A stretch of 62,874 nucleotides of DNA, the filler included, from Octopus bimaculoides (lineage: Eukaryota): the NCBI RefSeq assembly GCF_001194135.2. It is 6 parts of 6 records of this genome, joined end to end, with 100 filler letters (N's around TTAATTAATTAA, not from the genome) between each part and the next. Parts side by side here need not be neighbours in the genome. Positions count along the whole stretch, not along the records: positions 1 to 24,518 come from NC_069002.1; 5 more parts are not named here. One strand, given 5' to 3'. The notes under the pieces are model-generated. The model was not told the origin of the DNA and ran no database searches. It saw nothing but the letters and a program-made list of their open reading frames with translations. The first letter of the stretch is position 1, and each line of letters starts with the position of its first letter. Positions 1-62,874 of the stretch are shown here, piece by piece. The translations under genes were made by a program, and so were the position numbers.

Positions 1-394
1 TGACAACTGATGCTGGTGTGTTTACGTCCCCGTAACTTAGTGGTTCGGCAAAAGAGACCGATAGAATAAGTACTAGGCTTACAAAGAATAAGTCTTGGGG
101 TCGATTTGCTCAACTGAAGGCAGTGCTCCAGCATGGCCACAGTCAAAAGACTGAAACAAGTAAAGAAAGAAAGATACACACACATTGAACTAATACAGCA
201 TTATTAAAATTTGTTCCTCCTGTCTTCTTTTCGTGCTCATTGTTTTACATATATATACATAAACACACACACATATATATGAAGGCATGTGGCCAAGTAG
301 TTAGAATGTTGGACTCGTGACTGTAAGATCACGGTTTCAAAACTCAGTCCAGGTAACACATAAATACATACCAACTTCTATAGTTGTTACTTAC

Positions 395-466
395 TTTGAC
401 AATAGTGGCTTCAGCTTGCAGGCCTGGACAGATAAATGAGAGCGGTAGAGGCAAGGGGTCTTTTAT
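395..466 (-). CDS. PDCD11: RRP5/PDCD11 exon: IKDPLPLPLSFICPGLQAEATIVK; gene continues beyond the left edge
   Basis: ttttcctttcttaaccag|ATA ... AAA|gtaagt; 72 nt, phase 0/0. Matches human LNNLLPGLVVKAQVQK. Confidence 0.82.
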
Positions 467-480
467 CTGGTTAAGAAAGG

Positions 481-700
481 AAAAAAATTATACAATAAGC
501 CAGCATTTCTCAACCGGGGTTCTGTGAAAAAGAGTGAGATAAGCTAATGCTAATTTCATGATGTAATATTACTATACATGCACAACATATTATTGGTTAT
601 TGTAATATTGTAATATAGATATCATCCTATCTAACCTATTATGTTATCAAGAAAATATAACATCCATTGGGGATATATTTAGTGATATCTGTAATTTATG
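481..700 (+). mobile_element. hAT-like element 5' end, other end in the gap
   Basis: CAGCATTTCTCAACCGGGGTTC resembles Charlie-type TIR CAGTGGTTCTCAACC. Confidence 0.35.
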
Positions 701-1966
701 GAGACACTATATATATATATATATATNNNNNNNNNNNNNNNNNNNNNNNNNNNNNNNNNNNNNNNNNNNNNNNNNNNNNNNNNNNNNNNNNNNNNNNNNN
801 NNNNNNNNNNNNNNNNNNNNNNNNNNNNNNNNNNNNNNNNNNNNNNNNNNNNNNNNNNNNNNNNNNNNNNNNNNNNNNNNNNNNNNNNNNNNNNNNNNNN
901 NNNNNNNNNNNNNNNNNNNNNNNNNNNNNNNNNNNNNNNNNNNNNNNNNNNNNNNNNNNNNNNNNNNNNNNNNNNNNNNNNNNNNNNNNNNNNNNNNNNN
1001 NNNNNNNNNNNNNNNNNNNNNNNNNNNNNNNNNNNNNNNNNNNNNNNNNNNNNNNNNNNNNNNNNNNNNNNNNNNNNNNNNNNNNNNNNNNNNNNNNNNN
1101 NNNNNNNNNNNNNNNNNNNNNNNNNNNNNNNNNNNNNNNNNNNNNNNNNNNNNNNNNNNNNNNNNNNNNNNNNNNNNNNNNNNNNNNNNNNNNNNNNNNN
1201 NNNNNNNNNNNNNNNNNNNNNNNNNNNNNNNNNNNNNNNNNNNNNNNNNNNNNNNNNNNNNNNNNNNNNNNNNNNNNNNNNNNNNNNNNNNNNNNNNNNN
1301 NNNNNNNNNNNNNNNNNNNNNNNNNNNNNNNNNNNNNNNNNNNNNNNNNNNNNNNNNNNNNNNNNNNNNNNNNNNNNNNNNNNNNNNNNNNNNNNNNNNN
1401 NNNNNNNNNNNNNNNNNNNNNNNNNNNNNNNNNNNNNNNNNNNNNNNNNNNNNNNNNNNNNNNNNNNNNNNNNNNNNNNNNNNNNNNNNNNNNNNNNNNN
1501 NNNNNNNNTTCCTACGTCTGAGGGGTTAGTCTAGTCTTAAGTTAAATGGTGAGCAGAAGGAAAAAGCATCCAACTGCAAATCAACGAATTGCATTCATGG
1601 AGAGAATAGGAAATTCTACTTCTGTGCATATTATTCAGTCAGTTTACCAACAAGGGTATGAAAACCAGAATATGAAAATCAATTGAATAATGGTTTATAT
1701 ATATACATATGTCATGCAAGGTACTTGGTGACCGTGTCAGTGACAGTGCCATGTAAAAAGCCCCCAGTACACAATGTAAAGGGGTTGGCATTAGGGAGGG
1801 CATCCAGCTGTAGAAACCATGCCAAAATAGACATTGGAGCCTGACATGGCTCCCACCCTAGCCAGTTCCTATCAAACCATCCAACCCATGCCAGCATGGA
1901 AAATAGACATTAAATGATGATGATATATCCATCCATCCATCATTTTAAATTCAGGTTTTGTCCCCA

Positions 1967-2330
1967 TTAACAGGGATCGCTGGATCTACCACAATGCCAT
2001 AGCAACTGCCATCTCACCTGGTTCTGGGTGTCCTCCCTTCTCAAGCCAACCCTCCCAATCTCCTCTTCCACCTGTCCCCTCCACACTTTCCTCAGTCTAC
2101 CTTGCTTTCTCGGTCCATTCACCTCAAACTCTAGCATCCTCTTCAGAACATGCTCCTCATCCCTCCTCAACACATGCCCATACCACCACACTCCATTCGC
2201 CCTTGCCAGCCGTTCCACTGATTCCTCTGACCCCAGCATCCCCATCAAGTCCTCAGTCCTCCTCTTATCAAACAGCCTCACACCACACATTTCTCTCACC
2301 ATTGCTCTTTCAGTCTGTGAGTGTGTGTAT
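1967..2330 (-). mobile_element. RTE-clade LINE 3' fragment
   Basis: MVREMCGVRLFDKRRTEDL...ARANGVWWYGHVLRRDEEHVLKRMLEFEV.G.RKQGR is a typical RTE C-terminus. Confidence 0.85.
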
Positions 2331-2356
2331 GCATCAAATAGGGGTTAATTACGTAC

Positions 2357-2478
2357 CATTTGAGTTGCAATTTTAAAAGGATCAGCCGAGAGAGTCACAG
2401 ATCGTATCACATTCCTTTTTATGCGTGTAACATCGACAACTAAACATTGTAGCTGCTGACCCATTTTGATTTGTTTCC
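2357..2478 (-). CDS. PDCD11: RRP5/PDCD11 exon: (G)KQIKMGQQLQCLVVDVTRIKRNVIRSVTLSADPFKIATQM
   Basis: tttttctacag|GG ... ATG|gtacgt; 122 nt, phase 1/0, which completes the preceding exon's phase. Matches human GAKLKVGQYLNCIVEKV...VVSLS. Confidence 0.88.
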
Positions 2479-2699
2479 CTGTAGAAAAATCAGAAAAGGG
2501 GACATAGATATAAAAAAGGTAAACAATAATTGGTTGAGTCAGTTATTCCAGGATTAAATATCACAAAAATATAACAATGCATGAATTTGGATGAAACTTG
2601 GTGATCAGGTGTAACGATTGGAAGTGTACGCTATGAGATTTTTACTTTTTGTTGATTGTTACCTGTCATGTCATTGTCACCTGCCCAGGTAATTTGAAT

Positions 2700-3000
2700 A
2701 GAGGTATTTACAAGATATTGATTCCTGGGCATTCATTTCATGTTTCAGAGCTGAATTTGTGCTTCCATAGTTTTTTTTTTAACTTAGAAGCTGCACAGAT
2801 CTCATCAGAAAAAGCATTGCAAAATATGTCTTCGTCTCCTCGTTTGATGTAACGAATGCCATGTTGCCCTGTTGATGAACATATTTTGTAGGTGAATGCT
2901 CAATGAGCTTTGCTTCTAAATTCAAAAGCTTTACAGAGCCAGCATCACTAAGGAAAACATCAATGTAGTGATCAGTTATGAGATTATGTCACTTCTCTCA
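2700..3000 (-). mobile_element. Decayed piggyBac transposase N-terminal fragment
   Basis: DHYIDVFLSD...FVTSNEETKTYFAMLFLMRSVQL resembles the PGBD motif VT.EEMKAF.GLLILMGIVQL. Confidence 0.4.
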
Positions 3001-3139
3001 GAATCAGTTTTGAATCCAGAAATAAATCCCAGCTAGAAACACTTGAATCAATGATGCATTCAAGATGACACAGAAATAGTTCCCTGATTATCTTCTCCAA
3101 GTCTCTAACTAATTAACCCATTAATAATATCATTGAATT

Positions 3140-3353
3140 AAAGTGGCGAGCTGGCAGAAACGTTAGCACGCCGGGCGAAATGCCTAGTGATATTTTGTTG
3201 GTCTTTATGTTCTGAGTTCAAATTCCGCTGAGGTCGGCTTTACCTTTCATTCTTTTGGGGTCGATAAATTAAGTACCAGTTGCATACTAGGGTCAATCTA
3301 ATCGACTGGCTCCCTCACCCCAAATTTCGGGTCTTGTGCCTAGAGTAGAAAGG
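3140..3353 (+). mobile_element. tRNA-derived SINE family A (tail type 1)
   Basis: Head GGCGAGCTGGCAGAAACGTTAGCACGCCGGGCGAAATGC; 17-bp TSD AATAATATCA(T/C)TGAATT. Other family A copies: 28153-28342(-), 28770-28925(-), 35595-35785(+), 37950-38152(-), 48255-48425(+). Confidence 0.9.
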
Positions 3354-3581
3354 AATAATATCACTGAATTTTAACCCACCACTTGAGATATCCCACTGTG
3401 ATGCTTGAAAATTGAAGAAAAGCCTGAATAAAAAGCTAATACAAACATTGTGGTATAAACAGGAAGTCCTTTTTAAGATGAGACTAAATTTTGTTTTTCA
3501 ACCCCTAAACAAAAATTTAAATTACTGTTGCATGTAGTTCAGACTCGGTGGCAGTTGCAGCTATTTGCAGTACAGAACTGT

Positions 3582-3805
3582 AACCCTTCAGCATTTAAAT
3601 GGCCATATCTGGCCCAAATATTCTATCTGTTTTATATTTAAACTAGCCAGAACTGGCCTCTTACACTTACCCTACAATATCATTCAAAAAATATATAATC
3701 ACATCATTGAAATTTCGAAGCTATGAGATAATGCATGATTAATTCAAAATGATGTGAATAGATAAACATTACATTTGACAAAGTAGTCTGGATGCTAAAG
3801 GGTTA
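3582..3805. mobile_element. piggyBac-type MITE (second copy about 5925-6143)
   Basis: Ends CCCTTCAGCAT ... ATGCTAAAGGG flanked by (G/T)TAA and TTAA; a similar copy lies 2.3 kb away. Confidence 0.7.
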
Positions 3806-3876
3806 AGACTTATGCAATATAACTAAAGTGGTCACAAACAGAGAATAAGAAAGGCAAAACACAAAGTTTCTCTTAC

Positions 3877-3988
3877 CATCGTTATACTTGCTTGCGTTTT
3901 CCTTACTGAGGAATGCATAGACATCTTTGAGACCAATATCAATTATATACCCATGGTCTTCAATACTTTTAACACTTCCTACAAGGAT
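3877..3988 (-). CDS. PDCD11: RRP5/PDCD11 exon: ILVGSVKSIEDHGYIIDIGLKDVYAFLSKENASKYND(G)
   Basis: ttgtcttttag|ATC ... GATG|gtaaga; 112 nt, phase 0/1. Matches human [27 protein letters not shown]. Confidence 0.93.
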
Positions 3989-4385
3989 CTAAAAGACAAA
4001 AACCAGTGACAAATTTTATACTGTTTATGTGAATGTGTTAGGAAGGGCCTCCTTAACATTAGGAAAGGCATCCAGCCATCGAGATTAACAGAAAACAGAC
4101 ATGGAACCCAGGCAGCTCCCATCAAACTGTCCAACCCATGCAAGCATGGAAAATAGATGATGATGTGTCCTTAGCTCAGATCCACTGATTTTCTGTTTCT
4201 GAGTAAGTTATTGCTCTACATAGCCATTTGTTCACTTCCTTGATTGAACTGAACACAAGAAACCGTGGAAACACTGCCTGGGTAGACCGGTATACTATGA
4301 CAGTAGAGCTTTTAGCATGAATAACAGCAATGTCAGTAACTTTAAAGGCTGTGCTGCGATGCACACATCGAATGATGAAAATATA

Positions 4386-4602
4386 TGAGGGAGCGCTGAA
4401 AAGTTCCTGGCTTTGGGTAAAAGAAAATACAGGAGAATCAGTTAATTATGATTTTATCCAAAATAATCCCCTCTCAGATTCACACACTTATTGCAATGAT
4501 CTTTCAGTTTTTCTAAGCCCCGTAAAAGAACTCGGAAGGTTGGGCCTCCAGCCAGGCCTTTCGTGACACCCTTAAAGCCAGGAACTTTTCAGTACACCCT
4601 CG
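4386..4602. mobile_element. mariner-derived MITE (partial tandem copy 4639-4715)
   Basis: TIR (T/C)GAGGG..GCTGAAAAGTTCCTGGCTTT at both ends, TA TSD; 217 bp. Confidence 0.85.
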
Positions 4603-5087
4603 TATATATGTATTTGTGTATCTGTGTGTATATGTATACGAGGGGTTGCTGAAAAGTTCCTGGCTTTGGGTAAAAGAAAAGATAGGAGGGTCAGTCAATT
4701 ATGATCTTATTCAATTGTGCCGAGTTCATTTCCTCTCACCATAAATCAACAACTAAGTGTTGAATACGGTGCTGTAAGCTAATGCAACGCTTACTATTAC
4801 AGCTCTGAACTATTCCAACTCTGGGGTACTTTACCACAAATGCAGTACAGTTGGTAATCATCATCATCACCATCATTTAACGTCCACCTTCCATACTAGC
4901 ATGGGTGGGACTGTAACAAGATATGAGTTTCCACAGGCATAGCTGTGAGGTTAAGACGTTTGCTTCTTAGCCACATGGTTTTGGGGTCAATCCCAGTGTA
5001 TGGCACACTTTGGGTGAGTGCCTTCTACTATAGACCCAGGCCGACCAAAGCATTGTAAGAAATTTGGTAGACAGAAACTGAAAGAAG

Positions 5088-5317
5088 GTGACGAGCTGGC
5101 AGAAATGTTAGCACGCCGGGCGAAATGCTTAGTGGTATTTCGTCTGTCTTTACGTTCTGAGTTCAAATTCCGCCAAGGTCGACTTTGCCTTTCATCCTTT
5201 CAGGATCGATAAATTAAGTACCAGTTGCGTACTGGGGTCGATGTAATCGACTTAATCCCTTTGTCTGTCCTTGCTTGTCCCCTCTGTGTTTAGCCCCTTG
5301 TGGGCAATACAGAAATA
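5088..5317 (+). mobile_element. SINE family A (tail type 2) inserted into a family B SINE
   Basis: Exact 15-bp TSD AGAAACTGAAAGAAG (5073-5087 and 5318-5332). Confidence 0.92.
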
Positions 5318-6321
5318 AGAAACTGAAAGAAGCTCATTATCACCATCATTTAAGGTCCATTTTCCATGCTAGCATGGGTTGGACGGTTTGGTTAGAGCTG
5401 CATCGGGTTTCAGTCTGTTTCGGCTTGATTTCTACAGCTGGATGCTCTTCTTAACGCCAACCACTTTACAAAGTGTGCCAGGTGCTCTTTAAGTGGCACT
5501 GACACAGGGTACATATGTGGCACCAACATAGGTGCTTTTTATGTGGCACCAACGTGGGTGACACCAGCAAGTGCTTTTTACATGGCACTGGCACAGTGCC
5601 TTTTATGTGGCACCAGCACAGGTGCATGTTACATGGCACTGGCACAGGTGCCTTTTACATGGTACCAGCACCAACAGGGTCACTGAGTAACTTACAAGAC
5701 AAAAACCCCTTCAGCTGGGTGGGGGGCATAAACCAAGGTGGTTTAGGATAACAATTCTGTCGTGGTGGGTGGGTCTTCCTGAGTACAGCAAGGCACCAGA
5801 TACCTCTGTGATTGTAAATGAATGGCATTCATTTCCAATATTCTACAAAAACACACCTGACCTTGGGAAATCTCCCTTGATAAAATTCACCTGATTCATG
5901 CAAGCACGGAAGAGTGAACATAAATCCTTTAGCATTTAAACCGGCCATATCCAGCCCAAATATTCAACCAGCTTTTTGTTCAAGCTGGCCAGATCCAGCC
6001 CCTCACACCTATCGTACAATATCATTCTAAAAATAAACAATCACATCATTGAAATCTCAAAGCCAGGTGATAATACATGATGACTTAAAAACAATATGGA
6101 TAAATAAACATTAGATCTGACAGAGAAATCTGATTGCTAAAGGATGATGATGATGATGATGTTACTTGTCTACTGTTCTGTTGACTTGGATACCAGCACA
6201 ACTCAACACTAAGACTAACCACAATGTCATACCAATTCTGAATAATATGAAGGAAATAGTTACAATATAAAGATAACTTTCTCTGAAATGAGAGAAATTA
6301 AGGAAAAAAAATGATACTCAC

Positions 6322-6468
6322 CATATTATTTTTAATCTGAACTTGTTCTATATAGCAGTTGATATCCTCGGGAGATAAAGACAAGTCAAATGTGCCGTTT
6401 TTAGTGGATATAACCTTACAAACGATGAAAGAACCTTTTGGAAATAGGTTGGAGAGTGTGTGATCAGC
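6322..6468 (-). CDS. PDCD11: RRP5/PDCD11 exon: ADHTLSNLFPKGSFIVCKVISTKNGTFDLSLSPEDINCYIEQVQIKNNM
   Basis: ttttgtatcgacag|GCT ... ATG|gtgagt; 147 nt, phase 0/0. Matches human LPELFSPGMLVRCVVSSL...VKLSLNPKNVN. Confidence 0.9.
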
Positions 6469-7472
6469 CTGTCGATACAAAAAAAAAAAAATAATTAAAA
6501 AATACATAAACTAAAGATGGAATGAAAAATGAATAAATCAGTAAATAAATGAATATAAAAAAAAATTAAATAAAAATACACATACTAAAGACAATGAAAA
6601 ATAAATGAATAAAAAAACCTAAAGACACAGGAACAGACTGCGTAGTAAGCAAACACAATGTGGTAAGCAAACGCACATAGTAAGCACATAGACATGCATA
6701 TACACATGGACACACGAACACAGTTGCAAATGCTTGTGCAGATAAGAACATGCACTACAGAAAGACAGAATGGACTAAACAGAACAGGAGGAGATACTAG
6801 GGATGGAGAGTTAATGAAGAGGTCACAGGGATGTGTGATGAAAGATTTCAGGCAAAGGACACTAAAATCTACTATAATAATACTCTTGTGTTTTTCTCTG
6901 TCACAACATATGAATGAGAAAGAAAGGGGTGATAGATGAATAAGGAAGGAAGGGGTGAAGGATGGTGAACATCCAACGCTGAAAAGAAAAATCAAACAGC
7001 GTTTTAACTCTGTGTAAGTATATGTTTGTATGTGTGTGTGTACAAGGGAAGCATGTGAATGCGTGTGAACATTGACAAGTGTATTTGATTTATCATCCGT
7101 ATTTATATGTAAAATACTACAATTAACTGCCATTTTTGATGGCACGGGACCAGCTGGTAAGAATAATAATAAAGCTGATCTGAAGAACGAATATATAGTG
7201 CTTGTGGTTAATTGGCAAAAAACTATGACCATCCCCCAAAAGAAAAAGACTGCCATTTCTTAAAATTGGTATCATTTATCTGAAGAAACAAAAAGAAGTA
7301 ATGGAAACACTTACAAAGAGAGATAAAAAAGACTGAGAGAAGCAAAGAATAACAACCACAGGTACCAAAAGAAACAAAGTGGAGGGTAGTGACGGATTAA
7401 AGGAGGAAAACTAAAAAGACAAGAATACAAAACAAAAACAATCTGTAGAAGTAAAATATAAGCAAATCTTAC

Positions 7473-7649
7473 CAGTTGGGAAAGATTTTTTTTGCCATTT
7501 TCGACAAGAGATTTCAGATAACTTGTGTAGGTTGGAGATATGTTCGTAGCATTTACAATTCCTGTTAAACCTTTTGGCAATGCTACTTCCAAGTTCACAT
7601 TCTCTGCTTTGGTAACATAGCCATATGTCAACAGACCTTCTGTCAATAA
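7473..7649 (-). CDS. PDCD11: RRP5 homolog (PDCD11) exon, S1 domain 1: LLTEGLLTYGYVTKAENVNLEVALPKGLTGIVNATNISPTYTSYLKSLVENGKKNLSQL
   Basis: Acceptor ttttctttcatctag|TTA and donor CTG|gtaaga; 177 nt, phase 0/0. Aligns by eye to human RRP5 [45 protein letters not shown]. Confidence 0.9.
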
Positions 7650-8229
7650 CTAGATGAAAGAAAATATATAAATATACTTCAAGAAAGTAGATAATTACAA
7701 ATATTTTAGAAGTCAAATCTCCAAATTCAAGAGTGAATATGGAAACCAGGATTAGTAACACAGTTTGGATAAGATATGGAAATCTAATCTACCCTGAAAA
7801 ACTAAAATAGATTTCCTCTGAGATTGCAGCTGAATGAATTTAAGTTTGTGGTTTGATAATATGGACACTGACAGCTCCCAGATATGAGAATTTTTATTAA
7901 TCACTACAATTGTTTTGTTATTTAACAATGTGTTTATGTATCTATGTATCAACTTTTCTTTTGATCTATGTATCTACTTTTCTTGCAGTGTTATAAACAT
8001 TTAAAAACACAAAATGAATGCCGTCACCACTCACTGTCCCTTTCTCTCTCACTTCCTCTCTGTAACAGTTAAAAACACAAACAAATGCTGTCATCACTCA
8101 CTGTCTCTTTCCCTCTCCCTCTCTCGCTTTATCACTCACTTCATCCTTTGAAGTAAGTGTGACACACACCACAGGTATGACCGTACAAAAAGAACAAGTT
8201 GGCATATTAATATTACTGATGATTCCATG

Positions 8230-8720
8230 TCGGACCATGTCTTCCACAATGGATAAGCCTCTGGATCAGGATGGGTTTCTGTATTATTTGGGGTAATTTA
8301 TAATGTCTCAATAAATGAAGTTGCTTTGTTTTTCCATTTGGGCGCACAGATGTAAAGATTTCTTGTCTAACATAGAGGTGACCATTGGTGAAGCAGGACT
8401 CTTCAAGGTGTATGAGAGGATGCTGAAAAGTTCCTGGCTTTAAGGGTATTGTGAAAGGCCTGGTTGGAGGTCCAACCTTCTGCGTTCTTTTATAGGGCTT
8501 AGAAAAACTGAAGGACTGCTGCAATAACTGTGTGAATCTGAGAGGGGAATATGTTCAATAAAATCATAATTAACTGATCCTCCTGTATTTTCTTTTACCC
8601 AAAGCCAGGAACTTTTCAGCACCCCCTCATAAACTGGTAACCAAAAGCATTTGTCCTTGCGATTTGTTGATGGTTACAGCAAAACTAAGACTCACTGGAA
8701 ATTGAATTGAAAAGGACATC
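8230..8720 (-). mobile_element. Helitron Pif1-like helicase C-terminal remnant split by the MITE
   Basis: Removing the MITE and one TA gives QFPVSLSFAVTINKSQGQMLLVTSLHLEESCFTNGHLYV, then PNGKTK (Pif1 motifs V/VI typical of Helitrons). Confidence 0.85.
8414..8629. mobile_element. mariner-derived MITE, same family as 4386-4602, opposite orientation
   Basis: Same TIRs, TA at 8412-8413 and 8630-8631; 216 bp. Confidence 0.88.
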
Positions 8721-9244
8721 ATTATCTCCTGAGTCTGTGTGACAGAGGCTCTTGTGCACTTATCAATTGATGTATTCTATGCTCAGGTGACTCCTGAGTC
8801 TCTGCAGCAGATGCTCATTTTCGCAGATCATCAAATCTCTTCTGTCTCTGTTTGGGTGTCTCCTGAACTCACTGCTGATGCTTTGTGAAGGTCTTTCGGT
8901 TCTGTCACCCAAATGAACTTCCTTACATACTCTCACACACACACTCAATTAGTAACCTGACTAGCCCTCTCTTAAGGGCCAAAAGACGCTTCATCTGCCA
9001 GCAATTATTGTTTCTCTACAAAGCTCAGGTGAGGTCCATAACGAAATATTGCTCTCACATCTAGGTTACAGCTCCTGCTTCACAGACAGACATCCTAGAC
9101 CACACCCAAAAACAAATCCAGAGACACACTCCTATTTCTGGCCCAGAGGCGCAGTCTCCTCTCTTTGCCTTTCCTACCGCTGCTATAATAGCCTTTGATC
9201 CACGGCTTGGTTCATACAATCTCTACCCAGGTTTTCCTGATTAA

Positions 9245-9560
9245 CTCGTTTTCCCCCACATCAACTCCATGTCGAAACTCCCCCTGCACTCACCGCAATG
9301 AACGCCGGCTTCTTGAAGCCCTACTTTGTGGAAGTTTTGTTTTAGATGTTCAAGAGGAACATTAACGGCATTGGTTAATGTTTACAAGTACCACGGCATT
9401 TATCTCACCAATTTAGGTGGCCCTACGAAAGGCAAAAAGGTCCTTTCCTTTCCGATTGCGTGTCCAACTACTTTGCCAATCGAATGCTCCATAACAACAT
9501 CATGTTTGCATTTTAGAAACAGAGATCCATCAATTTGAACAACGACATTCTCACCACTTA
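9245..9560 (-). mobile_element. Possible Merlin/IS1595-type transposase remnant
   Basis: SGENVVVQIDGSLFLKCKH resembles GG...VQIDESLF.KRKY; later TNAV and ELMW resemble HTN.VE and EFMWR; in-frame stops. Confidence 0.45.
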
Positions 9561-9789
9561 TAACTTAGTTCAATCAGATATTGAATGAATCTTCCATTCA
9601 TTTACAGTATTACGACGGCCTATTTATTGATTGTATTTTGCTATATTTTTAAACTGTTATCAACCATCCATCCATCAAGTGAACAGCTGATGGTAGTTTA
9701 TAATGAATTAGCACGCTGACAATTTCCTTTTTGAATTCCTGAAACCGATTTAATTGTCTCTATACTTAACGACGCATAAACCATTGCAA

Positions 9790-10180
9790 CACGTGACATT
9801 TTAAAACTATTTTTTTCATATCAAATTATCAAAAAATAATCTTACAATACTTCATAAACAGTAGAGTCTTTAAAAATATGATTATTACTCCAAATAACCA
9901 TTTATAATTAAAATAAACAATTAAAACCATCACAATACCTGTCCATACATCTTATATCAGTTTGGTTCGACTGAACATGTGGAGTAAATTGCTGCTTTCG
10001 TGCTTCCGGTTCTAATTCACGTGCTGAGTTAGTACACAATATTTTCGAATTTTAGCTATTATCTAATTAAATAATTAAGTTTATATTTAAACATTGATAT
10101 TTTCAGACAGTTATTAACAAACTTCTAAAATGCAATTATAACAAAATAACAATTTTTATGAATATATTCACGTGTTGAGT
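9790..10180. promoter_or_regulatory. Candidate bidirectional promoter region
   Basis: ETS-type CTTCCGG at 10003-10009 and CACGTG E-boxes at 9790, 10018 and 10169. Repeat-poor interval between a minus-strand donor (9938) and a plus-strand donor (10440). Confidence 0.4.
9939..10010 (-). other. Candidate first exon of PDCD11 (5' UTR plus possible MYGQ start)
   Basis: aagATG TAT GGA CAG|gtattg (ATG at 9950) is phase 0 and would join the 7649 exon in frame. It begins near a CCGGAAG motif. No transcript evidence. Confidence 0.3.
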
Positions 10181-10330
10181 TACAACACAATTAATACTTT
10201 CGAATTTTTGCTATTTTTTTTTATCAACTCATTAAATTTATTTAAACAAATATATGTAAAAATTAATGTTTTTAGATTGCTATTAATATTAGATTGTTAT
10301 TAATACTAAATTTAAAATATGATAAATAAC
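10016..10330. repeat. Degenerate ~150-bp tandem duplication
   Basis: TTCACGTG(C/T)TGAGTTA..ACACAAT....TTTCGAATTTT.GCTATT begins at both ~10016 and ~10167. Confidence 0.6.
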
Positions 10331-10369
10331 AATAATAACTTCTTTTTATAAATATAATCATTTCTTAGT

Positions 10370-10439
10370 TTCGTACAGCAGACATCGTAGCAAAGTCTCC
10401 AGGTCGCTGTTCCCTTAGTCGAAGACAAATAACTTCAAG
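10370..10439 (+). other. Candidate non-coding 5' exon of ATP5MK
   Basis: Strong donor TTCAAG|gtacgt at 10440. The ATP5MK coding exon at 15622 has an acceptor, so an upstream exon is required. The link is inferred. Confidence 0.3.
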
Positions 10440-11117
10440 GTACGTTTAAAATGCTTATAAAATTACCACAATTTACATCAAAGTTAAACACATATGTATA
10501 TCGGCTCCCTTCTATATTATTCTTACGTTTCCATATCTTTTGCAATGCAGATTTATTATTTATATTCCATTAATTAAAATGTTATTTAGAGGACATTTCT
10601 GAACAGGAAAACCTGAAGGGCACTTGCGACTGTTTCTTCTCTCTCACTCATCAAATATAACCTACTTTATTTTTATTTAAGATCTTGCCAAAAGAAGAAT
10701 GGTATGATCTGAAAATTCAGATTCAAGTTTACAGGAATAATTTTCTTTTATAATTCTTGAAATATTTTTGGGGCGCAAACTTGACTGTTGAATTCGTAAC
10801 ATCACATGTAATCGTTTTATATGTTGCATTATTTTTATTTAAAAGTAAATGGATACAACGAGTAATATTCAGTTATTCAATCGCCAGAATAAGTTACTCG
10901 TTGAATAAATAGTGTTATTGGCTGAGAATTCCGCAGACACTTGTAGTATCCTTAACGTAACCTTCAAACGAGCCAAGAAAGAAGCCGCTACGCAATTATT
11001 AAACCTGCTATGAATAGAAGTAAAATATACCCCGAATCACATACTACCGTCTTATAAAAATAAAAAAGGACGGAATGATAACCCCGTTAAAATTTACCGA
11101 AATGTCATAACGTACTT

Positions 11118-12620
11118 ATTAACCCATTGCTTGTCTTGTGTATCCTATGTGCTATACAAGATCTGTTCTCTGGTGTCCATGCATCATATTTGATACATAT
11201 TCCCAAGTATTTTCCAACTACCACAGTAATTTGGGATTTATGAAAAGGAAGCTTTATATTATTCAGAGTGGAGGCGCAATGGTGCAGTGGTTAGGGCAGC
11301 GGACTCGCAGTTTCGATTCCCAGACCAGGCGTTGTGAGTGTTTATTGAGCAAAAACACCTAAAGCTCCACGAGGCTCTGGCAGGGGATGGTGGCGAACCC
11401 TGCTGTATTCTTCCACCACAACTTTCTCTCACTCTTACTTCCTGTTTCTATTGTGCCTGTAATTCAAAGGTTCAGCCTTGTCACATTGTGTCACGCTGAA
11501 TATCCCCGAGAACTACGTTAAGGGTACACGTGTCTGTGGAGTGCTCAGCCACTTGCACGTTAATTTCACGAGCAGGCTGTTCCGTTGATTGAATCAACTG
11601 GAACCCTCGACGTCGTAAGCGACGGAGTGCCAACAAAAATTATTCAGAACTTATGAAACAAGGACTAATTAAATGTTTGAAAACAAGTATAGACGTTTAG
11701 AACTTGTGAAACGGTTTAAGTGCTTTCAGCTCATCTTCAGTCCTCACCAGGTGTATTTTTTTTAAAAAAAGTCTTTTCATGAAAAGGTATTTGCAATAAT
11801 TCACTTAAAAAAAAAAAAAAANNNNNNNNNNAAAAAAAAGAAGAGAAAAACTGAACTGATCTTTGAATTCATTGAATTCTTCACATAACAGGATTAATGT
11901 CAAAGTTCATTGACATTTCTAAAAGTAAACAGTAAGAAAATGGAAGAAGGGAGGGAGAATAAAGAAAAAAAAAAACCTGTAAATAAGTCCTCAAAACAGG
12001 CATGCACATTCTCTTAATTATTCCTCCCATCAAGGGAAACTGGTGTTTACCTCTATTCATGTATGTCTGTTGTTTTGTCTGTCCTGTGTGTGACATGTGA
12101 TACAAAGGACATATTTCTCTGACACCCTCTGGCATCCATGGATCATATATAATACAGTCCCAATTTTTTCTCAAACACCAGAGTAACTTGGGACTTATGA
12201 AAAGAAAGCTTTATATTACCCAGAAGCAAGGTCGAACTAAATGTCTGAAAACAAGCACAGAAGGTTAGGACTAACATATGGAAATGCTTTGGGCAGGCAA
12301 AGAGTTAATATTGCAGATAATCTCTCTATAAAGACACATTTTGTATGACATAGTTCATCAATGTCCTACAAAAACTGCTTCTTCTAACAGAGCCTCTTAA
12401 TCCCTTGCCTCTCCTGTATATCATTTGTGGTACACAAGACATATTTCTCTGGTGTCCGTGCATTATATATGATACACATTCCCAATTTTTTCTCAACAAC
12501 CAGAGTAACTTGGGACTTACGAAAGGAAAGCTTTATATTACTCCGAAGCAAGGTAGTCTAACTAAATATCTGAAAACAAGCACTTACTTATGGAAATGCT
12601 TTGGGTAAGCAAAGAGCTAA
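11118..12620. mobile_element. Three local copies of a ~200-250 bp TTAA-type MITE (about 11118-11720 split by a SINE, 12085-12308, 12396-12620)
   Basis: Shared core CCAGAGTAACTTGGGACTTA(T/C)GAAA.GAAAGCTTTATATT...TGAAAACAAG. Ends resemble TTAA-CCC(A/T)TTGC ... GCAAAGAG-TTAA. Confidence 0.6.
11268..11638 (+). mobile_element. tRNA-derived SINE family D
   Basis: Head GGAGGCGCAATGG..CAGTGGTTAGGG; tail GGAGTGCCAACAA; 10-bp TSD ATTATTCAGA. Other copies: 18159-18531(-, TSD GAACAATGT), 42906-43205(-); variants 20545-20830 and 33340-33580. Confidence 0.9.
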
Positions 12621-14473
12621 TACCACTAATACCACGGCACGCAAAAGCACCCACTACACTCTCAGAGTGGTTGGCGTTAGAAAGGGCATCCAGCTGTAGA
12701 AATTCTGCCAAATCAGATTGGAGCCTGGTGTAGCCATCTGGTTCACCAGTCCTCAAGTCAAATCGTCCAACCCATGCTAGCATGGAAAGCGGACGTTAAA
12801 CGATGATGATGATGTGTTCTGTTGTGTAGCTGGAGTATATATTCTGATTCTGGGATCAGTACATGTCTGTTGAAAATGTTTGTGTGTGTGCACTAGCGTA
12901 GCTAGAGTATGTGCCGCCCAGGGTGGCCCTTCTCTTTGCCTGGACCCCACAAAAAACACATATTGCCTACAACAGGATAAAAAGTGCCACCTGGAGCGGA
13001 CCATCTCCCCCCGCCAGCTATTCTAGTGTGTGTTCTGTTGTGTGGATGGGCTGATTGTATGTCTACTGAGACCATTGAGTGTGTGTACGTGTACGTAAAT
13101 ATTCCAAATCTAAGATTTCTGTCTCTTGAGGTTATGGATCACTACTTTGCAAAGCTCATCTCCAAGGCTCAGGCCTGGTTAAGGCTCTTTTACCTGCAAG
13201 ACCCAAAGTTGCTCATTCTGGCAGGTCTCTCCTTCCCATGCCATTTATGTTGTCCAAGAGAATCGTAAGAACCAATACAGTGTGGAACCAGTGGCATTGC
13301 AAGTGCTACCATTAATGCAAAGAGCCAGTATTAAATGCTACAAGATCTCTTGTCTTATTCTCTCACAATTACACCAATTCAATGCTCTGGACCGGTACTT
13401 TATTTACTGACCTTGAAAGGAAGTACGACAAAGTTGATCGTTTGTTTTTGAACTCAAACTGCTGAGAGCTGGAGCAATCCAATGCACACTCAATTCTGTC
13501 AGTTCACTGTGAATGAAATGATAAGTGTGTGTGTGTGTGTGTGGAGATGGAAGTGGGGTTCTGAAGTGAACAGAAGGGCATTTATCGGTGTAGTGATGGT
13601 GGTGAGAGTGGTGTTACTTAAAGAAAACAAGGTCATTATTCTACTCAATGGAAAATTAGCTGTTCATGGTGCAAGTAGGAGGCAGCTGATTCATCATCAC
13701 CATTTAACGTCCGTTTCCCCTGCTGGCATGGGTTAGATGGCTTGGCAGGAACTGGCAAGGCCAGGGGCTGCATCAGGTTCCATAGTCTGATTTAGATTGA
13801 TTTCTACAGCTGGATGCCCTTTCTAAAGCCCATCACTTTATAGCATGGACTGGGTGCTTTTTATGTGGCACCAGCACCAGTGTTTTTTACATGGCACTTT
13901 GGTTTTAGGATCTCACTTCAATATTGTGGTGGGTGGGTCTTCCTGTGTACAGTAAGGCACCACATATCTTGGTCCTCTCTCATCTTTTTTGTAAGGCTCA
14001 GCATTTTTAGATCAGCCTTCAATACTTTGTCCCATGTCTTCCTGGGTATCTCATTCCACAACTTCCCTCCGCTTTAAGTGGAAAAAAATATATATAAGAG
14101 GAGAAATGCAGCCAAGACGATTGAGATGATAAGCTACTTATTGGAGTGATCTGGTGTTTGACGTCTAAAAGACCTGTAAACCTACACTCACTGGGCCCTG
14201 ACTCTGTACCCAGTCTATCCCCATCAAGCCTTATCTACCCTTCATCGTCCTAATATTTATCCCTCCAAACTTCTAACTACGGCTAACTGTTCACCTTACC
14301 TGTTGTAATGAGATGAGAGCAGAAGCTGCGCAGATTTCCTCCAGTTACCTCCCCTTCCTGCTTGGAAACGCTGCCTTTTAAAAATTCTTCCCTCTTTCTC
14401 AGTATTCTCTCTTCCCACCTCAGTTTCCACCAATCGTCCCTTTCTGCTCCTCTTTATTATTAGTTAATTGGTT

Positions 14474-14703
14474 AGTTATTTAACCAACCAGCTGGTCAGT
14501 TGTTTGCTTAATCAGTTGATTAAACAATCGATCGGTTGTCTGTCAAAACCGTTTTTATCACCGTTCACAACCTCATCTATGGAGAAGAGAGGGCATGTTA
14601 TTGCTGAGGTGTTGTGAATGGTAAGGAAAGGACTTGGACAGTCGACTGATTGATTAATCCACAGATTAAGCAGGTGATCAATTTGTTGTTCAGTTAAATA
14701 ACT
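14474..14703. repeat. Imperfect ~100-bp inverted repeat with 29-nt loop
   Basis: Arms 14474-14575 and 14605-14703 align as reverse complements at roughly 70% by eye. Confidence 0.75.
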
Positions 14704-14800
14704 GGGACAAAGTGGTGAGAAAAGATCTTCAGATGCTGGGCCTCAGTGAAGAAATGACAAGGGACCAGGAGATGCGGCGATTTGCCGTACTTGATAGGAT
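14703..14800 (+). mobile_element. RTE LINE extreme 3' fragment
   Basis: WDKVVRKDLQMLGLSEEMTRDQEMRRFAV followed by (CAT)n. Confidence 0.65.
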
Positions 14801-15630
14801 GCACCATCATCATCATCGTCGTTTAACGTCCGCTTTCCATGCTAGCATGGGTTGGACGATTTGACTGAGGACTGGTGAACCAGAGGGCTACACCAGGCTC
14901 CAATCTGATTTGGCAGAGTTTCTACAGCTGGATGCCCTTCCTAATGCCAACCACTCAGAGAATGTAGTGGGTGCTTTTTACATGCCACTGGCACGAAGGC
15001 CAGTCAGGCGGTACTGGCAACGGCCACGTTCAAAATGGTGTATTTTTTGTGCCACCCGCACNNNNNNNNNNNNNNNNNNNNNNNNNNNNNNNNNNNNNNN
15101 NNNNNNNNNNNNNNNNNNNNNNNNNNNNNNNNNNNNNNNNNNNNNNNNNNNNNNNNNNNNNNNNNNNNNNNNNNNNNNNNNNNNNNNNNNNNNNNNNNNN
15201 NNNNNNNNNNNNNNNNNNNNNNNNNNNNNNNNNNNNNNNNNNNNNNNNNNNNNNNNNNNNNNNNNNNNNNNNNNNNNNNNNNNNNNNNNNNNNNNNNNNN
15301 NNNNNNNNNNNNNNNNNNNNNNNNNNNNNNNNNNNNNNNNNNNNNNNNNNNNNNNNNNNNNNNNNNNNNNNNNNNNNNNNNNNNNNNNNNNNNNNNNNNN
15401 NNNNNNNNNNNNNNNNNNNNNNNNNNNNNNNNNNNNNACGAAGGCAAGTTAAACCTGTGTGTGTTTATTGCTGGTGTAATGACCTTCCAAGATACAACAA
15501 ACTTGTTTCAACACGTGTTCATATCAAAAATCGTACAAACCAAACACCGAAATAAAATATTTTTAATTTATTCATTTGCTATCTATATTTTCTCTTATTT
15601 TCTTACTCTTTCTTTTGAAAGGTTACTACA

Positions 15631-15720
15631 ATGGCTGGCGGATTTCTCTCAGAGGCCGAAACCGGGTTTACCGGCATGAAATACTATTTCAATTCTTACA
15701 CCCGACGAGGACGTTTCAAT
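15631..15720 (+). CDS. ATP5MK: ATP synthase membrane subunit K (USMG5/DAPIT), coding exon 1: MAGGFLSEAETGFTGMKYYFNSYTRRGRFN
   Basis: Acceptor ttcttttgaaag| at 15621, acaATGG start context, donor AAT|gtaagt. FTGMKYYFNSYTRRGRFN matches human FTGIKKYFNSYTLTGRMN. Confidence 0.94.
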
Positions 15721-15837
15721 GTAAGTAAACAGAGTTCTCTCCCCTTCGCTCCTATACATCCATCTTCTCCCCCCCCACACACACCTCACTGAAATGCCTT
15801 GGACTCATTGTTTCTTTCTTTCTTTTCTTCTTTCTAG

Positions 15838-15930
15838 TGTGTTGCTGCTGTTTATGGCACCATTATTGGAGCTGTTGTCTTAAGGAAAATGACCAAAAAA
15901 AAGAAGCCAGCAGAAGTAAAAGCTAATTAA
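15838..15930 (+). CDS. ATP5MK: ATP5MK coding exon 2: CVAAVYGTIIGAVVLRKMTKKKKPAEVKAN*
   Basis: Long pyrimidine tract ending ctag|TGT after a 117-nt intron, phase 0. Matches human CVLATYGSIALIVLYFKLRSKKTPAVKAT: one TM helix plus a basic tail. Total 60 aa. Confidence 0.94.
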   Translation, partial: CVAAVYGTIIGAVVLRKMTKKKKPAEVKAN

Positions 15931-15976
15931 TATCAACCCTCAGCATTAGCATGTGTATAATTAGGCCTGATTATAT

Positions 15977-16028
15977 AATAAAACAATTATAAACACACTT
16001 CACTGAGGAATGTTTTATTTATAATAAA
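15977..16028 (+). terminator. Polyadenylation signals of ATP5MK
   Basis: AATAAA at 15977-15982 and 16023-16028 downstream of the stop, followed by GT/T-rich sequence. Confidence 0.55.
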
Positions 16029-16106
16029 CCAATGTTAGTGTATGGATTTTGTTTTCTTTATTCTACTTCTTTCTCTTATCTCCTTCAGTCGTAAATCTTC
16101 TCAATA

Positions 16107-16279
16107 TAGGCGCAGGAGTGCTGTGTGGTAAGTAGCTTGCTTACCAACCACATGGTTCCGGGTTCATTCCCACTGTGTGGCACTTTGGGCAAGTGTCTTC
16201 TACTATAGCCTCGGGCCAACCAAAGCCTTGTGAGTGGATTTGGTAGACGGAAAACTGAAAGAAGCCCGTCGTATATATG

Positions 16280-16312
<33 letters not shown>

Positions 16313-16545
16313 GTGNNNNNNNNNNNNNNNNNNNNNNNNNNNNNNNNNNNNNNNNNNNNNNNNNNNNNNNNNNNNNNNNNNNNNNNNNNNNNNNNNNNAA
16401 CTTAGCAGTTTGGCAAAAAGAGATCGATAGAATAAGTACTAGGCTTTCAAAGAATAAGTCCTGGGGTCGATTTGCTCAACTAAAAGGTAGTGCTCCAGCA
16501 TGGTCGCAGTCAAATGACTGAAACAAGTAAAAGAGTAATGAGTAA
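16107..16545 (+). mobile_element. tRNA-derived SINE family B with internal microsatellite
   Basis: A/B-box-like head GGCGCAGGAGTG.CTGTGTGGTAAG...GGTTCA.TCCC; tail GACTGAAACAAGTAAAAGA. Other copies: 1-172, 4935-5087, 21381-21765, 32598-33240, 52690-52873 (+) and 60712-61205 (-). Confidence 0.9.
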
Positions 16546-17703
16546 TAGCAAGACATCTGTGCTTGTCCATCATTCATACTTAAGTCTTTCAACATCTGGT
16601 ATACAGCCACTCATCTCCACCTTTCCCTCCGAAATTCGGTTTCTTAGTTGTGAGAGCTTTTTCTCCCTTTTTCTTTCTTTTCCTCCTCTGTTCTTTTCTG
16701 TCTTTTGCAAGTCACATGGAAATCTCACTGGAGCCAGTGGGATGAAAAAGAAGAAGAAAAAAACTGTACACTCTGTAAAGTGGCTGGTGTTAGGAGGGGC
16801 ATCCGACTGTAGAAGCCATGGCAAAATAGACATTGGAGCTTGATACATCCCTGCAGCTCATCATTTCCACGTTAATTAGTTCTAGCCATGCCAAATGATG
16901 TGACTTGGTGGCTTGGGCTGGATTATTGACTGTAAAATGAGAGCGATCAAAGGAAACTGCTAGAATTTGAAGACCTCAAAAGCAGGAGTTTGTGAAATTC
17001 TTCCAGACTTTAATAGTGTGTGTATTTATGTGTGAAGGAATGAAAAATGTGGCCCCTGTATTTCTGAGTAGTTGTTCCTTAATTTATATCATGGATTTGT
17101 TTCATGCAAATTGAGATAAGGTAAATCAAGTGAGATCTGTTTTTAATAATCTTTATATCATAAATGTGAAGTGGATCTCCGTCTGTGTGTCCATCACAAT
17201 ATTTATGTGGAGGGAAGAAGAGGAGGAATCAAAATGTACATCAGAATCTATTTTTAGAAGGAGAGTAGAAAAAAGTTGAGAGAGAAATGCAGTATGTGTG
17301 TGTGTGTGTGAGAAATATATTTAGATATATAGGTAGTGTTGTTACCATAGCAAGTAACAAGTTTTGATTAAAAATGCAGAAATTTTAAGGGCAAATCTTT
17401 TATTTTTGTTGGTTGTGTGTGTGTTTCTGTATGTCTTTCTACATAGACAGCACGGCACTGCTTCAAAAAAAAATGAAGACTTTTACTAGATAGTTATTTT
17501 TTGGCCCTGTGTGTGTATGTACTTCTGTATGTCTTTCAACATAGAGACAACACAAAGATTTTAACTATAATGACAGGTTGTTGTTAAGAGATAGTGTGAA
17601 AGATAGGTAGGTAGAGTGTTGTTACCATAGTAACTAACGACACTCACTATATAACAGTCTACTATTAAAAGAAGGTATGTGTATTATAAACAAATATTTT
17701 TAC

Positions 17704-17863
17704 CGGCAGTGTAGTGATGGGTAAAGACCTCGTGATGAACAATTTGGCTGGACAAAGGGGGCTGTATCCTTGGCTTTTGCATTCCTTCTGAGACGAAAGG
17801 CAAGAGCTCTGCCTTCAAAACTGGTAAGATTGACGCAGTTGGCCTTGAGTAATATGTTGATGG
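17704..17863 (-). CDS. Next exon of the same unidentified gene: (A)INILLKANCVNLTSFEGRALAFRLRRNAKAKDTAPFVQPNCSSRGLYPSLHC(R)
   Basis: tttttttttttctgcag| acceptor and CG|gtaaaa donor; 160 nt. The phase-1 frame required by the 19278 exon is open. Confidence 0.6.
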
Positions 17864-17919
17864 CTGCAGAAAAAAAAAAAACATGGGCAAGGGAATTTTA
17901 TAAAGCTAACAATCTGCTA

Positions 17920-18040
17920 AGAAAGGATTTAATGCTTGATTTGTAGGTGAAATACAACCTACATTCCTCACAAGAGGGTCTTGAAAGGATTTAATGTTTG
18001 ATTTGCAGGTGAAATACAACCTACATTCTTCACAAGAGGG
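17920..18040. repeat. ~63-bp tandem duplication
   Basis: AAAGGATTTAATG(C/T)TTGATTTG(T/C)AGGTGAAATACAACCTACATTC(C/T)TCACAAGAGGGT occurs twice. Confidence 0.85.
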
Positions 18041-18649
18041 TATCTTGACTTTCATCGCTATACTGAGAGTGTAAGAGGTGACTTGTGCTTACTAACTTTG
18101 TTCTGCCAACATATTTCCATTTATTTATTCTTGGTACTGGCATTTATACGAACAATGTTGTTGTTGTTGGCACTCCGTTGCTTACGATGTTGAGGGTTCC
18201 AGTTGATCCGATCAACGGAACAACCTGCTCGTGAAATTAACGTGCAATTGGCTGAGCACTCCACAGATACATGTACCCTTAACGTAGTTCTCGGGGATAT
18301 TCAGCTTGACACAGTATGACAAGGCTGACCCTTTGAATTACAGGTACAACAGAAACAGGAATTAAGAGTGAGAGAAAGTTGTGGTGAAAGAGTACAGCAG
18401 GGTTCGCTACCATCTCCTGCCGGAGACTTGTGGAGCTTTAGGTGTTTTCGCTCAATAAACACAACGCCCGGTCTGGGAATTGAAACCGTGAGTCCGCTGC
18501 CCTAACCACTGGGCCATTGCACCTCGACTATGAACAATGTAGACAATAGACAAGTATCAAATACCATAATACATAAATTCTTTATTTATTAAAATTATCT
18601 TCAATTGTAGAAGTATCATAATTACCAAATGGTAACCGATTAGCATATT

Positions 18650-19147
18650 CAGGGCCATTAGAGCAAAGAAACAGGCCTGGAAGAGTGGGAGTAGCAGGAG
18701 AATGTATCAAATAGCCAAAAGGGAAGCTAAGAGACAGGTATATATGGCCAAGGGAGTAGCAGAAAAGAAGTTTGTCAATGTTCAGTGACGCGAGGACCAA
18801 AGACTTGGGGTGTTTCGTTTGCAAGACTGTGTGCGAGAGAGAATCTTGATGTCACAGGAGAGAAATGTGTCCGCATGGATGATGGTACCCTTGCGTTTAA
18901 TGACTCTGCCAAGAAACAGGCTTGGAGAAGCCATTGCGAAAGACTGCTAAATGTGGAGAATGAATGGGAGGAGGAGAGTCTACCAAAGGTTGATCCAATT
19001 GAGGGACCAGCTATCTGAATCGACAGTACCCAGGTACATAAAGCTATCAAGGATATGAAGACAGGGAAAGCTCCTGGCCCATCAGGATGCTTAGAATATT
19101 GGACGGTGTGGGTTATGGTCTTGTTACCCGCATCGTAAATCAGGTAA
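18650..19147 (+). mobile_element. RTE LINE internal fragment (EN-RT linker)
   Basis: AKKQAWKS...AKREAKRQV...GEKCVRMDDGTLAFNDSAKKQAWRSHCERLLNVENEW...KAIKDMKTGKAPGPSG. Confidence 0.85.
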
Positions 19148-19277
19148 ATCCATGGTCATATTACACATGGACAACAAAGAAGATTATGGAAATTTTTTTC
19201 TCTCAATACTATTACTATTCTTATAGTCATTAATAATAATATCCTTATTTTTTAATTTTTATTTATTCATTACATAC

Positions 19278-19480
19278 CTGGGCTCAAGGATTCCATAAAA
19301 GGATCACTGGTCAAAAAAGTTTCAGGGACTCCCGACTTAGAGCTTTCAATGAACTGTCTTTGAAGAACACAAGAAAATGATGATCTGCCTTGATTGCCAT
19401 GTGGTGTGGAAAGTTTAATGTTTTGAATCCTTGCATTTGAAATGCAGATTCGGAATCTCTGCACTCGATATAGTGGGTTC
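19278..19480 (-). CDS. Exon of unidentified gene: NPLYRVQRFRICISNARIQNIKLSTPHGNQGRSSFSCVLQRQFIESSKSGVPETFLTSDPFMESLSP
   Basis: tttgttttttttacag| acceptor and CAG|gtatgt donor; 203 nt; only one frame is open (phase 2 in, 1 out). Confidence 0.65.
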
Positions 19481-21859
19481 CTGTAAAAAAAACAAACAAA
19501 AAACATCCCAAAGGGGGTGCAGTCCATTGTCTTTACCACCACCAACATGAGAGTCAAGATACCCTCTTGTGAGGAATGGACTGAACTGAGAGAGTTTATA
19601 TGGTTCGTGTTGGAAAGTGTGGGTTGGTTTGTAAATTTGGAATATTTATTGTTGGTTTGTGAGAGATAGTTACATTCTTATTGTTGCTGCATTATCTTAT
19701 TGTATCACACTGGTACCATGTATTGTAGGCCATTATCCTAATAGTGGTGGTTCAACTATATTGGATACAAACCACATTACAGCATCTGGCGACGAGAGGT
19801 TCAAAGCTCACGTAGGTTGTATATGATAATTATTCGGTTGCAAAACTTTCACTATGCTGTCTCTCTTCTTTCACCTCTTTGTGAGGTTAATAATCTCTAG
19901 TTACAGTTTCTCATTCAAACTACATAATAGGCAGAATTGTCGGATTAAGACAGTAGGGTGTTTTGAGGGAGATTTGGCTGCTATTTCTACCAGGTCTAGC
20001 GACCATGTAGAGGTGTGAACTTAATTTTCATTCACATATTTGCATTTCAAAAATTTAACATTATCTTTTCCATAAATCAGCTATCATGAACATTTTATAC
20101 GACGACCTCACATTTTCTATGTATGTGTGTACCTTAAAAGACGTCAATCATCACAACACCTTCACTCACTCACTCTATCTCTCTTTCTCTCTCACATACA
20201 CATGCGCAAGCACGCATACACGCACACACATACACACACACACATACACACAAACACACATGTCCATTTCGTATATCTTCTTTCAATTTCTGCTCTATGC
20301 AAATAAATTTTTTACGGATACAACTGCTTACAAAAATAGGGATTAATGTATAAATTCTTTCTATGTTAATAATTAAATCAATGTTTTAATGATTAGACAG
20401 AGGTCCAATAGAACAACTCTCAGAAACAGACTACGTACAAATACGTCAATCAGCACGACAGACACCTTCACTAACTCACTCTATCTCTCTTTCTCACCCT
20501 CTTTCTCTTTCACATACACATGTGCAAGCACACACATACACTCATCATGAGGTAGTGAGTTTGATTCCCACATCGGGCTGTGTGCTGTGTTCTTGAGCAA
20601 GACACTTTATTTCACGTTGCTCCAGTTCACTCAACTGTAGAAATGAGTTGCAACATCACTGGTGCCAAGCTGTATCAGCCTTTCCCTTTCCCCTGGGTAA
20701 CATCACTGGCACGGAGAGGGGACGCTGGTATGCATGGGTGACTGTGGGTCTTCCATAAACAACCTTGCAAGGACTAGTGTCATGGGAGATAACCCAAGTG
20801 CAATCCCATGACCAATCATTACTGAAGAGGGTTTATATTTCTTTTACCTTTACAGGCTGATAAAAGTGGTTGGTTGTGCTTCAGCATTTGGGCATTTACA
20901 AGATTAGGGAGTGATTATTTTTGTACTCAAGCACCAACTTGATAACCTGGCCAGTTATCTTGCTTCTTTAATTTTTAAGTATTTTGTGTAATACGACACG
21001 ACAGAAATATCATGGCAAGTTTTGCTGGTGTCATTGATAGATTGGATCATGCGTCAAGGTTGGTTTTTGTTTGTTTTTCTTTTTTTTAAAACTCATGTAG
21101 ATATTGTTAGCTTCGTGATGATGTATGATACGGTCTGGTGATTATGTGACATGGTTTGACTTTGTGATGTGATTCGCAGAGATGGCTACGTAGGGGGAGG
21201 GTGATGGTTTCTTTTGTCCTTTTATTTGTTTCAGTCATTGGTCTGTGGCCATGCTGGGGCACCACCTCGAAGGGTGTAGGCAAACAAACCGATCCCAGTA
21301 ATTTATCTTACTTTAAGTCTAGTATTGACTCTCTCGATCTTTTTTGCCAAGCTACAAACTTACAGGAACATAGACTAACATAGGTGCAAGAGTGGCTGTG
21401 TGGTAAGTAGCTTGCTTACCAACCACATGGTTCTGGGTTCAGTCCCACTGCGTGGCACATTGGGCAAGTGTGTCTCCTACTATAGCCTCAGGCCGGCCAA
21501 CACTGAAAGAAGCCTGTCGTATATATGTGTGTGTGTGTGTGCATGTGTATGTTTTGTGTGTCTGTGTTTGTCCCCCAGCATCGCTTGACAACCGATGTTG
21601 GTGTGTTTACGTCCCCTGTAATCTAGTGTTTCGGCAAAAGAGACCTATAGAATAAGTACTAGGCTTACAAAGAAATAAATCCTGGTGTCTATTTGCTTGA
21701 CTAAAGGTGGTGCTCCAGCATGGCCACAGTCAAATGACTGAAACAAGTAAAAGAATAAAAGAATAACAGACATAGATATTGAACATGACTGCATGGTAAA
21801 AAGTTAGCTTCCCAACCTCATGGTTCCAAATTCAATCCCAGAACTCAGAACCATGTAGC

Positions 21860-22545
21860 ACCTTGGATGGGACAGCATGGGTGCTGGGGCCAGGGCTTGT
21901 TTTGTGGATTCGAAGGCTGAAGTCATTGTACTACCCCACTCCACCTGTCTTTTTGCCCCTTCTTTTGACAGTGCCTTGTATAGGGGTCTCATCACTTTTG
22001 CTGCAGAAGCAATGAAGCGATGGTAAAAGTTTACCATGCCCACGAATTGATGTAGAGCCTTTCTTGTGGTGGGGTGTGGAAAGGATAGGATAGCTTTTAC
22101 TTTTCCTGGCAGGGGTGTAACGCCGGAACTTGTGATTTGATGTCTCAAGAAATCAATTTCTGTTGCACCAAAAACGCACTTGACAGGGCTGATTACTAAA
22201 CCATTCTGTTCCAGCCTATCAAAAAGAGTCCCTTGGTGCTTCTTATGTAGCTCTACATTTGGGCTTGCAATAAGGATATCATCTAAGTATGCAAAGACAA
22301 AATCGAGACCTCTGCACACAGTGTCCATATGGCGTTTGAAGGATTGTGCCGCAGTTTTCAGCCCAAAGGGTGTACGTAGGAATTCGTACAGACCAAAAGG
22401 AGTGATCACGGCAGTTTTCAGCACATCGTTGCCTTGTACTGGTGTTTGGTGGTATACCCGGATAAGGTTAACCTTGGAGAAAACCGAGCACCTGGCTAGC
22501 TGGGCTGAAAAATCTTGTATGTTTGGAATGGGGTAGCTGTTCTGG
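21860..22545 (-). mobile_element. Ty3/Gypsy reverse transcriptase fragment
   Basis: KTAVITPFGLYEFLRTPFGLKTAAQSF...FAYLDDILIAS...KCVF...FLRHQIT. Confidence 0.95.
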
Positions 22546-22549
22546 GACT

Positions 22550-23098
22550 GACATCAACTTGTTCTGCTGTGTCAGAAGTCTTGCAATGAGGATTATCCTC
22601 CACACTCCATTTAACAAAGCAAAGGGTCCTGTCAGAGGGCCCTAATTGATCTGGGCAACATGATGTAGACTCCTTCCCCTCTCTGGTGAATTGCACAATC
22701 ACCCAATTAACTGTAGAAAGTGGGATCCCAAGGTTTTCTGCAATTTTACACTATGTCCACCTTCAGAATGACCCACAATACAGCCTCTTTGAATTTCAGA
22801 CAGTTCCAAGGCTTCTTTTGTCCATGGCATGATTAAAAAGTCACATATAGAACCTGAAAGATAAAAATGTCCCTTAATAAAAATATAAACCTTTTCAAGG
22901 TAAAATAAACATAAAACGATTTTTTTATTAGATGTCTACTTACTTCTGTCATGTCTGTATGTGTACACAACACACACACTTATACATCAATTTCTGGAAC
23001 ACATTGTCACGATTCACATGCATGATTAACTATCAAAACACCTCACAATTTTGAACCTCTTTCATTCAAAAACCATTCTAACCATCCCATAAATTCTT

Positions 23099-23100
<2 letters not shown>
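22550..23100 (-). mobile_element. Tc1-like transposon 5' part: leader with ~90-nt intron and HTH N-terminus
   Basis: ATG at 22830: [51 protein letters not shown] (one frameshift). gtaagt donor at 22943 and tttcag acceptor at 22854. Confidence 0.75.
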
Positions 23101-23140
<40 letters not shown>

Positions 23141-23311
23141 TTCAAAACTGTGAGGTGCTTTGATAGTTAAACATACATGTGAATCGTGACAATGTGTTCC
23201 AGAAATTGGTATATAAGTGTGTGTGTGTGTGAGTGTGTACACATACAGACATGACAGAAGTAAGTAGACATCCAATAAAAAATCGTTTTATGTTTATTTT
23301 AACTTGAAAAG
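22891..23311. repeat. ~170-bp inverted repeat (22891-23058 and 23138-23311) around a (TA)n-containing spacer
   Basis: Manual alignment: about 8 substitutions plus a (CA)n length difference. Confidence 0.92.
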
Positions 23312-23471
23312 GGTGTTTTCTTCATGTTTCTCTCCTTGTTTCTTTTTGTGTAAGAGTGTAGGCTCGAAACATTAAAGACGTTTTCACTTTCCGAGCGTTA
23401 TACTAATACATCTGTATGTTTTCTACACCACCTGTCTTCGTCTTTTGTTTTTTTTGTGAATTTTCCCTATA

Positions 23472-23547
<76 letters not shown>

Positions 23548-23999
23548 GTGCCCCTGGATTGGCTCATGTGCGGGCGACACATGAAATCTTCCGAGCGGGA
23601 TCGTTGCCGGTGCCCCTGGGCTGTCTCTTGTGCGGGTGACACATNNNNNNNNNNGGTTTCTCGAGCGAGATGAGCGTGGCCTTTGCCAGTACCGCCTGAC
23701 TGGCCTTCGTGCGGGTGACACGTAAAAGCACCCACTACACTCTCTGAGTGGTTGGCGTTAGGAAGGGCATCCAGCTGTAGAAACTCTGCCAAATTAGATT
23801 GGAGCCTGGTGTTGCCATCCGGTTTCACCAGTCCTCAGTCAAATCGTCCAACCCATGCTAGCATGGAAGGCGGACGTTAAATGATGATGATGATGATATA
23901 TATATATATATATATAAATGTAAGTATAAGGAAATTAATCAAGTATATATATAAAAAGTGTTAAATACATTTAATATAAAAAATGTATGTATGTATTCA

Positions 24000-24518
24000 T
24001 ATAAAAGACATCTGACTTACACAGAATGGAAATGATATCAGAAATTAAGGGGGTTGAGTAGGAGTTTTACGAGTCCAACAGCTGTTTCTGGGGGCTTGGT
24101 GGTCCAAAATAATGCTTGTAATTTGATTCCATCACCGGACACCAACAGCTTCCATCTTCAGGGAAGAATTTTACATTTGTGATGTTGACAGAATGGAGAT
24201 TAAAGATGAAATGATTTTGTGGAGAACTAAGTGTATTAGAAAGAAGAGCTGGGGTGCTAGTGGGAGGAGAAAATAGATTTTGGTGGTAGGATTAATGATG
24301 AGGCTAGTGATAGTAGTAGAGGTGGAAGGTGGGAGAAAGGGTGGTTTAGGTAGATGTGAAAGATGACCTTTGTGTTAGTTTGTATGAAGGCTACAGAGTT
24401 AAAGGTTGAGATAGAGATATTATTTAGTTGACTGCTTCAGTAGCTGGAAGGTGAGACAGGGGTCAAAAGTAGTTGTTAGTGGGGCAAAGGAGTTGGGTTG
24501 GTATTGGAGGGGGTGGGA
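24000..24518 (-). mobile_element. Penelope-like terminal fragment with degenerate hammerhead motif
   Basis: Minus strand CCCTGAAGATGG ... CCAGAAACAGCTGTT at 24075-24165. Confidence 0.4.
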
Positions 24519-24711
24519 NNNNNNNNNNNNNNNNNNNNNNNNNNNNNNNNNNNNNNNNNNNNTTAATTAATTAANNNNNNNNNNNNNNNNNNNNNNNNNN
24601 NNNNNNNNNNNNNNNNNNTATATATATATATATATATATATGAAGGTGGTAGAATCGTTAGCACGCCAAGCGAAATGCTTAGCGGTTTTTCGTCTGTCGC
24701 ACGAAGGTAAA

Positions 24712-26390
24712 TAAACCTAGTTGGTATTTTCAACGGGTTTTTCACTGTTGAGATCAATTTGATTTTTTATAGCATTGAAGATAACCTTAAGGACCAGGTT
24801 ATGTCTCCACGTATGCTTTTCAATGCTAATGAACAGTTGGAAAGAATATGTTTTAGTGTTCCAACCTTTCTGCATTTGCATGTCATTTTCTGAGACGTTC
24901 CATCTTACTAGATTCGTAGGTGATGGCAAAACATCCTACGATGAACGAATCAGAAAACTTAGCCGAGATGTGGTCCACTTCCATATCTCATCCTCGCTTA
25001 TTTCCCTCTCAACAACATGCTCTTTCCATCTCGTCATCTGTCCTTGAATACATCGGATCAAATGAAGCTCTCTTCTCTCTGCTTCCCTCATTTTGACGCT
25101 GTTGCTAACAACAGATCTGCGTTCGCTCCGCATCATACTCGCAAACGATCTAAACTGATCTGCGCCAAAGCCAAGTCTTTTCCGATGGTTTTGCATTGCA
25201 CCCACCATATCTCTATGTGTAAGAGAAGACAAGATGTCATCAGTCTCTGCTCCTGCTTTCCACTTCCATGCTGTTTTCACCTCTGGTAGGTTACGCCTGA
25301 TTTCCATATCCTTCGATTCTCTCAGCATCATCACCGTCCGTATCTTCACCAGTTTATATATTTTGACTATTGACGCTAGTGGCAACTGCAACGAACCTCT
25401 TTTACGATAAAGAGCTGAACTGTTCAATATCCGAGGTAGGCCTAGCCACTTTCTAATGAACACATTACATTTTTGTTCAATGATCTGAACTCGTGACAAG
25501 GCTACCTCGTATATTAAAAGTGGCCACGAAAGTCGCGGCTACAAGTCGAACTGCAAGCATCAAATTTTATAGTCTTCGAGTTATCAATCGCTGATAATCC
25601 ATCCTCGGCTTGTTTCATAATTTCCATTCTGCGACTTCTATCTGACAATGTTCCAGCGTATACTTGTCCCAAGCTCTTGATGGGTTCTTCTTTGACTGTT
25701 GGAATGCTTTCTTCAGTTATTCGAAACTTAAATTCTTTCTGCACGCCCTTAAAAAATGTCAGACTAAGCGACTTTTTTGCTCTAAACCGCATCCTTGACC
25801 ACTGCACAAGTTCGTCTAATCTCAAGAGGGCATTTTGCATGATTTGTTTATCTGTAGCTAGAAGTGTCACGTCATCCATAAAGGATTTCTTAGGCGATTG
25901 TACATGGGCGATTTGTTCCGAAAAATCCACAGCTTTCAAAGTCATCTCTATGATTAAGATAAACCACTTGACAGATATTGACAGCCAGCAGCAATACCAA
26001 TCTCCAATCGGTGCCAATCTGTTGTAAAATTTCCAGCTGTAAACCTCATTTCGAAACTGTCATAATACATCCTCATTATTTTGATCACTTTGTCTGAAAT
26101 GTGGAAATGGTCCGTGCTTCTCATCAGTAATTCGTGTGGCACTGAGCCATATGCATTAGCTAGGTCAAGCCATACCAGGTTCAGACTTCTCTTGTTCTGT
26201 TTGGCATCCTGGATCGCTTTCCAAATCGAAAAAACAATGTTCAACGCATCCAGGGATCCCAGGGATTCCGGCCTTTTGATGAGACTCATCAACATATCCG
26301 TTATTCTGTAAATATGTCACTGTTCTCGAAAGAATTCCCATAAAGATCTTGCCTTCCACATTCAATAAGGACATCGGCCTAAACTGTTTT
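24712..26390 (-). mobile_element. 5'-truncated HERO/NeSL-like RLE non-LTR retrotransposon: RT to zinc-knuckle region, frameshifted
   Basis: [56 protein letters not shown]. Confidence 0.9.
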
Positions 26391-26459
<69 letters not shown>

Positions 26460-26460
26460 C

Positions 26461-26559
<99 letters not shown>

Positions 26560-26605
26560 GACAGACAGACAGCGTCAGAGACAGACAGATAGAGAAAGAG
26601 AGAGA
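26391..26605. repeat. (GATA)n/(GACA)n microsatellite
   Basis: Direct reading. Confidence 0.97.
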
Positions 26606-26769
26606 TTGGTTTTCAAGACAAGAAAACAAATTTCGAGTTGATCGACTATATGCAAAACAATACTCGAAGGGCAGTACACCAGCATGGTTGCAGTCCTAAT
26701 ACTTTTCAAAAATACGAATACAAGAATTAGAATAATAATCTAACTCTAAGCTTCTATCGAATTATTTAC

Positions 26770-28005
26770 AACAGCAATAGTTATATGGTGCACCCATCCC
26801 GAAATGGACACAAGCAGAGATTAATCAACTCGATCGCACTACATGAAAGACAATGAAGGTGTGTCGCCCTCCACCCTAAGGCGAATGTACACTGGCTCTA
26901 AATGAAGAGGGGTAAAGGTGGACGTGAGATGATTAGCGTACGGGAGTGCATCTACTGTGATAGATGAAACATGGCAGGAGGTAAACAGCAAACAAGACCT
27001 GTTACAGTATGTTGCTAATGTAGACTTGAGAGTGCTTACGAATTCCGATCAGAAACAACCAGCGAGAGAGAAGAAACCCTACTCTGCATGGAATTTCATG
27101 GTCAGTTCCATCATGAAACTAACAAATGAAAAGACGGTGACCTAAAACAGAATATTGAAAGCCTAATCATCGCTGCCCAGGATCAGGCATTGAATACTAA
27201 CTCAGTGAAAAGGGATATATACCACACAAGTGCAACGAATCTCTGCAGAATGTGAGGAAAGAGGGTCGAAAGCGTGGCTCACATTGTTAGTGCTCGTGAA
27301 AGTCTTGCGCAGAAAAAGTGCCAACGCAGACAAGACAAGGTAGTCTAAAACCTTCACTGGCTACTATGCCGGAAGTATGGACACGAGGTAACGGGTGCTT
27401 GGTACCAACATATACCGGAAAAGGCGGCGAGCTGGAAGAAACGTTAGCATGCCGGGCGAAAGGCTTAGTGATATTTCGTCTGCTGTTACATTCTGAATTC
27501 AAATTCCGCCGAGGTCGACTTTGCCTTTCATCCTTTCGGGGGTCGATTAAATAAGTACCAGTTACGTACTGGGGTCGATATAATCGACTTAATCCGTTTG
27601 TTTGTCCTTGTTTGTCTCCTCTGAGTGTAGCCCCTTGTGGGCAGTAAAGAAATAAGATACACCGGAAAAGCTAATGGACGAAAAAAGCTAATGGAGACCT
27701 GAGAATTGATATTGCTAACATGAGGAAGTTACGAGAGTCAAACATAAAGGTTGTCCTTATTGGCATCGGAGCATTTGGTTCAATACCACCCAACCTGAAA
27801 AAACATTTAGAAACTTTTGAAATGCTCTACAATCTAGGTGTATTGCAAAAGTCGGCATTACTTGGAACTGCACGCATATTGTGTAAAGTATTGTCTGCCT
27901 GAGGTCCTTGTTGTGACTTGACAGATAGTACAAACCCCCGGTACACATAATATCTTTAAATCAACAACATCACGATATTGGATACTATGCGATGTCTTGA
28001 ATAGT
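26770..28005 (+). mobile_element. R4/Dong-like RLE LINE 3' portion interrupted by a SINE
   Basis: ESLIIAAQDQALNTN...CRM.GKRVESVAHIVS...; LQKSALLGTARILCKVLSA* (stop 27902); then (AAG)n, (ATG)n, (AAT)n. Confidence 0.88.
27424..27660 (+). mobile_element. SINE family A (tail type 2) inserted into the R4/Dong-like element
   Basis: TSD ACCGGAAAAG (27414-27423 and 27661-27670). Confidence 0.9.
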
Positions 28006-28363
28006 AAGGAGAAGAAGAAGAAGAAGAAGAAGAAGAAGAAGAAGAAGAAGAAGAAGAAGAAGAAGAAGAAGAAGAAGATGATGATGATGGTGATGATGAT
28101 GAAATAAAATGCAATTTAATCGGGAAATTATAATAATAATAATAATAATAATCCTTTCTATTATAAGTACAAGGCCTGAAATTTTGGGGAGCAGTATAAT
28201 CGTTTCCATCGACCCCAATATTTCATTAGTACTTAATCTATCGACCCCGAAAGGATGAAAGGCAAAGTTGACTTCGGCTGAAATTGAACTCAGAACGTAG
28301 CGACCGGCTAAATACCGCTAAGCATTTCGTCCAGCGCGCTAACGATTCTGCTAGCACGCTGCT

Positions 28364-28417
<54 letters not shown>

Positions 28418-29105
28418 GTTTCAAATTTTGGCACAAGGCCAGCAAACTCGGCGAAGGGGGTAAGTCGATTACATCTACCCCAGTACTTATTTTATCGACC
28501 CCAATAGAAGAAGAAGAAGAAGAGGAAGAAGAAGAAGAAGGCGGAGAAGAAGAAGAAGAAGAAGAAGAAGAAGAACAACAACAACAACAACAATAACAAC
28601 AACAACAAGGCATGTATTTCGCAAAAAAATAAATGAAAAAAGAAAAGGCTAGGGGAAAAGAAAAAAAGAAAAAGAAAAATAGCAGTTAGCCACAAACCTT
28701 GAAGTAATTAATGAATACACGGACTTCATTATAATCCCTTCTACTGAGGCACAACGCGTTGACATTTAGAGTCGATTATAATGACTCCAGTGTTTCATTG
28801 GTACCTAATTGATCTTATCGACACCGAAGGGATGAAAGGCAAAGTCGACTTCGGCGGAATTAAACCCAGAATGTAGCCTCAGGCGAAAATACCTTCGCCC
28901 GGTGTACTATCGATTCTGCCAGCTCACAGCTTCTCACAGACTGGATTGTTATGAATTGTCTCGTATTATTAAAAGACAAAAAGAAAAAAAAAAACAAGTA
29001 TTGATAATATTACAAGAACCGCAGATTTGTTTTCACTCTCAACTTGCGTGTCACTGTGTTTCTTAAGAAAATTATATAATTTATATAACACTATTTCTCG
29101 TGTAT

Positions 29106-29136
<31 letters not shown>

Positions 29137-29371
29137 TTGTGTGATAACTTTAGTCACTGTTCTTAGCGTAACTGCTTATTATAAGTTGCAAGAGATGATT
29201 AAATGTCAGATAATTTGGCTTCAATGTTAGCTTTGCGCTATCCTTTGAATTCCTCTTCTTACCTATGCATACGTATGTATGTATGTATGTATGTATGAAT
29301 GTACATATATATATATATATATATGCATGCATAGTTATATATGTATGTATGTGTGTGTGTGTGTGTGTGTA

Positions 29372-29408
<37 letters not shown>

Positions 29409-30491
29409 NNNNNNNNNNNNNNNNNNNNNNNNNNNNNNNNNNNNNNNNNNNNNNNNNNNNNNNNNNNNNNNNNNNNNNNNNNNNNNNNNNNNNNNNNNNN
29501 NNNNNNNNNNNNNNNNNNNNNNNNNNNNNNNNNNNNNNNNNNNNNNNNNNNNNNNNNNNNNNNNNNNNNNNNNNNNNNNNNNNNNNNNNNNNNNNNNNNN
29601 NNNNNNNNNNNNNNNNNNNNNNNNNNNNNNNNNNNNNNNNNNNNNNNNNNNNNNNNNNNNNNNNNNNNNNNNNNNNNNNNNNNNNNNNNNNNNNNNNNNN
29701 NNNNNNNNNNNNNNNNNNNNNNNNNNNNNNNNNNNNNNNNNNNNNNNNNNNNNNNNNNNNNNNNNNNNNNNNNNNNNNNNNNNNNNNNNNNNNNNNNNNN
29801 NNNNNNNNNNNNNNNNNNNNNNNNNNNNNNNNNNNNNNNNNNNNNNNNNNNNNNNNNNNNNNNNNNNNNNNNNNNNNNNNNNNNNNNNNNNNNNNNNNNN
29901 NNNNNNNNNNNNNNNNNNNNNNNNNNNNNNNNNNNNNNNNNNNNNNNNNNNNNNNNNNNNNNNNNNNNNNNNNNNNNNNNNNNNNNNNNNNNNNNNNNNN
30001 NNNNNNNNNNNNNNNNNNNNNNNNNNNNNNNNNNNNNNNNNNNNNNNNNNNNNNNNNNNNNNNNNNNNNNNNNNNNNNNNNNNNNNNNNNNNNNNNNNNN
30101 NNNNNNNNNNNNNNNNNNNNNNNNNNNNNNNNNNNNNNNNNNNNNNNNNNNNNNNNNNNNNNNNNNNNNNNNNNNNNNNNNNNNNNNNNNNNNNNNNNNN
30201 NNNNNNNNNNNNNNNNNNNNNNNNNNNNNNNNNNNNNNNNNNNNNNNNNNNNNNNNNNNNNNNNNNNNNNNNNNNNNNNNNNNNNNNNNNNNNNNNNNNN
30301 NNNNNNNNNNNNNNNNNNNNNNNNNNNNNNNNNNNNNNNNNNNNNNNNNNNNNNNNNNNNNNNNNNNNNNNNNNNNNNNNNNNNNNNNNNNNNNNNNNNN
30401 NNNTTATCCTTTAAACCTATTCATTTATTTTTTATTTTCCAATCCAATTATACAAAAACACGTAAGATTTCTTTTTTGCAGAATCACTTCT

Positions 30492-30546
<55 letters not shown>

Positions 30547-31968
30547 CTCTCTCCTTCTCTCTCTCTCTCTCTTTCTCATTATCTTTCTTCCTTTCTGTTC
30601 TTCTTTCCTTTCTTCTTACTTTCTGTCCTTTCCAATTTTCTTCTGCCGCTTGTCTTCTTTCTCTCTTTTCTCTTTTTCTTTCGTCTCTCTGGATCTATTT
30701 TAAAACGGGAGCCACATTTTTCATTAATGTTTTACGTAGTGTTTTTGGTACGGCAAGACTTTCAAACTTCGTATACTTATCTATTTTGTGTTATAGAACA
30801 GAAAAATATTTTTGTATTCGAATTTATTTCATGTAAAAAATTGTCTTATTTCGATAATTTCAACCAATCACTGACAAGTATTCAGTTGTTTATATTTACT
30901 CCTTTGGCTGATTAAGCGATGTAAAGCGTATTTAATCTCCATACCTTCGTTTTATTTGCTTTTTTCATTTTAAATTTGCTTTNNNNNNNNNNNNNNNNNN
31001 NNNNNNNNNNNNNNNNNNNNNNNNNNNNNNNNNNNNNNNNNNNNNNNNNNNNNNNNNNNNNNNNNNNNNNNNNNNNNNNNNNNNNNNNNNNNNNNNNNNN
31101 NNNNNNNNNNNNNNNNNNNNNNNNNNNNNNNNNNNNNNNNNNNNNNNNNNNNNNNNNNNNNNNNNNNNNNNNNNNNNNNNNNNNNNNNNNNNNNNNNNNN
31201 NNNNNNNNNNNNNNNNNNNNNNNNNNNNNNNNNNNNNNNNNNNNNNNNNNNNNNNNNNNNNNNNNNNNNNNNNNNNNNNNNNNNNNNNNNNNNNNNNNNN
31301 NNNNNNNNNNNNNNNNNNNNNNNNNNNNNNNNNNNNNNNNNNNNNNNNNNNNNNNNNNNNNNNNNNNNNNNNNNNNNNNNNNNNNNNNNNNNNNNNNNNN
31401 NNNNNNNNNNNNNNNNNNNNNNNNNNNNNNNNNNNNNNNNNNNNNNNNNNNNNNNNNNNNNNNNNNNNNNNNNNNNNNNNNNNNNNNNNNNNNNNNNNNN
31501 NNNNNNNNNNNNNNNNNNNNNNNNNNNNNNNNNNNNNNNNNNNNNNNNNNNNNNNNNNNNNNNNNNNNNNNNNNNNNNNNNNNNNNNNNNNNNNNNNNNN
31601 NNNNNNNNNNNNNNNNNNNNNNNNNNNNNNNNNNNNNNNNNNNNNNNNNNNNNNNNNNNNNNNNNNNNNNNNNNNNNNNNNNNNNNNNNNNNNNNNNNNN
31701 NNNNNNNNNNNNNNNNNNNNNNNNNNNNNNNNNNNNNNNNNNNNNNNNNNNNNNNNNNNNNNNNNNNNNNNNNNNNNNNNNNNNNNNNNNNNNNNNNNNN
31801 NNNNNNNNNNNNNNNNNNNNNNNNNNNNNNNNNNNNNNNNNNNNNNNNNNNNNNNNNNNNNNNNNNNNNNNNNNNNNNNNNNNNNNNNNNNNNNNNNNNN
31901 NNNNNNNNNNNNNNNNNNNNNNNNNNNNNNNNNNNNNNNNNNNNNNNNNNNNNNNNNNNNNNNNNNNN

Positions 31969-32032
<64 letters not shown>

Positions 32033-33769
32033 ACTATCTATCTATCTCACATTCAACTTGTACACAACCTCCATAAGGAAAGGTATGTATACCGCGTTTC
32101 AGTAACATCAATACACACGCATACACGCAATATGTACAGAAACATTTCTATACGTATATATATATATATATATATATACGAATATATACGTATATACGTG
32201 CTCATGAATATACATATACATATTTGTGTGTGTGTGTGTGTGTGCGCGCACATGTTTATACATTTACGCCTGTGTTCATGTATGTACGTATTTGCATATA
32301 TATGCTGGTAAGTATCCACAAGGACACACGTACATTTTTTCATGTAGTCGCATTTATTATATTTTATTCACATAATTTTCTTGCAAACATTAAAAATACA
32401 CTTCATCAATAATAAAGAGCTGGCACGCACCTCCATCCCCCCGCCCACGGCAAACAGACACACAGAGACTCGCGCACACACACACATGTACAAAGAAGAA
32501 GCGGCAGAGATAGAATACACACGCATTCAAGCAAATGACACAGTTGTGCAGAGTTTTCTGTTTCTTATATTGTAAAGTAAGCCAAAAAATTATTCGCAGG
32601 AGTGACTGTGTGATTGCTAGTTTGCTTACCAACCACATGGTTCCGTGTTCAGTCCCACTGCGTGGCACCTTGAGCTAGTGTCTTGTACTATAGCTTCGGG
32701 TCGACCAAAGCCTTGTGAGTGGATCTGGTTGACGGAAGCTGANNNNNNNNNNNNNNNNNNNNNNNNNNNNNNNNNNNNNNNNNNNNNNNNNNNNNNNNNN
32801 NNNNNNNNNNNNNNNNNNNNNNNNNNNNNNNNNNNNNNNNNNNNNNNNNNNNNNNNNNNNNNNNNNNNNNNNNNNNNNNNNNNNNNNNNNNNNNNNNNNN
32901 NNNNNNNNNNNNNNNNNNNNNNNNNNNNNNNNNNNNNNNNNNNNNNNNNNNNNNNNNNNNNNNNNNNNNNNNNNNNNNNNNNNNNNNNNNNNNNNNNNNN
33001 NNNNNNNNNNNNNNNNNNNNNNNNTGGGGGGAGGGGTGTTGTGTGTGTGTCTGTATCTGTGTGTTTGTGTATCTGTGTTTGTCCCCCCCATCATCGCTTG
33101 ACAACTGATGTCGGTGTATTTACGTCCCCGTGACCCGGCGGTTCGGCAAAATAGAGACCGATAGAATAAGTACTAGGCTTACAAAGAATAAGTCCAAGGG
33201 TCGATTTGTTCGACTAAATGTGGTGCTCCAGCATGGCCAAGTGACTATGTTTTCGCAAAGGGAAAAGTTTTAAAAATAGCATTATTAAAAAAAAAGCACA
33301 TTCTTTTATTTTTTTACTATGTTTCTAGTATAATATAAAGGCGCATGGCTTAGTGTTTAGAGCAGTTGGCTCATGATCGAATAGTCGTGAGTTCAATAGC
33401 GACGCGGTGTCCTTGAGTAAGATATTCCCGTTGCTCTAGTTCACTCAGCTGGTAAAATGATTAGTACCTGTATTTCAAAGAGCCGGCCTTGTCATATTCT
33501 ATCACGCTGAATCCCCGTGGGAATTACGTTAAGAGTGTACGTGTCTGTAGAGTACTCAGCCACTTACATGTTAATTTCGGGTACCATAAAATAAATACCA
33601 ATTACTTATTTCTCTGCTTTCTATTATATATCTTCTGTTATATCTTTTAATGCGGTAGTATCTCCCCTTGATTGATGTTAACCCCACATGCTTTTGTTTT
33701 TGTATTTTTTTGTGCTGTTACTCGGCCTTCGATATTGTCTTCCATGTCATGGGCCAATAGAAAAAATTA

Positions 33770-33823
<54 letters not shown>

Positions 33824-34559
33824 TTACTGCTGAAGACGACAAACGTATTTCGAAGTAAGTCTTGCTTAAAACTTTAGTTTACACCCGTTTGTTACCGTTT
33901 TTACCCCCCGTTTAAACCAAATGGTACATTTTACACACACAAAACAAAAAATAGAATACTACTTTAATTGTAGCGCAAAATATTAATAGTAAACGCAAAC
34001 TGAAAGAAAAAAAACACACAAGCATTTTAACTACATTAGAGTATGCTTGCACATATTGCTTTAGATGTAAACACGAACGACTAAGAATTGTACTTTGGTT
34101 GGGTTCTTTTTAACAGACGAAAACTCAAGATAAGACCCATTTTCTCGGAAGATCGGTACTTTGGTAACTTTTTGCGCATCAAACTTTTGTGTACCAGCCT
34201 TTCGCGATCAGTTGTTACTGAGTTCACTGAGAGGTGAAACGTAACGCATAAAAAGCAGAATTGCAACGTTAGATGAAGAACGGATCAAGACTAGGTGCGA
34301 TGCATAGCGTTAGGTGTCCAGAAGTAGGACAGCCACCGATCTCGTCTCTCCTTACTAGTTGAACGATGGCATCGGTGGGTGAGCTACTCCAGCAATCTAT
34401 GGAGGATTATTATGCAGGGGCTTAGCGCCGGCCCTGCTGTTAGCAAATTTATGGTTTAGGGTTACAGTTAGGATTAGTATTTAGCAAGTATGGTGTTATT
34501 GTAAATATGTACCAAATTTTTATCCAGTTATAGTTATGTATATGAGCAACCAGCATTTG

Positions 34560-35240
34560 TGTGAAAGTGTTGGTGTGAATATGCGCACGACAGGACCGTA
34601 CGCAGAAATTTTGTTTAGAAAAGTACTTTTACATACCTTGCTGTCAATTCATTGGATTAATCCCAGTGTTTTTGGTAACAACATATTCTCCCTTCAAATT
34701 ACATATCTTCATCCGTAGGAAATCGACGACCTCGTGAACCATCTTTGAGCGGTCCAAAGATATGATTGTTAGAAGGGGCGAGATCCGGGCTGTAGGCACC
34801 TCAAAACTCAATTAGTTCCAGCGCCTTAAAACCCAACTGGTTAATGGCTTTAACGATCTGAGCGGCCATGTATGGGAGTGCATTCTTATGCAACAACAAA
34901 ACTTTCTTCGACAATAGGCTTCGGCGTTTGGTGCAAATTGCTGGCTTCAGTTTATTGGCCAGCAAAGTACTGTATCTTGCACTGTTGATCGGATACCCCT
35001 TTCCCAGATAATCTTCCAATAAAGGTTCCGTTGAGTCCCAAAAAAGGATTAGCATCACCTTTCCCACGGAAGGCTGAGTCTTGAATTTCTTCGTCGCTGG
35101 CGAGCCAGGATGTTTCCACTCGGTCTCTTAGATTCTACTTCCTAATGATGGATCTGCAATTCATCTCCTGAGACTATTCTGCTCAAAAATTCCTCGACCT
35201 CATTGTTGTAGCGATCAAGTGAACAATGACAGACCTCAAG
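34560..35240 (-). mobile_element. mariner transposase remnant
   Basis: GKVMLILFWDS...YLGKGYPINSARY...VLLLHKNA; downstream YSPDLAPSD motif in another frame. Confidence 0.88.
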
Positions 35241-36207
35241 ACGTTAGCGTTTGTGTTCTGCAGTAAGCTCTCTGTAGTAAGCTCAGTAAGTGGTGGTGGT
35301 GGTAGTGGTAGCAATGTTGGTGGCAGCCAATCGTGGTTCCGGGAGTGGTAGTGAGTTGAAACTCATGGTCCTCCAGTAATTATTGATAACCCTTTATGAT
35401 GATGTGTTGCGTTTGTTCATTGAAAGTTTAATTAGCAATGACATTTTCATTTGTTTGCTGTGTCATTACTTGCTTGTTAACGATAAATTCCCATCTGTAA
35501 ATTATGTTGGCTAATGACTTGATAATTGTTATAATGTTAATTTATCCTTTATTTATTTATTATAGTAAAACCTCTTAGCTATGCTGATTGGTGAATTGGA
35601 AGGATGGTTAGAGTGGTCTATTCGCCTGTTTTGTGCTATTTCTTTCGTCTCTTAACGTTCTCGGCCCAAATTCAGCCGAGGTCAAATTTACCTTTCGCTC
35701 CTATGAGATCTATGAAATAAAACTACCGGTGAAGCATAGGATCGATGGAAAGACCTGTCCCCTTTGCTTATAACTGCTGACTTTATGTCTATGTTAGAAA
35801 TACTTATTATAATGAAGCATTACATAAAGAACAACTAAAATATTTGTAAGCGCAAAATACTATCAACGAAAATTGATTTAGTATAATCCTCTTTATAGTT
35901 TAAACGTTTGTGCTAATGTTGACGAGATTTTCCTAAAATATTTTAAGTAAGCTCTTCTTCATAGATGCCATAAGATATTTAAAAGAAGGCGAACTACAGT
36001 TTCGTCAAAAAATTTGCTACTTCCACTATCCATATCAACGGAAGAAACTTGTGTCGCACATAAACTCAAAACTAAACTCTTCTACGCAATTGGAACAACG
36101 ATAATGTCTGACCCCTCAATGGTATGTGTGTTTTTAATTCAATTTTAATTCATTTTTTTCTTGCAGACGTCAATTAAAGATCTTATGTAGTGACTACTTT
36201 CTTTGCC

Positions 36208-36242
36208 ATGTCTACCATAATACCGCGTGGCATATCAGCTGG
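36208..36242 (+). CDS. Candidate start exon of an unidentified gene: MSTIIPRGISA(G)
   Basis: gccATG at 36208 inside an exon with acceptor tttttcttgcag| (36167). Weak donor GG|gttggc. Phase 2 matches the next exon. Confidence 0.3.
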
Positions 36243-36256
36243 GTTGGCTCGCTATC

Positions 36257-36364
<108 letters not shown>

Positions 36365-36393
36365 TCTCCTAATGCTTTATTTGAGTTCTACAG

Positions 36394-36543
36394 ACGTGCG
36401 GCATTTCTCAGTATACAATCGACTGATGATCTGGGCGGCCAGTGGATGTCACCAGAACAGGAAATGAACTATTACGAAAGATTGTCATTGAAAGTCATAC
36501 CGTATGACAAGTGGTACTGCCATCTTGTCTCATCCACACTTGT
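36394..36543 (+). CDS. Candidate exon: RAAFLSIQSTDDLGGQWMSPEQEMNYYERLSLKVIPYDKWYCHLVSSTL
   Basis: tctacag| after a (TCTG)n(TC)n tract and GT|gtaaga donor; 150 nt, single open frame, complex non-repeat sequence. No homolog recognised. Confidence 0.45.
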
Positions 36544-36587
36544 GTAAGACCATGTCATTGCTTGTGTCCCAACATAATGAGATACCT

Positions 36588-36619
<32 letters not shown>

Positions 36620-36650
36620 GAGAGAGAGATAAATAGATAGATATATAGAC

Positions 36651-36690
<40 letters not shown>

Positions 36691-36734
36691 GGATAGATAG
36701 ATGGTGGACTCGACTATTTTAAACGCTATTTTCT

Positions 36735-36985
36735 GAAGAACAACTGCAAAGATGATTTGTTTCTAGGGATCAAATATTTGTGCTGTACATTAGCTCACAC
36801 CTTCCCTTAAAATTGACATTACCTGCAGAGGTGCACGGCGTGCTGCACGTCAGATGCGGAAGTGATCGTAGACCAACGTCAGACGAAGCGTGTTGTTCAA
36901 CAAAGCTACGCATTGATCCACCCGGAAATAGAAACCATGACTTTGTGAACCTGAGTGAAGCACCCTACCCATTAGGCCAATTGCC
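36735..36985 (-). mobile_element. tRNA-derived SINE family E (partial second copy 42010-42130)
   Basis: tRNA-like head GGCCTAATGGGTAGGG; shared body CACCTCTGCAGGTAATG...GTGAGCT.ATGT..GCAC. Confidence 0.6.
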
Positions 36986-37273
36986 TTTATGCAAACACAC
37001 ACGCACACATACATATACACACATACATATACATAAACAGGCAAGCATCTCAAATGACTTGAGGTGTTTGCCTTGCCTTAACGTTTGTTGTCCTCTTTAA
37101 CAATTATATATCTGCTATATCGGGGAAATCTGCAATGGCTCCATAACTACCGTCTCGGCTATGACCTTGGAGCCCTAGTAATCCATTACAGCACTTACCT
37201 AGTCGTTTAGATCACCAGTGAATTAAGCCCCATACTTTATATATATATATGTATGTGTGTGTGTGTGTGTGTA

Positions 37274-37304
<31 letters not shown>

Positions 37305-37619
37305 GCGCATACATACATACAAACATACATACATACATACATACATACATACATAGTTCTGAAAGAGTGAAAATAAGTTTAACGTTTAAAAAGAAAAAAA
37401 AATGACTTTTGACGTTTTGAGCGCAAGTCCTTCTTCAGAAGAAAGAGAAAACGAAAAAGAAGACGATGAGAAAAGTTTGTTGGAAAAAAATTAGGAATTA
37501 GGAGCCAGCTAGGCATGTGGTTGTATGGATGGAATTAAGAAGTGAGGAGGAAACAGGTGAAGTATGAATATAAAGGATGGCATTCGATTATAGATATGAC
37601 ATAGAGGTTGTTGTTGTTG

Positions 37620-37663
<44 letters not shown>

Positions 37664-38157
37664 GGAGTGTGTGGCGGTAGTTGCGTGTGGTGGGTTTGGG
37701 GTGTATATGGGTGTGTGGCGAGATGCAAATATGGGAGAGAAGTGGCATAGGAAAGCAACCATGTAGATGTAATCAAGTTGTATTTTAGAGCAAGATGTTG
37801 AGGGGAGTAAAGAAGTGATGGCAGATTGCGAGTCTGAGGTAAAAGAGAAGTTTAGAAGAATGTGGTATTTAAGAAAAAACACGGATGAAAAATCAGTGTA
37901 AATGGTAGTAGTAGTAATAGTAGTAGTAGTAGTAGTAGTGATTTCGGATTTAGGCACAACACCAGTAATTTCGGGGAACGGGCAAGTCGAGTACATCGAT
38001 CCCAGTGCATAACTGGTACTTATTTTATCGACTACGAAAGTATGAAAGGTAAAGTCGGACCTCGGCGGAATTTGATCTCAGAACATGACTACAGACAAAA
38101 TACCGCTAAGTATTTTGTCCGGCATGCTAAAGATTCTGCCAGCCCGTTGGCTTTATA

Positions 38158-38221
<64 letters not shown>

Positions 38222-38270
38222 TTAAAAAACAAATAATAATAATAATGCTAATAATAATAATGATGATAAA

Positions 38271-38353
<83 letters not shown>

Positions 38354-38486
38354 TTTAAAAAAATNNNNNNNNNNNNNNNNNNNNNNNNNNNNNNNNNNNN
38401 NNNNNNNNNNNNNNNNNNNNNNATAATAATAATAAAATTAAAAAACAAATAATAATAATAATGCTAATAATAATAATGATGATAAA

Positions 38487-38569
<83 letters not shown>

Positions 38570-38946
38570 TTTAAAAAAATGATAATAATAAATAGCCCTG
38601 CAAGGAACAGCTCACATCCTTCGCAAGACAGTATCGATTCAATAATTCAACCCAAACAAAACAATCCACAAACACAAGACATACTCTATATAGTCAATGC
38701 CCAATAAAATAACAACCACCAGCTGGAAGGATACGAAGCACGTTACACACACAATACACAATACAAATTCTAATACAAGAAAAGATTGCACCAGACGCCA
38801 TAACAAAAGAAGCTGCCGTAATACAATACCAGGAAGAGTTTACACTTCCCACCACATCAACAAAAAAGAACACAATGGCGGACACCCCAGCAACACGGAA
38901 GTGTAGCAGATGATGCAGTGGAAATTTGCCCGAAATTACCAAATGT

Positions 38947-39004
<58 letters not shown>

Positions 39005-39020
39005 TGATAATAATAATAAT
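38158..39020. repeat. (AAT)n microsatellite field, interrupted by a gap and a LINE end
   Basis: Direct reading. Confidence 0.95.
38592..38948 (+). mobile_element. R4/Dong-like extreme 3' end embedded in (AAT)n
   Basis: IALQGTAHILRKTVSIQ* (38592-38645) plus ~300-nt 3' UTR, with (AAT)n on both sides. Confidence 0.7.
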
Positions 39021-39021
39021 A

Positions 39022-39414
39022 GAGACAGTCGTTGAAGGTTAAAATGTCTCTATCCTCTGGCGTTTTCCAGTCAACACTGACAGAAAGATCCAAGCTAATC
39101 TACCAGACATAGTCATTAAAGATTAAGAAGAAAATACTTGTAGACAAATAGATGTAAGTGTTCCCGCTGATGAAAATGTATCTGTAAAGGAATTTGACAA
39201 ATTAAGTAAATATAAGGACCTGGAAAATAAAATACAAAAGATGTGGCGTCGTAGAGCAAGAATTGTTCCTGTTTTTGTGGGTGTCCTTGATATGATAAGA
39301 AAGGGATGTCAGAAACATCTAGATAATATCCCAGGAGAACCACGTCTTAGAGAAATCCAAAAGATTGTGATAACAAGCATTACTCACATCTTTACAAAAA
39401 CCCTGTCAATTTAA
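39022..39414 (+). mobile_element. R4/Dong-like RLE endonuclease domain
   Basis: ILWRFPVNTDRKIQANLPDIVIKD...IDVSVPADENVSVKEFDKLSKYKDL (PD..D..K). Begins directly after (AAT)n. Confidence 0.9.
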
Positions 39415-39989
39415 ATGTCTGTGTTGTATTACTGCCCCTGTCACATCCCCTCCCCAAGCTTTCAGTTATATTGTAACATCTCTTAGACTTCAATAAACAG
39501 CGCATGACCTTGCAAGAATTTCCTTCAGGTTTAGCAGCTTATCCCACTCAAAAGATCGCTGAAGAAAGGTTGTTAAAGGATGTTTAACGAAACATTCATG
39601 TTTCTAGAGGTGCCTTATTCAAATCCCAAAGGATTCCTCTCAACATATACCTATGATGCCCCCCCCCCACTACTTCTGCTAATGATTAGAAACGTGCTTT
39701 CTTGCTGCTGTGATAAGTACTTGTTTTGTTACTATCCGTTGTAGGTTTTCCTTTTGGGGATTACCTGTTGTTATCTAAACTGTTTCTGTGTCTTCTGACA
39801 CACTGTATGCTTTAGTAGGTTTGTTTTTGTATTCGTTTTTCCAGTTTAGGGGCGAAATGTTTTTTTTTCTTTGCACAGATGTGCAGCATGGAGTTTGGAC
39901 AACTTCCAGTTTGATTTTGCGGGCTACATCGTGGAGCGGTTGCCTGAACAGGTAACATTGGAGAGCTACATAGCGGACGATGAATGTAA

Positions 39990-41350
39990 AATGGAGGTTC
40001 GAAATAGCAATAATGGAAGCAGTTACACGTCCATGGCCAAAGCTACCAATGAGGATTTACAAGTCAGGCTAGGAAGCTTCAAAGAAACATAATGACTTGT
40101 TACAGAGGGAGGGGATGAACGTAAAATTGACAACCCCCAGAAGAAGCTGTAGACAGCACAAAAACATTTGATATACAGAACGCTGTCATTGTCAACAAAA
40201 GATGGCATTCAAGGATGCCGTCGAAAACTGTTTACTGCAAATATGGCACGACATACAGTTTATAAATAGAGGGAAGCGTTTCGGCACTGTAGAAGTGTGG
40301 TTCGCTTCGGAAAGGGAAGCAAAAGAATATTGAACAATACATCTAAAGTCAGCAGAGTTGGTGTTACTGTCGACTTACCTCGAAAGACGGACCTCCAGAT
40401 TTAGAATTGGGGAGGTCCCACCAGGAATAAATAAGATGTGTCTGATAACAGCCGTAATGTTAAATCTGAATGAAGAAGCTTCTGTACTTGAAGCTACCAA
40501 AACACAACAGCGCAAATGGTAGGGGGCCATGGCCTGGAAGTGGCAATTCAGGCCACCCAGAAGGATCTATAGGAAATTCCAGAACTAATTATTCTGCCAG
40601 ACGAAACTAAATTAAAAGTCTTTGAGGAGGGAAGAAGCCCAGGTGCTTCAAATGCGGGCAAAAATGCCACATAAAGGCTAAGTGCCCACAGGTCATGAAA
40701 CCGGAGGCACACCCTTCACCCAGCATACCACTACAATCTGACGAACCAAAGGAAAGAAAAAGGGAGCCAATCGGCATTGGAAACAGACAAACCCGTCAAC
40801 CTACCAATAACCATCAAAGCTGAAGGAGGGGAGGAAGTCAACCAACACCACGACTAACCCACTGCAAGATATCCCTCCCTCCGAAAAAAGGAAGACATCC
40901 AAGACCACAACAAAACAGCCTAAATTAGGGAAACCATAGACAGAAGAGAGCCCCAAGAGAGACACTCAAATAGAACCAACACCAACCAAAAGCAGCGATG
41001 AATGGATAAAAGTCAAGAGACGAAATAAAACAAAAGGTACCCCACCCTTCGCACTCATAAAAAGATTACCAATTACAACCCGGACACAGCAGTCACAATG
41101 CACACACACAACCCTAAAACACCAAACAAAGAGAACCAAAAACCGGGACTCATACACTTCAGACACGCGGCACAAACATCCTATTCGTTTGCTACATATA
41201 ATCCGTTCACGCTGGACATTTCACCACCATCAATACCTGGAAAAACCAACCACCCTAGATACAGAATCTCACATGTTAACCAGTTCCCAACCGAACACAG
41301 AAACGAAGTTGAAAGACAGTATAACGTAATTTTTGAAATAAGAGTTTAAA
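39990..41350 (+). mobile_element. L1/Tx1-like ORF1 remnant with zinc knuckle
   Basis: MEVRNSNNGSSYTSMAKA N-terminus; GKKPRCFKCGQKCHIKAKCP at 40644-40688; K/P/T-rich linker; many stops. Confidence 0.65.
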
Positions 41351-41444
41351 AAAAAAAATTAATCTGTACCCTGAATGAGGACCGTATGTTTGATGCGTGT
41401 AGTGAATGAGTATAATTGCCGGTGACTCTAAGAGTGGTTTAGGG

Positions 41445-41715
41445 AAGGGGTTTTCAAACTGTGGTCCGTGGACCACAGGGGATCCGCAAGGACAAGACAG
41501 GGGGTCCGTGGACAGCAAATACTTTTTATGGTCAATTTGATTTTATATATGTTTTTTAATCGAAATCTTTTAATTGACAATGAACCTATTTGTTAAAAAC
41601 TGTTAAATAAATAAATGTAAAAATATTTGTTATTTTAAGCAAATATTTATGTATAAATTTCATAAGCGTTTATAAGCCTGAAATATAAAGGGGTCAAAAA
41701 GTTTGAAAACCCCTG
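41445..41715. mobile_element. hAT MITE
   Basis: TIR (C/A)AGGGGTTTTCAAAC with an exact 8-bp TSD GTTTAGGG (41437-41444 and 41716-41723). Confidence 0.92.
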
Positions 41716-44031
41716 GTTTAGGGGATAGCATGACTTTCTTTTCATTAACGTTTGCACGAATTCATTACAACGTTACCCCAATTCATTTTCGTCTGTCTCA
41801 AATGTGAGTATATGTAATTACTAGTATTTTGAATAAAGACTATTGAATATAAGTGGTTGGCGAGGTCCCGGTATCCATCACTCCATTTTTTTCAGCTTTT
41901 TCATCCATTCATTATACATTCGTTTTTTTTTTTACCCAACCCCTTATTGTTTGTTTGTCCTCTATTGTCTATTCTATATCTTAGCCTTTATGGCGAATAA
42001 AGAAAGAAATTTCTTACCGAACAACCACACAGATGATTTGTTTATAGTGATCAAATGTTTGTGCAGACATAAGCTCACTCTCTCCATCAGATCGTCATTA
42101 CCTGTACAGGTGCAATGAGTGCCACATGTCAGATACACATACATACATACATACATACATACATACATACATACATACATACATACATACATACCCGCGT
42201 ATATATATATTCACCGTCAACTAGTAGGAAGCTCCACCCTTAATTATTGGTTTTGCGTTTAACTGTACTATTTGTTTTGATAGGAATAAACTTGTTTTTC
42301 CAGAATTTGTCAATACTTAGTTCGATAAGTCGATCAGATTATAACTTCTGAAAACTTGTCAGTCAGAGTAGAAAGCCATGTGGAGAAGCAAGGGATTTAG
42401 TTATTAGAACGGCGTTAGTAATTAACAGGTACTTAATTAATCTACCTTAAACGACCTCAGTATCAACAGGTATTTAATTTATCTACTCACGAATGAATGA
42501 AGTTTGAAGTTGAACATGGGGACGGGGTAAACTCAAATCGCATCTAAAAGCCATAAGGCATTTGTGCAATATTCTATAATTTTCAACCATTCGCTTTACC
42601 CTCTACTTCTTCCAATGTTTTATATCGGGCTTTTATATAAAACATCAGAAATCAAGCAACAGATATCTTGTCTACCAAAAGCATATGGCTTAAACGGATA
42701 ATGGTTATTTAAATCACTAAACAATACTCTGACATTTACTTCTTCGACAATATTTGTATAAAGTTAAACATGTGAAAAACAGTAATTTTCTATATGATAA
42801 TATTGAGTTACAAATAAATTTGCAACACGATATACCAATATTTTTTTAAAACTAGCTTCTCGTGTATAAATAATAGGTAAATACATACTTACATATATAC
42901 ATATTTTGTTGTTGGCACTCCGTTGCTTACGACGTCGAGGGTTCCAGTTGATCCAATCAACGGAACAGCCTGCTCGTGAAATTCACGTGCAAGTGGCTGA
43001 GCACTCCACACACATGTGTACCCTTAACGTAGTTCTCGGGGATATTCAGCGTGACACAGTGTGACAAGGCTGACCCTTTGAATTACAGGCACAACAGAAA
43101 CAGGAAGTAAGAGTGAGAGAAAGTTGTGGCGAAAGAGTACAGCAGGGTTCTCCACCATCTCCTGCCGGAGCCTCGTCGAGTCCGCTGCCCTAACCACTGG
43201 GCCACATAACATTCATACGAAAACACAAGCGTAGAGTCATTCATACATAGAGTACTACACCAGATCTTTCCGCTCTCAACTTTCTCATCAAGACGACTAC
43301 CGTATGTAGACAAGAGAACTGACATACTTATTTGGTACAAAAACGATAAGTCATGTACACTTAGAGATTAGCTGCCCTGTAGATGTAAATATGTCTTCTA
43401 GAGTCAGCGAGATTGAATATTTATGTACAACTGATTCAGAAAACGCAGTTCTCCCTTGATTATAAATTCACATTTGATACTAATAACTATGGATATACAC
43501 GGTTATGTTAGTGAAGGACTAAACGAAAACTGGAGAAGCTAGGATTTCAAAGGAAATAGCCCGGCTAACACAAACTTTACATACTGTTATCAGGATACTA
43601 GTAATAATGTTACACCTTTCTCAAGTGACGAGTGTTATGTGGTAGTCGCTGTAAATAGATGATATCGGTCAGTATAGGTCGAGAATACGTAGTATACGGT
43701 CATAGACTAGTGTGTCTTACTGGTCTAACATCTCTACTGCTATACCGATGTGGGCGTTATAACAGCCCGACATTTAAGGATTACAACAGTGACGACGAAA
43801 ATTACGACACATAATTAATTTGTAAGTCTAACAGTCAAAATCTGCAAGACGTTTTTAAGTTTGACATGTTATAATTACTCTAATTACTCATTAATATTAT
43901 CCTAAGTCAAGTGGCGGAGTTTTTTTAATTTTTTTTTATTAGAAACCAACTCTCTCCTCGCAAGAATAATACTAATAAATAAAAATTAAAGACATACATA
44001 AACAGACACACACACACATACATACATACAT

Positions 44032-44062
<31 letters not shown>

Positions 44063-44269
44063 TATACACGCACACGCGCATGCACGCATGGGAATCGACT
44101 GCTCTCTGGACACCAATGTGGTTAGAAAAATACAAGAGAAAGACATCTATGGACCGTTGATAAAAAGTTTGTAAATTCAGTATCCAAGTTACACTTTCAG
44201 CTTCGTAACTCTCATTATTAGAGTATCGGAATACTTACTAACCCCTCTGGAGCAACTTATGGCTGAACT

Positions 44270-44400
44270 TCTCCAGATGCCGAGTTGCAAGCCGACTGAC
44301 TTATCCCGGTTAACTTTTGCTCCGGCTTCGTAGTCCTTAATGGCTTTGCCTGCCCTCTGTAGGTGTACCATCTCGGACACGATCAGTGGAGAAAAACTGT
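44270..44400 (-). mobile_element. L1/Tx1-like RT fragment
   Basis: VSEMVHLQRAGKAIKDYE-AGAKVNRDKSVGLQLGIWR. Confidence 0.65.
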
Positions 44401-44629
44401 TGATGGCCCATGCTTCATAGGGAACGTAGAGTTTATGTACGTCCTATATCATACTTAAAGACTCACCCATCCTTATCTTTGTAACTGCAATCAGAACTGT
44501 TGCTACCGTTGTCATGTTTCCTTTGAAAGGATTCGGTGCAAAGTTACGGAGGTGCGACTGTTTGTTCTAGTATTATATCAACAGTAACTTCACAAAGGTC
44601 AGCGGTAACATATCAACAATGAGAAACAC

Positions 44630-45018
44630 TAATAAGAAGCACTAATGAGAAAGAAAGCAAACTATGCTGGATCATAGATATAGCATGTCCAGCTGACATC
44701 AAGGTATGCGATAAGGACGAATGAAAAGTCGATATATATGACAGGTCAGTTTGGGAGGTTAAGCAGTTGTAGTCGATGAAAAAGGTAGTAGTTGTACCAA
44801 TAATTGTCGGAGCCCTGGGAACAGTGAGTAAAAATCTTGAGAAGTACATGGAACAAATAGGGGATGCAATAGGGATGGAGCACTTGCAGAAAACAGCACT
44901 GCTTGGAACCGCTCGAATACTCCGGAAGGTGCCCGAAAAATAAAATGTGTTACCTTAGTTCACTGGTAGTGAACTTCTGACGCCGTAGTATATCTCCAGC
45001 ATTAGAAGCTGTGCAAAG
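44630..45018 (+). mobile_element. R4/Dong-like RLE 3' end
   Basis: CWIIDIACPAD...VVPIIVGALGTV...LQKTALLGTARILRKV (stop 44943); followed by (AAC)n(AAT)n. Confidence 0.88.
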
Positions 45019-45020
45019 GC

Positions 45021-45101
<81 letters not shown>

Positions 45102-45475
45102 TTATCCTAGATATAAAACATTAAATATATTCTGCTTTATGTATCACGTTTCATCATAAAACTCTGTCTGTGCTTTGTGAGCATTCTTCCTAGCAATCCT
45201 GTTATCAACACATACCAAGGAAAATAGAAATCGTTAGTTTTTGACAACTTACTTTTGCCTATCCGAACATCATCATCATCATCATCATCAGTGGGTACGG
45301 TGAACGCTAGCATTAACAGGTTGAAAGCGTTACATGCAGCACATCGGTCACACAATACAGTGCATTAGTTCATTAGTCCAGTATGCTAAGCTGGACTACA
45401 ATGTCGAACTAAAGTACAGAGCAATGCATGGACTCGTACTTACATCAGCGAAAGAAAAACAACAACAACAACAAC

Positions 45476-45542
<67 letters not shown>

Positions 45543-45919
45543 TAGTGACATAATTATTATTTTTGTAACAACAATGATAATATTTAAAACAACAGCAGCA
45601 ACAATAATAGTGATGGTAATAATGATAATTATTATTATTATAATGACAACATTGAAAATGTATTATGCTATAATTACAATGCTGAAACTAAAATGAATTT
45701 GGAACCGCTGCGACGAACAAAAGCCGTGTCACAAGAATAATTCCATAATAGAAAATGTTTACGTGTAGATGGTTTAACACAGAGAAAATCAGGACAATAA
45801 GAATAAAAAACTGCGTTATATTAACTATACACAAAAGCATTTACACACCACATACAATCTCACACACACACACACACAACCACATCTACTGTATCTATGC
45901 ATGGACAAATAAAGCATGC

Positions 45920-46005
<86 letters not shown>

Positions 46006-46226
46006 TAGTGTTATTATCTGATTTCATTCGGGTCTACTCGGGTCACATTTTAAAGATGAGGAATTTTGCCCTAGAGATCACGGGTTTCAATTGAGGAAAC
46101 TCAAAGTCGCCATGCAAACTGACCAGCACTTTTAATATAAGTGTGCAAATTTTCAGGTCAATCCGACTACATTAACTAACACTTTTGGCTGATGAGGCAA
46201 CGTCCGCCCTTTATTACAAATATATA

Positions 46227-46292
<66 letters not shown>

Positions 46293-46308
46293 GTATGTAT
46301 GATGTATG

Positions 46309-46342
<34 letters not shown>

Positions 46343-46404
46343 TATCTATATATATATATATATTTCTTGAGGGAGAGATAGAGATAAATAGATAGATAAA
46401 TAGA

Positions 46405-46438
<34 letters not shown>

Positions 46439-46831
46439 CATACATACATACATGCATACATAATGATTACTTTTATTAGTTTAGACACAATAGATGAGTA
46501 CGCATACCTATATATATATTTTCATATACGTGTGTATACAAGTATGTGCATATACATATATGTTTGAGCGTGTCGTGTCCGTACCTGTATGCAATGCCTA
46601 TGTGCGCTGTTCTGCCCATAAGCACCAGCACCATTACCATTATCAGAAGCAACAACAACAACTGCTGCTAAACAACTTCGACAACAATAACGCCGGAAGA
46701 ATCAGTCTGCGCAATAATACAATCGTTATAGTAATTCTTAATAGTGTTCTTTATTCGAAACACCACACCTGTACTCCTTATCTCCTACTATATTTGTGCA
46801 CATAATAGGAAACTGATCAAGTACGAACCCA

Positions 46832-46857
46832 ATGATGGTGGTGGTGGCGGTGGTGGA

Positions 46858-46904
<47 letters not shown>

Positions 46905-46907
46905 ACG

Positions 46908-46939
<32 letters not shown>

Positions 46940-46969
46940 GGTGGTGGTGGTGGTGGTGGTGGTGGTGGC

Positions 46970-47019
<50 letters not shown>

Positions 47020-47024
47020 GAATG

Positions 47025-47063
<39 letters not shown>

Positions 47064-47065
47064 AT
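46832..47065. repeat. Compound (GGT)/(GTA)/(GCA) trinucleotide repeat with higher-order duplication
   Basis: The block (GTA)n-AA(C/T)GG-(CAG)n-(TAG)n occurs twice. Confidence 0.9.
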
Positions 47066-47962
47066 NNNNNNNNNNNNNNNNNNNNNNNNNNNNNNNNNNN
47101 NNNNNNNNNNNNNNNNNNNNNNNNNNNNNNNNNNNNNNNNNNNNNNNNNNNNNNNNNNNNNNNNNNNNNNNNNNNNNNNNNNNNNNNNNNNNNNNNNNNN
47201 NNNNNNNNNNNNNNNNNNNNNNNNNNNNNNNNNNNNNNNNNNNNNNNNNNNNNNNNNNNNNNNNNNNNNNNNNNNNNNNNNNNNNNNNNNNNNNNNNNNN
47301 NNNNNNNNNNNNNNNNNNNNNNNNNNNNNNNNNNNNNNNNNNNNNNNNNNNNNNNNNNNNNNNNNNNNNNNNNNNNNNNNNNNNNNNNNNNNNNNNNNNN
47401 NNNNNNNNNNNNNNNNNNNNNNNNNNNNNNNNNNNNNNNNNNNNNNNNNNNNNNNNNNNNNNNNNNNNNNNNNNNNNNNNNNNNNNNNNNNNNNNNNNNN
47501 NNNNNNNNNNNNNNNNNNNNNNNNNNNNNNNNNNNNNNNNNNNNNNNNNNNNNNNNNNNNNNNNNNNNNNNNNNNNNNNNNNNNNNNNNNNNNNNNNNNN
47601 NNNNNNNNNNNNNNNNNNNNNNNNNNNNNNNNNNNNNNNNNNNNNNNNNNNNNNNNNNNNNNNNNNNNNNNNNNNNNNNNNNNNNNNNNNNNNNNNNNNN
47701 NNNNNNNNNNNNNNNNNNNNNNNNNNNNNNNNNNNNNNNNNNNNNNNNNNNNNNNNNNNNNNNNNNNNNNNNNNNNNNNNNNNNNNNNNNNNNNNNNNNN
47801 NNNNNNNNNNNNNNNNNNNNNNNNNNNNNNNNNNNNNNNNNNNNNNNNNNNNNNNNNNNNNNNNNNNNNNNNNNNNNNNNNNNNNNNNNNNNNNNNNNNN
47901 NNNNNNNNNNNNNNNNNNNNNNNNNNNNNNNNNNNNNNNNNNNNNNNNNNNNNNNNNNNNNN

Positions 47963-47999
<37 letters not shown>

Positions 48000-48547
48000 T
48001 CCATTTGTTTGTATGACATTTGAGCAAAGTAAACGTCAGGTGTTGACTAGGCAATAATTCTCAGTTCACAAGAGAAGTAGTTGCTGGGCGAAACAATAGG
48101 AATTATATCTTCAAAGATTGGTCCACTTTAGCAGAAACTGCATTACTTTCTTTTATTTGGATTGTTATTTCTGTATTATTGTTTTGAATGAGCTTTACTT
48201 TTAAATTAGTCTATATACATTAATACCCAATATCTGACTAAAAGCACCAAAGTTTATTTCCATTTGATATGCATCGCCCACTTTACGTTCTAAGTTCAAA
48301 ATTTGACTTTGCCTTTCATTGTTTCTGGGTCGATAAGTTAAGTAGCATTTGCGTACTGAGGGTCGATCTAATCGACTGTCCCTTCTCGCCACAAAATTTC
48401 GGGCCTTGTGTCTAGAGTAGAAAAGATATATGATGCGCATTTCACGCCGGCGGTTTGGCAGACGTTTGTGATGGAAACAAAAACATTGCTGGAAGTGTTT
48501 GCATGCGTGTGTGCGTGTATGTGTATGTGTGTGTGTGTATTCATTAG

Positions 48548-48595
<48 letters not shown>

Positions 48596-48602
48596 GCATA
48601 TA

Positions 48603-49390
48603 CGAAGGTGGTATCAAAAGGTTCTCGGACTAGATCTGTAGCGCGCCAACATATGGCAACACACGGTTGTGTGCGCAGTGAAAGCTAGTAGTGACCTTCA
48701 TCAGGCAGTGTGCCGAGTGACATCGCTGTTTACTTCGCAAATTGTGAAACTTGTGTTTTTGTAATCATGTTTATGCTGTAGTCTGCGATTTTTGTCATGG
48801 ACAGGAAGCTGGAATATAGAGCGAACGTGAAATTGGAAGGTCTGCTGCAGAGACATTGGGCATGCTTCTGCAAGCTTACGGCATTGAGGCAATGGATCGC
48901 AAACAATGTTTCAAGTGGCACGGCCGTTTCAAAATTGGAAGAACGTCCCTGGAAGACGATGAGCGATCTGGAAAACCTGTCACAAGCCTCACCCCTGGAA
49001 ATGTGGAGAACATTTATCAGCTTGTGCACGAGGATCGTCGGAGGACAATCAACGACACTGCTGATGTTGCTGGTCTGCTGTATGGATCCGTGCAGACAAT
49101 CCAGTGCCTGGAACCTTCATGACGATAATGTGCTCTGTCACCGAGCTCTCCTTACTCGTGGGTCTCTCGCCAAAAACAACATAGTGTCGCTTCCGCACCG
49201 CCCTTATTCGCCGGATTTAGCTCCTGCAGACTTCCATCTCTTCCCAAAGATCAAAATACGGCTAAAATGTCACCGTTTCCACACCGATGTCAAGATCATA
49301 AGCGAATCGCACAAGGTCCTCGACGTGCTTACGGAAAACGACTTCCAGGCCAGATTCCAAAAGTGGCAGGAACGCTGGGACTGATTTCTT
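48603..49390 (+). mobile_element. Internally deleted mariner element
   Basis: TA+CGAAGGTGGTATCAAAAGG end; CFKWHGRFKIGRTSLEDDERSGKP; LHDDN...PHRPYSPDLAPADFHLFPKIK. Confidence 0.92.
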
Positions 49391-49599
49391 GCCGCAATAC
49401 GAAGATCCGTCGCCCAAACACCACTGCGTATCCACCTCTTCCTCTTTGTTATGTCTTCGTTTCTCTCTTCGTGTCGTTCTCTGACCGGGTGAAACCGGGA
49501 TCAGCTGCTAGTCTGATTATAAAATATAGTGTCTTTCAAAAACATCCTAAATTTGAAGACTATATCTCGTATCTAAGAAGATAAAATTTTACTTTCTTA

Positions 49600-49981
49600 T
49601 TTTTGTTGAACGCTGTCACTCTCTCTCCCTCACACACCTTTTCTTCACATTTTTTTTTGTTAGACGCTGTCAAACTCTCTCTCTCTCTACCTCACACACA
49701 CACACACATACACACACACGCACGCACACACACATTTTCACTTCGCTATGGCAAGAATGGACTTAACAAACGTTAGCAAACTTCAAAATTGGTAAAAGTT
49801 ATGGTTGAAAATCGATTTTTACCGCTATTCCCGGGTGCCTCGGGAAAAATAATTTTATGAAAATACAGGTAGGGTGTGAGGAATGTCCTCCTAAAACTGG
49901 AGCGACATGCGTGCTAATTTGTGGACGTGCATAAATAACATTCACGTACACACACATCCTGTCTTTTATAGATATATAGAT
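49600..49981 (+). mobile_element. Possible non-autonomous Helitron/Helentron-like repeat
   Basis: Internal microsatellite, CCCGGGTGCCTCGGG hairpin, ends acacacatcc..ttttatagatatatagat. Confidence 0.3.
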
Positions 49982-52267
49982 GTATTGATCAAGTTTTCGT
50001 TGCGCAGTGGGAGTGAACCTAGAACCGCGTAGTCCCAAAGAATACAACACAAGCAGACATCTATGCTTTTGTAAAGTCGTATTTAAAATTACAGTAATTT
50101 TTCATGACAGTAGAAGAAGATATAATTTGCAGCAGATGTTGCATCATTCGGTTGTTGCTTAATGTTGCTATCATAATTTACATAAAAACGTCACTTACTT
50201 TCAAATAAAATCTCCTAAACATAAACACACATGTATGCGCAGACAAACGTATTTCTATGTACATGTATATACATACATATGAGGTCGTTGATTATTTACA
50301 TTACAGGAAAATACATACATACATGTATATGCGTATATATATATGTGTGTGTGTGGATCTCGACTGAGGAAAGAAAACTCCGAATGACCTGTTCTTGTTT
50401 TCTTTGTATCGTCTATCTTAATTTTTTTGTCCCTTTCTTGTATCACCTAACTGTCTGGATTTTGTGCGTTCTTGTCCCATTTTGTATTATATATGTATAT
50501 ATATATATATATATATAAAAAATAGAAATATCTTACAAAGACAAAATAGAANNNNNNNNNNNNNNNNNNNNNNNNNNNNNNNNNNNNNNNNNNNNNNNNN
50601 NNNNNNNNNNNNNNNNNNNNNNNNNNNNNNNNNNNNNNNNNNNNNNNNNNNNNNNNNNNNNNNNNNNNNNNNNNNNNNNNNNNNNNNNNNNNNNNNNNNN
50701 NNNNNNNNNNNNNNNNNNNNNNNNNNNNNNNNNNNNNNNNNNNNNNNNNNNNNNNNNNNNNNNNNNNNNNNNNNNNNNNNNNNNNNNNNNNNNNNNNNNN
50801 NNNNNNNNNNNNNNNNNNNNNNNNNNNNNNNNNNNNNNNNNNNNNNNNNNNNNNNNNNNNNNNNNNNNNNNNNNNNNNNNNNNNNNNNNNNNNNNNNNNN
50901 NNNNNNNNNNNNNNNNNNNNNNNNNNNNNNNNNNNNNNNNNNNNNNNNNNNNNNNNNNNNNNNNNNNNNNNNNNNNNNNNNNNNNNNNNNNNNNNNNNNN
51001 NNNNNNNNNNNNNNNNNNNNNNNNNNNNNNNNNNNNNNNNNNNNNNNNNNNNNNNNNNNNNNNNNNNNNNNNNNNNNNNNNNNNNNNNNNNNNNNNNNNN
51101 NNNNNNNNNNNNNNNNNNNNNNNNNNNNNNNNNTATATATACACAATATTATACTTTTGATATTTGTAATTACACATTATGTTTTATAAATTCTAATACT
51201 TATACCTGATATTTTTATATATTTGTATATCCTTTCATATACTTTCTTAACGTTTATAATTTATAAATAATTCTTTTTGACAATTTAAAAGGTCTTTTTA
51301 TATAATTCACCGGATATGGGAATCGTTATTTTAGTACACTTTTTAATCGTGCAGTATATTCATTAAGTGTCGATATGCCCAAACTGGTTAAGGTTTTATT
51401 ATGATCATCTATACTCTATGTTTAGGAAAAGTTCTTCTTATATATTAAAGTATCCCATTATTAGGTTTTAAATTTAATTTCTATCCTTATTCTATATATT
51501 GATTTAAATTTACTCAATTTAATATTATAAATTTGCTAAGTTATAAATTACTACCTCCCGTATCCTTCAATTCTAATTTCCACCCCTAAAGTTTATATTA
51601 CTTATCTCTTTTGGTTTTTTCATTATACTCCCCTTTAATATGATAATCCAAATAAATATTGACCATCCCTATCATTCTTTCTTGTATTTATCATCCATTC
51701 CCTTACTGCTAACTGCTTACTGCTTACTGCTAACCCTTCAACCCACACTTTTGTGTAGGTAAAGCTAGATGCATGATTCCAGTACATTGAGAGTCTAGTA
51801 GATTGTCTGACATTAAGTTATTTATCACTATTGACTAGAATACAATTGTCAATTCCCAATGGATTTCATTCTAAATGGTTGAAGACCACATTCTACAAAA
51901 AGTCTTCTGAATATAAGTAACTAGGTCACCACTCTTTTTATCCTCACCCATACTATTTCTTCTGCTACTCTCTAAATTATAGTAGGCTTGACGCGATATG
52001 TATTATTTTCTAAATTCATTCTGCCACAGATATGACAAAAGAAACAATGTAAATATTTTGAGTTCCATTATTAATGTAAATATGATTTTAAAAATGGTTA
52101 TGTCCTTATGTTTGAAGTCTATGCCGTCATCTGACGAGAATGGTTTCTTTCAAATTGATGTAATGTTTTCATTAATCAATTAAAGGAGTTGCTTAAGACG
52201 GTCATAAAGAATTGACACTTGTACATCTTTGTCATATATATATATATATATATAGTGAGAATTTACA

Positions 52268-52680
52268 CGAGGGGAAGTCAAAAGTTATCTGCACTTTCGC
52301 CATAACATATTGTTATTATTGTCATACTGCTCTCTGCGCATGCGTGCTTATAGTTGGTACTATTGTGGTCGCGTGATTGAAGTTTGATCCTGATCGTGCC
52401 ATCTTTTTTTCTGGCTTTACAGTGTAAGCATGGCAGTTCAACTAGCAATGTGCACCAAAGAAGAACAAAGAGCAGTAATCCTATTTCTCTGGTCGGAAGA
52501 TATATCAGGTGCTGAAATTCATCGGAGGCTTTTAGCACAATACAGGGATGCCTGTCAACCTCCACCACTGACGAGAAGATTCAGCAAGCTCGAGGTGGTA
52601 ATGGTGAACTGGCGAGTTATCATCAACGAGGTAGCTCGATCTCTAAAGATTAGTCATGTTTCTGCCTATCAAATCATCCA
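52268..52680 (+). mobile_element. mariner 5' remnant
   Basis: CGAGGGGAAGTCAAAAG end; CTKEEQRAVILFLWSEDISGAEIHRRL. Confidence 0.8.
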
Positions 52681-52686
52681 TACATC

Positions 52687-52723
<37 letters not shown>

Positions 52724-53224
52724 TTGTGTGTCTGCCGATAGAATAAGTACAAGGCTTACAAAGAATAAGAATAAGTACAAGGCTTACAAAGAATAAGTCA
52801 TGGGGTCGATTTGCTCGACCAAAGACGGTGCTCCAGCATGGCCACAGTCAAATGACTGAAACAAGTAAAAGAGCAATATAATATAATATAATATAATATA
52901 ATATAATTTCACGCCTTTAAGGAAAATATTGTTCATTTTCAGTGGCGACAAGTTAGTGGTAGGAACATAAATACGCAAATGAAATAAAATCTACAATATA
53001 CAAACGAAATAAAGGCCGTACGACACTGAAACAAAGATAGGACAAAACTTGTGCATGAGTAATGCACTGGATAGAAAATGTCCTAAAGAACTGGTAACGG
53101 TAAGTAGCGATGAAAAGATAGAAAGAAAGGGGAAAAGAACGAACGGTGAAAAAACAAACCATCCGTTGGAAGCCTGATAGAAGCGTGATTGAACGAGTCA
53201 ACATTTGTGCATACATACATACAG

Positions 53225-53273
<49 letters not shown>

Positions 53274-53769
53274 NNNNNNNNNNNNNNNNNNNNNNNNNNN
53301 NNNNNNNNNNNNNNNNNTTAATTAATTAANNNNNNNNNNNNNNNNNNNNNNNNNNNNNNNNNNNNNNNNNNNNATATATATATATATATATATATATAAT
53401 ACACACAGACATATGTATGTATGTACACTAGTGTACATATACAGATTATAGTATATATTCGTAAATGTAATTAATATACAGTCAATAGCAATTTAATTAC
53501 AACTTCGCTTCTGTTAATTCATATATTACAATATATGTTATAATAAATTTGCAGCAAAAGAATCTGTATAATTCAGCTTTAAATCCATAGCGAATGCTTG
53601 TGGATCCATTTGTCTTCATGATCAAAAACATCAAGTCATTTAGCTCTTTCAAGTTAAGAACTTTGAAAACCACATCCACGCAATGTTCAAGCAACATTTG
53701 GTCAGCCCTCCAATAGCATCACCATTTCCACAAAGAAAATCTCTCTCAAGGGTTTTACGTAAAAGACAA

Positions 53770-56520
53770 AATGTTTTTTCATATGATTAAGGTGGGATGG
53801 CTTTTTTCCTATGAAAGCAATAATTTTTTTATTAAATTAAAATACCCAAAATGCCTATCTTTAAGCAAATTTTTTTACCTTTTGAAAACGAAGTTGTTGC
53901 GTTAATCAAAAATATCAAATTTAGAAAAGTGTGTAATGGCACCCAGTCTAAACTTAACACCATACAAACAGAAATCGAAGATTTGACAAGGATATTCATG
54001 CAGAGTGATTAAACCTAAAATCTATTCGAATTGATAATGTTACATACCACCAACTTGTTTTTGTTTCTATTTTCGTTACAATTACTCATAGGAAAACTCA
54101 CTAAAATACGTTAAACGGCATTACTGCCCAAAGCTAAAATATTACCTCCAACATTAATATCGATTACACAATAGGACCTCTTGCTCTTATACAGCCACTT
54201 CTCATATTCAAAGCCCATAAAGAGAACTTTACAGACATTCGTTAGATTAATCAGTCAGAGAGATCATTATCAAACATACTTTTGATATAATTACTATCAA
54301 AGCTATGGAAGAGTCACCTTTACCTTTGTAGAATAATAGCTAAACCGTAATCAACTGATTTAATTTTATTTCTAATAAACCCAACTTTAAATTTCTAGAA
54401 TTTGACTATTACATCCTTATCGCCAAACTACTCCGTATCTTTCCTTTTGATTTTACTAAATCATTTACCAACATCTGTGATTCAGATAAAAGGGTAATAA
54501 TGCGACCAGCGCATAAAAGCTCGGTCGATCATGACAATTCTAAAAAGAATCCAACTCTCCCTTCAATGTAAGTATAGAGATTTACGAGTCAGCTGAAATT
54601 AATGACCTTACTGATTTATTCTAACTGTCTAAATCTAAAAGCACAATCCCGCTTTTCGAGTGCAAACTATATAGAGATGATGGTCTCTTGTTCTTAATAA
54701 AAGTAACTCCAACTTACCGATAGTAAAGTAAGGGGCTTCAAAACTATTAAACCACAAATTATTACATATAAAAACCACAGTATTACCGAATTCTTAAAGC
54801 CATCTCTAAATTTAGATAACTCTTTATACTTTCCTTATCATAAACCAACAAGATATTGTAATATATTCAGGAACGACCTAACCACATTAGGAATATGATT
54901 AATACTCTGGTGAAAATTACTTCACTCAGATCTAATCTCTGCTTACCAACAAATGTTCAAAAATTCAATTATGCTATGATGCTCTTCTTAGAAGTGTTTT
55001 TTACAGAAATTTTTTATATACTAAAGTATCACAAGTATTGTCTCATACAGACAAATTAAACGAATAGTAGTTGGTATAACTATCGTTTCGAGATAACCGT
55101 AGATACCCCTGTAGCCAGATTATTTTTTTAAGAAACATAGAGCTACCATTTGATGTTCTCGATGGTTTTTAGTTCTCTGCCATTAAAGCCGTCGCTCCTG
55201 TTTACCAGGGTCTTCGAAAGAGGCCAAGTTTCTGCTCCACAGAGGAGAATGGAGACGGCTGAACATTGTAGATGCGGAGCTTCGTCTTCCGTGAAATAGA
55301 GCAGTGGTACCAAAGTGGATTCCATAAAGAGTACATGGTTCCGGCGGCCAGGCCACATCTGTTGTTCATCTCTGGGGTCAGGTCTCCATTGTTGGTGACT
55401 GTGGAGACCAAGTAGATGAAGGAACCGACAAACTCCACGATATTCGGGCCAATATGGAAAAGGGAGGATCCAGGTCATCTCCAACATGCATCAGCTTCAT
55501 CTTCGTCCAGCTCACCTGAAGACCAAAGATTAAACTCGAAGTGTATGAAGTTTGTTTAACTTGGTTAAAGGCAGAATACAGACATAGAACTGTCCGCAGC
55601 CTCCCACCTCATAACTATCCGTCGCATGCGCTCGAACGGACATGTCCTCCATCTCATGCTAGATCATCCTACCAGAGCTTTACTCTCATTCGACGCAGCA
55701 GCTGCGGGCTGGAAGAGGCCTTGTAACAGGCTCCGCACTAGATGGCCGGACGTGGTTAGGGAAGATCTTTAGAGACTCAACGTCGCTTTGGAGGATGTAG
55801 AAGAGCTGACACGGGACCACCAGCAATGGAGGGCACTGGTGGAGTTGGTTGGCTCTACGCATGATGACGCCTCTGGAACCACTAACTTGGAATGACCCCA
55901 TCCTCATCAAGCAAGAGCATGAAGCAAGGAAGCAAGCAACTAAGAAACACCGCCCTTTCAGCATAGATACTACTGAATTTTTAATAAAAACACTATTAAA
56001 CTCTCATAGTCTACTACTCCTAACACTACCGAAACCATAGCTTCATCCCACCAAGTTAAACTAAACCAAACCTAGCTTTCATCTCACTATAAATAACTGC
56101 AATCGCACCTTCTCAAACAACTTTCTCTTTTATTACTTAACTAAAACATAGTGTACTAATGTGATGAAGAAGCCAGCATCTCTACTAAAGCTTACATTGG
56201 TCTTACTACTAACCGTTAAAGTCCTGCCTCAACCATCAGTCGAGCTCATTTTGAAACTCTACTAGAAGTAACATCTTTTCACTCACTAATATTACAAAGG
56301 AGTTGAAAAATATGAACAAACCATACAATTTAAGATAGAAAATCTTAGCTAAAGCCAAACCTTATACATATAATAAAAGACTGTGCGGCATCTGCACAAC
56401 GGAGAGCTATGAATTTCCTTTGTTAAGACACCTGTACTCAATAGATATTCAGAAAGAATAAATTTGCACCAGAAAGTAGTCAAGACTTGCAAATGCTTTG
56501 AGTCAATTTTATATCCTGAC
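53770..56520 (+). mobile_element. Decayed Penelope-like element (RT plus C-terminal GIY-YIG), possibly Naiad-type, interrupted by an RTE
   Basis: FENEVVALIKNIKFRKV (~53880); LYRDDGL (54666-54686); TEFLKPSLNLDNSLYFPYHKP (54785-54847); NIVY...KAYIGLT (~56190); KILAKAKPY...LCGICTTE. Confidence 0.85.
55138..55940. mobile_element. RTE LINE with inverted 5' segment and 9-bp TSD
   Basis: Minus part 55143-55520 (GSFIYLVSTVTNNG...RKTKLRIYN...ENIKW); plus part ~55570-55880 (GHVLHL...RWPDVVREDL) with (CAAG)n-like tail; TAAGAAACA at 55129-55137 and 55941-55949. Confidence 0.88.
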
Positions 56521-56769
56521 AATGTGACTGTATTCTATCCTTAACCAGGTTAAACAAACTTCATACACTTCGAGTTTAATCTTTAGCTCTACATTTCCTC
56601 GCTCACACGTTCATATCTCTGGAGTTGCCACTACACTTGATACGATATTAAATATAACACTTAGCAAAAGCTCTATTTCTTTTACTAATTACCATTAGTC
56701 TATATTCATTGTTATCTCCTTCTACCGTATATTGAGACTCATATATTATTCTGTTATCAGGATATCAAC

Positions 56770-56990
56770 AAATCTCAATGACAAGTCAGACGTACGGAAA
56801 TATGTGGGCGCAACAAAAGGTCTCTTCTGGATAAGATTTAACAATTACAAGTTATTTTTTAATATCGGGGAGAGGTGAAACGCCACAGCCTAAGCAAGGT
56901 ACATATGGAAAGAAAGTGCTGCGCATTACAGCATCAAGTAGAGAGTATTGAAGACATGCAGATCTTATTTCAAAAGCAGTGAGAAGTGCA
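56770..56990 (+). mobile_element. Second Penelope-like GIY-YIG fragment
   Basis: RKYVGATKGLFWIRFNNYK..FN...NATA.ARYIWK matches the PLE pattern YIG.T...FK.RFNNHK.SF....NAT.LS.YIW. Confidence 0.7.
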
Positions 56991-57930
56991 GCCTTTAAAT
57001 GGCAGAGAAAATAATTATCTCTTCACTCGGATACTTACCTAAACTGTAAAAGCGAAATTTTCCAGTCTTGTTCTCATGACCGCAGACATCTTTGCTTCAT
57101 ACACCGTGATGATACGTTCCCACAGTTTTTCGCTTGAATATTTTACGATATCCGCAAACCAGATGTGAAACTTTCTAGCCTGCAATATCAAAGAACCGTT
57201 GCCGCACTTTTTCCTGCTAGCTTTTCTGATAATTGGTTTTCCCGAACAGTCGTATACATAACCGATAGGTAAAATTGCCTGAAATGAATTTATACTGCTG
57301 TATAGTACAAAATATTAATATACCCACTCTAATGAGAAATATATATATATATTGATTTCAAATATTGGTGGCACAACGCCAGCAGTTTCGATAATCGATT
57401 ACATCCACCCAAGTGCTCGATTGATATTAATTTGATCGACCTCGACAGAGAACACACACACATATATATGATATGATGCAATATGATATTGTACATATAG
57501 TTTTTATGTATGGCTTATAAGCTGAACAGATATTAACACACTGTTAAGATGTAATTTAGCAAACGATCATATTGTTACTGATTATATTATGCGTTTATGA
57601 ATATATTATATGCTATATCCGTTGATTGTTGTGTGTGTGCGAGTGTGTGTGTATGTGTGTGCGTGTGTGTGTGTATACGTGTGTATGTGTATTTACATGG
57701 CTGTAATCATTTTAACATACGTGTAAACATACCTGTTGGCGTCTCTTTTTTGCTTGTATTTATTCATTTAAGTACATTTATGCATTTATGTATTATAATT
57801 AAATGCCATTCGAACTTAATTCCGTATGTATGCATATGTAATTATATCTGAATAATTTTTCAGCCACCTGTACATGTTTTCATTCCTATTTTCGTTACAT
57901 ATTTTCGACACAAAACTACATACGACTATA

Positions 57931-58190
57931 ATCATCATCATCGTTTAACGTCCGCTTTCCATGCTAGCATGGGTTGGACGATTTGACTGAGGACTGGTGA
58001 ACCAGATTGCTACACCAGGCTCCAATCTGNNNNNNNNNNAACCAGATTGCTACACCAGGCTCCAATCTGATTTGGCAGAGTTTCTACAGCTGGATGCTCT
58101 TCCTAACGCCAACCACTCCGAGAGTGTAGCGGGTGCTTTTACGTACCACCGGCACGAAGGTCAGTCAGGCGGTACTGGCAACGGCCACGC
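57931..58190 (-). mobile_element. SINE family C with RTE-like (GAT)n tail
   Basis: GGGCATCCAGCTGTAGAAAC...CCAACCCATGCTAGCATGGAAAGCGGACGTTAAACGATGATGAT. Other copies: 1712-1923, 4040-4165, 12630-12815, 16725-16860, 23545-23897 (+); 5335-5810, 13690-14040, 14805-15061 (-). Confidence 0.9.
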
Positions 58191-58240
<50 letters not shown>

Positions 58241-58278
58241 GTAATAACAACAACAAAAACAATAATAATAATAATAAT

Positions 58279-58330
<52 letters not shown>

Positions 58331-58489
58331 TANNNNNNNNNNNNNNNNNNNNNNNNNNNNNNNNNNNNNNNNNNNNTTAATTAATTAANNNNNNNNNNNN
58401 NNNNNNNNNNNNNNNNNNNNNNNNNNNNNNNNAAACAGATGAGCGACAAAGACGAAAACGGGACGACGTGTGGGCATACGAACGAACTG

Positions 58490-58581
<92 letters not shown>

Positions 58582-58937
58582 ATTTCTGCGCTGTGTGAGG
58601 CTGTGTCTGCGTGCGTTTTTTACGAGTGTGTGCGCATGTATATATATTTATATTTTTTCTATTCTTTCTACTAGTAAATCTATTAAATCTTGGACATGCA
58701 CTTTTTTTATATACATCAGTAATGACTTACTCAGTTGTAATGCTTTCCCTGAATATTGCGAAATTGTAATTCTGTTTACCCAAATAAATTGCACTTCATA
58801 TTTGAGGTTCTGATGAAGCTATAGGACGATATTGAGGCACTCAACTGGGTCTACTGTATCTAATGGCAGAAACGGTCATAAACTAATGAAGCTCATAACA
58901 TAGCCATTGTTTTTCTTGTCATCTCTTTTACTTGTGT

Positions 58938-58974
<37 letters not shown>

Positions 58975-59602
58975 NNNNNNNNNNATATATATGCGCAGGC
59001 AAATACCTTTGCATAACAATCGTTAAAATTGCATCCACTATAAATATTAAAATAACGAAACCTTAAGAGTAAAACAAACATCAGTAAGTAACTGACAGTC
59101 GAACATTTTCTAGACCAAGCTGCAAAACAATATTAGAAAAAAATAACCTATACAGATCTAACAGATACGTCGCTCTATAAAAACCCACGAACCGCAACTA
59201 ATTTCCAAAACATTATTTAATAAAACTGCCACCTCACAGAGAATTCTATACAGAGCTAGAAGATCAATTATAGAAACATTATAAGAGTAAGACAGAAATA
59301 AGAAATCCAGTAAAAGATAGAATACACGAGAAATGAACTATGATAGAAACCAGGAGATAACCGTTTTATATCAGATAATGACCATGTTATAAATTACTAT
59401 ATTATTCCCGTAGCCCTTTCTAGCTTCTACATTGCCAACATTTCATTCAGAAGACAAAGGAAATCTTGCATCATTAATGGACATTGAAACGTAATTTTTC
59501 TGCAATAAATATTGAGGAACAAAATTCAAATATTTGAGAAAGAATAAATTTTCGTTCTAACAGTATTTGGGGTTGATAATATGTGTGTGTGTGTGTGTGT
59601 GT

Positions 59603-59634
<32 letters not shown>

Positions 59635-60913
59635 ACACATATATATGCATACACATGTATGTATGTATATATGTATATATNNNNNNNNNNNNNNNNNNNN
59701 NNNNNNNNNNNNNNNNNNNNNNNNTTAATTAATTAANNNNNNNNNNNNNNNNNNNNNNNNNNNNNNNNNNNNNNNNNNNNATATATATATATATATAAAG
59801 AAAATAATAAGGCATAGAAGAAAATGCTGAGATTTAAGGAAGGAAAGAAAGAATACAGTAACGTATAAAGCGTTAGATAATTTCAATTGAAAATTTATCA
59901 GATGCCCAGAAGAGACAAGCACACTTTAAAAAAGTTTTAATACAATAGAATTCGTAATGAATGAGTCGGTTTTTGGAACGGCTGGTGTATGTATGTGTGT
60001 GTGTGGATGTAAGGATGTGCTAGTGTGTGTGTGTATGTTCGCACACGCGTGCATGTGTGTGTGTGTGTGAGTGAGTGTGTGTAAGTGTGCGCCCGCTTGT
60101 CAGTGTTTGAGAAATGAAATCTGTCGTATTTTTAATTTGCTGTTGTCGAGACACACTTATTCAGCTTGAGTCATTCTGATACATATGCGCAAAATGTCGA
60201 AAAGTATCACAAAGTAATGCTTGTATATATATATATAAATTGTCATGTTCCGTTATTTTCCCAACAAATCCTAACACTTTCCTGTGACCTGTAGATTCTT
60301 CCAAGATTCATTTTTACTTGCAATAGTCTGTTCTATTGGTCAAACGATCGCATCTCCAGCTGCTTCAGATGCCAAGATAACCAAAATAGTCATGTAGTAT
60401 TAGTACGGTTTTGTTAAATAATGATGAAAATATCTTTTCGTTTTCTGAAAAACGCAACGTTGTAGATTTACGAGAATTTTGCATAATAGCAATGATATAT
60501 ATATTTTGGTACTTAAATTCTATCTTCAATCTATGTAAAACAACGAACTGACATCATAGTTTGCGCCTCGACAAAAGGACAACCAGCAGTTCTCCCGCTG
60601 TCTACTTCGCCATTCATCTCTTCGAGCTCGTTAGAACAGAATACCAGTCTAGTACTGTGGTCGATGTCATTGCGTAGCCTCTCCCTCTAAAAACGGTGCT
60701 TGCCAAGTTGAAGAAGAGTAAGAGTATATACTTTTATTTGTGTCAATCACTTGAAAGCGGCTATGCTGGAGCACTGACTTTGGTCGTACAAATCGACCCC
60801 ATATTTGTAAGCCTCGTATTTATCCTATTGGTCTTTTACGCCGAACCGCGATGTTATGGGGATGTAAAAACACAAACAAGCGATGGTGGGAGGACAAACA
60901 CAGACACACAAAA

Positions 60914-61019
<106 letters not shown>

Positions 61020-61228
61020 GTCTGTGTGTGTATGTATTTCTTTCAGTTTTCGCCTAGCAAATCCGGTCACAAGTTTTTGGGCGGCCTGAGTCTATAGTAG
61101 AATACACTTGTCCAAGTTGCCACGCAGTGGGACTGAACTCGGAACCAAAGGTTGGTAAGAAAGCTACTTTTACTACACACCCGTGCCAGCGTCTCACAGC
61201 CATGCCTGCATATACGGTATGTATAATG

Positions 61229-61267
<39 letters not shown>

Positions 61268-61606
61268 TTACACACAAGTATATACTCATAAAAATGAGCA
61301 CCTATCAGTATGCATTTATACACAGAGGAAGAAAGATAAATCTAATGGAACAAGAATTTCTCTGGCACCACTCTTGTTCGTCAGTAAAATCGATGGAATG
61401 TAAAGATAATCGTAACATATCTCAGAAATGTATCCTACGTTTGCCTTTAAAAATCAGCAACATAATCTAGATTAATCCGTATGATATGACTGGTGGTATT
61501 TTATGAAGAAAAACCTCGCTAGATTTATGGTACACGATGTTATGGAGGTCAATGTTGAATTTGATGTATTTGTTAAATGCATAAATTAAGAGAAAGAAGT
61601 ACAGAT

Positions 61607-61639
<33 letters not shown>

Positions 61640-62282
61640 NNNNNNNNNNNNNNNNNNNNNNNNNNNNNNNNNNNNNNNNNNNNTTAATTAATTAANNNNN
61701 NNNNNNNNNNNNNNNNNNNNNNNNNNNNNNNNNNNNNNNTGTGTGTAGCACAAAAGTTATTCACATGATTTGGAACGTTATGTTGACCAGCGTGTGGTTA
61801 TTATAATTTACATGATATCTATATATTTCGTTTTTATATTTGGTTAGGAAAACATTTATATATTTTATAATTTATACATTTATACATATACTTTTATAAA
61901 TATACTTTTATACATATACTTTTATACATATACTTCTTTTATCTTTATGTATTTTTATTATATACCTTACAAACAACTCTAAAACCTTTTTTCACTTTTG
62001 GCATTATTTATATTAAATTTTGGTATATTTATTTTTATCTCTATCTCTTTATTTAAAACAAATATCTTTACTTTTTTCTATACATATATACTCTTATAAT
62101 TTCTTATATATTTTTTATATTATTTTCCTTTTTATTTTATATCTTTTTATATGTAATAAATATTTTGTTATAATTTTCTCTATATATATATGCCTCTATA
62201 GTTATTATATATTTTTATATTATTTTTACAATTTTTTATAGTTTTCTATATTTCCATAGTTTTTATACTTTATATATATAAG

Positions 62283-62874
62283 ATGGCACCAAAGTGGGAG
62301 AAGAAAGAGTTAGATCTTCTGTCGCGAGCATGCATGATTGCTAGTGGCGATCCCCCAAACAACATCATCACTGCTGCACTGAAGAATAATGGCTTTCACA
62401 GAACCACTGATCAGATAGAACGGAAGAAGAATGAATTCCTCCGCTCGTATGCACACATCAGACCACACATTGACACCCTAGATGTCATAATCGGAAACCA
62501 TGGTGGAAACGCTGATAAGGATGGAGAGGAGGAAAAGGAAAAAAACACCCGGAAGTCTCTCTGACCCAGTGGCTCCTCAAAAGAATGGATCACCCACTCC
62601 TATGAACAACCAGACAGAAAAGGATAGTGGAGCCAAGGTAGCAGCAAATAGAAGCCACTCTGTGCCAGTGATCCTACAAAGGAAAGGAGCCCGCATCCTA
62701 ATAGATAACCAGAGGAAAACAGTACCCACAAGAAAAGGAAGAACAAAAAGCAGAAAATCCCAAGGTGGATCCGATGCCATCCAAAACACCAAAGGAAAGA
62801 AGAAATTTGGAAGGCACCCAAAAATTGCAAATTTTACCTGCAAGGCAAATGTTGGCATGGGGAAGACGGCAAAA
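62283..62874 (+). CDS. Myb/SANT-like (trihelix-type) ORF, probably the N-terminus of a transposon protein; frameshifted and truncated by the window edge
   Basis: MAPKWEKKELDLLSRA...LKNNGFHRTTDQIERK fits the W..kE...L / GF.RT.dQ..K pattern. A second frame from ATG 62500 stays open to 62874 and overlaps at an A-rich run. Confidence 0.45.

What the first reader, a model, noticed from the sequence alone, without database searches (positions are those of the whole stretch)
395..15930. PDCD11 and ATP5MK are head-to-head here, apparently as in human
Seen: RRP5/PDCD11 exons on the minus strand and a complete ATP5MK CDS on the plus strand, divergent, with no other gene recognisable between them. Recalled knowledge: human USMG5/ATP5MK and PDCD11 are divergent neighbours at 10q24.33 with closely spaced 5' ends. 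Inference: a ribosome-biogenesis / ATP-synthase bidirectional pair may date to the bilaterian ancestor. Survival in a coleoid genome would be notable because these genomes are known for scrambled synteny.
Basis: partly seen in the sequence, partly recalled or inferred. Interest (0 to 1): 0.85.

Follow-up and report, generated by a model that had tools for sequence, protein, structure and literature searches.

The report
Octopus PDCD11–ATP5MK head-to-head gene pair
In this Octopus bimaculoides window the ribosome-assembly gene PDCD11/RRP5 and the small ATP-synthase subunit gene ATP5MK really do sit back-to-back on opposite strands as in human, and an acorn worm has the same layout, so this is probably an old animal gene pair, which is a known kind of thing.

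Summary
The window is Octopus bimaculoides. Six minus-strand exons (9950-9939 down to 466-395) give exactly the first 214 residues of RefSeq RRP5 homolog XP_052831721.1. Two plus-strand exons (15631-15720, 15838-15930) give the 60-aa ATP5MK/DAPIT protein, already in UniProt as A0A0L8H936. Only SINE-like repeats lie between them.

The gaps at 11822 and 15062 are not misjoins: their flanks are collinear with a gap-free O. vulgaris chromosome, where the same two genes are divergent with predicted CDS starts 212 bp apart.

The likely shared promoter is at about 9950-10440, not next to the ATP5MK ATG. ATP5MK appears to have non-coding 5' exon(s) and a roughly 5.2 kb first intron. This rests on gene models, not on transcripts.

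Across other animals the pattern is patchy:
- Head-to-head: human and chicken (literature) and the hemichordate Ptychodera flava (2.2 kb, found here).
- Adjacent but tail-to-tail: amphioxus.
- No ATP5MK within 10 kb of PDCD11: scallop, limpet, Owenia, Lingula, a crinoid, lamprey and a damselfly.

Bilaterian ancestry with repeated loss is the best reading. It is a new example of a known class, conserved 5'-5' pairs. Coleoids keep about as many ancient microsyntenies as scallop, so its survival here is not exceptional.

The parts
9939..9950 (-). PDCD11/RRP5 first coding exon as modelled (ATG TAT GGA CAG | GT, 'MYGQ'). The 5' UTR probably extends to about 9990.
   Evidence: It matches the start of XP_052831721.1 and A0A0L8H8U7. 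O. vulgaris has ATG TCT GAA CAG | GT at the same aligned place, with a conserved donor and an in-frame upstream TGA in both species. There is no homology to other RRP5 N-termini.
7473..7649 (-). PDCD11 exon 2 (LLTEGLLTYGYV...NLSQL), the start of the first S1 domain.
   Evidence: N-terminal HMM E = 4e-12. The exon starts at or within a few residues of the start of the equivalent exon in scallop, Owenia, Lingula, Antedon, Lottia, amphioxus, Ptychodera, lamprey and damselfly.
6322..6468 (-). PDCD11 exon 3
   Evidence: Aligns to Rrp5 in PDB 6rxy.
3877..3988 (-). PDCD11 exon 4 (ILVGSVKSIEDHGYIIDIG...)
   Evidence: Aligns to the human RRP5 S1 domain in PDB 1wi5, E = 2.3e-11.
2357..2478 (-). PDCD11 exon 5
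395..466 (-). PDCD11 exon 6, the last one inside the window. The next exon (DEGSYLAAKF...) is not in the window.
9951..10439 (.). Inferred shared (bidirectional) promoter region plus 5' non-coding ATP5MK exon(s). It contains an ETS-type site CCGGAAGC at 10002-10009 (minus strand), E-boxes TCACGTG at 10017-10023 and 10168-10174, candidate ATP5MK donors at 10031|10032 (GAGTTA|GTACAC) and 10439|10440 (CTTCAAG|GTACGT), and a tandem ~150-bp duplication.
   Evidence: In O. vulgaris the called PDCD11 CDS start (L001 9789) and ATP5MK CDS start (L001 10001) map here. This is the only CCGGAAGC in 24.5 kb, against 0.18 expected. A 37-nt run spanning the ETS site and E-box is identical between the two species. 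CpG observed/expected is highest here, 1.4-1.5. There are no transcript data.
10440..15621 (+). Inferred long first/second intron of ATP5MK. It is filled with SINE-like repeats and holds the assembly gaps 11822-11831 and 15062-15437.
   Evidence: Collinear with O. vulgaris L001 10967-15968. Repeats. No Pfam hits.
15622..15720 (+). ATP5MK exon carrying the ATG (CDS 15631-15720, MAGGFLSEAETGFTGMKYYFNSYTRRGRFN). It is preceded by a polypyrimidine tract and an AG acceptor 9 nt before the ATG.
   Evidence: The O. vulgaris 76-aa isoform reads through this acceptor (...FK|VTTMAGG).
15838..15930 (+). ATP5MK last coding exon (CVAAVYGTIIGAVVLRKMTKKKKPAEVKAN, then the stop codon). AATAAA signals follow at 15977 and 16023.
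   Evidence: The intron is phase 0 after Asn30. Amphioxus and Ptychodera have the intron in the same position.

Best explanation
The window holds the 5' part of the O. bimaculoides PDCD11/RRP5 gene on the minus strand and the whole ATP5MK (DAPIT, ATP synthase subunit k) gene on the plus strand. They are true divergent neighbours with nothing but repeats between them.

Their 5' ends most likely meet at about 9950-10440. PDCD11 starts with a 12-nt coding mini-exon at 9950. ATP5MK starts with one or two short non-coding exons, then a roughly 5.2 kb repeat-filled intron, before the ATG exon at 15622. Transcription of both would be driven from one short AT-rich interval that carries a conserved ETS (GABP-type) site and E-box(es), the same motif class reported for the human PDCD11/ATP5MK promoter.

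The head-to-head arrangement is most likely inherited from the bilaterian ancestor. It was retained in octopus, hemichordates and amniotes, rearranged locally in amphioxus, and broken in many other lineages.

Shown: gene identities, exon structures, orientation, absence of intervening genes, collinearity with O. vulgaris, and presence or absence in ten other animal loci. Inferred: the TSS positions, the sharing of the promoter, co-regulation, and ancestry.
For: - Exons and orthology.
- O. vulgaris chromosome OX597835.1: an RRP5-type gene (S1_RRP5, Suf) on the minus strand ends at L001 9789 and the ATP5MK gene (PF14960) on the plus strand runs 10001-16280. The window and L001 are collinear from 1718 to 17472 across both inner gaps.
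- Evidence that the ATP5MK ATG exon is internal: an acceptor lies 9 nt upstream of the ATG, the O. vulgaris isoform is spliced onto it, a ~400-bp SINE sits 26-40 bp upstream of that acceptor in O. vulgaris only, and the 15062 gap corresponds to SINE sequence.
- Promoter motifs. Human ETS motifs and bidirectional activity.
- Ptychodera flava: ATP5MK on the minus strand (ATG at 7812), PDCD11 on the plus strand (ATG at 10001), no called gene between.
- Amphioxus: ATP5MK lies 2 kb beyond the PDCD11 3' end, convergent.
- Chicken: a USMG5 intron SNP is annotated as upstream of PDCD11 and downstream of TAF5.
- Chance (my own arithmetic): even with both genes confined to one ancestral linkage group of about 1000 genes, a given head-to-head pairing has a probability of about 5e-4 per lineage. 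Two or more among 11 lineages comes to about 1e-5.
Against: - No transcript, CAGE or ATAC data were available. The octopus 5' exons come from automated gene models. One of them is a 15-nt micro-exon, and the modelled upstream 'coding' peptides are not conserved (MYGQ vs MSEQ; TNNFK vs TNCFK).
- The interval is AT-rich (25% GC). Outside the short ETS/E-box block it is no better conserved between the two octopuses than the flanking introns (84.7% vs 85-90%).
- Seven of the eleven non-human lineages sampled, including all four non-cephalopod lophotrochozoans, lack ATP5MK within 10 kb of PDCD11. Several have another gene head-to-head with PDCD11.
- The amphioxus orientation differs.
- Octopus PDCD11 lacks the canonical first exons, so its present 5' end is not the ancestral one.
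Confidence: 0.68

Rival explanations
1. Neighbours but no shared promoter. ATP5MK would be transcribed from just upstream of its ATG exon (about 15440-15620, or inside the 15062-15437 gap). The two 5' ends would then be about 5.6 kb apart, and the upstream ATP5MK exons in the O. vulgaris model would be annotation artefacts.
For: The only evidence for the upstream exons is one O. vulgaris isoform (76 aa) that contains a 15-nt exon. A second, 60-aa isoform exists whose 5' end I could not see (one search failed). In O. bimaculoides the second copy of the repeated unit lacks the GT donor used in O. vulgaris.
Against: A strong polypyrimidine/AG acceptor lies 9 nt before the ATG, and the same structure is present in Ptychodera and amphioxus. 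The sequence directly upstream of the acceptor is interrupted by a SINE in O. vulgaris, and the gap region is SINE too. The donors CAAG|GTACGT and GAGTTA|GTACAC are conserved in both species.
Confidence: 0.2
2. Independent (convergent) juxtaposition. The pair would have formed separately in the octopus lineage and in deuterostomes, and is not ancestral to bilaterians.
For: Scallop, Lottia, Owenia and Lingula, the four other lophotrochozoans sampled, and the damselfly all lack the pair. Coleoid genomes created many new microsyntenies. Octopus PDCD11 has a remodelled 5' end.
Against: The same two non-paralogous genes are adjacent in three phyla. Random re-creation of one specific head-to-head pair is of the order of 1e-4 to 1e-3 per lineage (my arithmetic), whereas loss of a two-gene adjacency over more than 500 million years is common (Irimia 2012).
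Confidence: 0.1
3. ATP5MK is nested antisense inside a long 5' intron of PDCD11. The true FPRGG-containing first exons would lie beyond ATP5MK, and the modelled start at 9950 would be an internal exon.
For: Every other animal PDCD11 examined begins with an M..FPRGG exon followed by a Lys-rich exon. Octopus models lack about 75 N-terminal residues.
Against: No FPRGG-type exon was found on either strand anywhere in the window up to 24518, or in the gap-free O. vulgaris locus, which reaches 10 kb past ATP5MK. An in-frame stop lies 9 nt upstream of the modelled ATG in both species. Three separate annotations (the older UniProt-recorded O. bimaculoides model A0A0L8H8U7, RefSeq isoform X2, and the O. 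vulgaris annotation) start at the same exon.
Confidence: 0.05
4. Scaffold misjoin at one of the N gaps brings two unlinked genes together artificially.
For: Three gaps lie inside the finding. The 2015-type Illumina contigs are fragmentary.
Against: The independent, gap-free O. vulgaris chromosome has the same order and orientation, with flanks matching on both sides of the 11822 and 15062 gaps. The 727-1508 gap lies between consecutive in-frame exons.
Confidence: 0.02

Closest known systems
Human ATP5MK (USMG5/DAPIT) - PDCD11 bidirectional promoter, chr10:103,396,330-103,396,860 (hg38)
   Same: The same two orthologous genes, divergently transcribed with no gene between. ETS-type motifs lie in the inter-gene interval. 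A 531-bp human fragment drives reporters in both directions (PMC9740945), and ETS sites lie at both TSSs (PMC10175485).
   Different: In octopus the ATP5MK coding exons are 5.7 kb from the PDCD11 start codon because of an inferred long 5' intron. The interval is AT-rich. PDCD11 lacks the canonical FPRGG N-terminal exons. No functional or transcript evidence exists here.
Conserved ancestral microsyntenic pairs (CAMPs) of Irimia et al. 2012, e.g. HSPD1-HSPE1
   Same: A non-paralogous gene pair kept adjacent across phyla, in the 5'-5' orientation that is enriched among such pairs and is attributed to shared promoters.
   Different: The distribution is much patchier than for HSPD1-HSPE1: the pair is absent in 7 of 11 non-human lineages sampled, and the orientation changed in amphioxus. 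I could not check whether this pair is already in their list, because the supplement is not held.
Ancient metazoan microsyntenies retained in coleoids (Schmidbaur et al. 2022)
   Same: An ancient linkage that survives in a cephalopod genome despite large-scale reorganisation. Such blocks tend to be co-expressed.
   Different: I take those blocks to hold more than two genes (from memory, not checked). This is a two-gene pair, and their supplementary text does not mention PDCD11, RRP5, USMG5 or ATP5MK.

Membership tests
ATP5MK / DAPIT / ATP synthase subunit k (Pfam PF14960 ATP_synth_reg) | Sequence scores above the family's curated threshold | tested here: met
   53.2 bits against a cut-off of 25, covering profile positions 1-50 of 50.
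ATP5MK / DAPIT / ATP synthase subunit k (Pfam PF14960 ATP_synth_reg) | Closest solved proteins are subunit k of mitochondrial ATP synthase. About 58-60 aa, with the FTGxKxYFNSYTxxGRxN motif followed by one hydrophobic helix and a basic tail. | tested here: met
   PDB 6tt7_O, 6zbb_k and 9bxu_i, E = 4e-12 to 1e-11, aligned over residues 6-58. Alignments.
ATP5MK / DAPIT / ATP synthase subunit k (Pfam PF14960 ATP_synth_reg) | An intron-containing locus rather than a processed copy, with the intron position shared with other animals | tested here: met
   A phase-0 intron after Asn30 in octopus, amphioxus and Ptychodera.
ATP5MK / DAPIT / ATP synthase subunit k (Pfam PF14960 ATP_synth_reg) | The protein is a physical subunit of the octopus ATP synthase | not testable with these tools
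   Needs proteomics or a structure.
RRP5 / PDCD11 | N-terminal array of S1 domains of the RRP5 type | tested here: met
   PF23459 S1_RRP5 scores 27.4 bits against a cut-off of 27, which is borderline. PF00575 S1 scores 29.2 against 22. PDB Rrp5 6rxy E = 4e-12 and human RRP5 S1 domain 1wi5 E = 2e-11. The top matches among 1.84 billion representative proteins were named RRP5 homologs wherever I looked up names.
RRP5 / PDCD11 | C-terminal HAT/Suf (TPR-like) repeats | tested here: inconclusive
   This region lies outside the window. The O. vulgaris gene at the same place carries PF05843 Suf and HAT families. The O. bimaculoides RefSeq models stop at 776/781 aa without them.
RRP5 / PDCD11 | Conserved N-terminal M..(E/D)xFPRGG motif and Lys-rich segment before the first S1 domain | tested here: not met
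   Present in about 70 representative orthologs and as first exons in 9 animal loci. Absent from the window and from the gap-free O. vulgaris locus. Orthology still holds on the S1 region. The octopus protein appears N-terminally shortened, or its start is mis-modelled.
Bidirectional (head-to-head) gene pair with shared promoter | Opposite strands, divergent, no intervening gene | tested here: met
Bidirectional (head-to-head) gene pair with shared promoter | Transcription start sites less than about 1 kb apart | tested here: inconclusive
   212 bp separate the modelled CDS starts in O. vulgaris. The equivalent window positions are about 9950 and about 10030-10440. No TSS data.
Bidirectional (head-to-head) gene pair with shared promoter | Promoter activity in both directions, or co-expression | not testable with these tools
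   Only motif evidence is available.
Conserved ancestral microsyntenic pair (as defined by Irimia et al. 2012) | Adjacency of the same non-paralogous orthologs in several distant phyla | tested here: met
   Mollusca (two Octopus species), Hemichordata (Ptychodera), Cephalochordata (amphioxus) and Vertebrata (human, chicken). I did not apply their formal lineage-count threshold.
Conserved ancestral microsyntenic pair (as defined by Irimia et al. 2012) | Conserved relative orientation | tested here: inconclusive
   5'-5' in octopus, Ptychodera, human and chicken. 3'-3' in amphioxus.

The most novel reading that the evidence does not exclude
The ATP5MK-PDCD11 promoter is an urbilaterian regulatory unit. 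An ETS/GABP-plus-E-box bidirectional promoter would couple a ribosome-assembly factor to an ATP-synthase dimer-associated subunit, and would have been kept for more than 550 million years in octopus, hemichordates and amniotes. In octopus it would have survived even while the PDCD11 5' coding exons were lost and a 5-kb repeat-filled intron opened inside ATP5MK. That would mean selection acts on the promoter sharing itself rather than on the neighbouring sequence.
Probability: 0.4. Interest if true: 0.5.

Novelty: new member of a known kind. Interest (0 to 1): 0.35.

Why it matters
If the pair is ancestral, it adds a clean two-gene case to the catalogue of deeply conserved 5'-5' pairs. It links a growth-related nucleolar factor with a mitochondrial ATP-synthase subunit. 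It also gives a tractable test of whether such pairs persist because the promoter is truly shared: a short octopus, hemichordate or human fragment in a two-way reporter, with the ETS site and E-box mutated.

It also shows that local adjacency can survive in Octopus where the broader neighbourhood did not. That is no longer surprising, since coleoids are reported to keep as many ancient microsyntenies as scallop.

Both octopus genes are already annotated and the human promoter is already described. The gain is therefore incremental.

Tried and rejected
- A word-indexed homolog search with the concatenated PDCD11 exons gave only one fungal-like fragment. The exhaustive representative search was needed instead.
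- The ATP5MK profile search was swamped by mammalian genes and processed copies and returned no invertebrates beyond two cephalopods. ATP5MK loci of other invertebrates therefore could not be looked up directly. I went through PDCD11 loci and scanned their flanks with my own HMM.
The 76-aa isoform worked.
- I searched for the canonical PDCD11 first exon by regex and by an HMM built from about 70 N-termini, on both strands. Nothing was found in the window or in O. vulgaris. This rejects the idea that it hides in the 11822 or 15062 gaps, because the gap-free O. vulgaris sequence lacks it too.
- I searched the window for the O. vulgaris ATP5MK exon-1 peptide and did not find it. DNA alignment showed why: the region is non-coding and diverged.
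- The Sinanodonta locus returned no DNA.
- Rfam, tRNA and Pfam scans of the intergenic ORFs were all negative.
- Literature: no paper in the searchable library discusses evolutionary conservation of this pair. The Irimia 2012 supplement is not held. The Schmidbaur 2022 supplements do not mention either gene.
- Inter-species conservation of the promoter block is not statistically distinguishable from the intronic background, so I do not use it as evidence beyond the motifs.


Full report
**What is in the window.** The sequence is Octopus bimaculoides. The exhaustive protein search returned a 776-aa protein that is 100% identical to my exon translations (P0122). The cluster look-up names it XP_052831721.1, 'protein RRP5 homolog isoform X2 [Octopus bimaculoides]'.

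Six minus-strand exons lie at 9950-9939, 7649-7473, 6468-6322, 3988-3877, 2478-2357 and 466-395. All have canonical acceptor and donor sites. Spliced together they translate exactly to residues 1-214 of that protein. The region is RRP5-type:
- Pfam S1_RRP5 and S1 match.
- PDB Rrp5 (6rxy) and the human RRP5 S1 domain (1wi5) are the best solved relatives.
- The best representatives among 1.84 billion proteins were named RRP5 homologs of animals wherever I looked up names.

On the plus strand, 15631-15720 and 15838-15930, joined across a GT..AG intron, give MAGGFLSEAETGFTGMKYYFNSYTRRGRFNCVAAVYGTIIGAVVLRKMTKKKKPAEVKAN. This scores 53.2 bits on Pfam PF14960 against a cut-off of 25. It matches DAPIT/subunit k chains of ovine, bovine and other mammalian ATP synthase structures at about 1e-11 to 4e-12. 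It is identical to UniProt A0A0L8H936, 'Up-regulated during skeletal muscle growth protein 5', O. bimaculoides.

The intron sits after Asn30 in phase 0, as in the amphioxus and Ptychodera genes I reconstructed. This is therefore the real gene and not a processed copy.

**Gaps.**
- The 10-N gap at 11822 sits inside a poly-A run. Its flanks align to one continuous stretch of the O. vulgaris chromosome.
- The left flank of the 376-N gap at 15062 is a SINE-like repeat. The right flank (ACGAAGGCAAGTTAAACC...) resumes exactly where O. vulgaris resumes after its own SINE copy. The gap therefore hides repeat sequence, not an exon or a promoter.
- The 782-N gap at 727 lies in the intron between two exons that are consecutive and in frame in the RefSeq model, and no residues are missing relative to the scallop ortholog. 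O. vulgaris DNA did not reach this gap.
- Overall the window is collinear with O. vulgaris from 1718 to 17472, so a misjoin is excluded for the part that matters.

**Nothing else lies between the genes.** Self-comparison shows the interval is full of interspersed repeats. None of ten ORFs tested there hits Pfam. There is no Rfam family and no tRNA.

**Where the 5' ends are.** The nearest PDCD11 exon with recognisable homology starts at 7649, 8 kb from the ATP5MK ATG.

The O. vulgaris locus (chromosome OX597835.1, gap-free) has an RRP5-type gene (S1_RRP5, Suf) on the minus strand ending at locus position 9789. The ATP5MK gene (PF14960) runs on the plus strand from 10001 to 16280. That is 212 bp between the modelled CDS starts, with ATP5MK spanning 6.3 kb. 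These positions map to window about 9950 and about 10165.

The PDCD11 start is a 12-nt mini-exon: ATG TAT GGA CAG|GT in O. bimaculoides and ATG TCT GAA CAG|GT in O. vulgaris. The donor is conserved and an in-frame TGA lies 9 nt upstream in both species. The older UniProt-recorded O. bimaculoides model A0A0L8H8U7, RefSeq isoform X2 and the O. vulgaris annotation all use it.

Several observations indicate that the ATP5MK ATG exon is internal:
- The ATG exon is preceded by a polypyrimidine tract and an AG 9 nt before the ATG.
- The 76-aa O. vulgaris isoform is spliced onto exactly that acceptor from upstream exons at L001 10001-10024 and 10952-10966.
- The donors GAGTTA|GTACAC (window 10031|10032) and CTTCAAG|GTACGT (10439|10440) are conserved.
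- O. vulgaris carries a ~400-bp SINE only 26-40 bp upstream of the acceptor, where O. bimaculoides has none. That is hard to reconcile with a core promoter at that spot.

I therefore place the shared promoter at about 9950-10440 and infer a roughly 5.2 kb first intron in ATP5MK. All of this rests on gene models and sequence logic. I had no transcript data.

**Promoter content.** The only CCGGAAGC (ETS/GABP-type) site in the 24.5-kb window is at 10002-10009, 52 bp upstream of the PDCD11 ATG, against 0.18 expected per window. TCACGTG E-boxes lie at 10017-10023 and 10168-10174. A 37-nt stretch spanning the ETS site and the first E-box is identical in the two species. CpG observed/expected peaks here at 1.4-1.5, although GC is only 23-25%.

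The human PDCD11/ATP5MK promoter has ETS motifs at both TSSs (PMC10175485) and drives reporters in both directions (PMC9740945). From general knowledge, GABP/NRF-2 and Myc/USF E-boxes are typical of nuclear-encoded mitochondrial genes and ribosome-biogenesis genes. Coupling through these factors is my inference.

**Octopus PDCD11 lacks the canonical N-terminus.** About 70 representative RRP5 orthologs start M..(E/D)xFPRGG followed by a Lys-rich segment. In scallop, Owenia, amphioxus, Lingula, Antedon, Lottia, Ptychodera, lamprey and damselfly an HMM finds this exon at the gene start. In those loci the first S1 exon also starts at or within a few residues of the octopus boundary (LLTEGLL...). 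Neither the window up to 24518 nor the gap-free O. vulgaris locus, which reaches 10 kb beyond ATP5MK, contains such an exon on either strand. Either octopus RRP5 has lost about 75 N-terminal residues, or its first exons lie more than 10 kb away. The second case would nest ATP5MK in a PDCD11 intron, and I rate it unlikely.

**Comparative survey.** I fetched PDCD11 loci with 10-kb flanks and scanned all six frames with an ATP5MK HMM. I repeated the scan with a broader HMM that includes the new invertebrate sequences.

Positive results:
- Ptychodera flava (hemichordate): ATP5MK is on the minus strand (ATG at 7812, stop at 4657) and PDCD11 on the plus strand (ATG at 10001). The genes are head-to-head with 2188 bp between start codons and no called gene between.
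- Branchiostoma floridae: PDCD11 runs 10001-35060 on the plus strand and ATP5MK 38721-37065 on the minus strand. The genes are adjacent but tail-to-tail, 2 kb apart.

Negative results, within the gene and 10 kb either side:
- Argopecten irradians, where the head-to-head neighbour is an acyl-CoA dehydrogenase.
- Lottia gigantea, where the neighbour is a UPF0172 gene.
- Owenia fusiformis, with MRP-S26 7 kb upstream.
- Lingula anatina, with a UQ_con gene upstream.
- Antedon mediterranea.
- Petromyzon marinus.
- Hetaerina americana.

The Sinanodonta locus gave no DNA. From the literature, human is head-to-head. Chicken has a USMG5 intron SNP annotated as upstream of PDCD11 and downstream of TAF5, which is the human layout.

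**Reading the distribution.** A specific pair of non-paralogous genes becoming head-to-head neighbours by chance has a probability of the order of 1e-4 per lineage, or about 5e-4 if both are confined to one ancestral linkage group of about 1000 genes. Seeing it in octopus and a hemichordate as well as amniotes, plus adjacency in amphioxus, is then about 1e-5 or less (my arithmetic).

Loss of a two-gene adjacency over half a billion years is the usual fate. The conserved exceptions are enriched for 5'-5' pairs (Irimia et al. 2012). Ancestry in the bilaterian ancestor with many losses is therefore the best explanation. Convergence is a minor rival. It remains open because Octopus is the only protostome with the pair among the six sampled.

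**How notable is it.** It belongs to a known class, conserved ancestral microsyntenic 5'-5' pairs with bidirectional promoters. Coleoids are reported to retain 275 ancient metazoan microsyntenies against 216 in scallop (Schmidbaur et al. 2022), so survival in a coleoid is not in itself remarkable. Both octopus genes are already annotated and the human promoter is described. I rate it a new member of a known kind, of modest interest.

**Limits.**
- There were no TSS, expression or chromatin data.
- Only one locus per taxon was examined, with 10-kb flanks, so 'absent' means 'not within 10 kb'.
- ATP5MK loci of the negative taxa could not be fetched.

Noticed in passing
window 7650-24518 (minus strand) and L001 (O. 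vulgaris) whole locus: Octopus PDCD11/RRP5 lacks the near-universal N-terminal M..FPRGG exon and the Lys-rich exon, about 75 aa in all. These are present as first exons in all nine other animal loci examined. The octopus models start with a 4-codon mini-exon instead (MYGQ in O. bimaculoides, MSEQ in O. vulgaris). This is either a real N-terminal truncation or a start that every annotation has missed.
   Followed up: partly
P0122/P0272 (XP_052831721.1, XP_052831720.1); window 8722 for the isoform X1 start: The O. bimaculoides RefSeq RRP5 models are only 776 and 781 aa and end in what looks like read-through into an intron (...MVIYIYLIFIQINVCFTICKKKKRRNNW). The O. vulgaris product is 1260 aa and other animals have about 1800 aa. 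Isoform X1 starts with MMSFSIQFP at window 8722. The gene is probably split or truncated in this assembly.
   Followed up: no
L008 4657-7812 (-) and L004 37065-38721 (-): Intact two-exon ATP5MK genes in Ptychodera flava (64 aa) and Branchiostoma floridae (56 aa) are absent from the called-gene lists of these loci. They were found only by six-frame HMM scanning. Such short genes are easily missed by annotation, which can hide microsynteny.
   Followed up: partly
window 15585-15630; L008 about 7813-7850; L004 about 38722-38760: In octopus, Ptychodera and amphioxus the ATP5MK ATG is preceded within 9-13 nt by a polypyrimidine tract and an AG. This suggests that a non-coding first exon spliced just before the start codon is an old feature of the gene.
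   Followed up: partly
window 10015-10093 / 10166-10248; L001 9856-10155 and 10725-10871: A tandem ~150-bp duplication lies inside the inferred promoter, shared with O. vulgaris, where more sequence is duplicated. The two species have lost different features in the second copy: O. bimaculoides keeps the E-box but lacks the GT donor, while O. vulgaris keeps the donor but lacks the E-box.
   Followed up: partly
window 1740-1925, 5331-5505, 12638-12814, 13684-13898, 14805-15061, 23671-23927; also 1-188 / 16399-16538 / 21586-21776; and 11255-11639 vs 18161-18541 (inverted, 90%): At least three families of SINE-like interspersed repeats, 130-385 bp and 70-95% identical, populate the introns and the intergenic space. 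One copy abuts the 15062 gap. Several insertions differ between O. bimaculoides and O. vulgaris.
   Followed up: partly
window 21804-22424 (-): A 206-aa ORF with a reverse-transcriptase domain (RVT_1, 53.7 bits). It is a retrotransposon fragment downstream of ATP5MK and is not part of the finding.
   Followed up: partly
window 16000-24518: No gene is recognisable downstream of ATP5MK, either in the window or among the called genes of the O. vulgaris locus. In human and chicken TAF5 lies tail-to-tail with ATP5MK (the human layout is from memory). Only the two-gene pair, not the wider neighbourhood, appears to be shared.
   Followed up: partly
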